This document shows positions 1 through 64,000 of a stretch of DNA of 64,000 bases, piece by piece. Source of the stretch: Marsupella aquatica (taxonomy: Eukaryota; Plantae; Marchantiophyta); NCBI GenBank assembly GCA_973895155.1, contig OZ316898.1, positions 126,751 to 190,750 of the forward strand. Direction: 5' to 3'. How positions within the stretch are numbered: position 1 is the stretch's first letter; every line of letters begins with the position of its first letter. Both the position numbers and the translations under genes were made by a program. The notes beneath the pieces are model-generated. The model searched no databases, had not been told where the DNA came from, and saw nothing but the letters and a program-made list of their open reading frames with translations.

Positions 1-596
1 ACAGAAGATCGTCGAGTTGATTGGAAGTAGGCGTCCACAGGAACTCATCCTTGATGAGTTTGCCTCCTAAGAAAGCCGTCTTCTGCAGCTCCCACAATCG
101 AGCGAGCTCCTGCCGTTCTCGAGCTGCCCTTTCTGACTCCTCGTCCTTGTAAGTCTTGATGTACTCAGTTGCCCGTTCGAACAGGCATCCCCAGAAATGT
201 GCCGCTTGATTGACGTTGCTCATACCCTCCTTAGGTCGATCGTCGGTATCTATTCTCTCCCCGAGTGCTTGCCTAAGCAGCTGACAGTAGTTGGCCTCCC
301 GTAGTCGTCTGCCTAGTTCGTGCTCGCAAATGAGCCACCATCTCCTGCAAGCGCTCCTTACCCCTCTCCTCTGCCGGTCCTTCTGCCCGTTGATCCTTCC
401 TAGCCGCCGACGCTTAACGCGCCCTAACCCTAATCGGGTTTTCACCCTCAGCCTTACCTCCGGCCTCTGCCCGGGTTCCATGGTTGCCCCTAATTGTTTA
501 TATTTTCCTTGTTTTGTCCCTATACTAAGGTGTTCCTAGGGTGCCTTCCTGCTTTACCCACTTAACCGGCCGAGTGATTCCTGTCTAGGCATCACA
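1..596 (-). mobile_element. Partial X1-family coding LTR (5' end), inserted in pol of element Y
   Basis: Reverse complement of the start of 55280-59915 (ends ...CTAGGCATCACA at 596). Interrupts Y pol at GHLHKEG. Flank ACCTT is the predicted TSD; the other end is outside the window. Confidence 0.9.
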
Positions 597-1844
597 ACCT
601 TCCTTATGTAGGTGACCCTGTATCATGACGTAAGGCCCGGCTTTCCGTAAAAACACAGCGGCGGCCTCCTGATTGATGCCGTCAGGGATGCGGCCCGTTA
701 AAAGGAAGGTGATTATTGAGCCGTACCATGTTGGTGTCCCTTCCCCCACGTGGAACAACTCCTCATCCGGAAAAATATCATCAATTGGCTGATCGACTGG
801 TACGCCGTCCAGTCGTGAAAAGAAATCGGCATTGAGGTGTACCCTTCCTGGCCGAACCCGAACTTTGTAATTAAATTCCTGGAGAAGTAGCACCCACCGG
901 GCTATCCGTCCTGTCACATCCGCTTTGTTGACCATGTACTTCAGGCTATCATGATCCGTGTGGAAAATGACCTTGTAGCCTAGCAGATAGTGTCGGAACT
1001 TTTTACACGAGTAGATTATTCCCAAAGCTTCTTGATCAGTGGGGGAATAATTCTTTTCGGTTGCAAATAGTTGACGGCTAGCGAAATAGATGGGGTGATC
1101 ACGTCCATCCTCATCTAGCTGACTAAGTACGGATCCGATACAGAACCCTGACACATCGACATACACGTGGAACTCCTTATTCCAGTCTGGGGTGACCATG
1201 ATAGGCGCGGTGGTGAGTCGTTTACGGAGTTCCTCGAAAGCAATCCGTCTTCGGGGTGTCTCCTCAACCACTGCGTCCTTCTTCATCATCTCAGTTAAGG
1301 GCAACGCAATTTTGGCAAAGTCTTTAATGAACCGGCGGTAATACCCTACGCAGCCCAAGAAGGATCGTACTGCTTTTTGATCCAAGGGGAACACCACCGC
1401 CATCTAGGCCGCAACTTTCTCTTGGTCCACCTCAATGCCCCGTTTGGACACACGATGCCTGAGTAACACCCCCTCCTCTACCCCGAAGAAGCATTTGGCG
1501 GGATGTAGTTTGAGGTTAACATCTCGGCATCGTTGCAACATTCTTCGTAGGTGTTCGGGGTGCATGGCAACGGTTCCGAAGATGGCAAAGTCATCGATAA
1601 ATATCTCCAAAAATTCCCGTAGGAAATCGTGGAAGATATTCATCATAAGGCGCTGAAACATGGCCGGGGCGCTACACAGACCAAAAGGCATCCTCCGAAA
1701 TGCGAACGTCCCCCACTCCGTAGTGAAAGTTGTTTTGAGCTGATCCGCGAGACGAATCCAGATTTGGTTATAACCTGAATACCCGTCAAGAAATGTATAG
1801 ATTTCATTTCGGGCCACCATATCTAGAACCATATCCGTGAATGG
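597..1844 (-). pseudogene. Element Y pol: RT C-terminal part, RNase H and linker
   Basis: LDGYSGYNQI, MPFGLCSAP, FIDDF, VYVDVSG, HTDHDSL, NADFFSR motifs; in-frame stop at 1404-1406. Confidence 0.9.
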
Positions 1845-4800
1845 TGTCATGCCTAGACAGGAATCACTCGACCAGTTAAGTGGGTAAAGCAGGAATGCAC
1901 CCTAGGAACACCTTAGTATAGGGACAAAACAAGGAAAATATAAACCATTAGGGGCAACCATGGAACCCGGGCCGAGGCCGGAGGTAAGGACGCTGAGGGT
2001 GAAAACTCGATTAGGGTTAGGGCGCGTTAAGCGTTGGCGGCTAGGAAGAAGGACCGGCAGAGGAGAGGGGTAAGGAGCGCTTGCAGGAGATGGTGGCTCA
2101 TTTGCGAGCACGAACTAGGCAGACGACTACGGGAGGCCAACTACTGTCAGCTGCTTAGGCAAGCACTCGGGGAGAGAGTAGATACCGACGATCGACCTAA
2201 GGACGGTATGAGCAACGTCAATCAAGCGGCACATTTCTGGGGATGCCTGTTCGAACGGGCAACTGAGTACATCAAGACTTACGAGGACAAGGAATCAGAA
2301 AGGGAGCTCGAGAATGGCAGGAGCTCACTCGATTGTGGGAGCTGCAGAAGACGGCTTTCTTAGGAGGCGAACTCATCAAGGACGAGTTCCTGTGGACGCC
2401 TACTTCCAATCAACTCGACGATCTTCTGTTTTGCAAAGACAGCGTCGTCGGCATCCGAGAAGCCATCAAGAACTGCAACGACATACACTGGGAATTAAAG
2501 GGTAGCACGGAAAGGTGGACCCAGGCAACGGTGCTAGGAGAAACCTCCACGGCAGCAGAGATGAAGAGGAAGGGAGCCGTCAACGATGAAGCCACCCCGG
2601 CAAAAAGAACAAGGTCGGCGGCACCAAAGAAGCCAGCCGAGCAGCAGAGCAGGAGGCAGGGAGAAGCCGAAGAGGAGGAGGTCGATCCCATCAAGGCCAT
2701 TCCAACCAGGGATGACACCTGGAAGGGCTGGGCGGCAACCCTACCGGTGGAGGTGCAACTACATTTTGCACAGGAGGAGGATGCATGCTTCACGGCCATG
2801 CAGACCAAGAAGTACCAAGGCTTCATGGCCGGATCCGGCTTAGAGGCCTTTGTAAGATTACCATGGCTGAAGCCGGAGGTACCGGAGTCAGACCTATTAG
2901 AATTCGTGGGGTCATGGGAACCCGAGACCAATTGCACGAGGATATATGGGAAGGATTTCTATCTTACTTCCAAGGTAATTGCCGAAGTATTTGGCTTGCC
3001 AATAGGCAATAAGACCAAAGTTGATACCAGGAAGACCTTGCCTGACAAGGAGTTCCGGTCGTTCCCCGGGCCATCAACAAAGAATGGCTTCTTCCGGAAC
3101 ACCTGCACCAACCTGCACATAGGAGAGATGATCGACTTCTTGCGAGTGACCATGCATTGTAACTTGCCGAGGGCAGAGATCGGCAAGGCACAGGTCTATC
3201 TGGCAGAAAGGCCAGACCCAAGCCGGGACTACAACGGATACCTCCTCAACCAATTGAAGAAGATCTTAAAGGAGGAGCAGCAGGTAATCGGCATGGGGAG
3301 CATGTCGCGGCTTGGCTATCACATGCCGCTGTTGTGCCGGTATGCCAGAGGTCAGACTTTTGCCCCAGTACTTCCCCTGCAGGTAAGGGCACCCGAGGAA
3401 GCTCCAACGCCGAGGCCATTGGCTGAGAAGCCTCAACCACCTGTTAGCCCTGCGATCGAGCAGGTGTTTAGGCCCAGGAAGGAGGACTTGCCGATGCAGC
3501 AACCAGGCATGCAGAGTCTGCTGAAACTACTGGAGAAAGAAAAGAAATCGGCATCGGCAACAACAACGGCAACGGCAACAATGCAGGACACTACTATAGA
3601 GGTAGGCCTACACCGGCTCACAAGAGAAAACCCCTTTGCTGGAGACAAGGAGAGAATCAGGCCGGAATCCAAGCCAGGTGTTCGAATGTACGTGGGAACC
3701 TCAAGCTCCGAATCTGAGGCAGAATTGCCTGAAGCTCCTACCGACGAAGAGGAGAGGGAGAAGCCGGACGTCCAAGAAGTAGAGGAGGCAGTGGAGGACT
3801 GCAGCCATGATAATTCCGGCTATGGGTCGGACCATCACGTTCCAGGAGTAAGGACATGTGGCCGGTTTGTCCCCACACTTCCAAGGGTAGTGCGAGGGGA
3901 CCCCAACCAGCAGAGTAGCCCTGAGTCTCCCCCACCAGATGTTGCTCCCCCGAGCTTTGACGGCATAAAATAGACGGTGCAGGAATTTCAGGAGCGAATC
4001 AGGCAGGAAGAGGAGGCAGCCCTGGCTAGGGAAAAGGATTTACCAGGAGGAGATTGGCCGGAGGACATCAGGCGGCTAGCCAAAAAAAGAGTAATCCGAC
4101 TCCACAAGCCGTGGTGACCAAGGAGGTAGAACCAGCACCATCCTCCGGCATGAATACGGCAATAGATCCCGCTATCATCACAGGTGGGGGTGGTGCGGCC
4201 CAAGCCGAACTACTCAGTAATAAGACCGGTATTCCAGATCCGCCTCTTGAGCAGGCCGGGGAGACCGTAGCCGAGGCTGAGGCCGTAACCGATTCCCGAG
4301 CCGATGCCGACGCCGATGGTGGACCCAGTCAGGCCGATGGAGAGTTGACTCAGTCAAGGGCAGGTAATCTGTCAGAGAATGAACCTACGGTAGTGGCTGA
4401 GGAGGAAGCGTTGGGGGCGTCCATTAAGGATCCACCACCGGTGTCGTGACGGTGCAAGGGCGCCGTTCCTTTTAGGGAGGGCGGACGTGGAGGGAGGAGG
4501 CGTGAGTGGGCAGGGCGGGCGCTGATCTCCAAGTTTAGGATTAGGATCAGGACCAGGAGCGGCCCTGACACTTAGCTTAGTGGGATTGCGGTCCCACTGG
4601 TAGGAGCAACACTTGTGCTCCTGCCTTGCTGTACATAGGTAGATTCGGGCAAGTAGATTACTGTTAAGTAGATTAGGCTTACGATGCAAAGAATGGCGGA
4701 TCCACTACCAGGATAAGTACCTGGGCAGCGGGGAGCTCAGGGCCTCTTCTTTAGCAAGTTTTTAGTGTGCACCAGCCGGGCTGGGATCAAGTAGTACGAG

Positions 4801-5352
4801 AAGCTCTCGGTTAGTCATACAGTGACCCTTGTGTATATTCATGTTTCCTCATGCCTAAGAGCTGAATAGAGTTGGCCTCACGGCTTAGTTCGCAGAGCTT
4901 GTGTATGAGATGTACTGTTTGTATGGCAAGTGCATGGTATGACTCAGTCAGAATGAGTCATTTTGCTATTTGTGTGTCGCATTAACTTGTGTGAAGAGTG
5001 CCCACATCAACCAAAAGGAAGGAAAGTAAGCAGGGGAGTGAGAGTTGGATGTGTCGAGCTGAGAGAGGTCTTAGCGGCTTAACCAAGCCTATTGGGGATC
5101 ATTCCGGCGGCGGAATCCAAACATACCTAACAAGACGGAAGGGGAAGGCCTAGATTAGGCCGGCTACGTATCTCATGACCCGATGAAGGATCTGTCCAGT
5201 ATATGTGTGTAAAATGTTAATAGTAGTAGTAGAAGGTTAGCAGCGTCCCATGCCGCTAAGCCGAGGAAACGGCCTCGCCAAGCGCGAAACCTGCGGGAAT
5301 CGGCTTGAGCTGGGGGGTTTCTTGGGTTTAGGGAGCCATGGGACGCACCACA
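1845..5352 (+). mobile_element. X1 solo LTR (3508 bp, internally deleted)
   Basis: TGTCATGCC...GCACCACA termini; 5-bp TSD AATGG (1840-1844 and 5353-5357); splits Y RT at DHYPLPF|TDMVLD. Confidence 0.95.
2208..4449 (+). pseudogene. Disrupted copy of the LTR-encoded accessory ORF
   Basis: Near-identical to 55653-58994 but with a frameshift near 2305, a CAG>TAG stop at 3971-3973 and a deletion of about 1.15 kb near 4085 that removes the coiled coil. Confidence 0.9.
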
Positions 5353-8300
5353 AATGGTAATGGGTAATGGTCTTTTCGGGTTGCGTCATTCAGCTTACGG
5401 TAGTCCTGACAGATACGAATCTTAGGTTTTCCATCCGTACCTCCCTTCTTTGGTACAATGACAATGGGAGAGACCCAGTCGCTGGCCATTACCGGGTAAA
5501 TGATATCGGCGGCAAGGAGACGATCAATTTCCTCCTTCACTAAGATGGAGTACCTCGGATTCATGCGATGTTGTCGCTGTCGTACCGCATGGGCTCCTAG
5601 GTTCAGATCGATCGTGTGTTCTCCCAACTCGGGGGAGACGCCTGTTAAATCATGATGACTCCATGCAAACACATCTTCATATTCCTTGAGCAAAGCTTGG
5701 ATGGATTTTTCAGCCTTCCCCGTCAGAGCGTGGCCCAGGTTAAAAGATTTGTCCATCCCAATAGTGTACTTCCGGTAGTGCTCCTTCCTGATGACTTCAA
5801 CCTGGTTTCGCAGACTCGGGTCCAGGCTCGCGTCAAGCTCAGCTAACCGAACTCCTCCGTACATGGGTGGGACCAGGATTGGTCTCGGGATGGGGTTTAC
5901 TTCCTCCAATTGCGGAATGGACGGATCCCATGAGACTCGCTTCTTATGTCTCGGTCTCGAGTTTTCGGCCTCAGGCGGTTGTTGGGCTGGTTCATGGTTA
6001 CGAGGCTCTGAAATGGAAGGAGTAGCCTCGGCTCCCTGCTTAGCTGGAGCCGTGTCCTCCGTCTCGACGAGTTTTTCGTGCATTTCCTCATCCCCGACAG
6101 TAGATGTGCTTGGGGTGGACTCAATGGCAGCCCTCGGGTAATTTAGGAGATGTGTTTCGCGGGTTGCTTCAATTCCAAAGACATCTTCCTCGGATAGGGA
6201 CGAGATGAGTTCGATCATATTGAGTTCCTCTTCCTCCGAGGTCTCCGAATCATATTCCTCGGGTCCTTGTGGGGTTTCTCCCTGATAATCGTCCATTGCC
6301 CAGGATACCCGTACGGTGGGTTCCCCGAACCGTAGCTCCTTCTTTCCCCAATCCGTGACTACGCGGCCACCGTACAACCACGGCCTGCCCAGAAGAACCG
6401 GGTAAGAGGAGGGACGAACCGGCCTCATGACTAAGAAGTTGAGATAGAACTCTACCCCTCCCACCAGAGTGAGCACTCGTGTGAGCATGCCTAATGGGAG
6501 GACCCTTGCCCCGTTTGCTAATCTGATAGCTCGGGCCGTGGGTTGATACGTGAGGTATCCTAATTTGACTGACGTTTCTTCAGTCATGATGTTGACTCCC
6601 GCTCCTCCGTCTACAAGAACCATCTTGATGGTACAATTATTAATTTCGATCGAGATGTCCGGCGCTCCAAGGTCCTCGCATATCATGTTGTAGTCCGCGA
6701 TCCCAACTCGGGGTAGTCTCCTCCTTCGGCGACCCATGAACAACTCCCTCAGTTGTCGTCTGTACTGTGGGTTGTTCTGCAGCAGTTGCCCTACCGTCGC
6801 TGTAACCGGGCAACTCTTCACGTCCTCCTTAATATCATAGTCCTCCTTTGTTTCTTTCGTTGGCTGCTGCTTGGCTTCCTCTTGTTTATCTTGCTTTTCT
6901 TGCTCCTGTCGCCGGGCTGTCTCGGCTGCTTTGATGTCCTTATCGATTGCCTTCTGATATTCCCGAGCTTCGTAAGCCTCCAGCTGTTTCTTCACCAATT
7001 CTTCGATGCGGGGGAAAAACAGCTTCGGGTCGTCCCGTCGGTAGTCATTGTCCTTTTCCGGGGGTATATTTATCGCTGGCTGCACCGGAGTAGTATCTTG
7101 CTTTTTCCTTCGTTTCTCCTCCGTCTTTTCTTCCTTCCGTTCGGCCCTTGTCGACACTCGGTAGCACTCGGCCTCGTCCAATGGATTAGGGTGTTCCGCC
7201 ACGTCCACCAGATTCACCCACTCGGTGTTGTCATCTTGCCATTCTACAGCAATCATTTGGATGACTGCATCGCTCGTGACTGGTCCAGCCTGGGCCGGTC
7301 TAGCCGCGCTCGTTCGAGCAGCGATTACCAACGGACAGTTGGCCGTGGAATGAGCCTCCGTTTTGCAAACTTGACATAGTGGGGTGCCTCGGCCATCTCC
7401 CTGACGTCTTGGTTTGGTGCATTCCCTCGCAAAGTGTCCTGGCTTTTCACAGTTGTAACAAACCGGGGATCGCCAAATCCCTGGCTTAGGAGGGATGCTC
7501 GGATTACTGATAACCTGGAAACTCCGACCATTGCTTGGGTAGGGGTACGCAGTTCTACCCGCTAGATTACGCGGACCTACCGTTGAAATCTGGTACACGG
7601 AATCAGGAGGGTCCTCAAAGAAATACTCCGTGGACTCCGATTCGGGGCCCGGGTTGTCAACATCATCCAGCTCTACTTGGTGAACTCGGTTCTTCCACCT
7701 TGGGCATTCCTGCACCACATGGCCGGATTGGAAGCACTTTGAACACCACGCATGGGCTCGAATCTCAGATGGCTTCTTCTTCTCCACCGGCTTTTCCGCA
7801 AGATGTACTGACAGTGCTTTGAGTCGATCCGTGATTTCGTTAAGCTTGTCTGCTTCGGCAGCCTTTGGATCTGGTATCGTTCTTCGCGCCCGGGGTTTAA
7901 TCTTCCCCTCCTTCTTCACTCGTCTCTTCTTCTTTTTTCTCCGGCTTTTGCTCTCCGAGTCACTTCCTGATGAACTGGAGGTAGAGGATCCGATGCTTGA
8001 AGCTGAATCCGAACTGGATTCCGTCTCTGAGCTGGACGAGGTCGAACGATGTTTCTTCTTCTTCTTGCGTTTCTTCTTCCTCTCGTCGTCCGATTCGGAG
8101 TCACTGTCACTGAAGGTCTCGTACTTACCCTTCCTGCGGCGTGCTCGCTGGCTCCGCCGGGAGTTATAGGTGGACTCCCGGTAAGTTTCGGTGCATGCTA
8201 TGGCCGCCTGCATTGAAATTGGATTATTCTGGCGTACCCAGAATTGCATATTCATGGGCAAACCATGAAGGAACCATGTAAGCTGGAGCGCATCTCCTAG

Positions 8301-8894
8301 CCTGGGCCGGATCTTGGCTGCAAGTTTCTGAAACTTCTGAATGAACTTCCGCAAGGAATCTTTTTTTCCCATGCGAAGCTGGCCAATCTTTAATAGAGAA
8401 CACTGTTCTGATCCAATGGCACGAAACTTCTGCAGCAATGCAGCTTGGAATTGTGCCCAGGTAGTCCCGGGTGGTAACGAGTTGTACCATGGACGAGCTT
8501 CTCCCCGCATCACTCCCGGGAGGACAATTAGCTTAATGGCGTCTTCCCCATTAGCTTTAGCAGTGGCTTCAAACTCATCCAACCATTCATTCGGATCATC
8601 CCCATGACGCCCTTTGAAAGGTCGATAATGAAATCACGATCGTTGCAATATTTGTGGAGGCGCTTGAGCAGCGCGGGCCACCGGTGGAGCGGCTGCCATA
8701 GGTGGTGGTGGTGGTGGTGGTGGAACCGCAGCAGGGCCGGTCGAACCGGACCCCGAAGGTCCCGGGGGTATGTTCATACATTGGGGCGATTGCGAGTCCT
8801 CCAAGCCCGATGAGTCGGAGCTTGTTGTGGTTGCACTTTCTCGTTCGCTGGTCAATCTCCTCAAGTAAGCTGCTTGAGAACGAGTGACGGGCAT
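5353..8894 (-). pseudogene. Element Y gag-protease-RT N-terminus
   Basis: Retrotransposon Gag, three CCHC knuckles (CSKCFQSGHVVQEC, CYNCEKPGHFAREC, CQVCKTEAHSTANC), protease VDGGAGVN...LLGRPWL, RT start CQDYRKLN; frameshift near 8630. Confidence 0.9.
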
Positions 8895-8987
8895 TTACTC
8901 ATATAAATGCAATGGTTAGTACTACGTCCTGATGTATCCTGCCTAGGTGAATACGCACATGTCTCCCCTCTACGATATGTAGAGTGC

Positions 8988-9005
8988 CCCCTCCATCTAG
9001 CACCA
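8988..9005 (-). promoter_or_regulatory. Primer binding site of Y (tRNA-Asn type)
   Basis: TGGTGCTAGATGGAGGGG, close to the complement of the plant tRNA-Asn 3' end (TGGCGCTAGAAGGAGGGG). Confidence 0.7.
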
Positions 9006-9749
9006 AAACAAAGGCTATGTCACGCCGTCGGCTTCGGCCTTAACTCAGACTTTAGCTTAGACGGGCACATCCCTCGTAAATCTGAGGGTTCGGGCAGGAA
9101 GGGAAGCACGTAATACACCTTATTCTCGTAAACTAGCGCTAAGTGCACATACTGCTAAATACGGACACCTCCTAGGTATGGTTTATGTTCCGCTGCCGAA
9201 ATGTACCTTAGTCGATAGCAGGATCGACCCCGGCTTAAGGGCTTCTAAGCCTTCGTGCTGTCCGCCTTCGATCCGGATTCGATGATACAGGTCCTCAACC
9301 CGTGCTCGCAACCACTTACCCGCAGGCTGCACCCTGTGCACGTCTCGGGTAGTGCGTTTGGCCTGGCGCTGCCACCCATATACAAGAAACCCACACACAT
9401 ATGCGCACACATGCATACAATCTCGATTTACACGAAGGAAAATGATGGGAAAGGATTTTACTACAAAGGGAACATATGCGTACACTTAATTGACCCGACA
9501 GCCCTGGAATGAACAGGTTCAAGGCCGAGGGTGCACACTACAACGGAGCCTGGCTCCGCACTCGCCCGGCGAGCTTAGTCCTACCCCCTCCCCTTGGTAC
9601 TCTTTCATTCCCAGAGGTCGGGACTCCCCGCATATCCCGCGGATGTCCAACTCTGAAACTAAAACCCCCCTGCCTCTACCGAGGGGTGCACTAAATACTA
9701 AGAGCCGAGGGATGGGGTGTCCTCTCGCCGAAGATTCGCTGACTAAGGT

Positions 9750-9858
9750 CCTAACTAAGCTGACAGTCAAGCCGGAAAACGGCTGTGTCTTATTAGAAGA
9801 TCCTAACTAAGCTGACAGTCAGGCCGCAAAATGGCTGTGTCTTATTAGAAGATCCTAA
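9750..9858. repeat. Two-copy tandem repeat of about 53 bp in the Y LTR
   Basis: CTAACTAAGCTGACAGTCA.GCCG.AAAA.GGCTGTGTCTTATTAGAAGATCCTAA occurs twice. Confidence 0.85.
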
Positions 9859-9964
9859 TCTACGCAGGTTGGATAGCAGGGCAGCACTGCTGTACCTAAG
9901 GCAGGTGCCTGTCCCAAGAGCCTGACTAAGCCAATCCTAATCCTAATCTATTCCTACTCCACCG

Positions 9965-12111
9965 CTAATGCCTGGCACGCTTGCCAGAGCCGCCCAAATA
10001 GGAACGGCCATCCCGCTGCCTTCGAAGCCTGTCATTGTCCGCTTTGAGGAGCTGGACCTGGTCCAGCAGAGATTCATTCTCTCGCCTCGCCGCGTCCGTC
10101 TCCTCTGCTGCCTCCTGACATGCCTCCTCCAGCTGCTGGGCGTCGCTCATCAGTTTACCCGCCAGCTGGTCCTGCTTCTCGGCCTCGGTTTGGAGCCGCG
10201 CCATCTCGGCCTGCAGCGTTGCTATCTCCGCCGTGTCCCGCTGGGCTCGCTCCTCGGCCTCCTCCAGGTCTTTCTGCCAAGTGACAGCTTGTTTCTTCAA
10301 ACTGTCAATCTGGTTCCGGAGTCGTGTAATCTCGGCCTCGTTCCCAGCTTTGGCCTGTTCGGCTAGGGCGGTAAGAGCGTGCGCCTTTGCTAACAACTCA
10401 TCGGCGGCTGCAACCTTGGGTCGTAGTTGCAGAAGCTCAGCCTCTTGAGCCGCCACTTCATTCTTTAGGTACACGGACTCCACCCGGTACCGCTCTATCC
10501 TCTGAAGGGCCTCCGACTGGGCTCGACCTGCCTTTACTGCGGCAACCAACTCCTGATTGAAGAAACAGGCTACCTTCCGGGCCATGAACTCCCCGATATC
10601 TCAGGCAATTTGATGAGAGAAATCTCCCAGAAGCCCGTTCAGAAACGTACCCTGTACGAAGAGTTCCGGGTGGTCCAAGTTGTGCCTGTCCGGATTGGGC
10701 ACGGGCAGACGTCAACACGCGCGGGGGTCGGGGCAGTGACGTCCAGCCCTGGGGACATAACGTTGGAAGGGGCTGGAGTGTCCTCCTGCAGCAATGTCCG
10801 GTTCTCCGGAATTGCCACCGGTGGGTCCTTGGGAGACCCGGGCTCGGGTAAGACCTCTGCCGTACCAACTTCTGTACTTAGCCCGGCTAGTTGGGTCGCA
10901 TCAACGGTTGCGACAACCGACCCATCCGGCGCCTCCTCGGTTACGATTACAGCCATTTGTGGAGGTGGGGTGGGTGAAGCTGGCGTGTCCGCTGGACTTC
11001 GGGCCTCGGGTTGGGGCCGTCTCTCCAATGCCAGAAAAACCCACCTAGCTGGGACCAGCTTTGTAACGTTGATGCGGGGAAGGGTTCGTCGATCAAACCG
11101 GGCGTACCACTCAAGAATGATTTCGATGTGGCTAGCGAAATACGCCTTCCCGCCAATTACAGCGTCTTCCTTCGCCGCTCCATTTCTTCATGGAATTTCT
11201 TAGCGAAGTACGACGCCCATTTCCTAGGTCGATAGTTCTCGACCTGGATAACCTGGGCGGCGGAGATCTCCCCCCGGGGTTCCATCATGTGGAGAGCGTA
11301 CCGTTGGAACTCCAGCCGCTCAGCTATCTCGGGCATGAGGCAGGTCCTCATCACAAACCCGTTGTCTACTGCTCCCTCTGAGGGAAAAATTGAAGATAGG
11401 TACTTGGCTCCCTTGCCCCCGAGAGCCCGTGATTCGACTCGATGGTCACCTTCGGGTAACCCGAAGATCATCTTGAGCCGTTCTTCTGTGAGGGACATAT
11501 TCCTTCCCCGTAGCCGAGTCTGTTGACGTACGTCGTCATAATTCTTGACGAATTCTGTCATGTCCTCCCCGTAGTACCTGCAAGTGTTCCAGGGGAGAGA
11601 GGTGAGGTGCTCAAATCCCTGAGTCTTCAGGTACACCGCATGCTTGGGATGGAGGATGTTGCTGTGAACGTTTTCCCCCATGCGGTGCATTGTCACCTTG
11701 GCTACGGCTACCGTGGCCAATGGTAACCCGGATGCAGTGGCGGATTCCTTCCTCTTCTTTCCCCGTGACTGGCTCGGGGAAGGTGATACTTCCCCATCCT
11801 CCCGATCGGGCTTGGGTAGTACCACTGCCGTTGGTAACGGGCCCGGGGCGGCCACGGTCACCATGTTGTCTGCTGGGGCCGCTCCTGGGGTCAGAGCAGG
11901 GGGTGGGGACGATATAGTGTCGGCCCCCCGAGCGCTTGTTCCTCTGGGCCGCCTGGTCAAGGGTGGGGTAGCCTCGTCGTCATCGCTAAGATCCACAGCG
12001 TTGATGACGGAGCGTACCTATGCTGGCTGGGTGATAGGTGGTGGGGTTTGGCTAGGCTGCGGCTGAGGCTGAAGCGGAAGCTGAGCCTGAGGTTGAGGCT
12101 GGGGTTGCATG
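9965..12111 (-). pseudogene. LTR-encoded accessory ORF of Y, middle and C-terminal parts (N-terminal part about 18593-18999)
   Basis: ORFs 11157-11996, 10639-11028 and 9965-10585. The core GFEHLTSLPW...EFVKNYD...IFGLPEG...NGFVMRTC...EISAAQV aligns by eye with the X core GLEAFVRLPW...EFVGSWE...VFGLPIG...NGFFRNTC...EIGKAQV; C-terminal coiled coil. Confidence 0.8.
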
Positions 12112-12650
12112 TGTTGAGCATAGACGACGATCGCAACGGCAAGCCCATGAACCATCCAACGCACAATAGTCGACACAAGAGATACGTGGTTCACCTCCTT
12201 GAGGCTACGTCCACGGGAACACACAAGAGAGCTTTACTGAACTCTAAGCCCGTCGGCTATACCGAGTCTCCACATGTAAGCTCTCCCTATCTCTCAAGTG
12301 GCTCCATAACAATGAGCCTTGGTTCTACCTCTCCAAGCACACATGCCTCTTATGATATAGTGTGCAACTTAGTTGTACCTAACCACGTAGTTGTACCAAC
12401 CCACGTTGTTGTACCAACCACGTCATACCTAACCTAGACGTAAGAGTAAATACCCAACAATCTTCCCCTTGACTCTGGTCTAGGGGAGAGTAATACTGCC
12501 AATGTATATGATCCCTCAGCGGGAAGTTCTGGACAGAAACCAAACCGGTTTCCCTCTCTAACTAGAGCAAACCAGAACTAAGCCGTAGCCTAATACATAG
12601 GAATGAGGAAGAGCATATATCAGTAATTACAATGAATGTTTAAGAAAACT

Positions 12651-15600
12651 CTACTTGTGATGCAATTGCAAAACCTGCAATACGTCACGGTGTCTAGAGA
12701 AACTCTCCAAAGGAATCACTTTGGTAAATGCGTCAGCCGGGTTGAGTTTACCATCAATCTTGACTAGCTCAAACAAATTATCAGACACAGCCTGCCTGAT
12801 AAAATGGTACCTGACGTCAATGTGCTTCACTCTGCTGTCCATCACCTGGTTCACAGCAAGGTGGAGCGCACTTTGACTATCACAATGGAGCTTCACATTC
12901 CCCTGTGGCAATCCCATTTCAGTGATAAGTCTATCCAACCAAATCGCTTCCTTTGCTGCTTCCGCAGCTGCAACATACTCCGCTTCTGTAGTAGACTGAG
13001 CAATACACTTCTGCAAAGTAGACCTCCAACTTATGCATCCACCGCCAAGTGTGAACATGTATCCTGTTGTTGATCTCCTTCGGTCCAAATCTTGTCCATA
13101 GTCAGAATCTACATAGCCAATCAATGATCTAGCATTCTTTGCATTCGCATCAAATAAAAGACCATGATCCACGGTACCCTTCAAGTACCTGATAATCCAC
13201 TTCACTGCTTCCCAGTGTACCTTCCCTGGATTCGACATGTACCTGCTCACCTTGCCCATAGCCATGGCAAGATCAGGTCTAGTGCAAGTCATCAAATACA
13301 TGAGACTCCCCACTGCCTTGTCATATGGAACCTTTGACATCAACCCCTTCTCTGTGTCATCCGTAGGACAGAACGCTGATGATAACTTGAAGTGTGGAGC
13401 CAACGGGGTACTTACTGGCTTGCTATTCTCCATGTTGAACCTTGCAATTACCTTCCTCGCATAACTGCTCTGCGTCAACCATAGCTTGCCAGCCTCCAAG
13501 TCCCTAGTGATCTTCATACCCAAAATCCTCTTAGCTGGCCCTAAGTCCTTCATCTTAAACTCTGCACTAAGCAGTGCCTTGAGCTTAACAATCTCAGACC
13601 TATCCTTGGCTGCAATTAGCATGTCATCCACATAAAGTACTAAAACAATGAACCCAAAGACAACATTCTTCACCGGTTTCAAATACACACAAGGGTCAAA
13701 TACACTTCTGTGAAAACCTTGTGACCGAATCCAATCGTCAAACCGCTTGTTCCACTGTCTTGGTGACTGCTTCAACCCATACAAGGATTTCAGCAATCTG
13801 CAAACCAATTCCTTCTGTCCTCTCTTCACAAAACCTAGCGGTTGTCTCATGAAGATCACCTCTTCCAATGTGCCATAGAGGAAAGCTGTGACAACATCCA
13901 TCTGATCTAGGAGCAGACCAAACATTACAACAAGTACACACAATAGTCGTATTGTAGAGTACTTAGCAACTGGTGAGAAGACCTCATTGTAATCCACACC
14001 TTTCTCTTGTGTGAATCCCTTTGCTACCAATCTAGCCTTGTAGACCTTCGATCCACCTCCTATGGAATTATCCTTCAGCTTGTAAATCCACTTGCTGTCC
14101 ACCACTTGCTGACCCTTAGGCAGCTTAACAAGCTCCCAAGTTTTGTTGTCCTTTAGTGACTGCATCTCCGTTTGCATTGCTGCAGTCCACTTCTGCTTCT
14201 CTTTTGAAGCACTTGCCTCATGAAATGAAGAAGGTTCTCCTTCTTCCAAAATTAACGCATCACCCTCATCATCAGCTGTAAAATCATCCTCTTGCAGTTG
14301 AGATGAATCAACCCACTGTCCATACCTTGATGGAGCGCGTACAGTGCGACCAGATGTTCTTCTAGCCGATGACTCCGGTTGATCTGCGTGTGCTGGTACA
14401 ATTTGAAGCTCAACAGCATCCACTTGTTGCTCACCAGCATCAACAAACTCCTCTGGTTCCTCTGGCACAGGAACCAGCTCCATAATTGGAGCAACTCCTT
14501 CTCTCCGGTCATGCACCTCATAACCAATCTCCCCCTCAACGAGATCCGGGATAGGAGATTTTCCTTTGTCAGTACGGGAGACCTGAGTATTCTCCCCCTC
14601 CTTCAATAATCTGGATTCATTGAAGGAAACATCCCTACTGACAACGAGCTTACAGGCAATAGGATCCCATAGCCTATAGGCTTTCACACCACTCTGGTAC
14701 CCAAGAAAAACACATTTCCTGGAGGTAGGATCCAACTTGGTCCTATTCTGCTTTGGTGTGAGAGCATATGCATCACTTCCAAAAATTACCAAGCCATGAT
14801 AGTCTGCTTGCCGCTTATAGCGCATCTCAAACGGCGTTTTGAAATTGATAGCACTAGAAGGAGAAAGATTTACCAAATAAGCTGCGGTATTGACAGCTTC
14901 TGCCCAAAATTCTTGTGGTAAACCTGATTGGCTCAACATACTCCGTGACCGCTCCAACAGTGTCCGATTGAGCCTCTCAGCGACACCATTCTGCTGCGGA
15001 GTATAAACTGTGGTGAGATGGCGAGTTATCCCCTGTTCTGAACAGTACTCTTCAAATTCCATTGAAGTGTACTCCCCGCCGTTGTCTGACCTCAGACTCT
15101 TCACCCTTGTATCCAAACACTTGATCGTGTTTCCAGTCTGATTCTCCACCTGGGCCTTCCACTTCTTAAAAATGGACAAGACATCAGACTTATGCGTCAT
15201 GAAATAAATCCACACAAATCTTGAGTAATCATCAATAAATGATACATAGTACAACTTTCCAGAGTGTGAGGGAGTCGGGGATGGACCCCACACGTCACTA
15301 TGTATGTACTCAAGAACCGCTTTGGAACGATGAGTTCCAACACCAAAAGCACGACGATGCTGCTTTCCAAGAATGCAATGCTCACAAAACTCTAATTTAC
15401 AAGATTGCAAATCAGAAATGAGTCCATTCTTCCGTAAGATAGCCAAACCCTTCTCACTCATGTGGCCTAGCCGTGAATGCCACAGTTGAGTCATCTCCTC
15501 GTGAGACTTGGTTACATTGGCCTCTCCACATACAGTATTGCCCTGTAACACATACAAATTCTTTTGTCTACTCCCCTTCAAAATCACTGTCTCTCCCGAC

Positions 15601-15917
15601 CTGACTTGAAGTTCACCATCAATAACGCTCCATTGATGACCATTTGAATCCAACACACCGAGTGAAATCAGATTCTTACGCATGCCAGGTACATACCTGA
15701 CTCCGGACACTGTGCGCACAGCGCCATCAAACATTTGAATCTTCACAGACCCAATTCCCTCAATTTGACAGGAGTGATCATTTCCCATCAGAACTGAACC
15801 GTTTGAAATAGAGTAAGAACTGAAAAACTCACGAATGTAACAAATATGAAAAGAGCAAGCACAATCAAGAATCCACACATCATCTGCTCTCCTAGATGAC
15901 GTGCACAGGGCATACAC
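12651..15917 (-). CDS. Copia Pol (protease, GAG-pre-integrase, integrase, RT, RNase H)
   Basis: WILDCACSFH, LWHSRLGH, HSDVWGP, LRSDNGGEY, YKARLVAKG, LYVDDML, GYVDSDY, NPADAFTK; the frame is open. Confidence 0.93.
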   Translation of the reverse strand: MYALCTSSRRADDVWILDCACSFHICYIREFFSSYSISNGSVLMGNDHSCQIEGIGSVKIQMFDGAVRTVSGVRYVPGMRKNLISLGVLDSNGHQWSVIDGELQVRSGETVILKGSRQKNLYVLQGNTVCGEANVTKSHEEMTQLWHSRLGHMSEKGLAILRKNGLISDLQSCKLEFCEHCILGKQHRRAFGVGTHRSKAVLEYIHSDVWGPSPTPSHSGKLYYVSFIDDYSRFVWIYFMTHKSDVLSIFKKWKAQVENQTGNTIKCLDTRVKSLRSDNGGEYTSMEFEEYCSEQGITRHLTTVYTPQQNGVAERLNRTLLERSRSMLSQSGLPQEFWAEAVNTAAYLVNLSPSSAINFKTPFEMRYKRQADYHGLVIFGSDAYALTPKQNRTKLDPTSRKCVFLGYQSGVKAYRLWDPIACKLVVSRDVSFNESRLLKEGENTQVSRTDKGKSPIPDLVEGEIGYEVHDRREGVAPIMELVPVPEEPEEFVDAGEQQVDAVELQIVPAHADQPESSARRTSGRTVRAPSRYGQWVDSSQLQEDDFTADDEGDALILEEGEPSSFHEASASKEKQKWTAAMQTEMQSLKDNKTWELVKLPKGQQVVDSKWIYKLKDNSIGGGSKVYKARLVAKGFTQEKGVDYNEVFSPVAKYSTIRLLCVLVVMFGLLLDQMDVVTAFLYGTLEEVIFMRQPLGFVKRGQKELVCRLLKSLYGLKQSPRQWNKRFDDWIRSQGFHRSVFDPCVYLKPVKNVVFGFIVLVLYVDDMLIAAKDRSEIVKLKALLSAEFKMKDLGPAKRILGMKITRDLEAGKLWLTQSSYARKVIARFNMENSKPVSTPLAPHFKLSSAFCPTDDTEKGLMSKVPYDKAVGSLMYLMTCTRPDLAMAMGKVSRYMSNPGKVHWEAVKWIIRYLKGTVDHGLLFDANAKNARSLIGYVDSDYGQDLDRRRSTTGYMFTLGGGCISWRSTLQKCIAQSTTEAEYVAAAEAAKEAIWLDRLITEMGLPQGNVKLHCDSQSALHLAVNQVMDSRVKHIDVRYHFIRQAVSDNLFELVKIDGKLNPADAFTKVIPLESFSRHRDVLQVLQLHHK

Positions 15918-15923
15918 CCAGCT

Positions 15924-16958
15924 TCATAAAACATACTCATCATTGAGTAAATCAGCTTCTCCATCAGCCCTAGCCACATTTGCCGATGAAGTTTCCGCTG
16001 CCTTTCCCTTACAGTCTCGCTTGAAGTGTCCAACTTGGTTGCACTTCCAACATGTCACCTGCCTCCTCTGAGGGGATTTACCCTTGGACTTAGATCTGGA
16101 TTTAGATCTAAACTGGGTTCTACGGTCCCCAGTTGGTCGCTGCATACTCCTCCCACGGTTAACATTGAGGGCAGCACCAGATGATGAAGGCTGTGACGTG
16201 ATGTGCATCTTCTGCTGAAGATCATCACTAAGCAGAGAACTTACCACGTCATTGTATGAAATGGTATCCCTATCACGATGCAACAACACTCGTGATAGGG
16301 ACTGGTAAGATGGAGGCAATGAACTAAGAAGCTGCAGAGCCTTCGTCTCATCATTCAAAGTCTCCCCAAGGTTTTCCAAGTCAACGACCATGTCGTTGAA
16401 AGCATCCACATGGTCTTGCAACTTCGTACCAGATTCCTTCATCCTGAAACTCATCAGTTTGTAGGAAGTGTAGAGCCGGTTCGACAACTCCTTGCGGTGA
16501 TACTTGCTCTGCAATTCCGCAAATAAGGACATGCAATCCTTATGTGCACCCAACTGCTTGATGATGGGAGGCATGAGATAGAGTGTAACACACCACACTC
16601 CCTGCTCCTGCATGCGGTCCCATTGTTTCTCATCAACATCGTCTTCACGAGGGCTCAGCAGTTGGCCCATCCCTGACGCATAAAGCACTCCCTTCACCTG
16701 CTTCTCCCATAGCAAGTAGTCAGAGCGCCCATCATACTTTGTCACTTCATACTTGGGTCCCCCAAGCTTGAAAGTCCCCATCTTCTTCTTTACCGTGAGC
16801 TCCGGTAGTAGTACTGCTTCCTCCACCACACGCCGCACCGGTGATGGTATCGGTGTCACGTGCTCTTCCTCCTGCTCCTCTCTCTGCCCCTGAAACCTCC
16901 GCGGTGACCCTCGTGCTTCAAGTTCCACGTCTTCGAAAAACTCCTCCGAATCACTCAT
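15924..16958 (-). CDS. Copia Gag with CCHC zinc knuckle
   Basis: KYDGRSDYLLW, LLSSLPPSY, CWKCNQVGHFKRDC; same frame as pol, separated by one TGA. Confidence 0.9.
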   Translation of the reverse strand: MSDSEEFFEDVELEARGSPRRFQGQREEQEEEHVTPIPSPVRRVVEEAVLLPELTVKKKMGTFKLGGPKYEVTKYDGRSDYLLWEKQVKGVLYASGMGQLLSPREDDVDEKQWDRMQEQGVWCVTLYLMPPIIKQLGAHKDCMSLFAELQSKYHRKELSNRLYTSYKLMSFRMKESGTKLQDHVDAFNDMVVDLENLGETLNDETKALQLLSSLPPSYQSLSRVLLHRDRDTISYNDVVSSLLSDDLQQKMHITSQPSSSGAALNVNRGRSMQRPTGDRRTQFRSKSRSKSKGKSPQRRQVTCWKCNQVGHFKRDCKGKAAETSSANVARADGEADLLNDEYVL

Positions 16959-18099
16959 ATGAGAAAGTCACAAAAAATGTTGTTTTTCACAACTTCTCAA
17001 AAAACTCGAAACTCAACACCGCCGCGTAGCCCACAAAGCTAGGAGTCCAATACTGAAAACCGAAATCAAAATCGAAATTTGACGGAAAAGTTATTCAAAT
17101 TTCGGTCGAGGTGGGTAAAACCTTGGGAAACTCCCCCGTTTTGACCACCTCAGGGAATAACCGAAATACCAAGTACAACCCGTTGTCGGAATTGCGATGT
17201 GATTGGTGCGCTGCATTGCCAACTTCAATGGCTACGACCTCGCCAAAAAATAACCAAAAAAGTTACCGTTCGGCGGATGAAATCTTTGTCGGACGGTCAA
17301 AAAATAGCTCTCTGGTTTTTTGGAATATTCTATGACCCTTGTACAGGCCCTGTGGGAATTTTGGAAGAACAATCGAGGGGCTGACATGTGTCCTCGAACC
17401 CCCAAAACCCCCTACCACCCTTCGTCGTCGAAATCTGGTCGCGCGCGCAGAAAATACACACGGCAGAATGTACCCCTCGACACCAAACGCAAGATATCTC
17501 ACTCGGGTTTTGACTAAATCAAGATCCGATTTCAGATTTGGAAACTAGACTCCGAGACGATGAAGATCGATATAAGAAGCACCCAAAACAAGGAAAGAAC
17601 GAGGGAGAAAAAAATTGGTAAAGATGACAGATTTCTCTCAATTGCCATAGCCAATTTCGAATCAGTTTTTCAAAGAGAAAAAAAATGGTACCTTGTCAAC
17701 AACGAATGTTGATCAATTGCACTTGGTGCCGTCACCAAGTCCAACAAGGTAATTGATTTTGCTTAGCCTTCCTCTTTGCATCAAAGAGCCAATCCCGGAC
17801 TCAAAAACAATCGTCTTGCCTCAATCTCTCCGTTGAGTCAAAACACTTGACGCTTCTCCCTCCGAGTCGATTGCCAACTTTCTTCACAAAATCCAGAACG
17901 ACGAAAACTTAGATCTCTCTGCACCACGAGCTCCGTTCAACGATTTCTTCACACCGTTAGAAAGCTCTTGCCCTGATCTATCCGTTGAGCCCATAAACTC
18001 CAAGTTCCATGCGATGGAACTCTGGAAAATCCACCAACACTCAACGCTGGAAAAACCGTCATGAAATCCCGTCACGAACACATGTCACCTCCCAAGCAT

Positions 18100-18111
18100 G
18101 CTCTGATACCA
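18100..18111 (-). promoter_or_regulatory. PBS, tRNA-iMet
   Basis: TGGTATCAGAGC, 2 nt from the 5' LTR. Confidence 0.92.
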
Positions 18112-18371
18112 ATTGTTGAGCATAGACGACGATCGCAACGGCAAGCCCATGAACCATCCAACGCACAATAGTCGACACAAGAGATACGTGGTTCACCTCC
18201 TTGAGGCTACGTCCACGGGAACACACAAGAGAGCTTTACTGAACTCTAAGCCCGTCGGCTATACCGAGTCTCCACATGTAAGCTCTCCCTATCTCTCAAG
18301 TGGCTCCATAACAATGAGCCTTGGTTCTACCTCTCCAAGCACACATGCCTCTTATGATATAGTGTGCAACT

Positions 18372-18550
18372 TAGTTGTACCTAACCACATAGTTGTACCT
18401 AACCACATAGTTGTACCTAATCACGTAGTTGTACCTAACCACATAGTTGTACCTAATCACGTAGTTGTACCTAACCACATAGTTGTACCTAATCACGTAG
18501 TTGTACCTAACCACGTAGTTGTACCAACCCACGTTGTTGTACCAACCACG
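18372..18550. repeat. 18-bp tandem array in the copia 5' LTR (10 units; 3 units in the 3' LTR at about 12370-12422)
   Basis: Unit TAGTTGTACCTAACCACR; the LTR length difference (474 vs 348 bp) is 126 bp, or 7 units. Confidence 0.93.
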
Positions 18551-19165
18551 TCATACCTAACCTAGACGTAAGAGTAAATACCCAACAACATGGGCACGGG
18601 TACGGGTACGGGCACGGCTGAGTTGGTCATGTTGGTTGATGGCCAAGTTCCCATGAAGCTCTGTAGGTGCTGGTAGAAGTTCTCCGAAGCGAGTGCGAAC
18701 GCCCTTGTCGAACGGTTGGTACTGGACTCGCCGTTAATGACAGCCCGAACGGTGCAGGTCGATTATACCCGGATATTGAAGACCTCGTCCGGAAGCCGAA
18801 GCAATGCTTCCCAGAAACCGATATATTTGTCTTCGTTGAAGAAGTACCCAGATACCTCTGCTGGTCGGTAAAGCTCGCTCTGAGACGGGTAGTCAAAGTT
18901 AAGGACGTAGTGGTGTCGTCCTGCTAGGCGGATGGCTCTCTCGTATTCGCATTCAATTTCGTATCGGCGTGGGTTGGCGTGTTTCAATGAATCGGCCAAG
19001 TGCCTTCCGGTAGATAGGAACTGCGTCCAGAATCGAATGGCCGAGCTGGAGAGGATCGTGTGCGATATTCAGAGGAGATAGTAGTGGCGACCTAGAGAGA
19101 ACGAGAGAGCTGGGGTCGAAGCTGGCGCGCGGACTGATGGACTGGTGCACTACAAAGGGTTGGCT

Positions 19166-19176
19166 CCCCTTTTATA
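19166..19176 (-). promoter_or_regulatory. Candidate TATA box in the Y LTR
   Basis: TATAAAAGGGG about 360 bp from the LTR 5' end, upstream of the LTR ORF remnants. Confidence 0.55.
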
Positions 19177-19534
19177 CTTTGAGGGCTTGTCGATCCCCGA
19201 CGTCTCCTCGACGCCCATAGGCTGAACCGCTCACGCTTGTGGTGTACCGGCCACTCCGCCGGTCTGAGTCAGCGTGCGTCAGTGGCCGCTTCCTTAAGTT
19301 CGTTATACGGACCCGCGGGAGGGGCCCTTCCACGCTCGTAACCCGGGTGTGCGAATAGCGACCCGCCGCCAGTCCGAACCTGAAGTCCCCCTTATTGCCT
19401 AATGATGTCCTATCCCTAATGATTACCTAAATACTGTCGTTATGCTAATAATAGCGGCCTAAGACCCACCTAACGCGCGTGCCGAGCGTAGTTAGACTGA
19501 ATCACTCATTAACCGCCGTACCGGCGGCATCACA

Positions 19535-22068
19535 ATCTCCCTCTGAAAAAAAGGTCCTTGCTCCAACTCCTCCCCAAAGATGCTGAGCGCCAGCTCTCCA
19601 CACATTTCCCCGTACTCCATGGCTCTATTCTTAGCATAGGTGGAGGAAGTAGAAGTCATCGGCATCATCCACCGCGGCCTTTGTTCCCAAGCCGCCTTGC
19701 GGATCTCTTCTATTGTGGCTAGAGGGATGCTTTGAATTTCTGCAAGCCGCCTGATGTCCTCTGGCCATTCTCCTCCTGGTAAATCCTTTTCCCTAGCCAG
19801 GGCTGCCTCCTCTTCCTCCCTGATTCGTTCCTGAAATTCCTGCGTCGTCTGTTTTATGCCGTCAAAGCTCGGGGGAGCGACATCTGGTGGGGGAGACTCG
19901 GGGCTGCTCTGCTGGCTCGGGTCTCCTTGAACTACTCTTGGGAGCGTGGGGATGAACCGGCCACAGGTCCTTACTCCTGGAACATGATGATCCGACCCGT
20001 AGCCGGAGTCATCATTGCTGTAGTCCTCTACCGCCTCCTCATCGGCTTGGACTACCGGCTTCTCCCGCTGTTCTCCTGGTTTTGTCGTGAACATGGCTTC
20101 ACCTCTCACTGGTCTTGGTTCCTCCTCCGGCTTCCGTGTTGATCTCTTGTTCTCCTTGTCATGGCCGGGAGCTACGGCCTGCTTCTCCTCGGCTTCGGGA
20201 CTTGAGGCTCCTACATACATCCGGACTCCCGGCTCGTGTTCCGGCCTCCTTCTCTCCTTGACCCCAGTAAAGGGGTTTTCCCTTGTAAGCCGGCTTAGGC
20301 CCACCTCTGGAGCAGTGTCCTGCATTGGTGCCGTTGCTGTTGCCGTTGCCGTTCTCTTTTCCTTCTCCAGCAATTTCAACAGATTCTGCATGCCTGGTTG
20401 CTGCATCGGCAAGTCCTCCGTCCTTGGCCTAAACACCTGCTCGATTGTAGGACTATCGGGCGGGTTGGGTTTCTCCGTTGCCGGCCTCTGTTCCGGAACC
20501 TCCTCTGGTGCCCTTGCCTGTAGGGGAAGTACCGGGGCAAAGGTCTTACTTCGGGCATACCGGCATAGTAGCGGTATGTGATAGCCAAGCCAGGACACGC
20601 TTCCCTTGCCGATCACCAGCTGTTCCTCCTTCAAGATCTTCTTTAGTTGAGTGAGGAGGTACCCATTGTAGTCCCGGCTTGGGTCTGGCCTCTCTGCCAG
20701 ATAGACCTGTGCCTTGCCGATCTCTGGTCTCGGCCAGTTGCAATGCATGGTCACCCGCAAGAAATCGATCATCTCTCCTATATGCGGGTTGGTGCAGGTG
20801 TTTCGGAAGAAGCCATTCTTTGTTGAAGGCCAGGGAAACGACCGGAACTCCTTGTCTGGCAAAGTCTTCCTGGTATCTCCCTTGGTCTTATTGCCCTTTG
20901 GCAAGCCAAACACTTCGGCAATCACCTGGGGAGTGAGATAGAAATCCTTCCCATACACCCTTGTGGAATTGGTCTCGGACTCCCATGATCCCACGAATTC
21001 TAGTAAGTCTGAATCCGGCACCTCCGGCTTCAGCCACGGTAACCTTACGAAGGCTTCCAAGCCGGATCCGGCCATGAAGCCCTGGTATTTCCGAGTCTGC
21101 ATAGCCGTAAAGCACGCATCCTCCTCCCGTGCAAAGTATAATTGCACTTCCTCGGGGAGAATCGCTGCCCAGCCTTTCCAGGTGTCATCTCTTGTTGGAA
21201 TGGCGTTGATGGGGTCGACCTCCTCCTCCTTGGCTTCTCTCTGCCTCCTGCTCTGCTGTTCTGCTAGCTTCTTTGGTGTCGCCGACCTCGTTCTTTTTGC
21301 CGGGGTGGCCTCTTTGTTGTTGTTCCCCTTCCTCTTCATCTTGGCTGCCGTGGATGTCTCTCCTAGCACGGTTGCCTTTGTCCACCCCTCCGTGCTACCC
21401 TTCAACTCCCAGTGTATGTCATTGCAGCGTTTGATGGCTTCGCGGATGCCGACGACTCTATTTTTGCAAAACAGCAGGTCGTCTAGCTTGTTGCCAGTAG
21501 GCGTCCACAGGAATTCAGCCTTGATGAGTTCTCCTCCTAAGAAGGCAGCTTTCTGCAGCTCCCACAATCAGGCGAGCTCCTGTCGTTCTCGAGCTGCTCT
21601 CTCCGATTCTTTGTCCTCGTAAGTCCCAATGTACTCAGTTGCCCGTTTGAACAGGCATCCCCAAAAATGTGCCGCTTGATTGACGTTGCTCATACCCTTC
21701 TCGAGTTGATAGTCGGTATTTGTTTCCACCCTGAGCACTTGCCTAAGCAGTTGACAGTAGTTGGCCGCCCGTAGTCGCCTGCCCAGTTCGTGCTTGCAAA
21801 TGAGCCACTACTCCTCGTGAGCGGTCCTTACCCCTCTCCTCCTCTGGTTCTCCCTCCTGTTGGTTACCCCTAGCCGCCGGCACTTAGTGTGCCCTAACCC
21901 TAATGTGTTCTCTCCCCTGGCGTCCTTACTTCCGGCCTCGGCTCGGGTTCCATAGTCACCCTTAATTGTTTATATTTTCCTTATTTATGTAACTATACTA
22001 AGGTGTTTCTAGGGTACACTTCCCTTTTCCCCTAAAACTAGCCCAGTGATTCCTGGCTAGGCATCACA
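19535..22068 (-). repeat. 3' LTR of X2 (visible part), containing the first half of the accessory ORF (track ORF 19492-21567)
   Basis: Starts TGTGATGCCTAGCC directly after the PPT; matches 49397-51054 plus 54246-55127; cut by the Y insertion. Confidence 0.92.
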
Positions 22069-22769
22069 TAGCTCCCCACTTAATTGTGAAGCGTCCTCGC
22101 GAACAACTTCATCTTCATCCATATAGTATTTCTTGAGGCGGTCGTAGTGAATACGAACTGGGTACACCTCTCCGGTAATGTTGGCCAATTGCCCAGAGCC
22201 ATTGGGGAACTTCTTTGATACCCTGAAAGGTCCTAACCAGTGAGTGTAAAGCTTCCCTAGAAACCTACTATACCTACTGTCATAAAGTAATACAAGATCT
22301 CCTGTGTGAATACTAACTACATTCAACTTTTTATCATACTGCTGCTTCATGATATTCTGTCTATATTCTACTCTCTCGGCTGAAATCATTCTTGCCTCCT
22401 CTAAAGCTTCTAATCTATATTCTCGCTCTTTCAGGCTTTCCTCCTCTGAGACTCTTTCCTCAATTGTAACTTGAAATGTCGGTATCTCAAGTTGCATGGG
22501 TACCAGAGCTTCTTGTCCAAAGGTTAAGAAAAAGGGTGTATGTCCGGTGGTGGATTTATAGGCCAAATTGTAAGCAAAAACAGCAACAAACAATTTATCA
22601 TCCCAATCGAGTTTGTTCTGAGCTACTGTTTTGTTTAATATCTTTCCTATAATCCCATTGGCTCGTTCTGTCAATCCATTTGCCTTTGGGTGGTAAGGAG
22701 TAGTAGGTCTATGTCTAACTAAATACTGCTCATTTAAACGACTAATTATATCATTCAGAAAATGGGTTC
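22057..22769 (-). pseudogene. X2 integrase C-terminal part
   Basis: ANGLTERANG, TPFFLTFG, HWLGPF (GPY/F) motifs; no chromodomain; the stop codon lies inside the LTR. Confidence 0.88.
22069..22085 (-). promoter_or_regulatory. Polypurine tract of X2
   Basis: AATTAAGTGGGGAGCTA abutting the TGT start of the 3' LTR. Confidence 0.8.
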
Positions 22770-23239
22770 TGTTAGACGATGGCTATGGTTCATACACCAA
22801 CAACACAAGGATAATCTTTTCATGAGCCAATGTGGCTTATAAGGTGTTACACATTATATTGGATGGTTATAACTACCTTCTCCTAGTCTCATGACTCTCT
22901 ATATCTAGTCCCTATATACCCCTTTGTATCACTCTATGAGTTAGGGTTAAGTGTATTCTAACACTCCCCCTTGGTTACTTCAATAGAAAGTAACCATTCT
23001 ATAGAATAGAGTTAATCCTAATTCAGGGTATATTAGAACTTATAAACGACATGATCTCATTAAAAACCCCCTGCTTTCTTCTTTGGGGTAAAAAGAGTAT
23101 CACTGTCTTACATGTAATAAGTTCGTTAAGTTGAGGGGGCTGAGTATATGCTAAGTAGTAATGTGCCATTCTACTAGGTATTACGGGTTTAGGGTGATCA
23201 TAATAATAATGCTTGAAACAAGTAGTCGAGAGCATTTAG

Positions 23240-26200
23240 GTACTAGGGAAAATCTGAGAGTTTGCGTAGGCCGATTCCTGTCGAGTGTGCTTTGTGCAGG
23301 ACACGAGGTAAGGGCTTCGTGAATAGATCGGTGCGATTGTCTTTGGAAGGTATCCATTGAACGTTAATCTGATCACCGTGCTGTTCATGTGTATGGAAGA
23401 ATTTAGGTGCTATGTGCTTAATTCGATCTCCCTTGATAAATCCTTTAGCAATTTGGAAGAATTTAGGTGCTATGTGCTTAATTCGATCTCCCTTGATAAA
23501 TCCTTTAGCAATTTGGTCAACGCAGGGTTTGTTATCTTCGTAGATGATTGTTGGTTTGGTGAGGACTTCTTGACCGGTGGATCCGTGGATATGGTTGATA
23601 AGTTGGCGAAGCCATAAGCATTCGTGACTAGCTTCGTATAGGGCGATTATTTCCGCATGGTTGGAGGAAGTTGTTGTCAGTGTTTGCTTAGCACTTTTCC
23701 AGGATATTGCCGTGGATCCTTGCAGGAAGACATAGCCCGTCTAGGACTTGGCATCATCAGGATCGGAGAGGTAACCTGCGTCAGCGAAACCAATCAGTTC
23801 ATTAGGCATATCTGTAGGAAAGTAGAGGCCAGTGTCAATCGTACCTTGGAGGTAGCGCAAAATTCTCTTGATACCGTTCCAATGTCTTATCGTTGGCTGA
23901 GAGCTGTGGCGAGCCAACAAGTTGACAGCGAAGGAGATATCCGGGCGTGTCTGGTTTGCCAGGTACATCAAGGCGCCTATAGCTGAAAGGTAAGGTTTCT
24001 CTGGGCCCAAGATCGGTTCTTGTTCAGTTCTGCGCTTGTACATATCTTTGAATGAATCTAAGGAGCAAAGTTCCATAGGTGTTGTGACAGGGTATGACTT
24101 GTCCATATTAAATTGTTTTAACATCTTCCTGGTATATGTGGATTGGTGAATCAGAACGCCATTCGGTAAGTGTTCGAATTGAATGCCAAGGCAGAAAAGG
24201 GGTGTCCCAATATCCTTCATTGCGAAGATGCCTTTGAGTGTTGTAATTGTTTGTTCCATAAGAAGCTTAGTGCCCATAAGATTTATATCATCTACATAGA
24301 TTGCTATGATAATAAATTCAGTTCCAGCTCGTTTTATGAATAGGCAGGGAGCGATGTCCTCATTCACGAAACCAAGTGCTATCATCTCAGCACGGAAGCA
24401 CTTGTACCAAATACGGCCACTCTGTTTTAAGACATAAATGGATCGAAGAACCTGTACAGCAAATGCTTTCGCTGGTTTTTGAGGTTTAGGTATCCTCTGA
24501 TGAACGAGGTTTACCTCTGTGGGTAAACCCAGGGAATTCAATGAAGAATTCGTTTGATGTTCACCATGAGCAATTTGCTTTTCATCTACGTTCTGATCCT
24601 CTGATAAGTGTTCAGTTATTTGTTCAGGTACCAGTGGGCCTGATTGAACAAGGTAATCCTTAAGTTCCTGGTGTAGGAACAATCTTATCAATACCCGACT
24701 GTATGTCCGGGGATAGGGTAGTTTGATGCTCCCCCTTAATGTGGAAGGTTACTCTTTGAATTAGCTCGGGTGGAGCTTTCATATGGATATCAGTGTCGAG
24801 TATGCCATAAAGGTAAGCGGTAACGACATCCATAAGGTGCATTAGGAGTTTATGTGTGAGAGCGAAGGCAATCAAAAATCTGTAAGTGATAGAGTCCATA
24901 ACCGGGGAATGAGTCAAGTCATAGTCTTTTCCATAGATTTGTGTATAGCCTCTAGCAACAAGTCGGGCTTTATAGCGGACTACTTCGCCTGCTGCATTTC
25001 GTTTACGTACTAGTGTAATTCTGTATCCTGTGAGATGTTGTTCAGCAGGTACAATTTGAATCTGTCCAAATACTTGGCGGCTTATGAGTGAGTCAAGCTT
25101 GGAGTTAATGGCAGAGTCCCATTTAGGCCAATCGGGACGTTGTTGGGCTTCTTTAATATTCCGGGGATCTGGTAAGTCACTGGATATATCTTGGGAGATA
25201 AGAAAGGCAAAATGTTCGTCAGGTTCAGTTATATCTCTAGGCCATAAGTGCCCGGTATGCATGTAATGTATTGATATTTCTTCGTTATCGACCAGTGTAG
25301 TTCCTGGTGAACGTAAGTAGAGCTGTGTTGATATAGGTTTCTTCTGTCGTGATCTGGAGTCTTTGGATCCAGGGGGTCTGCCTCTCTTTGCCTTGGGGGC
25401 ATGGTCTGTGGCTCGGGTATCGGGCATGGAAATTCTGGCAGGGACGTTAGCTGCTTCTATATGGGATTTCGTGGCAGCAGCAGCATCATTAAAGGCGTCT
25501 GGTATTTTTTCCATGATTCGGTGAAGATTCAGGATGCGCTTTACTTTGTCATTTGTGAGTTGTGTACGGGGGTCATTCCAAAATGGGTCCTTAGTTGTCC
25601 ATTCTAACGTAGGGGTTAGAGTGTTCTGTTTGTAGAGTTGTGGAGGGGTAAGGAGTGGGGGAAAAATATCCTCACAGAATTTACAATCCTGGTATCTAGC
25701 TCGGAACACATCAGCTGTAGTTGGTTCGAGGTACCTGACGATTGAAGGAGAGTCGAATCCCAACAGATGCCGCGTTGCCGTTGTGGTCCCATTTTAGTAT
25801 GTTTAGGGCCCAGAATTGGGACGAGAACAAGACAGCCAAACATTTTCAGGTGTGTAACGTCTGGTGTAGATCCATATGCTAGCTGATGTGGTGTGTAAGT
25901 GTTGAAGGCCGATGGTCTGTATCTTAATAATGCGGCACCGTGGAGTACAGCATGTCCCCAAGCTGTAAGTGGCAATTGTGTCTGTAATAATATAGGTCTT
26001 GAGATAAGTTGTATACGTTTGATCATTGATTCTGCAGCGCCATTTTGGAAATGTACATATGGTACCAAGTATTGAATGGTGATACCCAGGGCTTGGCAGA
26101 AATTGTCGAAGGCAGGTGATGTGAATTCACCAGCATTGTTGATTCTTATTGTCTTGATAGCTGAGTCAGGGAATTGAGTTCTTAGGCGTATAATCTGAGT

Positions 26201-27972
26201 TAGTAGGCGAGCAAATACCAGATTTCGGGTGGAGATTAGTGAGACCGAGGACCATTTCGTGGATGAGCATATCATCACTAGAAAGAACCGAAATGGTCCA
26301 CTTAATTGGTGGGTCTATTGGGCCGCAGACATCCACGTTTAGCTGTGAGAGGAAATCAGGTATGTGTAGGTGTTTTTAGTGGTGGCAGGCATTGTAATCA
26401 ATTTGCCTTGTGCACATGGGATGCATGTCTCATGTTTAGATGATGGATGGACTCCTTGGGGAATGCCCGTGGTGTTCTTGAGGATTTTGTGGTACATTCC
26501 TGGGCCAGGGTGGCCAAGGCGGAAGTGCCATAGTTCTGTGGGTGATAAGGGTTGGGCCTGTGAATGATAAGCTGTGATTTTGATGGCGTATACTCCAGGG
26601 GGAAGAAGTGGTGAGGTCTCTAGTATGATTGGGCCAGTATCAGTTTCCTGAAAGATCTGCAAAGCATCTACTTGGTGGTCAGGTGCAGAGCGAATGTGGA
26701 GGTTGTTTTGGCGAATATCGTGGAAGCTGAGTAGATTTCTGGTTGCAAATGGGGCATAGATGGCAGATTGGATTTGAATAATTGTGCCATTCGAGAGGGT
26801 GAGTTCAGCGGGTCCGTGTCCTTCCTCTAATTGGTTTATACCTGTAATGGTGGTCACAGGTCTATTGGATGGGGATATGTACTGAGAGTATTGTTTATCT
26901 TTTAATATTGTGTGAGAGGTGCCACTGTCGAGGATGCAGGTATCGATGTCGGAGGGTGAGTTGGGGTTCTTTCCCTGTAATACCATGTGTATCTCTAGTG
27001 GGGGCGTTGCAAGTGTGTATTGTGAGAGGACTTCATCAATCTCAAGGTGGTTTGCAGCTATGGCCGTGTTCGTGGTTTGCAGAGAGGCCTGGTATAGTTT
27101 GACCAGGTGGGATTGGGCTTTACAGTTCTTTCTGATATGACCAGGTCCGCCGCAACGGAAACACTTAGCCTGATTCTTTGTGGGTGTGATGTGTGCAGGT
27201 ATGTTTTGAGTATAATTTGGCTTGCGTTGCCAAGGATTTGTGGTTGGCTGTGTGGTGCCGTTGTACGTGCGTGCTTGGCGTCTCCAATTAAATCTTTTGA
27301 AGCGGCCCGTATTTCTTCTAAGAGGGCCATTGTTGCCTTTGTAAGAGGGATTACCTCTGTTGGTACTCGTGAATTGGGTTTCAGTCCTGGGTAGCGTACC
27401 TGGTGGTCTTTCTTGGGAGTTCTTAAGGAGAAGGAGATCGTTCTTCTCAGCCAGGAGCATAACTGCAATTAGATCAGAGAATTGGGTGAAGTGGCGTTGT
27501 CGGTAGATCTGTGACAATTGCATATTCATTGCAGAGAATGTGGAGAGTGTTTTTTCGATCTTGGCTGCCTCGTTGATGGGTTCTCCACATGTTGCGAGTT
27601 GAGCAGTTATACGGAAGAGGGCACTGTTGTATTTTGCGATAGTCGGGTAATCTAGGACTCTTAGATGAATCCATTTGTTGCGAGCGGCTGGAAGGGAGAT
27701 TAGGCGGAGGTGATCGAACCTCAATTTTAGAGCATCCCAGAGGGCTCTCGGGTTATACTCTGTGAGGTATTCAAGTTGTAGATCAGCATCTAGGTGATGG
27801 CAGATAATGTACAGGGCCTGGGCCTTCTCCTGTAATGTTCCATAATTGTCCCCAATAAAATATCGCCGAGGCCTTTCATGTTGAGAACGATTTTGGCATT
27901 CTGTGCCCAAGATAAGTAATTCTCGCCGTCTATTACGAGTGACGGGAATTGGAGCTTCTCCAAAGTTGTCAT
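23240..27972 (-). pseudogene. Bianca-like gag-pol with frameshifts and stops
   Basis: Gag GENYLSW...HHLDADLQLEYL...IEKTLSTF; ILDSGTSH; LWHFRLGHPG; YKARLVARG; IYVDDIN; GFADAGYLSDP. Left boundary approximate. Confidence 0.88.
23394..23516. repeat. 60-bp tandem duplication in the Bianca RNase H region
   Basis: Lines 23401 and 23461 repeat the same sequence. Confidence 0.9.
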
Positions 27973-28380
27973 TGTCAGGTTAATTGAAGTCTAGTAGCCC
28001 TGGGGAATTGGTCGTGGTCTGTGTAAATCAGGGTGCGGGCGGTGAAGAATTGTTGATGACAATTGGAAGTTATCAAGGAGAGAAAGAGGAAAAAAAAAAC
28101 AGAAGCTCGAGGAGATTGAAGGGCATAAAACGTGCTAATAACGTGTTAGACGATGGCTATGGTTCATACACCAACAATGCAAGGATAATCTTTTCATGAG
28201 CCAATGTGGCTTATAAGGTGTTACACATTGGATGGTTATAACTACCTTCTCCTAGTCTCATGACTCCCTATATCTAGTCCCTATATACCCCTTTGTATCA
28301 CTCTATGAGTTAGGGTTAAGTGTATTCTAACAGGTTCCTCTATCACTAACTAATTCTAGGGGTGCTCCATACCTGGTGAA

Positions 28381-28769
28381 GGGGTATTTACAAACGACAG
28401 GAAACAGGAAACAGGAAATAGGAAATAGTTACTGGTAACAGGAAATAGTTACTGGTAACAGGAAAGTGGGTGGTAATTTTTTTGGATTTTTTTTTGGATT
28501 TTTTTTGGATTTTTTTTTTTTTGGGGAAAAAAAGTTTTTTTGTTTTGGTTTGTCATCATTATATTGCTAGCGCCCGGAGCTAACAATAGCAGCGCTTGGC
28601 GCTCGGAAAAAAACCCATGATTTTAATTATTTTGAAAAATAAGACTTTAAATGGTACATTTTTAGATCATGTTTTTTACTGGTAACAGTAAAATTTTCCT
28701 GGTAACAGGAAACTTTTTGCTGGTACCAGTAATCCTGTTTTCCTGTTTCCTGTCTCGGTGGTGATGCCC
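28381..28769. mobile_element. Non-autonomous DNA transposon (MITE), probably Mutator-like
   Basis: Splits X2 integrase QIFTR|YGAP; TSD CCTGGTGAA (9 bp, or 8 bp if the element ends at 28770); GGG-starting imperfect TIRs with ACAGGAAA and TTACTGGTAACAG subterminal repeats. Confidence 0.85.
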
Positions 28770-29873
28770 CCTGGTGAAGATCTGCTCATACATAAATTGA
28801 GCTGTAGTAATTGCATCATCCTTCATTGTCGGTCTGGCCTCCACCCACTTAGTTGCATAATCCGTGGCCAGGATTATATACTTGTTTCTCCAAGGATGGG
28901 TTAATGGTTTCAGCGGTCCAATGTAATCAATACCCCACTTCTCAAATGGTGCCAGAGGTAGAATAGGGTGCAGTGGATGTCTTGTAGACGCCCTTGGTCC
29001 TCCTGCTCGCTGACAAGGATCACATTGTTTGATGAACTGATAGACATCCTTGTGCAAGGTGGGCCACCAGTAACCGGCATTTAATATCTTTTTAGACGTG
29101 GTTACTGGAGCAAAATGTCCGCCGGCCTCTTCTCCATGCATAGCCCGTAAGACTCGTTTTACCTCTCTCTTTTCTAAACACCTTTGAATAGTGCCGCTGA
29201 TTCCATACCTGTGTAGTACACCCTTAATGTACTGATACTGTCTGACCTTCCGCAGAAAGACTGCGGCTTGTTCTCGGGTTAGCCCTGGCTGTAATCTGGA
29301 CGTGCTGAGAAATTGCAAAATCTCCGGGTACCATGTATCAGCTATTTCCACAACGAATAGCTCCTTGTCGGGGAATCGATCATCGATGCAATCCGTGGCA
29401 GGTTCACCTATGATCCTTGAAAAGAAGTCGGCATTGGCGTGTAGCTTCCCCGGTTTGATCTTTAGCTCGTAGTCAAACTCCTGTAATAGCAAAATCCATC
29501 TTGCTACCCTGCCTGTAAGGTCCGGCTTATTTACTAGGTACTTCAAACTTTCATGATCGGTATGAAAGATGACCTTGTACCCTAGCAAATAATGCCTAAA
29601 CTTTTTACATGAATAAATGACTCCTAATGCTTCTCTTTCTGTGGTGGAGTAGTTCCGTTCGACATCGGCAAGCTGACGGCTTGCAAAGTATATGGGATGG
29701 TCCCTCCCTTTCTCATCCAACTGACTTAGTACTGAGCCGATATAGAAGCCTGAGACATCTACAAAGACATGAAATTCCTTGTTCCAGTCTGGTGCTATCA
29801 TGACTGGGGCTTCCACTAACTTTTGCTTTAATTCCACCACCGCTGTTACTCTTTCTGGCGTGGGTTCAAAGTT
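28770..29873 (-). pseudogene. X2 RNase H and integrase N-terminal/core part
   Basis: VFVDVSG, HTDHESL, MHGEEAGGH...CDPCQR (HHCC), WGIDYIGP, TDYATKWVEA. Confidence 0.92.
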
Positions 29874-31264
29874 TGTGGTATGGGTGTCCCTGCAATTTTT
29901 TCTGGAAACTTGTTTATTTTTAGCATATCACAAGATTTACTTACACTTTAGACACCTTCCGGCCAACATTTACTTGTTCTGGACACTTATAGAAATATTT
30001 GACATCTCCGGCTTTCCTGACGATTCCTAGTGTACTTTGCCCGACGCTGTGACCAGCGCCCGTTTCTTTTACTCAAGACGCTGCGGAAGTGTCCAACCTC
30101 CTCATGACGCTTTTGGCAGCGCCCGACCGCCACCAAGACTCTATGAGGATTTCGACCGACGTTGTGGAAAGCGTCAGCTTCAACACACGACGCTGTGAGC
30201 AGCGTCCACCCTAGTATTGACGCTGTGAGCAGTGTGAGCAGCGTCCGTTGGTTTTACTTAAGACGCTTCTAGCAGCGTCCAGATTCTCCCGACGCTTCTA
30301 GCAGCGTCCGCTCAACACTTAGTTTTTGAAGTAGATTACTAGTAAAGTAGTATTCTACCACCCTTGTTGAAGTACTTATGCTGTGCTTCTCCCTTGTTTA
30401 GTTTTAAGCTTGGAAAGGCACGACTGTTCTTACCTCCTCCATTTTAGGATTCCAGCACTTATAAGACAGAGTAGAATGCTCATTTGAAGTAGAGAGAAAT
30501 AGAGTTAATACTGTATTCAGAATTGAGTCTTCTGAATAGTTTTCTCCTCCTTCCATTGTAACAAGGCATGCTGTGAGTGTTTTGTATGGAAGTAAAGCTA
30601 TATTGATTGAAGTTAAGATTGAATTCAAGAGATTCCTGTGGTGATTGAATTCAGTTGCAGATTTCTGAAACTCGTATTGAATTCACTGCTAGGCTTGCTT
30701 GCAGAGTCGGGATTCGCTAGCCAATTCAAGAATAGTTAATGATAAATGAGAAGTAAATTCTGATTCTCAGAGTAGTTAGTACTGTTGCTTTGATTCTGGA
30801 ATATGGTTTAGAGTTTGACTGAATTGTGTATCGCTGATGTCAAACCATGTTGACGGCATTTTAAATCATATCATTCATTTGCAATCAGAAAGCTTCTGCT
30901 TCATCAGATTGAGAATTCCATTATCATTAACCTTTGTGTTTTGAAGAGTGAGATGGATGAATTATGAGATAGATTTCATGTCTATACTGAGCCCAAATCC
31001 TTTCTGAAGGAGTGGCAGTAGCAGCTTGTAGTCTCTAAATCCTTACTCATTTCTTCTCTAATTCATAAATCAGAAGTTCAGTTACTTTGTTGTTTGTTTA
31101 TTCGATTTTTTTTATTGAGAAGTGAAGTCAACATAGAGCTCAAGACTCTAAATCACTCGGAGTGATAAAAGTTATACAATTCATTCTGAAATCTGTTCTT
31201 AAAGGGATCGAAACCCTGGTTTTAGGTGAGAAGAGTCACTTTTGATACTTAGCACTATACGACA
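29874..31264 (+). repeat. 5' LTR of Z
   Basis: TGTGGT...ACGACA; direct repeat of 42037-43427. Confidence 0.96.
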
Positions 31265-31270
31265 TCTTTT

Positions 31271-31288
31271 TGGCGCCGCTGCCGGGGA
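31271..31288 (+). promoter_or_regulatory. PBS, tRNA-Asp type
   Basis: TGGCGCCGCTGCCGGGGA, one mismatch to the Athila-type TGGCGCCGTTGCCGGGGA. Confidence 0.85.
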
Positions 31289-32482
31289 ACGAATTTAAGA
31301 TTGAATTGACGTACAGGCAGTGTATGCCAGAAGGAGCTAGACGGGAGAGGAATTCACGTTCTACTATAATTGTGAAGATGCGTCATCACTCCAGTTAAAA
31401 AGATGAAGAGCTTCCATTTCGAGGTGATGCCGTACTCTATCCAAAGCACCCCGGAAGCTCTCTTAAGAGTATTGGAAAAATTTGTGGTGCCAAACTTAAG
31501 AGAAGAAACCGCCCTCCCACCAGAAAAGGCCTCACAGAGAGGAGCTGTTGCTCGTCAAGTTGCTTTGGAGATAGTCGAAGACACCAAAGACACTTTGAGT
31601 GACAAGTGAAGTTATTCTAACGTTGCTCGGGACATATGATTTGTAAAATTGTCCAACCATCCTGGTTCGTGTGACCGATGCCACCTATCCGATCTTTGGG
31701 AACATTAAGAATTAGGAATTTGAGGAATCGTTATGTTAATTCTTGGGTTCTGAGCCTGAGAGGGAGGAATGGCATACATTGGTTAACTATCACCTGGTGG
31801 GAAGATGAAAGTTTGCATTTAGTAATATTAAGGCTGAATGGTAGGATCACACAGGAGAGATATTTAGTCATTTCCATTCGGGAGTTAGCGGAAAGAATCA
31901 TGCACCAGGAATTGCGTAGAAGATTAGGAAGGAGTTAGACGTCTGATTAGTAGGATGGCCTAGTGTAGCGTACCATGTGGTAAAGAAATTTCAGGGTGAA
32001 GGAAGTCGGAGATTATGGGGAACGCCCGGTTCCAGTAATCGCCACCGTAAAGGAGATAAGGAAGGACGCCGCGAAGAGCGTCCAATGCGATTCGTCCCAG
32101 AAGATTCCGCAAGTCAGGACGCTTCGAGTAGCGTCCGATCCCAGTGGACGCTGTGAGCAGCGTCCGGTGGAATCTGTGACGAACCAACGTGCGCGACGCT
32201 TCTGGTGTGCCTTTCCGCGTCTCAACCTGAAGGACGCACCAGAGAAAACGAGGTTTTAGAATCTCGGCTGGTCACTGAAGGGAAGTATTAGCTACGGGAT
32301 AGCAAGGGGGAGGAATCATGCAAGGGATGTTGAACGACGCTACGGGAAGTCACTTTGAGGAAGCAGGTTCATATCTCCCGGAGTGGGGTGATAACGTCGC
32401 ACCTAAATGGTGACTCCTTGCATAAAGACTCCTGAGGAGCGGGTCTGGTGTCTCAAAATCACCCGTGCTTGGAGAATGAGGG

Positions 32483-35400
32483 ATGTCTGAGGGAGATCCA
32501 CCAAATAAAAGAAAACCTACCAAGACCTCCAGTAATTCGGATGCTGCAAAATTAGTAGTGACCCCTCGCACATTGTTACCCGAATTCCAGTCACCAGGAG
32601 CACCTGCACCGGGTAGTGTGTGGAAACAAGTGGGATCTATTCAAGAGGCAAGTGGCTCTTTGGAAAGGCCCACGTCGACCCGACCCCTGTTTGTAAATCT
32701 TCGTTCAGGTCCAAAACTTATTGGTTCTCAAAAGACCAAGCTCCGCCAGCAGACAGTACGTTCGGTGAACCAAATTGACTCTGGTGTGGATAGTACCACT
32801 GAGAGGGCCTTATCTCATACCGAAGGAAGAAATTTGGGTTTGCCCGAGAATACAGTTGCAGAATCGCTGGCCCAAGATAATTCTGTCGATCTTTCACAAT
32901 TGGATAATCCAGAACCACTGAGTGAAGCCGGTGGTTCGTCTTCTAGTGAGACAAGCAGCAGTTCAGGCTTGGGCAGCCCAAACCCATTTGCTACCCGATC
33001 AGCTCTTCCTTTCGTTACCCTCCTAGCTCCAACCACGATGGCTCGAAATAATGTGAGGTACGACCGGTTCTTCGGTACTTCCAAGGAGGATGCAGAGGTG
33101 TATTTGAAAGAATTTGAAGCTGCAGCTGCATCCAATGGACAGAGTCAAGATGCTGAAAAAGCCAATCTGTTTGGTGGTCTAATGAAAAAGGGTGCTCAGA
33201 AATGGTATGACCGTTTTCCGGACAAGCAGGATTGGGGGAAATTGAAGGCTGCTTTCTTGGCCAAATATAAAGAAGAAGGAGCAGCTGCGAGTGCCTTTGC
33301 CCGAATCTCACATCTGCACATGAAGAAACATGGGTCTGTGAGGAAATATGCCGACAAATTATTGGATTTGGTAGATCAATATAATCCAGCTACCTCGAAA
33401 TCTACTATCAAGGACTGGTTTATTAACGGTTTACCCTCCAGGATTGCTCGTTACGTGAGACGAGAAGGTGGCACCACTTTGGAAGAAGTACAAGAGGCAG
33501 CCCAGAAGTACGTAGACTCGGAGATTTCAGAGAGAAAACGAGTTAAGAAGGGCCTGAAGAAAGACAAAAGAAAGAAGAAGAAAACGTCCAGGTCTAAATC
33601 TGACTCGGAGACGGAATCAAGTGAAAGTAGCACTAGTGAGGAGGACGAGAGTACAAATTCGAGCACTAGTGATAGTTCAAGCTCAAGTTCCGACTCAGAA
33701 TCCGTTGCTCCTAAAAAGAAGAAATCCTCTGTAAAAGGGAATAATAAAGTTCCCAACCAGAAGAAGATGGATCGCATGATGGAAGAACTCTCTGGCCAAT
33801 TGTCCAAGTTGAATGTCAATATCGCCGCGGTAAAACCAGTACGAAGGTTGCCTGCTCCCATGAGAATGAACGTATGGTGCACCCGATGCAGTCAGCAGGG
33901 CCATTACCCGAACGAGTGCCCCACATTACGAACCCCGGTGAATTATGTAGATGGTCAAGAAAAGGCTGAGGAGTATGAGTACGATCCCGCGTATACCGTC
34001 CAAACAGCACCCCCTGGACAGTATTTCCCACCACCTCCTGCTTCCAGACCGACTTGGGGACCACCTAAGCCCACTTTCAATAAACCAACGTCAAGACCAC
34101 CCATGGGACCCCCGGGAGGATACCCACCACGAGGAATGCCGCGTCAAAAAGGGGCTTGTTGGAATTGTGGCCAACCTGATCATTATTCACCCCAGTGCCC
34201 TTATCCCAAACAGGAGGTGGGGTATACACCTGTCTGTGGGAACTGTGGAAAAGAAGGACACTTACCGGTGGAATGCCCGAATCCGGCTAAGCCTAGGCTG
34301 ATGGTTCGATTTGCTCAAGAGCCAGTTAAAGAAGCAAGTCGACCTGAAGCCAAGATTCGGATGGTTTATTCTGAAGAGATGGAGCAATGCAGCTTCATTC
34401 AACATATGGATGTAAATCGGGTGGAATTAAAGCCAGATTCACTTTTTCATCAACCAGTATCCGGGGTGGTGCCTGATGTCTTGGTAAGTCATTTAGTGAA
34501 ACCTGAAGTAGTTGGTATGCCGAATGATCGAGTTCAGAATCGGGATAAAGTTCTGACTAATATTTACGCAACTACTCGTTCGAAGAAAAAGGAGACCAAG
34601 AAGCACGAGCATCAGAAGGTCGCGAAAGCTCCCAAGGATGAAGGGCGCAAGCCATGTAAGGAAGGCCTCGACAAAGAAGACGACCCTGCTTATGACCGAT
34701 ATGACCCAAAATACTTCTTGCCCGACATCTCTTTGGAAGTGAAAGACCATCTGGAAGAGCTAGTTAAGGAGCAAGTGCAATCTCCTAACCCACCAGTAGT
34801 AGTCAAAGCTAAAGAGCCACTGAAAAATCCAGGTTATGATATTGTTGAAGATGTCAAGAATCATCCTGCACATATCACCATTGGGGAATTATTACAGGAC
34901 AATCCGGTTTATAGGCGACAGCTGAGGAGCCTCCTTGCAGGAAAACGGAGGAAGAAGAAGTTACCTTCTGTGGATGTGCTACGAACAGAGTGGGAGGACA
35001 AAGGACCGATGGAAATTGAGGTTCAAATCCAGGGGTGTGTCATGCGGAGAGTTCCTGTGGATGGAGGAGCCAGCGTTAATCTGATTACACAGTCAGCAGC
35101 ATTTAATTTGGGTTTCACTAAGTTTGAGCCCACTCCCAAGATTTTGCGCATGGCGGATCAGTCTCGTGTGGTACCCATAGGGAAGCTGACCAAAGTAGAA
35201 ACTTTGATTGCTGGTGTCCCTTTTCTGTTGGATTATGTGGTTATTAATCCGGAAATACCATCCAGCTTTCCTGTTTTGTTAGGCCGACCATGGTTGTATA
35301 AGGCTCAAGTTCAGGTTAATTGGCAATCTCAAGAGCTTTCATTTGGGAAGCCTAAGGTGACTGTTAGTTGGGTTCCGGAACCACATTTTGGAGAAACACA

Positions 35401-35536
35401 AACAGATGATGGGTACACCTCGGATTTTTCGACCTCTTCGCTAGTCCTGCAGCCATTGGAATTTGAACTGGAGGAAGTTCGTTACTTGGAAGTTTATCTG
35501 TCTGATGCTCCCATAAAACCAACTAGGCCCTCCTGA
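32483..35536 (+). CDS. Z Gag-protease
   Basis: Gag core, three CCHC knuckles, VPVDGGASVN...LLGRPWL; the true start may be further downstream. Confidence 0.9.
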   Translation: MSEGDPPNKRKPTKTSSNSDAAKLVVTPRTLLPEFQSPGAPAPGSVWKQVGSIQEASGSLERPTSTRPLFVNLRSGPKLIGSQKTKLRQQTVRSVNQIDSGVDSTTERALSHTEGRNLGLPENTVAESLAQDNSVDLSQLDNPEPLSEAGGSSSSETSSSSGLGSPNPFATRSALPFVTLLAPTTMARNNVRYDRFFGTSKEDAEVYLKEFEAAAASNGQSQDAEKANLFGGLMKKGAQKWYDRFPDKQDWGKLKAAFLAKYKEEGAAASAFARISHLHMKKHGSVRKYADKLLDLVDQYNPATSKSTIKDWFINGLPSRIARYVRREGGTTLEEVQEAAQKYVDSEISERKRVKKGLKKDKRKKKKTSRSKSDSETESSESSTSEEDESTNSSTSDSSSSSSDSESVAPKKKKSSVKGNNKVPNQKKMDRMMEELSGQLSKLNVNIAAVKPVRRLPAPMRMNVWCTRCSQQGHYPNECPTLRTPVNYVDGQEKAEEYEYDPAYTVQTAPPGQYFPPPPASRPTWGPPKPTFNKPTSRPPMGPPGGYPPRGMPRQKGACWNCGQPDHYSPQCPYPKQEVGYTPVCGNCGKEGHLPVECPNPAKPRLMVRFAQEPVKEASRPEAKIRMVYSEEMEQCSFIQHMDVNRVELKPDSLFHQPVSGVVPDVLVSHLVKPEVVGMPNDRVQNRDKVLTNIYATTRSKKKETKKHEHQKVAKAPKDEGRKPCKEGLDKEDDPAYDRYDPKYFLPDISLEVKDHLEELVKEQVQSPNPPVVVKAKEPLKNPGYDIVEDVKNHPAHITIGELLQDNPVYRRQLRSLLAGKRRKKKLPSVDVLRTEWEDKGPMEIEVQIQGCVMRRVPVDGGASVNLITQSAAFNLGFTKFEPTPKILRMADQSRVVPIGKLTKVETLIAGVPFLLDYVVINPEIPSSFPVLLGRPWLYKAQVQVNWQSQELSFGKPKVTVSWVPEPHFGETQTDDGYTSDFSTSSLVLQPLEFELEEVRYLEVYLSDAPIKPTRPS

Positions 35537-38509
35537 CAATTAACTTCATCATCGGAAGTGGGCCCAGCAGCAGACGAACCTCCTAATACTGAGGCTAATA
35601 GGGATTTACACCATGATATGGGAGTGTCAGCTACCCTTGAGCCATTTGCACCAGAAGTATCCAAACTTGGACTTCAGCCGGCAAACCTCACGGATGGAAT
35701 TGTGGATCCAAAAGCTTGTCAGAAAATCGAAATTGAGCCAGGCAAGTTTTTGAATATTGGTAAGCATATCGAAGGAGAGCTACGGGAACAGTATATCAGT
35801 TTATTAACCCAGTATAAAGATGTCTTTGCCTGGAGTCATTCTGATTTAAAAGGTATCCATCCACATTTGGGCGAACATCGTATTGACCTTATGGAAGGAG
35901 CAGTACCTGTCCGACAGAGACAGTACCGTTTGAATCCCAAATATTCCATCCTGGTTAAAGACGAGTTGGACAAGCTCACGACTGCTGGATTTATCTACCC
36001 GGTCTTGAGTAGTGAATGGGTCTCACCAATTGTCATTGTCCCCAAAAAGCCGGGACCCGATGGTAAAACGAAAATTCGCGTTTGTCAAGACTTCCGGAAG
36101 TTGAATGCTGCCACTCGGAAAGATCATTATCCTTTGCCATTTATTGATCTGGTACTTGATTCAGTGGCCTTGCATGAGTTATACAGTTTTTTAGATGGGT
36201 ACTCTGGTTATAACCAGGTGTCCATTCGGAAGGAGGATCGCGACAAGACTACGTTCACCACCGACTGGGGTACATATGCATTTACCATGATGCCTTTTGG
36301 GCTGTGTAATGCCCCGGGTACTTTTCAGCGCATTATGATGATTATTTTTCAAGAATATTTGCGGCATTTCATGGAGATTTTTATTGACGACTTTTGTGTT
36401 TACGGGTCAGCGGCTGAACACCTCGTCCATTTGGAGAAGACATTTCAGAAGTGTAGAGAGGCTCAGTTGTGTCTTCATCCAGAAAAGTGCTTTATTGGTA
36501 TGAAGGAGGGAATTTTGTTAGGCCATGTTATTTCACAACGCGGCATTGAGGTTGATACAGAGAAGGTTAGAGTAATTATGGAGTTGCAACCACCGACCGA
36601 TTTAAAGCAGCTTCGTGCTTTTCTGGGACATGTGGGGTATTATCGTCGGTTCATTTATAAACATGCTAATATTGCCTTACCCTTAACCCAACTGTTAAAA
36701 AGTGATGTGGAATATACATGGAATGAGGAGCGGCAGCAAGCATTCCAGTTGCTCAAGGATCGGTTAATCTCTGCACCTATTTTGTCACCCCCAGATTGGA
36801 CTAAGAAGTTTCATGTCTTCATTGACTCTTCTGCGTTCTGCATTGGAGCTAATCTCAGTCAGAAGGATGTGGAAAACCGTGACCATCCAATTTACTATGC
36901 CAGCCGCCAAATGAGTGCAGCCGAGAAAAACTACTCCGTCACTGAACGGGAAGCTTTGGCCATCGTCTTTGCGTGTAAGAAATTTCGTCACTATTTGTTG
37001 GGGTATCAGGTTACTTTTCACACTGATCATAATTCCTTAAAATATTTGGTTAACCAAGTGGATCTCTCAGGATGAGTAGCCCGCTGGGTTTTACTACTCC
37101 AAGAATTTGATTATGAAGTTCATGTCCGACCTGGCAAACATCATGAGAATGCAGACTTCCTATCTCGGTTACCTGGTCCGGAGAATCAGCATAATCTCTC
37201 CGATGAATTTCCTGACGAGCATTTGTGGCACATTGAAGGGGAGTCTTCTCGATATTTTAATATTGTGCACATGCTGCTTCATGGAACGTTCCCTGAAGGC
37301 TTTAATGCGGAAGAACGAGCTGTCTTTGCTCATAAGGTGGGTCCCTATACCATTATTCGGGGCACTTTGTTTAAACAAGGTCCTGATCAACAATTACGAC
37401 GTTGTCTAGAGGATAGGGAACTTCCCCAAGTAATTGAAGCTTTACATTCAGGAGAAACCGGTGGGCATTATGCTGTGAATACCACAGTTAAGAAAATTTT
37501 GGATGCTGGATACTGGTGGCCTACTATGCATCGAGATACTTACAATTTTATTAAGACCTGTGATCCCTGTCAAAGGATCGGGAAGCCCACTGCTAGTTCC
37601 AAATGGCCTCTTACGCCTATCCTTCCGTTGGCACCATTTGAGAAATGGGGGATTGATTTTATTGGCCCAATTTCTCCAGCAGCTCGGAAAAGCCGAAGCA
37701 AATATATTATTCTGGCCACTGATTATGCCACCAAATGGGTAGAGGCGAAAGCTACTCGCAAGAATGATGCTATAACCGCAGCTGCATTTCTCTTTGAGCA
37801 CATTATCACCCGGTTTGGTTGTCCTTTGGAGTTGGTAAGCGATAGGGGTTTGCATTTTCTTAACTCAACTATTGAGTTAATCACTGACCTTTATCTTATC
37901 AAGCATCGCAAAACTACTCCTTACAACCCCCGAGCTAATGGCTTAACCGAGAGAGCTAATGGCATTATGGGCAAGATTCTGAATAAAATGGTAGAATCTC
38001 ACAAGACAGATTGGGATGTGAAGCTCCATTCTGCATTATGGGCTTACCGCACCGCTGAGAAGATTACAACTCTTCACACCCCCTTCTATCTGACCTATGG
38101 CCTGAATAGTATTATTCCAATAGAATTTTCGTTACCAACGGAACGTATCTTGGTACCACACCGACTCTCTCCTTCAGATAGTCTCTCACATCGGTTTTCC
38201 AATATTGTTAAATTAGAAGAAGTTAGACTTTTAGCATTAGACCATACAGTCACCATTCAGAACCAGCGTAAACTTGCTTATGATAAGAAGCTGCGCGTAG
38301 TGCAGTTAGATGTTGGTGATTTAGCATTAGTCTTTGATTCTCGTTATATGCTATTTCCTGGGAAACTTCATACTCATTGGATTGGTCCTTACCGAGTTAC
38401 ACACATCTGGGATAATGGTTCAGTTTCATTGACTACCTTAGATGGTCACCCACTTAACACTAGAATCAATGGGTTTAGGATTAAACGGTACTATGAGTCT
38501 TCCATTTAG
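35537..38509 (+). pseudogene. Z RT-RNaseH-integrase, same frame as gag-PR, with one internal TGA at 37073-37075
   Basis: CQDFRKLN, FIDDF, VFIDSS, HHCC, WGIDFIGP, SDRGLHF, HWIGPY; DLSG*VARW replaces conserved GRVARW. Confidence 0.92.
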
Positions 38510-38896
38510 AATTCCACCTGGGACAGGTTGCAATTTAAGTGGAGGGCGGTAGTTATACTTAGTTAGAATTAGTGACCCTCCCTAGTAAGTATTCGGCATA
38601 TTTTTATTTTTTATTTTTTTTAGTTACTTTCAGTTTTTACATTGGACGCTGTGAAAAGCGTCCATTGTAACTCGACGCTGGGGAAGCGTCCACTTAGTTT
38701 ACAAAGGACGTTGTGCAGAGGTCCGCTTTTGTATTAGTTCAGTTGCATGAGACGCTGTGAGCCGATGACTAGGCATCTTGTACAATGGCGGATTGCGACA
38801 GCTCAACGGGACGCTGAGGAGTAAGCAGTCGCGCTTCGCCCTAGTTCACTATGGAACACGATTCTCACTGAGCTTACGGAGCTAATAAGTCATGCG

Positions 38897-41470
38897 ATGG
38901 CGGAGACTGAGCTGACGACGCGACCAATACTCGCAGACATTCCATCGAATGCAGTGCATAGGCGGCAGTTGAAGACGGCTCTGGCAAAAATGGGCTTGAA
39001 GAAGCTGCTTCAACTTCCTTGGAAGATTTGCGAATTCAGCCTTATCGATCAAGGTGTCTGGGACGCTGAAGAAAGGATTGGTGTGCGCTCGCGTCCCAGT
39101 GTTTGGACTGAAGCGCTCATAGCGAAGGTCTATTCGACGCCGATGGAGGGCGAGGATTTACAGAGGGTTGATTGTGAGCCTCGGGTTTATGTAGAATCCT
39201 TCTTCGCTCCAGGATCTTTCAAGAGGCGGAATGGATGGCTAGCGGCGGACTGCTTAGATAATTCTCTGCAGCGTCTATTTCGATTTCTGGCACCAATTTT
39301 CTACCCAGAAAGCCAGACGCGCATCACTCTTTCGTTCGCTGCAACGGTGATCTGTTCATTAGAACAGACGCAGTCTATCAATTGGACGAAGGTTTTGCAC
39401 CGAGTAATTCATACTCAGGTCAAAAAATTTCGTAGCAGGCTGAAAACGGGGAAAATAAGGTGTACCTACTTGGCCCCTTATTTAGCTCACATTTACCATA
39501 AGTATGACTGTCTGCTTGTCTTGGAAAAAGATTTTTATCGCAACAATCAGAGAGCATCTACCGGTGAAGCAAATTATATGCCTGAAGTACGAGAAGTCCG
39601 AGCCAATTCCACAGTGGTAGAGCTATGTGCAATACTCGACTGTGAGGAACCTGAACTGGTGGGTGAAGTTCGGAAATTGAAAGAGACAAGAGCATCAGCT
39701 GAAGGGAGTGACGATCCGATTCTTCACCAACCAAGAGAGGCTCAAGTTGCCGAAGATGTTCCTTCAGCAATGCCAACAGGGTTGGAGCATTCTATGTCAC
39801 CTCGACTCTCGTGTTCACCTTGTGCTGCCGAGCCTATTTATGATGTTGATCAGGATAATTCTGCTTCTCGGATGAATGTTGAAGATGAGGTGAGGGTGGA
39901 TGAAGAAGGTTTTTCAGGGGAACCTCTTCAACATTCTACTGCTGAGGACGAGTATGATGGATTTACTTCTACCCCTGTTTTGGTTCCCATAGAGGCAAAT
40001 AGTGATGCTTTGCAGGCTTTACAGGAGTATGATTCGTCCGACTCCCTTAGTTCTAGCCCAAATATAGGTGAAATCCCTCTGGTCCAGGAGTCAGAAATAT
40101 TAAGCTCAGAAATTGTGAAGCTGGTTAAAGTTGATTCGGAGGATGCAATTGTGGATATAGACGAAGTAGGTGAACCAGTGACTTCTCCCCAATCTGTCGC
40201 AAGATACCCTGCCTGGTCTACACCTGGTTCACTCATATCGATTCCTTTGGATATAACTAAGGAATTAGATGAGGCAATAGCCGCGATAGGAGCTCCTTCA
40301 TTTCCGCCTGTAAAATGGGTTTATCCTGAAGATGAGTTGATTGAAGGAGGCTCTGCTGGTTTTCCGAGTCGCAATCAGGTATCTGGTAATATGGGTATAT
40401 CTGTACCCATATTGGTACCCGAGACACCCGCTTCGACAACCAGCTCAGCACCAGTTTCATTGGCTACAAACGAGGATAAAAACATTCGGGAGGAGTTTTC
40501 AGTGACGTATACTCGAAAATCTTGGAAACGGTTGCGCCATGCTATCAGTCGACAGATCTTTCCTGAAGCATCTTCCCAGGATTTTGAACAGGGAGAAGCA
40601 CCTATCGGAACAGACGAGCTACCCCTTCCTGTACTTTTGGCAGATCGAACTAACCAGGAAGTCTCTTTACCTAGCGATAATTTTAAAGAAGAACTTCCTG
40701 TTTTAGTACCAATGCATCCCACTGCAGATCAACCAGCTACTGTTGCAAGAGAAGAATTTGAACCACTGGAGCCCGAACCTTCTGCTCCTTCGTCTCCTGT
40801 TACATTGCCAATTCGACCAGTTAAGGAGTCAGTGATTCCTTCCGCTATGCCAGATGTAATTTTCCGTTGGATAGGAGCACCAAGTGATGGAGAAGAAGAC
40901 GAAGACCCTCGCATTATCAGAGTACCTCCTCGACTTCGGCATACAGTGGATTTGCCATCCCGAAATCCTATCCCTAATTTGGCTTCAATTCACAGGTGGG
41001 AGAAGAAACATTTTCGAGTAGCTTTTCGACATCTGGAGATGGAGAGCATTTTGCAGCAGCAGCAGATTTTGCCAATGACATCCCATCCGAGGATTCGTAG
41101 TTTGATTCGCACATATGAACCTGGGAAGGCGGTTCCTCCCATTGATAAGGACAGACGACATAAGTTTTCGGAGTTCGAAATTTGGTGTTGGGTGTATATG
41201 CTTCGACGAGCTCAAGCTCCATTTCCGCCCCTTGTGCCGGAAATTCCATGGCCCTATCCATACTATGTTTGGGTTTGTCCTGGTGGGTTTGCTATTCCAA
41301 TTAAATATGAGAAGAAGCTTGTTAAGCTAAGGGAGCAGTTGATTACAAAACAATGTATGCTACCGGCTTCCCAAGGGTTCAAGTCGCTTAGGTGTTTAGC
41401 GTTCCTACCTATTATTCCTTCTTATCCGGATGTGATTATTCAAGGTGTTTTATCTAGGACACAGATTTGA
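38897..41470 (+). CDS. Z additional ORF (857 aa) between pol and 3' LTR; N-terminal domain related to the X/Y LTR protein core
   Basis: GLKKLLQLPW...WTEALIAKVYSTP...RNGWLAADC...FRFL resembles GLEAFVRLPW...LTPKVIAEVFGLP...KNGFFRNTC...IDFL, followed by an acidic/proline-rich region. Confidence 0.75.
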   Translation: MAETELTTRPILADIPSNAVHRRQLKTALAKMGLKKLLQLPWKICEFSLIDQGVWDAEERIGVRSRPSVWTEALIAKVYSTPMEGEDLQRVDCEPRVYVESFFAPGSFKRRNGWLAADCLDNSLQRLFRFLAPIFYPESQTRITLSFAATVICSLEQTQSINWTKVLHRVIHTQVKKFRSRLKTGKIRCTYLAPYLAHIYHKYDCLLVLEKDFYRNNQRASTGEANYMPEVREVRANSTVVELCAILDCEEPELVGEVRKLKETRASAEGSDDPILHQPREAQVAEDVPSAMPTGLEHSMSPRLSCSPCAAEPIYDVDQDNSASRMNVEDEVRVDEEGFSGEPLQHSTAEDEYDGFTSTPVLVPIEANSDALQALQEYDSSDSLSSSPNIGEIPLVQESEILSSEIVKLVKVDSEDAIVDIDEVGEPVTSPQSVARYPAWSTPGSLISIPLDITKELDEAIAAIGAPSFPPVKWVYPEDELIEGGSAGFPSRNQVSGNMGISVPILVPETPASTTSSAPVSLATNEDKNIREEFSVTYTRKSWKRLRHAISRQIFPEASSQDFEQGEAPIGTDELPLPVLLADRTNQEVSLPSDNFKEELPVLVPMHPTADQPATVAREEFEPLEPEPSAPSSPVTLPIRPVKESVIPSAMPDVIFRWIGAPSDGEEDEDPRIIRVPPRLRHTVDLPSRNPIPNLASIHRWEKKHFRVAFRHLEMESILQQQQILPMTSHPRIRSLIRTYEPGKAVPPIDKDRRHKFSEFEIWCWVYMLRRAQAPFPPLVPEIPWPYPYYVWVCPGGFAIPIKYEKKLVKLREQLITKQCMLPASQGFKSLRCLAFLPIIPSYPDVIIQGVLSRTQI

Positions 41471-41482
41471 AGGACACCATTT

Positions 41483-41959
41483 ATGAGAGATATCAAACGG
41501 TGTTGTCATTTATATGTATATAAGCCGTTACTTTTGCAGCATCCTGCAATTGTTTCCTTCTTTCTCCTTCGAATTGATATTTATCTGCTCATGTGGGACA
41601 TCAAAGCTACTATGGATTGTTGGAATTCTTTACCCCGTGCTTTCCAACATTCCTTTGAAGGCAAGATCAAACTGGGAGGACATGCTATTCAACACTTTGT
41701 TATTGATCCAGGCTCTCGAATTAATTTCCTCTCCCACAGACTGTGCCAGCAATTTGTTCATCAAGAAGTACAACCGATATCTGCTCAGATATCAATCGAT
41801 GGACGAATCATTAATCTTTGGGGAAGAGTTAAAGGAGTCCCAATACAGATCGGAGAAGAATTCCATGACCTCGATTTTTATATTCTGGATTCGGATATCT
41901 CCCAACTCCCGTCAATGATTTTGAGCACTACTTGGATTATTAAGCCAGAATATTATTAA
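41483..41959 (+). CDS. Second retropepsin-like (aspartic protease fold) ORF in Z
   Basis: FVIDPGSRINFLS...GRVKGVPIQIG...LDFYIL...MILSTTW follows the retropepsin pattern. Confidence 0.65.
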   Translation: MRDIKRCCHLYVYKPLLLQHPAIVSFFLLRIDIYLLMWDIKATMDCWNSLPRAFQHSFEGKIKLGGHAIQHFVIDPGSRINFLSHRLCQQFVHQEVQPISAQISIDGRIINLWGRVKGVPIQIGEEFHDLDFYILDSDISQLPSMILSTTWIIKPEYY

Positions 41960-42036
41960 TGAAGAACATGTCACTCGCTTCTGATTCAATTCGGTCATGT
42001 CTTGTGGGGACACGGCGAAATTTAAGTGGAGGGCTA

Positions 42037-43427
42037 TGTGGTATGGGTGTCCCTGCAATTTTTTCTGGAAACTTGTTTATTTTTAGCATATCACAAGATT
42101 TACTTACACTTTAGACACCTTCCGGCCAACATTTACTTGTTCTGGACACTTATAGAAATATTTGACATCTCCGGCTTTCCTGACGATTCCTAGTGTACTT
42201 TGCCCGACGCTGTGACCAGCGCCCGTTTCTTTTACTCAAGACGCTGCGGAAGCGTCCAACCTCCTCATGACGCTTTTGGCAGCGCCCGACCGCCACCAAG
42301 ACTCTATGAGGATTTCGACCGACGCTGTGGAAAGCGTCAGCTTCAACACACGACGCTGTGAGCAGCGTCCACCCTAGTATTGACGCTGTGAGCAGTGTGA
42401 GCAGCGTCCGTTGGTTTTACTTAAGACGCTTCTAGCAGCGTCCAGATTCTCCCGACGCTTCTAGCAGCGTCCGCTCAACACTTAGTTTTTGAAGTAGATT
42501 ACTAGTAAAGTAGTATTCTACCACCCTTGTTGAAGTACTTATGCTGTGCTTCTCCCTTGTTTAGTTTTAAGCTTGGAAAGGCACGACTGTTCTTACCTCC
42601 TCCATTTTAGGATTCCAGCACTTATAAGACAGAGTAGAATGCTCATTTGAAGTAGAGAGAAATAGAGTTAATACTGTATTCAGAATTGAGTCTTCTGAAT
42701 AGTTTTCTCCTCCTTCCATTGTAACAAGGCATGCTGTGAGTGTTTTGTATGGAAGTAAAGCTATATTGATTGAAGTTAAGATTGAATTCAAGAGATTCCT
42801 GTGGTGATTGAATTCAGTTGCAGATTTCTGAAACTCGTATTGAATTCACTGCTAGGCTTGCTTGCAGAGTCGGGATTCGCTAGCCAATTCAAGAATAGTT
42901 AATGATAAATGAGAAGTAAATTCTGATTCTCAGAGTAGTTAGTACTGTTGCTTTGATTCTGGAATATGGTTTAGAGTTTGACTGAATTGTGTATCGCTGA
43001 TGTCAAACCATGTTGACGGCATTTTAAATCATATCATTCATTTGCAATCAGAAAGCTTCTGCTTCATCAGATTGAGAATTCCATTATCATTAACCTTTGT
43101 GTTTTGAAGAGTGAGATGGATGAATTATGAGATAGATTTCATGTCTATACTGAGCCCAAATCCTTTCTGAAGGAGTGGCAGTAGCAGCTTGTAGTCTCTA
43201 AATCCTTACTCATTTCTTCTCTAATTCATAAATCAGAAGTTCAGTTACTTTGTTGTTTGTTTATTCGATTTTTTTTATTGAGAAGTGAAGTCAACATAGA
43301 GCTCAAGACTCTAAATCACTCGGAGTGATAAAAGTTATACAATTCATTCTGAAATCTGTTCTTAAAGGGATCGAAACCCTGGTTTTAGGTGAGAAGAGTC
43401 ACTTTTGATACTTAGCACTATACGACA
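42037..43427 (+). repeat. 3' LTR of Z
   Basis: Follows PPT AAGTGGAGGGCTA; followed by TSD AAGTT. Confidence 0.96.
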
Positions 43428-43432
43428 AAGTT

Positions 43433-46400
43433 TGCGCCTGCCTTGAGCATGTTGGTTAATGGTAAAGCTAGTTTGGCAAAATCTTTAATAAACCGGCAAT
43501 AATACCCAATGCAACCCAAGAAGGATCTTACATCCTTTATGTTCTTAGGTTGCATGATGTCAAGCCATACTGCTAGCTTACCTTTGTCAATCTCGATGCC
43601 CTTCTTTGATACCTTGTGACCTCGTAGCACACCTTCTGTTACCCCAAAGAAACATTTATCTGGATGTAACTTGAGACCTACCTCTCTGCATCTCATGAAG
43701 GTCTTCCTTAGGTATTTAGCATGTTTCGATGCCTTCCCGAATACTGCAAAGTCATCAATGAAGATTTCCATGAACTTTCTCAAGTAATCATGGAAAATGT
43801 TCACCATCAATCGTTGAAACATAGCGGGTGCGTTACAGAGTCCAAACGGCATGCGATTGAAGACATAGATCCCCCATTCCGTGATGAAGGCTGTCTTGAT
43901 TTGGTCCTCCTGCCTAATCCTGATTTGGTTATAACCAGAGTACCCATCCATGAATGAATATAGTTCATGACTGGCTACCATGTCTAGTACCATATCAGTA
44001 AAGGGTAAAGGAAAATGGTCTTTTAACGTCGCTTCATTCAGCTTCCTGTAATCCTGACAAACCCGGATCTTGGTTTTACCATCGGGTCCAGCTTTCTTGG
44101 GAACTATCACAATTGGAGACACCCAGTCTGAATGTAGGACTGGAGTGATGAATCCGGCTTCCACTAATTTGTCGATTTCTGTTTTGACCATCAGGGAATA
44201 CTTAGGATTCATCCTTCGAATTGGTTGTCTGAATGATTTGGCTCCTAACATGAGATCAATTCGATGTTCCCCTAATGTTGGATCTACTCCCTTTAGATCT
44301 TGGTGACTCCATGCGAACACATCCTGAAATTCAATCAGTAAGTCACTGATCTCTTTCTCAAGCTCAGGTGCTAGGTCTCTCCCTAAGTTCAGTTCCCTTC
44401 CTTCTCCTAAGTCGAGCTTCCGGTATTGCCGTGCTTGGATCATATTAATCTGCTTCTTCAAATTCGGGTCCAGCTCGGCTTCCAGCCTCTCTAGTCTCAT
44501 ACCTCCATAAACTGGAATCTCGGCTGTACTAGCCGAATCGGTTTCTCCCTTGGTGCCCACAGATTGTCCCCTTGCTGGTCTATTCGGTTTTGAATTGGTA
44601 GTCGGCTTTCCTTCCTGCCTCGGCTTTGGATTGTTTTTGTGCATCTCTTCCACCTCTTCCTCCTGAGGGTCAGGCCGCTATGCTCTCCCGGCTTCTAATA
44701 GGGCCTCAATTTGTTCTGCCCTTGTAATCGGCTTGTATGCCGATCCCTTGGTATTTAATTGCTTGCCGATGATAGACGGCGTTGTGGATCCTGCTGGCTT
44801 TGCCACAACGCCTAAGGAAAATCCACCATCACGGGTATAGCTCCCCCCTTAGCCATTTCATCCAACTGGCTTACTTCTTGTGCTTCCTCCGGAATTGCAA
44901 CTAAAAAGGTGGACTCTATGGCAAAGCAGTCCTTGGCTTCGTCTTGACAATCCTCCAAGTCACTCTCCATAGGTTCTTGCCATAGTCCGTTGGGGGATAC
45001 CTCTGGTCCAAAGACACTTTCTTCGGTTTGGTCAGCGAGGTATTCTAACCATCGTACCTCATCGGCTGATTCCAGTCCACTGTCGTACCCGTCTACCTCC
45101 TTGATATTTCTTCTGCGGTCATCCTTGGTATCCCTGGATACCGTGATAGAGGGGGTCCCAAAAGTGAACTCCTTCTTACCCCAATCCTCTATTACCTTGG
45201 CTAGGTATAGCCACGGTCTACCAATCAATAGCCGGAATGACGTAGGATTTACCGGCTTCATTACTACATAGTTAATGCTAAAGAAGATACCTCCTATCTC
45301 TGTCTTGATGCCGGTTAACACTCCCGTGGGAATGACCTGATACCCATTGGTCATGTTCAACACTCTTCCAGTCATTTCCGATGTTAGACCCCACCCCTTT
45401 GCTGTTGAATCAATCATAATACATACCCCTGATCCTCCATCGATGGGTACCCGTAGTAATATTTCTCCTTGAATCATTAATGGTAATGCTGGGGCTCCTT
45501 GATCTTCTTCTATCATTAGTACGTCGGATCTGGTCGCTACCTTGGGTAATCTTGGCTTGCCGAGGATCGCCTTTCTTAACTGCTTCCGGAAGTACGGGCT
45601 ATTTTTCAATAGTTGACCTACTGTTGCCGAGACTCTAGATTCTAGTACTTCTTTAGCCAGGTCATAGGGAACTATCGGCTTCTCCAGTTGTGTCTCTATC
45701 TTGGATTCGGCCTGTTTTTTCACGCTAGTCCCTACAGCCGTTGGATCTTCCGAAGCAAACAATGCTTTTGCTCGTTTCATATCCTTGGCTATGGCTTCAG
45801 TATTCTCTAGGGTTTCTAATTCTCGCAGTTGTTCCTTAACACTAGCCGTGATAGATGGGTAGAACAACTTAGGGTGGTCTCGATTGAAGTCGCTATCCTG
45901 TGAAGGATTGGGCTCACTGGTGGGCTCATGGCTTACCTGTGTTGACGGTGCCCTTCCTTCTCCTTCCGTTGCTGTTGACGAAGAGTTGATCTTTTCTTCC
46001 TGAACCTTCCCTTTATTTTTGGCCAGCCCATCCCACCTTTCCTTCCTTCTGGTTGATCGAGTAGAGACCCGGTAGCAATCACTATCCATATCCTCTTCTG
46101 AAAATGTTGATAGGGCCTCGGTCTCATCATCAGATGGTCCAAATTCTACCTCGGCATCCACTTGCCATCCGAGTTCGATGTGGTTGATTTGAACTCCTCC
46201 TGGGGTAGTACCTGGCGGCAAGACCTTGACCGGCAAGAGCTTATGATTTGCGGCCAATCCCGCCAACCAAGTAGGACATTGTCCTAGCATGTGACCCTCC
46301 TGTCGGCATCCCATACATAGTTGAGTTGGCTGTCCATCACCTTGTTTGCGTGCATTCGGGCATTCTCTAGCAAAATGGCCAGGTTGACCACAATTATAGC

Positions 46401-47747
46401 ATGCCGCAAATCTTTGCACATTTGGCCTAGGAGGTACTGACGGATTCTGAATATAATCCGAGGATACATCTCTCCTGGATTGTTCCTTAATCCTGACCAG
46501 AGAGATGCAGGTCGGTTGGATAGGTCTCGTGCTCCAGTCTCACTGATGCCGAAAACACTATCAGCGACATCTCCTAGAAAGTACTCTACTTCTCCCTGAC
46601 ATGGTCTGACTTCAGCCACATGCCAAACGTGACTAGTATTGAGCTTAGGACACGCATCTTTATGGTGTCCGGTTTTATAACATAAGGCACACCATACAGA
46701 TCTATCCTCCTGTACTACCTTCTTCTTCGGTTTTACCTCTACTATTATAGCTTTAAGCTGCTCGGTAAGGGCTACGATGTTATCTGGTGGTTTAGCCTCC
46801 AGCTTGACTTTTGTCTTCCCTCTTCTTTTGCCCTTCCTTTTCCTAGTTTTTTCTTCTTCAGAATTAGAGGATGACTCACTCTTGCTACTTCCACTATCCG
46901 AGCTTGAGTTATCACTTCTTGACTTCTTAGAGTGTTTCTTTTTCTTATCCTTTTTCTTATGGGGTGATCCTTCCTTCGATGAGGAACTCTCAGACTTAAG
47001 CTGTTTCTTCCGGCTTGTGATATCTGCATTAATGTATTATTGAATATCTTTAATTGCCTCGGCTAAAGTCTCTGGGTTCTCCTTCCTAATTGCAAAACTC
47101 ATCTTCTGTGGCAAAGCATTCACCAACCATTGAAGTTGCATACCTTCAGATGCATTGGTCTTTGTACGTCTTACCAGTTTCTGAAAGCGTTGCAAGAACT
47201 TCCTGAAGGATTTGTTCTCCTTGAACCGAAGTCGTCCCAACTTCAGCACTGCTAGTTCTGAAGTTCCAATGGGTTGAAACTCCTTAACAAATAGTGTTTT
47301 GAAGATATCCCAGATGGCTTGATCTTCCACATCCAATGCTCTGTACCAAGGCCTAGCCTCACCCTTGAACAGGCCGGGAAGAATCTGCATCTTGATGGCC
47401 GATTCTCCATTTGCTGTAGCGGTTCCCTTGAAATCATCCAACCATTTGTCCGGATCCTCATCTCCTCTCCCATGAAATGCCTTGTAATGAATGCGCGACC
47501 GTTGGCTCAGTCTGGTCCCTGGCCTCTCATCTGGCCGTGCCTCTGGTTCCCCCATGTCGGTTGGGTACTCGTTTCTTCCTACCGACTCTTCTTCTGGTAT
47601 GTCTTCTTCGACGCCACTTCCAGCTTCGGAGCTACCAGCTCTTTCTGCCCCTCTCAGTCGCTGTGTATCATGCCACCCGGCGAGCTGCTGCAGACGAGCT
47701 CTCTCCCGTTGAATCGCTCTTTCCTCCCTTGGCGTAGGTTCAGTCAT
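43433..47747 (-). pseudogene. X2 gag-protease-RT (stops and frameshifts)
   Basis: ORFs 47037-47747 (Gag), 44812-46419 (CCHC, VPIDGGSG, LIGRPWL) and 43418-44653 (RT: CQDYRKLN, FIDDF). Confidence 0.92.
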
Positions 47748-47794
47748 TACCTATGCTTCTTTCCTAACTTCATATCTCACGGCTTAAGAAATGC

Positions 47795-47812
47795 CCCCTC
47801 CATCTAGCGCCA
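47795..47812 (-). promoter_or_regulatory. PBS of X2 (tRNA-Asn type)
   Basis: TGGCGCTAGATGGAGGGG, 4 nt after the LTR end ...GCACCACA. Confidence 0.8.
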
Positions 47813-50800
47813 AAAATGTGGTGCGTCCCATGGCTCCCTAAACCCCAGAAACCCCCCTTCACAAGCCGATTCCCGCGGGTTTCACGCTTGGCGAGGCCGT
47901 TTTTGCGGCTTAGTGGCATGGGACGCTGCTAACTTCCTTCTACTACTACTATTAACATTTTACACACATATACTGGACAGATCCTTCATCGGGTCATGAG
48001 ATCCATAGCCGGCCTAATATAGGCCTTCCCTTGTCTTCCCCTCCTTCTTGTTAGGTATATTTGGATTCCGCCGCCAAAATGATCCCCAATAGGCTTGGTT
48101 AAGCCGCTAAGACCTCTCTCAGCTGGACACATCCAACTCTCACTCCCTTGCTTACTCTCCTTCATCTATTAGTTGATGTGGGCACTCTTCACACAAGTTA
48201 ATGCGACACACAAATAGCAAAATGACTCATTCTGACTGAGTCATACCATGCACTTGCCATACAAACAGTACATCTCATACACAAGCTCTGCGAACTAAGC
48301 CGTGAGGCCAACTCTATTCAGCTCTTAGGCATGAGGAAACATGAATATACACAAGGGTCACTGTATGACTAACCGAGAGCTTCTCGTACTACTTGATCCC
48401 AGCCCGGCTGGTGCAAACTAAAAACTTGCTAAAGAAGAGGCCCTGAGCTCCCCGCTGCCCAGGTACTTATCCTGGTAGTGGATCCGCCTAATTCTTTGCA
48501 GCGTAAGCCTAATCTACCTAATAGTAATCTACTTGCCCGGCTCTACCTATGTACAGCAAGGCAGGAGCACAAGTGTTGCTCCTACCAATGGAACTGCAAT
48601 CCGACTAAGCTAAGTGTCAGGGCCGCCTCCTGTCCTGATCCTAATCCTAAACTTAGAGATCTGAGCCCGCCCTGCCCACTCACGCCTCCTCCCTCCACGT
48701 CCGCCCTCCTTGAAAGGAGTGGCCCTCCACCACCGTCATGGCAGCGGTGTCTGTTCCTCAGTGGACGCCCCCAACGCTTCCTCCTCAGCCACTGCCGTAG
48801 GTTCGTTCTTTGACACATTACCTGCCCTTGACTGAGTCAACTCTCCATCGGCCTGACTGGGTCCACCCCCGCCAATGGCATCGGCTTCAACATCAGCCTC
48901 GGCTACGGCCTCAGCCACGGCTGGCCATCAGGGACGCAAGCTCCTGCTGCAGCGCAATAATCCCTTGATAGGATTTCCCTAAGTCGACCTCCTTCTGCTC
49001 AAGGGCTCTACTCGAGCTCCCCCTTCAATGCCCTTTCCCTTCAATGCCCTTTCCCTTCTCTGGGTCTCCGCCATGGCCCGATTGTTGGCTATTATGTGGG
49101 CCTCCTCTGCATCCCTCAGCTCTCGCTTCCACTTCTCCCGCTCCTTGATCGCATCAGCCAACTCTCCTTGGGTTCGAGTCAGTTTATTCTCGATAATCCG
49201 ATTATCAGACTGTGCGATATCCAATTGGCCCTGCATGATATTTAGCTCATGCCGCTTAATCCGCAGCTCATCTTGGGCTTTCTTGGCCGCCCTCAGGTCT
49301 TTAATTTTGGCTTCCCTTGGCCTAAGCCGACGGATGACCTCCTCCTTCTTGCTTCTTTCCAAAGCCACCGCTTCTTCTAATTGGCGCTTCTCCAACATCT
49401 CCCTCTGAAAAAAGGGTCCTTGCTCCAACTCCTCCCCAAAGATGCTGAGCGCCAGCTCTCCACACATTTCCCCGTACTCCATGGCTCTATTCTTAGCATA
49501 GGTGGAGGAAGTAGAAGTCATCGGCATCATCCACCGCGGCCTTTGTTCCCAAGCCGCCTTGCAGATCTTGTCTATTGTGGCTAGAGGGATGCTTCATTTT
49601 TCTGCAAGCCGCCTGATGTCCTCTGGCCATTCTCCTCCTGGTAAATCCTTTTCCCTAGCCAGGGCTGCCTCCTCTTCCTCCCTAATTCGTTCTTGAAATT
49701 CCTGCGTCGTCTGTTTTATGCCGTCAAAGCTCAGGGGAGCGACATCTGGTGGGGGAGACTCGGGGCTGCTCTGCTGGCTCGGGTCTCCTTGAACTACTCT
49801 TGGGAGCGTGGGGATGAACCGGCCACAGGTCCTTACTCCTGGAACATGATGATCCGACCCGTAGCCGGAGTCATCATTGCTGTAGTCCTCTACCGCCTCC
49901 TCGTCGGCTTGGACTACCGACTTCTCCCGCTGTTCTCCTGGTTTTGTCGTGAACACTGCTTCACCTCTCACCGATCTTGGTTCCTCCTCCGGCTTCCGTG
50001 TTGATCTCTTGTTCTCCTTGTCGTGGCCGGGAGCTACGGCCTACTTCTCCTTGGCTTCGGGACTTGAGGCTCCTACATACATCCGGACTCCCGGCTCGTG
50101 TTCCAGCCTCCTTCTCTCCTTGACCCCAGTAAAGGGGTTTTCCCTTGTAAGCCGGCTTAGGCCCACCTCTGGAGCAGTGTCCTGCATTGGTGCCGTTGCT
50201 GTTGCCGTTGCCGTTCTCTTTTCCTTCTCTAGCAATTTCAGCAGATTCTGCATGCCTGGTTGCTGCATCGGCAAGTCCTCCGTCCTTGGCCTAAACACCT
50301 GCTCGATTGTAGGACTGTCGGGCGGGTTGGGTTTCTCCGTTGCCGGCCTCTGTTCCGGAACCTCCTCTGGTGCCCTTGCCTGTAGGGGAAGTACCGGGGC
50401 AAAGGTCTTACTTCGGGCATACCGGCATAGTAGCGGTACGTGATAGCCAAGCCGGGACACGCTTCCCTTGCCAATCACCAGTTGTTCCTCCTTCAAGATC
50501 TTCTTTAGTTGAGTGAGGAGGTACCCATTGTAGTCCCGGCTTGGGTCTGGCCTCTCTGCCAGATAGACCTGTGCCTTGCCGATCTCTGGTCTCGGCCAGT
50601 TGCAATGCATGGTCACCCGCAAGAAATCGATCATCTCTCCTATATGCGGGTTGGTGCAGGTGTTTCGGAAGAAGCCATTCTTTGTTGAAGGCCCGGGAAA
50701 CGACCGGAACTCCTTGTCTGGCAAAGTCTTCCTGGTATCTCCCTTGGTCTTATTGCCCTTTGGCAAGCCAAACACTTTGGCAATCACCTGGGGAGTGAGA

Positions 50801-51978
50801 TAGAAATCCTTCCCATACACCCTTGTGGAATTGGTCTCGGACTTCCATGATCCCACGAATTCTAGTAAGTCTGAATCTGGCACCTCCGGCTTCAGCCACG
50901 GTAACCTTACGAAGGCTTCCAAGCCGGATCCGGCCATGAAGCCCTGGTATTTCTGAGTCTGCATAGCCGTAAAGCATGCATCCTCCTCCTGTGCAAAGTA
51001 TAATTGCACTTCCTCGGGGAGAATCGCCGCCCAGCCTTTCCTGGTGTCATCTCTTGTGGAATGGCTCAAGGGAGGCTTGAGTAGGAAATGCGTCAGTTTT
51101 TTGCTTTCAAGGAGTAGTAATTACATAGTTTAGTGATTAGCGGAGTTGTTAGGTTTAAGGTAACTTAATAACTAGGGAAGTAGAGTAGGGAAATAAATTG
51201 AGGGAGAGGACATGTTTCTCTAAGAAGTATCAAGAGTTGAGTAAGTTATTTGGTAAGGGTGGAAAAAAGTTACGGTAGTCGGCAAGTCGGGCCGAAGGCA
51301 TGATCGATACTTTTGAGTGATAAGTTTTGCTAAGACTCATCCTATAGGTGCTAGGTAGTCCCTAGACCACACATAAAAGTCACAAAGTCAAGTGGGGTCT
51401 TAACCTAGGAGTTGTAAGTATTTTGGCAAAACTTAAAGTTACCAAATAGCGGGTCTCGGGAAAAATAGCTGATGGGAAAAGGTAGGGGTTCCAAGTTGCA
51501 AAATAGGTTAAAAATGGTCCACTCTATCCCTGGAAACTTGTGGGAGAACTTGGTTACCTTTGGTTACTTTTTGGGAGCATCTCAAAGTTGAGAAGAATTT
51601 TGGAAAACATAAGAATTAACCCTCTTTACCTAATTTTAGAAAATTGGTTATAGGGTTTTGTTTAGATCTCAGTAAACCAGGACATAGCCCTATGTCAAGA
51701 AAATCTATGGATCTACTGAAAAGTCCTTTTGGCCTTATGGGTGATTTTTGGCGGTGGGTACAATATGGGCCGGGGAATTATAGTTTTTCCCAAATAACGA
51801 AATCCGACTAAGTGTAAAAACGCTTCGATGAGGCTACCACAAGGCAGGAATAAGTCAAGCACAAGGGCGGCTAGGAGATGGTTGAATAGACCAGGCAATC
51901 ACAAGGTGAAGGAACTTGAGTGGGAGTGGTAGTTAGTTGGACTTTTGTTGTAGTGTGACTTTGGTAGTTAGTAGGACT

Positions 51979-52190
51979 TTGGTGGGCTACCTTGGTCCTT
52001 GGTCCTTGGTGGGCTACTTTGGTCCTTGGTCCTTGGTGGGCTACTTTGGTCCTTGGTCCTTGGTGGGCTGCTTTGGTCCTCTACCTTGGTCTTTGGTCCT
52101 CTACCTTGGTCCTTGGTCCTTGATGGGCTACCTTGGTCCTTGGTCCTTGGTGGGCTACTTTGGTCCTTGGTCCTTGGTGGGCTACCTTGG
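51979..52190. repeat. Tandem array of about 27 bp in W upstream of the TATA box
   Basis: Unit GGTGGGCTACYTTGGTCCTTGGTCCTT. Confidence 0.88.
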
Positions 52191-52818
52191 TGTGGTGTGG
52201 AAGGAGAATAGTATATAAGGAGGAAGTTTTCATTTGTTAGGGACCGGGAGTCTCATCTCTTAAGTGGAATCTCTACCTTGCCAAGGTAGGGCTAAGCTTG
52301 AGAAGGGAGAGGTGGTCCATGCTTAGTGTGGAGAATGTGTAGTGAACTTTTGTTGTAAAGGTGATGCAATAAAAGGAGACTTGTCAATCTTCATTGTGAC
52401 CATTAAGTGTGAGTGCATTTGAAGCATATGAGAGCAAGAGAAGAGTCCATGCTATGATGTAATCTTGGTCTAAGCTTGAAGGGGATGTGCTAGTACAAAA
52501 CCAAGGCCAAGAGGCAAGGTTAAGGTAGAGCACTACTTTGAGACTTAGAGAGGATTATAGCTTGAGGGTGGAAAGTATTTTGCTTGGTGTATGGTGTTAA
52601 CAAGAAGTAAGAACAAGAGGAAGAGTCCTTAGATAGAGGAGCCTTCTCTAGAGCTCAAAGGGGATGTGTGGACCCAAACCAAGGCCAGGGGGCAAGGTTG
52701 AGGGGTAACACTACTTTGAGGGTCTTGAGGAGACTTAAGCTTGAAGAGGAAAGTACTTTGGTTCTTGGGTGTTTGTGTGAGACTCTTCTCTAAGGTGACA
52801 GCTTGGAGCGGAGATCCC

Positions 52819-54017
52819 TGAGGTGCGTCCCATGGCTCCCTAAACCCAAGAAACCCCCCAGCTCAAGCCAATTCCCGCAGGTTTCGCGCTTGGCGAGGCC
52901 GTTTCCGCGGCTTAGCGGCATGGGACGCTGCTAACCTTCTACTACTACTATTAACATTTTACACACATATACTGGACAGATCCTTCATCGGGTCATGAGA
53001 TACGTAGCCGGCCTAATCTAGGCCTTCCCTCGTCTTCCCCTCCGTCTTGTTAGGTATGTTTGGATTCCGCCGCCGGAATGATCCCCAATAGGTTTGGTTA
53101 AGCCGCTAAGACCTCTCTCAGCTCGACACATCCAACTCTTACTCCCCTGCTTACTTTCCTTCCTTCTGGTTGATGTGGGCACTCTTCACACAAGTTAATG
53201 CGACACACAAATAGCAAAATGACTCATTCTGACTGAGTCATACCATGCACTTGCCATACAAACAGTACATCTCATACACAAGCTCTGCGAACTAAGCCGT
53301 GAGGCCAACTCTATTCAGCTCTTAGGCATGAGGAAACATGAATATACACAAGGGTCACTGTATGACTAACCGAGAGCTTCTCGTACTACTTGATCCCAGC
53401 CCGGCTGGTGCAAACTAAAAACTTGCTAAAGAAGAGGCCCTGAGCTCCCCGCTGCCCAGGTACTTATCCTGGTAGTGGATCCGCCTAATTCTTTGCAGCG
53501 TAAGCCTAATCTACCTAATAGTAATCTACTTGCCCGGCTCTACCTATGTACAGCAAGGCAGGAGCACAAGTGTTGCTCCTACCAGTGGAACCGCAATCCC
53601 ACTAAGCTAAGTGTCAGGGCCGCTCCTGGTCCTGATCCTAATCCTAAACTTGGAGATCAGCGCCCGCCCTGCCCACTCACGCCTCCTCCCTCCACGTCCG
53701 CCCTCCCTAAAAGGAACGGCGCCCTTGCACCGTCACGACACCGGTGGTGGATCCTTAATGGACGCCCCCAACGCTTCCTCCTCAGCCACTGCCGGTCCTT
53801 CTTCCCGTTGATCCTTCCTAGCCGCTGACGCTTAACGCACCCTAACCCTAATCGAGTTTTCACCCTCAGCGTCCTTACCTCCGGCCTCGGCCCGGGTTCC
53901 ATGGTTGCCCCTAATTGTTTATATTTTCCTTGTTTTGTCCCTATACTAAGGTGTTCCTAGGGTGCCTTCCTGCTTTACCCACTTAACTCGCCGAGTGATT
54001 CCTGTCTAGGCATCACA
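52819..54017 (-). mobile_element. Miniature X1 solo LTR (1199 bp) with the ORF deleted
   Basis: Both X termini present, TSD ATCCC, deletion junction at CTGCCG 53789-53794. Confidence 0.93.
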
Positions 54018-55279
54018 ATCCCCCTTGCTGATCCTTGGAGTAGAGGAGAGGAGAAGGGTGTGAGTACAAAAGTAGTCAAGGGGACTACCTCTCTAGAAGT
54101 GGAGAGTTGAAACTACTTATGTATGGAGTGATTAGTCATTGTAGGCACATTTCAGAAGTTTTGTCAATCCTTTGTGACCCTGGTATGATATGGAGCAGGT
54201 ATTAGGTAGTCTTTTGGGGAGAAAAGCCGCTTAAGCTCCTTGACATCTCTTGTTGGAATGGCGTTGATGGGGTCGACCTCCTCCTCCTCGGCTTCTCTCT
54301 GCCTCCGGCTCTGTTGTTCTGCTGGCTTCTTTGGTGCCGCCGACCTCGTTCTTTTTGCCGGGGTGGCCTCTTCGTTGTTGTTCCCCTTCCTCTTCATCTC
54401 GGCTGCCGTGGATGTCTCTCCTAGCATGGTTTCCTTTGTCCACCCCTCCGTGCTACCCTTCAACTCCCAGTGTATGTCGTTGCAGCATTTGATGGCTTCG
54501 CGGATGCCGATGACTCTGTTTTCGCAAAACAGCAGGTCATCTAGCTCGTTGCCAGTAGGCGTCCACAGGAATTCAGCCTTGATGAGTTCTCCTCCTAAGA
54601 AGGCAGCTTTCTGTAGCTCCCACAATCGGGCGAGCTCCTGCCGTTCTCGAGCTGCTCTCTCCGATTCTTCGTCCTCGTAAGTCCCAATGTACTCAGTTGC
54701 CCGTTCGAACAGGCATCCCCAAAAATGTGCCGCTTGATTGATGTTGCTCATACCCTTCTTGAGTTCATAGTCGGTATCTGTTTCCACCCTGAGCGCTTGC
54801 CTAAGCACTTGACAGTAGTTGGCCGCCCGTAGTCGCCTGCCCAGTTCGTGCTTGCAGATGAGCCACTACTCCTCGCTAGCGGTCCTTACCCCTCTCCTCC
54901 TCTGGTTCTCCCTCCCGTTGGTTACCCCTAGCCGCCGGCACTTAGCGTGCCCTAACCCTAATCATGTTCTCTCCCCTGGCGTCCTTACTTCCGGCCTCGG
55001 CTCGGGTTCCATAGTCACCCTTAATTGTTTATATTTTCCTTATTTATGTAACTATACTAAGGTGTTTCTAGGGTACACTTCCCTTTTCCCCTAAAACTAG
55101 CCCAGTGATTCCTGGCTAGGCATCACAACAAACCTGCCCACAAATGTGAGACAAGCACCTTCAACTTCCACTCGCAAAAAGTGAATCGGCCACCTAGCAA
55201 TCTCTAGCACCCATGCAATCCAACTTTATCCTTAAGAGGCCAAGAGGAGTGAAACTAGGATACAACTCACAAAGGTAGT

Positions 55280-58200
55280 TGTGATGCCTAGACAGGAATC
55301 ACTCGGCCGGTTAAGTGGGTAAAGCAGGAAGGCACCCTAGGAACACCTTAGTATAGTGACAAAACAAGGAAAATATAAACAATTAGGGGCAACCATGGAA
55401 CCCGGGCCGAGGCCGGAGGTAAGGCTAAGGGTGAAAACCCGATTAGGGTTAGGGCGCGTTAAGCGTCGGCGGCTAGGAAGGATCAACGGGAAGAAGGACC
55501 GGCAAAGGAGAGGGGTAAGGAGCGCTTGCAGGAGATGGTGGCTCATTTGCGAGCACGAACTAGGCAGACGACTACGGGAGGCCAACTACTGTCAGCTGCT
55601 TAGGCAAGCACTCGGGGAGAGAGTAGATACCGACGATCGACCTAAGGAGGGTATGAGCAACGTCAATCAAGCGGCACATTTCTGGGGATGCCTGTTCGAA
55701 CGGGCAACTGAGTACATCAAGACTTACGAGGACGAGGAGTCAGAAAGGGCAGCTCGAGAACGGCAGGAGCTCGCTCGATTGTGGGAGCTGCAGAAGACGG
55801 CTTTCTTAGGAGGCGAACTCATCAAGGACGAGTTCCTGTGGACGCCTACTTCCAATCAACTCGACGATCTTCTGTTTTGCAAAGACAGCGTCGTCGGCAT
55901 CCGAGAGGCCATCAAGAACTGCAACGACATACACTGGGAATTAAAGGGTAGCACGGAAAGGTGGACCCAGGCAACGGTGCTAGGAGAAACCTCCACGGCA
56001 GCAGAGATGAAGAGGAAGGGAGCCATCAACGATGAAGCCACCCCGGCAAAAAGAACGAGGTCGGCGGCACCAAAGAAGCCAGCCGAGCAGCAGAGCAGGA
56101 AGCAGGGAGAAGCCGAAGAGGAGGAGGTCGATCCCATCAAGGCCATTCCAACCAGGGATGACACCTGGAAGGGCTGGGCGGCAACCCTACCGGTGGAGGT
56201 GCAACTACATTTTGCACGGGAGGAGAATGCATGCTTTACGGCCATGCAGACCAAGAAGTACCAAGGCTTCATGGCCGGATCCGGCTTGGAGGCCTTTGTA
56301 AGATTACCATGGCTGAAGCCGGAGGTACCGGAGTCAGACCTATTAGAATTCGTGGGGTCATGGGAACCCGAGACCAATTGCACGAGGATATATGGGAGGG
56401 ATTTCTATCTTACTCCCAAGGTAATTGCCGAAGTGTTTGGCCTGCCGATAGGCAATAAGACCAAAGTTGATACCAGGAAGACCTTGCCTGACAAGGAGTT
56501 CCGGTCGTTCCCCGGGCCATCAACGAAGAATGGCTTCTTCCGGAACACCTGCACCAACCCGCACATAGGAGAGATGATCGACTTCTTGCGGGTGACCATG
56601 CATTGTAACTTGCCGAGGGCAGAGATCGGCAAGGCACAGGTCTATCTGGCAGAAAGGCCAGACCCAAGCCGGGACTACAACGGGTACCTCCTCAACCAAT
56701 TGAAGAAGATCTTAAAGGAGGAGCAGCAGGTAATCGGCATGGGGAGCGTGTCGCGGCTTGGCTATCACATGCCGCTGTTGTGCCGGTATGCCAGAGGTCA
56801 GACTTTTGCCCCGGTACTTCCCCTGCAGGTAAGGGCACCCGAGGAAGCTCCAACGCCGAGGCCGTTGGCTGAGAAGCCTCAACCACCTGTTAGTCCTACG
56901 ATCGAGCAGGTGTTTAGGCCCAGGAAGGAGGACTTGCCGATGCAGCAACCAGGCATGCAGAGTCTGCTGAAACTACTGGAGAAAGAAAAGAAATCGGCAT
57001 CGGCAACAACAACGGCAACGGCAACAATGCAGGACACTACTACAGAGGTAGGCCTACACCTGCTCACAAGAGAAAACCCCTTTGCTGGAAACAAGGAGAG
57101 AATCAGGTCGGAATCCAAGCCAGGTGTTCGAATGTACGTGGGAACCTCAAGCTCCGAATCTGAGGCAGAATTGCCTGAAGCTCCTACCGACGAAGAGGAG
57201 AGGGAGAAGCCGGACGTCCAAGAGGTAGAGGAGGCAGTGGAGGACTGCAGCCATGATAATTCCGGCTATGGGTCGGACCATCACGTTCCAGGAGTAAGGA
57301 CCTGTGGCTGGTTTGTCCCCACACTTCCAAGGGTAGTGCGAGGGGACCCCAACCAGCAGAGTAGCCCTGAGTCTCCCCCACCAGATGTTGCTCCCCTAAG
57401 CTTCGACGGCATAAAACAGACGGTGCAGGAATTTCAGGAGCGAATCAAGCAGGAGGAAGAGGCCGCCCTGGCTAAGGAAAAGGATTTACCAGGAGGAGAT
57501 TGGCCGGAGGACATCAGGCGGCTAGCCGAAAAAGGAAGCAAACCTCTAGCCACGATTGAAGAGATCCGCAGGACGGCTTGGGAGCAGAGGCCACGATGGG
57601 CGATGCCGATCACTTCTACTTACTCCACCTACGCTAAGAATAGAGCCATGGAGTATGGTGAGATGTGTGGGGAACTTGCGCTCGACATCTTTGGAGAGGA
57701 GTTGGAGATAGGACCCTTTTTCCATAGGGAGCAGTTGGAGAAGCACCAATTAGAAGAAGCGGTGGCTTTAGAGAGAAGCAAGAAGGACGAGGTCATTCGG
57801 CGGCTTAGGAGGATGGAAGCCGAGATTGAAGATCTAAGGGCGGCCAAGAAAGCCCAAGATGAACTGCGGATTAAACGACATGAGCTGAACATCATGCAGG
57901 GGCAGTTGGACACCGCGCAGGCTGATAATCAGAATATCAAGGATAAACTGACTCAGACGCAGGAAGAGTTGGCCGACACGATCAAAGAGAGGGAGAAGTG
58001 GAAGCAAGAGCTAAAGAATACAGAGGAGGCCCACATAACAGCCAACAGCCGGGCCATGGCGGAGACCCAAAGAAAGGAATGGGCGTTGAAAGGGGAGCTC
58101 GAGAAAATCCGCGGAGCCCTTGAGCAGAAGGAGGTCGAGTTAGGGAAATCCTATCAAGGGATTATGGCGCTGCAGCAGGAGCTTGCGTCCCTGACGGCCA

Positions 58201-59915
58201 GCTTCAAGGCCGACCTAAGGGAGAAGGACGAGATGCTCGAACAGACTTACGCCAAGATGAACCAGATGGAGTCTGTCATCATTGCAGAGCTCGACAAGGA
58301 GCTAAGAGCAACCCAGGAGGAGAGGGCTACCTTGAAGAAGGAATTGGAGGAAGCCCACAGGGAGCAGGAGGAGGCCAAAAACGAGCTGGAGGGGGCACGT
58401 AAGGACCTGGATGAAACCCAAGAGGAGTTGGAGGAAATCACGAGGAAGATGGAGAACCTACAGCGGCGGGCCGACAACCAAACAGAGCGGCTGAAGAAAC
58501 AAGCCGCAGTATTTAAATGCTTAGCTGCAGCAGGTCCATCTCCCGTTGGGACAAACCAGTTACCAGGGGTGGTAATTGCCGAAGGACAAGCCGCGCCACC
58601 TGCACCAGTGCCGGAAGTAAGTGGGAAGGGGAAGGGACCAGCTGCCGAGCCACCAACGAAGAAGAAGCGGAAACCTTCAGGGTCAAGGAGTAATACGACT
58701 TCACAGGCCGTGGTGATCAAGGAGGTAGACCCAGCACCGACCCCAGACAGGGTCACGGCTAGGGATCCAACTACCCTAGGGGAAGGGGAGGCCGAAGCCG
58801 AGGGAGTGGCTGAGGCCGAAGCCGTGGGTATTGCCGAGGCCGGTGTCGAGGCTGAAGCCGAAGGTGGACCCAGTCAGGCCGATGGAGAGTTGACTCAGTC
58901 AAGGGCAGGTAATCTGTCAGAGAATGAACCTATGGCAGTGGCTGAGGAGGAAGCGTTGGGGGCGTCCATTAAGGATCCACCACCGGTGTCGTGACGGTGC
59001 AAGGGCGCCGTTCCTTTTAGGGAGGGCGGACGTGGAGGGAGGAGGCGTGAGTGGGCAGGGCGGGCGCGGATCTCCACGTTTAGGATTAGGATCAGAACCA
59101 GGAGCGGCCCTGACACTTAGCTTAGTGGGATTGCGGTTCCACTGGTAGGAGCAACACTTGTGCTCCTGCCTTGCTGTACATAGGTAGATTCGGGCAAGTA
59201 GATTACTGTCAGGTAGATTAGGCTTACGATGCAAAGAATGGCGGATCCACTACCAGGATAAGTACCTGGGCAACGGGGAGCTCAGGGCCTCTTCTTTAGC
59301 AAGTTTTTAGTTTGCACCAGCCGGGCTGGGATCAAGTAGTACGAGAAGCTCTCGGTTAGTCATACAGTGACCCTTGTGTATATTCATGTTTCCTCATGCC
59401 TAAGAGCTGAATAGAGTTGGCCTCACGGCTTAGTTCGCAGAACTTGTGTATGAGATGTACTGTTTGTATGGCAAGTGCATGGTATGACTCAGTCAGAATG
59501 AGTCATTTTGCTATTTGTGTGTCGCATTAACTTGTGTGAAGAGTGCCCACATCAACAGAAGGAAGGAAAGTAAGCAGGGGAGTGAGAGTTGGATGTGTCG
59601 AGCTGAGAGAGGTCTTAGCGGCTTAACCAAGCCTATTGGGGATCATTCCGGCGGCGGAATCCAAACATACCTAACAAGACGGAGGGGAAGACAGGGGAAG
59701 ACAGGGGAAGGCCTATATTAGGCCGGCTACGTATCTCATGACCCGATGAAGGATCTGTCCAGTATATGTGTGTAAAATGTTAATAGTAGTAGTAGAAGGT
59801 TAGCAGCGTCCCATGCCGCTAAGCCACGGAAACGGCCTCGCCAAGCACGAAACCTGCGGGAATCGGCTTGAGCTGGGGGGTTTCTTGGGTTTAGGGAGCC
59901 ATGGGACGCACCACA
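55280..59915 (+). mobile_element. Complete X1 solo LTR (4636 bp) with intact ORF
   Basis: TGTGATGC...GCACCACA, TSD GTAGT (55275-55279 and 59916-59920), no adjacent PBS or PPT. Confidence 0.96.
55395..58994 (+). CDS. LTR-encoded accessory protein (1199 aa from the first ATG; 1113 aa from the conserved ATG at 55653)
   Basis: Uninterrupted 3.6-kb frame; synonymous differences to X2 copies in the core; KRKG...PAKRTR and PTKKKRK basic motifs; E/K/L-rich heptad coiled coil; no Gag, RT or integrase motifs. Confidence 0.9.
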   Translation: MEPGPRPEVRLRVKTRLGLGRVKRRRLGRINGKKDRQRRGVRSACRRWWLICEHELGRRLREANYCQLLRQALGERVDTDDRPKEGMSNVNQAAHFWGCLFERATEYIKTYEDEESERAARERQELARLWELQKTAFLGGELIKDEFLWTPTSNQLDDLLFCKDSVVGIREAIKNCNDIHWELKGSTERWTQATVLGETSTAAEMKRKGAINDEATPAKRTRSAAPKKPAEQQSRKQGEAEEEEVDPIKAIPTRDDTWKGWAATLPVEVQLHFAREENACFTAMQTKKYQGFMAGSGLEAFVRLPWLKPEVPESDLLEFVGSWEPETNCTRIYGRDFYLTPKVIAEVFGLPIGNKTKVDTRKTLPDKEFRSFPGPSTKNGFFRNTCTNPHIGEMIDFLRVTMHCNLPRAEIGKAQVYLAERPDPSRDYNGYLLNQLKKILKEEQQVIGMGSVSRLGYHMPLLCRYARGQTFAPVLPLQVRAPEEAPTPRPLAEKPQPPVSPTIEQVFRPRKEDLPMQQPGMQSLLKLLEKEKKSASATTTATATMQDTTTEVGLHLLTRENPFAGNKERIRSESKPGVRMYVGTSSSESEAELPEAPTDEEEREKPDVQEVEEAVEDCSHDNSGYGSDHHVPGVRTCGWFVPTLPRVVRGDPNQQSSPESPPPDVAPLSFDGIKQTVQEFQERIKQEEEAALAKEKDLPGGDWPEDIRRLAEKGSKPLATIEEIRRTAWEQRPRWAMPITSTYSTYAKNRAMEYGEMCGELALDIFGEELEIGPFFHREQLEKHQLEEAVALERSKKDEVIRRLRRMEAEIEDLRAAKKAQDELRIKRHELNIMQGQLDTAQADNQNIKDKLTQTQEELADTIKEREKWKQELKNTEEAHITANSRAMAETQRKEWALKGELEKIRGALEQKEVELGKSYQGIMALQQELASLTASFKADLREKDEMLEQTYAKMNQMESVIIAELDKELRATQEERATLKKELEEAHREQEEAKNELEGARKDLDETQEELEEITRKMENLQRRADNQTERLKKQAAVFKCLAAAGPSPVGTNQLPGVVIAEGQAAPPAPVPEVSGKGKGPAAEPPTKKKRKPSGSRSNTTSQAVVIKEVDPAPTPDRVTARDPTTLGEGEAEAEGVAEAEAVGIAEAGVEAEAEGGPSQADGELTQSRAGNLSENEPMAVAEEEALGASIKDPPPVS

Positions 59916-60543
59916 GTAGTCACAACTGCCTGTACAAGGTCACAATGAAGGTAAGCCGCTTTGCTTACAATAGCTACCAAGGATTTCTCGTGCAATACCC
60001 AAATTTTCTTCCGGTTCCCAATTACTTTTGGCTTGGTCATAGCCAACCCACTTCACCAAATACTCCAAGATTTGTCTTCCCAACTTATTGTAATAGGAAA
60101 TGTTATCTTATGTGGAAGAAATGGTTTTCAATGACCACATTGAGGAACTTGAATGGCTATTAAAGCATCTTTGAAGTATGTTAAGCTTAAATCATACCAA
60201 GGTGCATTTGGGCAAGAAGTAGCTCAAACTTTTATCAAGATTGTGTTACCCACCTTCTACTTAGTAGTTCATGAGAAAAATTACACCAAGTAAGTGAAGG
60301 AAATCAAAAAGTTATTCCATCCGGATTTTGATCTGATTAGGACACACCACCTGGTAGAAAATTGATGACAATTTCCAAACCATTTAACCAAATCCCCGAC
60401 CAAACCAAGATCTTTAAAGTGTGTTGGAAAGCTCTCTCTGAGGCGATTAAGGTAGATATAAAGATGTCTGAAAATGGATTTGAAATGACCCCATTTAAGA
60501 TTATGAGACACCAACCGGTGCAACCAAGAGATATCCAAGATTT

Positions 60544-63500
60544 GGGTATCACCACCGTGCCAGGAAACAGGAAAATCCAAACAGGAAACAGCAAAAAGGA
60601 AACAGGATTGAAAATTCATTCAACCAAAATGTCAACAATATGTCCCAAAACAACATGTGAAAAGAGAATATTCCATGAATAACCCGGCTAGTCACTGGGT
60701 AAAAACGTTCAAAATCCAAAGCAATGTTCACTTTTAATCATCCAGGGTTCCATACATAGCGATCGACTCAAACGTGAAAACATCATAGCACCAAGCGCTA
60801 CCCAAAACTGAATACCGTAATGAAACACAACCATGAAACATCATAGCGCCAGGCGCTACCCAAAAATGAATACCGTAATGATAACAGTTAACAAAACTCA
60901 AGCCAAAAATGATTTTTAGAAAAGCGAAAACATTATGTATACACGCTTCTACTAATGAAGCACAATACAAAATTCCAAAATGAGGAGCCTAAAGTCCACC
61001 TCCACCGATTCAAAATTATTCACTGGATCACAGATAGCATCAGTGAAACAAGTATCTCCAGGAGGTACCTAAGAGTTTGACCACAATTCTATTCAAGAAT
61101 GTCGGATCAAAGAAAGACCCAAATCTGTCATTGAGCCCTGCAAACTGTAGTCAACCTCACCCTAATAGAGTAATCCTCGGTGAAAGAACCCATTCACAAG
61201 CCTAACCTAACCCCAAAATGAAGCACCAAGTGCACCTCCTCCGATTCCAAACTACAAACCGGATGTGGGTCGCCTCCATGAAATGAGTAGCGCCAGGCGC
61301 TACCCAAGACCATGACCATGATCCCGGATCAAACGAAGATTCACATTCATCATTGAGCCCTGCCTTCTTGCGTTTTGGCTTCTGTCAAAAGCCAAATGTT
61401 TGAGTTGCAAAGTACCGCGCACTAGGAAGCCTTCGCAAAGGGCGCGATGAAGACTCAGGCAGGTTTGTATCATAGAAATTGATGACCAAGAAATTTGGCA
61501 GACTTAAATTTGGCAGACCCTAAACACATCCCAGAAGACATTCGATGAAGGATGTTCAGGAGTTGGATAATGAATTGAGAATCGCTCCTGAAATGGCCTC
61601 GGAGGAGAATCAGGAAGCCAAGGAATGTTCCATTCATTCGGGCTCATACCCTCGTCCGTGGGCAGCTGAAGATGATTCCTTATGTCGGAAGTCTTGGTCA
61701 CGCGACTCTTGGTGTCTGCAATCAATGTTGATGACCCAAAGTTGACCGTCTGATTGGTCTGCTCCTCCAACACTGGCACTTCCCTCTGGGGCCGCACAAT
61801 GTTATTGACATTGACACCAAGACGCTCCATATCGTCCACTAACAATTACTTTGATCCTCGGGGGCCTCAATCCAAGGGGTGTCCCATATCACACTCAAAG
61901 TTTTGGGGGAATAAACACCCTAAAACTTAAGTCAATAAAGTTTTTTTTAAGGAATTTTTTACCCCTAACTTAATGGGTATTCCAAGAATATTCCCATATT
62001 TGATTTAAAAAAACCCTATGATTCTTATAATTCTCAAAATTGGATTAAAATAACCCTAATGTTCTTCAACAAAAATTTAAAAGTATTTCATTAAACCCAA
62101 TAAAAAACCCTATACTGATTCGCGCGTGATGGGTCGAAGAAAAGAAGTGAGGACCCCGGGCTTTGATCACGGTACTCATTGCTTATAGCGCATGAAACAA
62201 CCTTCAAGTGTAGAGTACACTTTCCAAACCGCCAGAGCACAATGTGAACAGTTGGAATGAAACTCGTCTGGAGGGCTTACTCGAATGTATGCCCCCCTCA
62301 AAGGATCATTGTTTTTTGGATTCAACGGACATACGACCCAACCTACGGATGAGAATGGACCAACGGGGAATATCGACCCAACGGGTGCTAACGTTCATTT
62401 CATTATGAACTTAACCGACAAAACTTCAACGGTAATACTCATTCTGGAAGGCATATTATTGGCTAACACCTGGCGCTATCAAAAACAAAGTCATTTCCAT
62501 GTCATTTTCGTTGCTTGAAAATTCCAAAAACATGTTATTTGGATAACCTCGGGCGCTATAAAAATAAGAGTCACCCAGAACATGTCCCCAAAAGAATCTG
62601 AATCCAAGTTTTGCAATGGTCTTTGGCATGAAGCCAGACGCTAAATTGAAATATACAACTTTCATATTTCTCCAAGCTCACTAGTGAACACAATATACCA
62701 ATTTGACTACAAATCTTTGTTAATGTCTGAACATTTTTATACAATGGAAATGATACAAATGGGGTTCTCATAACTGATCTACTCAGATGACTCTATCTCA
62801 CTACTATCGGATCTATCGGTAGACTCCACCTCATCGTCCACAAACTCACTCCGGCACATGTCATCCACAAATTTGTTCACCAAAAACTTCCTATCGGAAC
62901 CTCTCCTAAGTCTCAGACCTTTTGTTTCCCAAGACAATGTCCGAGACCTCTCTACTTTTCTGGCGGCTTTCTCAGCATAGGATGGGAGAATAAATGGTTT
63001 TTTGGGTGTAATCTCCATAGCTTCAGCGATCATTTTCCAGAGTTCAAACCTTCTCCGCGTATTCCACTTCGACCTGAAAGTTTCATCCATATTAAAACAA
63101 ACACTAAGTTTACCAAAAATATGTTGCTGAAAACAGTCGTACATTTGGAGTGAGCTTACGAGCATTACTCAGAAGACTCCTCATCCTCGGAATCATATTT
63201 TGATCCTGAGGGATTTATTTTCTCTGCCTCGTTGTCTCCTAGATTGACAACTGGAACCTCTTCCTCATCAGATTCCCCAGCAACATCCGGCTTGCTCTCT
63301 TCGGAATCAAAGTTCAAAATTGATCGTACTCTGTCCAACTTCTCTTTCCCTGTCCTTGACAATCTCTTCTCTGGAGTCAAAGTTGACTTTGGCTCCAAAA
63401 GGTCAGCTAAGGTACACTTTGAAGCCGTGACAAACTTTGTTCGCCCTTCCACCCCAACAACAAATCTACCACAATAGTCTCCCGCCACGAATGAACTTCC

Positions 63501-64000
63501 TGAGCAACAGGTCCAGTCGATCACAATATCCCCTAGACAGGAGATGATCTCTATAACGGACTGCATAAAACCAATTGTGAGCTGCCCATTTTGACAAGCC
63601 ACAAGTTCTGGCATTGGATTCGACTTTAAAGACGAAAGTCCTATCAGATTTGTAATTGATCGAAGGATCTTTGGAAGGCGACAATGGACGGAACTTGGGA
63701 TCTTTTGGTATTGTTGATTTTCTCAAAACCCAAGTATATCCAACCGCAGCGTGAAGATCTACAAAACAATAGAATAGTAAGGTCGTGAAACAAAAATATG
63801 TAGATGTATATTGATATACAAGATTAGCGCCTGGCGCTGGCCAAAATGGATGATATACAAGATTAGCGTCTGGCTTTGGCCAAAATGGATGTCATTCATT
63901 ACCTGAATGTCAGACTTAGGTTTGTACATAGGAAAGCCCATGACAACTGTATACGATGCAATACAATCAAAATTTTGCGACTGTTGGCATGCAGATATCA
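60544..64000. mobile_element. Left part of a putative DNA transposon related to the MITE at 28381
   Basis: GGGTATCACCACCGTGCCAGGAAACAGGAAAA at 60544 matches the MITE terminus GGGCATCACCACCGAGACAGGAAACAGGAAAA; shares TAGCGCCWGGCGCTA-like palindromes. The far end was not seen, so the extent is uncertain. Confidence 0.55.
63165..63758 (-). pseudogene. Degenerate amino-(N6A/N4C) DNA methyltransferase-like C-terminal SAM-binding region
   Basis: FMQSVIEIISCLGDIVIDWTCCSGSSFVAGDYCGRFVVGVE resembles the beta-class pattern LI..S..GD.VLDPF.GSGTT..A....GR..IG.E; possible splice acceptor TTTTGTAG at about 63759-63766. Confidence 0.55.

Follow-up and report, generated by a model that had tools for sequence, protein, structure and literature searches.

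How a long terminal repeat (LTR) comes to hold a large gene, and what the gene product may do for the element, are the questions raised by a solo LTR of the liverwort Marsupella aquatica. Solo LTRs are usually regarded as non-coding remnants; this intact one, LTR X, carries a 3.3-kb gene. We analyzed it within a window, the whole stretch of 64,000 nucleotides, to which all positions refer. Our main reading, to which we give a probability of about 0.55, is that X is an LTR from a non-chromovirus Ty3/gypsy family and contains a selected gene of 1,113 aa, whose product likely binds DNA in a sequence-specific manner and acts for its own family as an anti-silencing factor of the VANC/PMD type.

LTR X occupies 55280..59915 (+), is 4,636 bp long with the ends TGTGATG...CACCACA, and lies between two GTAGT target-site duplications (TSDs; 55275..55279 and 59916..59920, +), confirming the previously noted TGT...ACA ends and perfect duplication. 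Two of four runs contained, in one contig each, the joint of the empty site (55274 to 59916; 4,641 bases skipped, 5 letters shared), with a short side of 23–25 letters, below the 30-letter caution threshold. Neither related loci nor the LTR end was found in metagenome contigs. The 5' non-coding stretch (55280..55652, +) contains an upstream in-frame ATG and, at 55374, a TATA-like TATAAA with identical letters in all five aligned copies. The 3' non-coding stretch (58995..59915, +; 921 bp) presumably holds the promoter, R, and U5, and from 59080 onward the LTR is 93–99.5% alike between subfamilies.

That the unit is an LTR and not a mere TG..CA unit follows from element B, a sister subfamily on the minus strand, because its repeat pair flanks gag-PR-RT-RH-INT together with a primer-binding site (PBS) and a polypurine tract (PPT). 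Its 5' LTR (47817..55127), with a broken ORF and interrupted by nested inserts, is followed 4 nt further on by the PBS (47795..47812). The gag-PR-RT-RH-INT region (22057..47750) is split by nested elements, and the PPT (22069..22083) abuts the 3' LTR (19537..22068), which is truncated where element A inserted. INT runs through the PPT and ends at a stop codon no more than 12 nt into the 3' LTR. The two LTRs (55127 to 47817 and 22068 to 19537) are 96.2–97.8% alike mutually and 84.7% alike to X. This pair supported the original prediction that both LTRs of a gypsy lineage carry the gene. Alternatively, gag-pol might be flanked by chance by a self-standing TG..CA element or by an internal region with wrongly drawn bounds, and the 3' end of element B does lie beyond the window, with the full-element TSD out of view. 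However, two co-oriented copies that are each other's closest relatives exactly abut the PBS and the PPT, all three solo copies with both ends visible in the window have 5-bp TSDs of their own, and contigs passing 59915 mostly run into PBS-like sequence (33 contigs, run X2, agreement 0.39). We regard this alternative as very improbable. Among the contigs listed, none spanned the junction of INT and LTR with 31 letters on each side.

The LTR contains a stop-free frame of 1,217 codons (55341-58994), compared with a maximum of 349 in 300 base shuffles. The long intact ORF that had been proposed therefore stood, but not its upper length of 1,200 aa: codons upstream of the ATG at 55653 evolve neutrally, which places the gene at 55653..58994 (+; 1,113 aa, 3.34 kb, 72% of the LTR). 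An alternative start, the ATG at 55395, was rejected; the frame upstream has a dN/dS of about 1 and is interrupted by stops or frameshifts in three of four other copies, which are also decayed elsewhere. The accessory gene is under purifying selection, with a dN/dS of 0.09–0.12 in its conserved domains. Selection had been proposed from two 30-nt core sequences differing at silent sites, and both are present in the window, at 56283 (+) and at 21034 and 50896 (-). The constrained parts are an N-terminal domain (55653..56000, +; aa 1-116, dN/dS 0.10–0.12), for which neither relatives nor an Atlas lead (0.75) was found, and a core domain (56160..56795, +; aa 170-381, dN/dS 0.09–0.10). A long predicted coiled-coil region follows at approximately 57700..58520 (+; limits read from the sequence), with a dN/dS of about 0.2 where comparable, and downstream of it come a basic patch, KKKRK, and an acidic tail that is not under constraint. 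We infer that the protein has a coiled coil and a nuclear localization signal. Coiled coil and low-complexity sequence make up more than half of it. No transmembrane segment, as in an env-like ORF, was found (highest 19-residue Kyte-Doolittle mean, 0.82).

Contrary to the earlier claim, the gene is not retained in every solo LTR. The six family copies within the window comprise one intact copy, four broken or deleted ones, and one cut by the window edge (1..596, -; 98.5% alike). A second solo X LTR (1845..5352, +; TSD AATGG) has a broken, partly deleted ORF, and a third of 1.2 kb (52819..54017, -; TSD GGGAT) has lost nearly the whole ORF.

Homologous ORFs were present in two further families. 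In family Y, a broken ORF (about 12017-9965, -) lies within a probable LTR (9021..19533, -; about 4 kb excluding a nested copia at 12112-18588), which is followed by a PBS and then the gag of element A. In family C, the homologous ORF (38897..41470, +) is internal, between INT and the 3' LTR, and an upstream PPT copy (38532..38547, +) matches the working PPT (42019-42034) exactly over 16 nt. Neither these ORFs nor the duplicated PPT appeared in the original prediction. The accessory gene of X is homologous to this internal 3' extra ORF of family C.

From the synteny with family C, the gene of X probably lies in U3. In the relatives, the gene is located downstream of the integrase and ahead of the LTR, flanked by two PPTs. 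If the upstream PPT served as the plus-strand primer, all downstream sequence, including the gene, would become U3; each round of reverse transcription would copy it to both ends, and recombination would then leave it in solo LTRs. The gene could also lie in R/U5 as a captured 5' ORF, with the TATA-like site at 55374 as the sole promoter, the ORF read from unspliced RNA, and gag-pol from spliced RNA. Consistent with that arrangement, all five aligned copies share an unchanged TATA-like site and two unchanged GTAAG donor-like sites (55419 and 55515), and family Y carries TATAAAAG about 360 nt inside its LTR. It is nonetheless improbable: the homologous gene of family C is a 3' ORF, preceded by a PPT copy that lies almost equally far from the ATG, the most conserved part of the LTR is its last 600–800 bp, as expected of promoter, R, and U5, and a minus-strand strong-stop DNA of 4.5 kb would presumably be needed. 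The window holds both layouts, the gene internal between two PPTs and the gene inside an LTR, which point to a simple route by which LTRs may acquire genes and reach lengths of about 5 kb. Loss of an element through LTR-LTR recombination would leave its accessory gene in place, since the gene persists in an intact solo LTR.

A Transposase_32-type core had been suggested by eye. PF20167 matched in 5 of 48 homologs, all below the Pfam gathering cut-off of 45 bits (best, 31.8 bits), and Atlas ranked a Transposase_32-type relative second, at 0.90. The cores of X, B, Y, and C had no PF20167 match, and X itself had no Pfam match at all; PF10536 and DUF1985 matched neither the four cores nor the 48 homologs. 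At the level of sequence, the core thus appears to be a remote relative of Transposase_32 only, and this supports the suggestion. No match to X residues came from word-based protein searches. The predicted core structure resembles VANC21 (PDB 9LNK) at 7% identity, and modeling makes it quite probable that the core has the VANC21 DNA-binding fold. PDB sequence searches returned coiled-coil noise or nothing, and no VANC21. Foldseek searches of PDB and of BFVD yielded no match at E<=0.001 (the best viral row reached E 0.047), and re-examination of 78 Foldseek rows gave no relevant match.

Because the core is predicted to fold like a transposon protein that lifts silencing, LTR sequence that would ordinarily be non-coding likely provides the element with an anti-silencing tool. 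An anti-silencing role had been suggested as a hypothesis only, and the predicted fold lends it structural support. Chances are roughly even that the protein uses its coiled coil to oligomerize, binds to short sequence motifs in the non-coding DNA of its family, and counteracts DNA methylation or Polycomb marks at those places. Its supply in trans could come from intact LTR copies, young solo LTRs among them, provided that the TATA-like site at 55374 functions as a promoter. With the same structure, the protein might instead be a DNA- or chromatin-binding transactivator, an integration-targeting tether, or a particle scaffold. Function does not follow from fold alone, coiled coil and low-complexity stretches account for over half of the protein, and family insertions lie among nested retroelements; no accumulated short target motif or motif array was found in X, B, or Y. 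The Athila domain, moreover, is predicted to form coiled-coil oligomers with many host contacts, according to the available part of PMC13547354. We consider such other functions rather unlikely, however, as the sole structural neighbor is an anti-silencing protein, the fold's other known carriers likewise counteract silencing, and the non-coding DNA of family C has repeated short motifs in a VANC-like layout. Enrichment of TTAGG/CTTAG was discarded as a family-specific signal, because TTAGG is also present in a copia LTR.

The role of plant gypsy extra ORFs is described as an open question in the available text of PMC7264820 and PMC11963269. For the Transposase_32-like ones, the VANC21 fold match offers a specific, testable answer, and family C offers a candidate sequence to use as the target in a binding assay. 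More broadly and more tentatively, it is possible that, by PPT switching, a lineage of bryophyte gypsy elements brought an anti-silencing gene with the VANC fold into U3. The LTRs of this lineage, solo ones included, would then be self-contained gene-plus-target modules that unsilence the family in trans, and the Athila/Transposase_32 extra ORFs, PMD, and VANC would represent one old counter-silencing fold reaching back to liverworts, with retrotransposons having their own sequence-specific anti-silencing systems.

ORFs within or overlapping a retroviral U3 are known from MMTV (sag) and HIV (nef), vertebrate retroviruses, and encode a few hundred residues. They share with X a coding sequence inside the LTR that is copied to both ends, but they are unrelated in sequence, and the gene of X is far larger at 72% of its LTR. 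Among plant elements, Athila ORF1/Transposase_32 (PF03078, PF20167), the Ogre PMD (PF10536), and Retand Transposase_28 likewise are conserved accessory ORFs downstream of the integrase that combine a globular domain with a coiled coil. In the available parts of PMC7264820, PMC6317226, PMC11963269, and PMC11728184, the 3' extra ORFs of non-chromovirus gypsy elements lie in the internal region, as in family C, whereas the gene of X lies inside the LTR; further supplementary lists of PMC6317226 could include such LTRs.

As for lineage, X shares with Phygy, Selgy, and Athila (REXdb; Neumann et al., 2019) the GAG-PR-RT-RH-INT order of non-chromoviruses without an extra RNase H. The archaeal-type RNase H of the Tat clade (TatI-III, Ogre, Retand) was found in none of the scanned pol pieces of A, B, and C (Pfam, E<=1). 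According to the available part of PMC6317226, TSDs are 4 bp long in Phygy and Selgy, and extra ORFs are absent from both clades; X differs in both respects. The 5-bp TSD and the sense 3' ORF fit Athila, which mostly uses an Asp/Asn PBS according to the portion consulted of the REXdb survey (Neumann et al., 2019). The nearest named RT-RH relatives come from liverworts, and in a quick RH tree (94 of 123 rows, 176 columns, no bootstrap, no labelled Athila reference) A, B, and C grouped with liverwort and other rows, apart from seed-plant rows.

VANC21 of VANDAL21, a Mutator-like DNA transposon, and the MAIN/MAIL plant mobile domain resemble the X system in predicted core fold, transposon-encoded origin, coiled coil, and the non-coding motifs of family C. 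The core of X has no sequence-level link to VANC21, its host is an LTR retrotransposon with liverwort relatives, and its DNA binding and anti-silencing activity are predicted. The available text of PMC13547354 places VANC in dicots only, and that of PMC5418596 describes PMD as present across the angiosperms. A VANC/PMD-like fold in liverwort retrotransposons would bear on whether the fold arose in hosts or in transposons, a question left open in that part of PMC5418596.

The solo LTR X (4,636 bp, 55280-59915, forward strand) begins with TGTGATG, ends with CACCACA and is flanked on both sides by GTAGT, in agreement with the TGT...ACA ends and GTAGT target site duplication (TSD) of the original prediction, whose two quoted 30-mers were also both found in the window. 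An empty site for X was present in two of four public runs, as a contig in which 55274 is joined directly to 59916 and five letters are shared, the short sides of these contigs being 23 and 25 letters. The X family has six copies in the window, and three of its solo copies have 5-bp TSDs of their own. The gypsy element B, of the sister subfamily on the minus strand, has a co-oriented LTR pair (55127->47817 and 22068->19537) enclosing gag, protease, RT, RNase H, and integrase. Its PBS starts 4 nt past the 5' LTR and its PPT directly adjoins the 3' LTR; the integrase frame crosses the PPT and stops inside the LTR, with no 3' untranslated spacer (22057-22083, minus strand). The pair is 96.2-97.8% alike, and X is 84.7% alike to the 3' copy. 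X is a true LTR, and B bears out the proposal of a gypsy lineage with the gene in both LTRs. This gene-bearing architecture is real and well supported (probability about 95%). Because the internal region of B is ~6.6 kb once nested inserts are removed, B measures ~16 kb, of which ~9 kb is LTR.

Several other features were observed in this family. The 1.2-kb solo LTR at 52819-54017 (minus strand) lacks the gene between short shared sequences, and could represent a later deletion or a member of a gene-less mini family. A TG..CA insert with TSD AGAGA (51066-54240, minus strand) lies inside the 5' LTR of B; it lacks a long ORF and carries an array of tandem repeats near 51958-52191. At 59280-59680 the subfamilies are 95-99.5% alike, compared with 74-94% in the ORF, which means either that constraint is strong here or that the two recently recombined.

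The stop-free frame of X (55341-58994) spans 1,217 codons, the longest in 300 base shuffles being 349. We computed dN/dS of the X gene against the B LTRs. The value was 0.74-1.2 in codons 5' of the ATG at 55653 and dropped to 0.10-0.12 (aa 1-116) from that ATG; the X protein, encoded at 55653-58994, is therefore 1,113 aa and occupies 72% of the LTR. Of the predicted ~1100-1200 aa, the upper value of 1,200 aa is not supported for the selected gene. dN/dS was 0.09-0.10 in the core (aa 170-381), 0.08-0.11 in aa 537-596, about 0.2 in the coiled-coil region, and about 0.94 in the final 147 codons (59 alignable codons only). Across 690 codons it was 0.17 (p 9e-47), which upholds the suggested selection on the protein; shifted frames gave 1.1-4.0. 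The further claim that every solo LTR keeps the gene whole failed: one of six family copies is intact, four have stops, frameshifts, inserts or deletions, and one is cut by the window edge. Codon changes private to the intact copy comprise nine synonymous and nine replacement changes. Public contigs showed indels at 20 places; of the 12 listed, two fall within the ORF and offset one another, eight within the 3' non-coding part, and two within the flank.

A related ORF occurs in family Y (19533->9021, minus strand), which shares its first nine bases with X, has an ACA end and contains a nested copia element. Its ORF core matches that of X at E 1.8e-15, and no non-coding similarity to X was detectable beyond those nine bases. 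The PBS and gag of element A come after Y, and Y is probably an LTR (~4 kb), single-copy within the window, with the PBS 12 nt from its end. Y also has a 52-bp tandem duplication at 9745-9848. Two Ty1/copia elements are nested at 12112-18588 and 22770-28332, the LTR of the first having TTAGG-rich tandem repeats.

The third family, C (29874-43427, forward strand), has ordinary 1.4-kb LTRs, and its ORF is internal, placed after integrase and ahead of the 3' LTR. These LTRs are identical at 1,389 of 1,391 positions, and C is a very young element. Its gag, RT-RH, and INT share one frame with single stops between them, and the apparent TSD is the 6-bp AAAGTT. By BLAST the C ORF matched X weakly (E 0.007); profiles built from X alone and C alone reached one another in two rounds (1.2e-12 and 5.6e-10), in a searched set itself gathered with a profile containing both.

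The PPT of C is present twice, as an exact 16-mer just past the integrase stop (about 38532-38547) and before the 3' LTR. The ATG of the C ORF lies ~350 nt past the upstream PPT, and that of X lies 373 nt past the LTR start. By the established mechanism of reverse transcription, the left end of U3 is defined by whichever PPT serves as plus-strand primer, and each end of the element receives a copy of U3. Priming from an upstream PPT would place the ORF within U3, where it would be copied to both element ends. We infer the U3 position, and consider it fairly likely that the gene entered U3 through such a PPT switch, with the direction of change as a proposal; that the X gene instead lies in R/U5 of the LTR seems improbable. 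The upstream PPT of C has no TG after it and so is now either a relic or a central PPT; it may work as the latter.

A quick RNase H tree of 94 of the 123 rows joined A and B to two Calypogeia fissa proteins with SH-aLRT 96, and C fell outside that group. The best named RT-RH relatives were from Calypogeia and Riccia, with Marchantia lower and one Tanacetum row in between, which makes a liverwort host likely. Two homologs of the core, P0055 and P0079, one of them a Riccia sorocarpa gene model, also matched a DDE_Tnp_4 fragment below the cut-off; the gene models may be fusions, or the core may be linked to transposons of the Harbinger type.

In structure prediction, the core of X quite probably has a fold like that of VANC, the anti-silencing protein of VANDAL21. 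This fold is common to VANC and the plant mobile domain (PMD) of MAIN/MAIL, which counteract Polycomb silencing (PMC13547354; bioRxiv 2024.09.27.615353), and bryophyte transposons are repressed by PRC2 (bioRxiv 2022.10.24.513474). A putative anti-silencing role is our best single guess for the X protein, at roughly even odds. VANC proteins target short motifs amassed in non-coding regions of their own transposons (PMC5735166). C has the same layout: a spaced palindrome occurs seven times per LTR, three times in the 5' UTR, and once in the stretch from the upstream PPT to the ORF, with none in 8.6 kb of C coding DNA and one in the remaining 50.4 kb of the window. The count (19 matches overall; 11 independent sites in C) is descriptive only, because the pattern was derived from those same sites. 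No family-specific motif of this type was found in X, B, or Y, so that either X is not directly analogous to VANC, against which this result counts, or its site is short or degenerate.

ORFs in or overlapping U3 are familiar from retroviruses, as in MMTV sag and HIV nef. Non-chromovirus LTRs reach about 5 kb, and the extra-ORF domains described by Neumann et al. are Athila ORF1, PMD, and Transposase_28 (PMC6317226); the PMD was also found in angiosperm gypsy elements, its origin being left open there (PMC5418596). In full-text searches of mainly open-access literature, we found neither a description of a plant LTR that contains a large gene nor a link between Transposase_32-like ORFs and the VANC fold. 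Published accounts place the extra ORFs of plant gypsy elements in the internal region, with function unknown (PMC7264820; PMC11963269; PMC11728184), whereas the gene of X lies inside the LTR itself.
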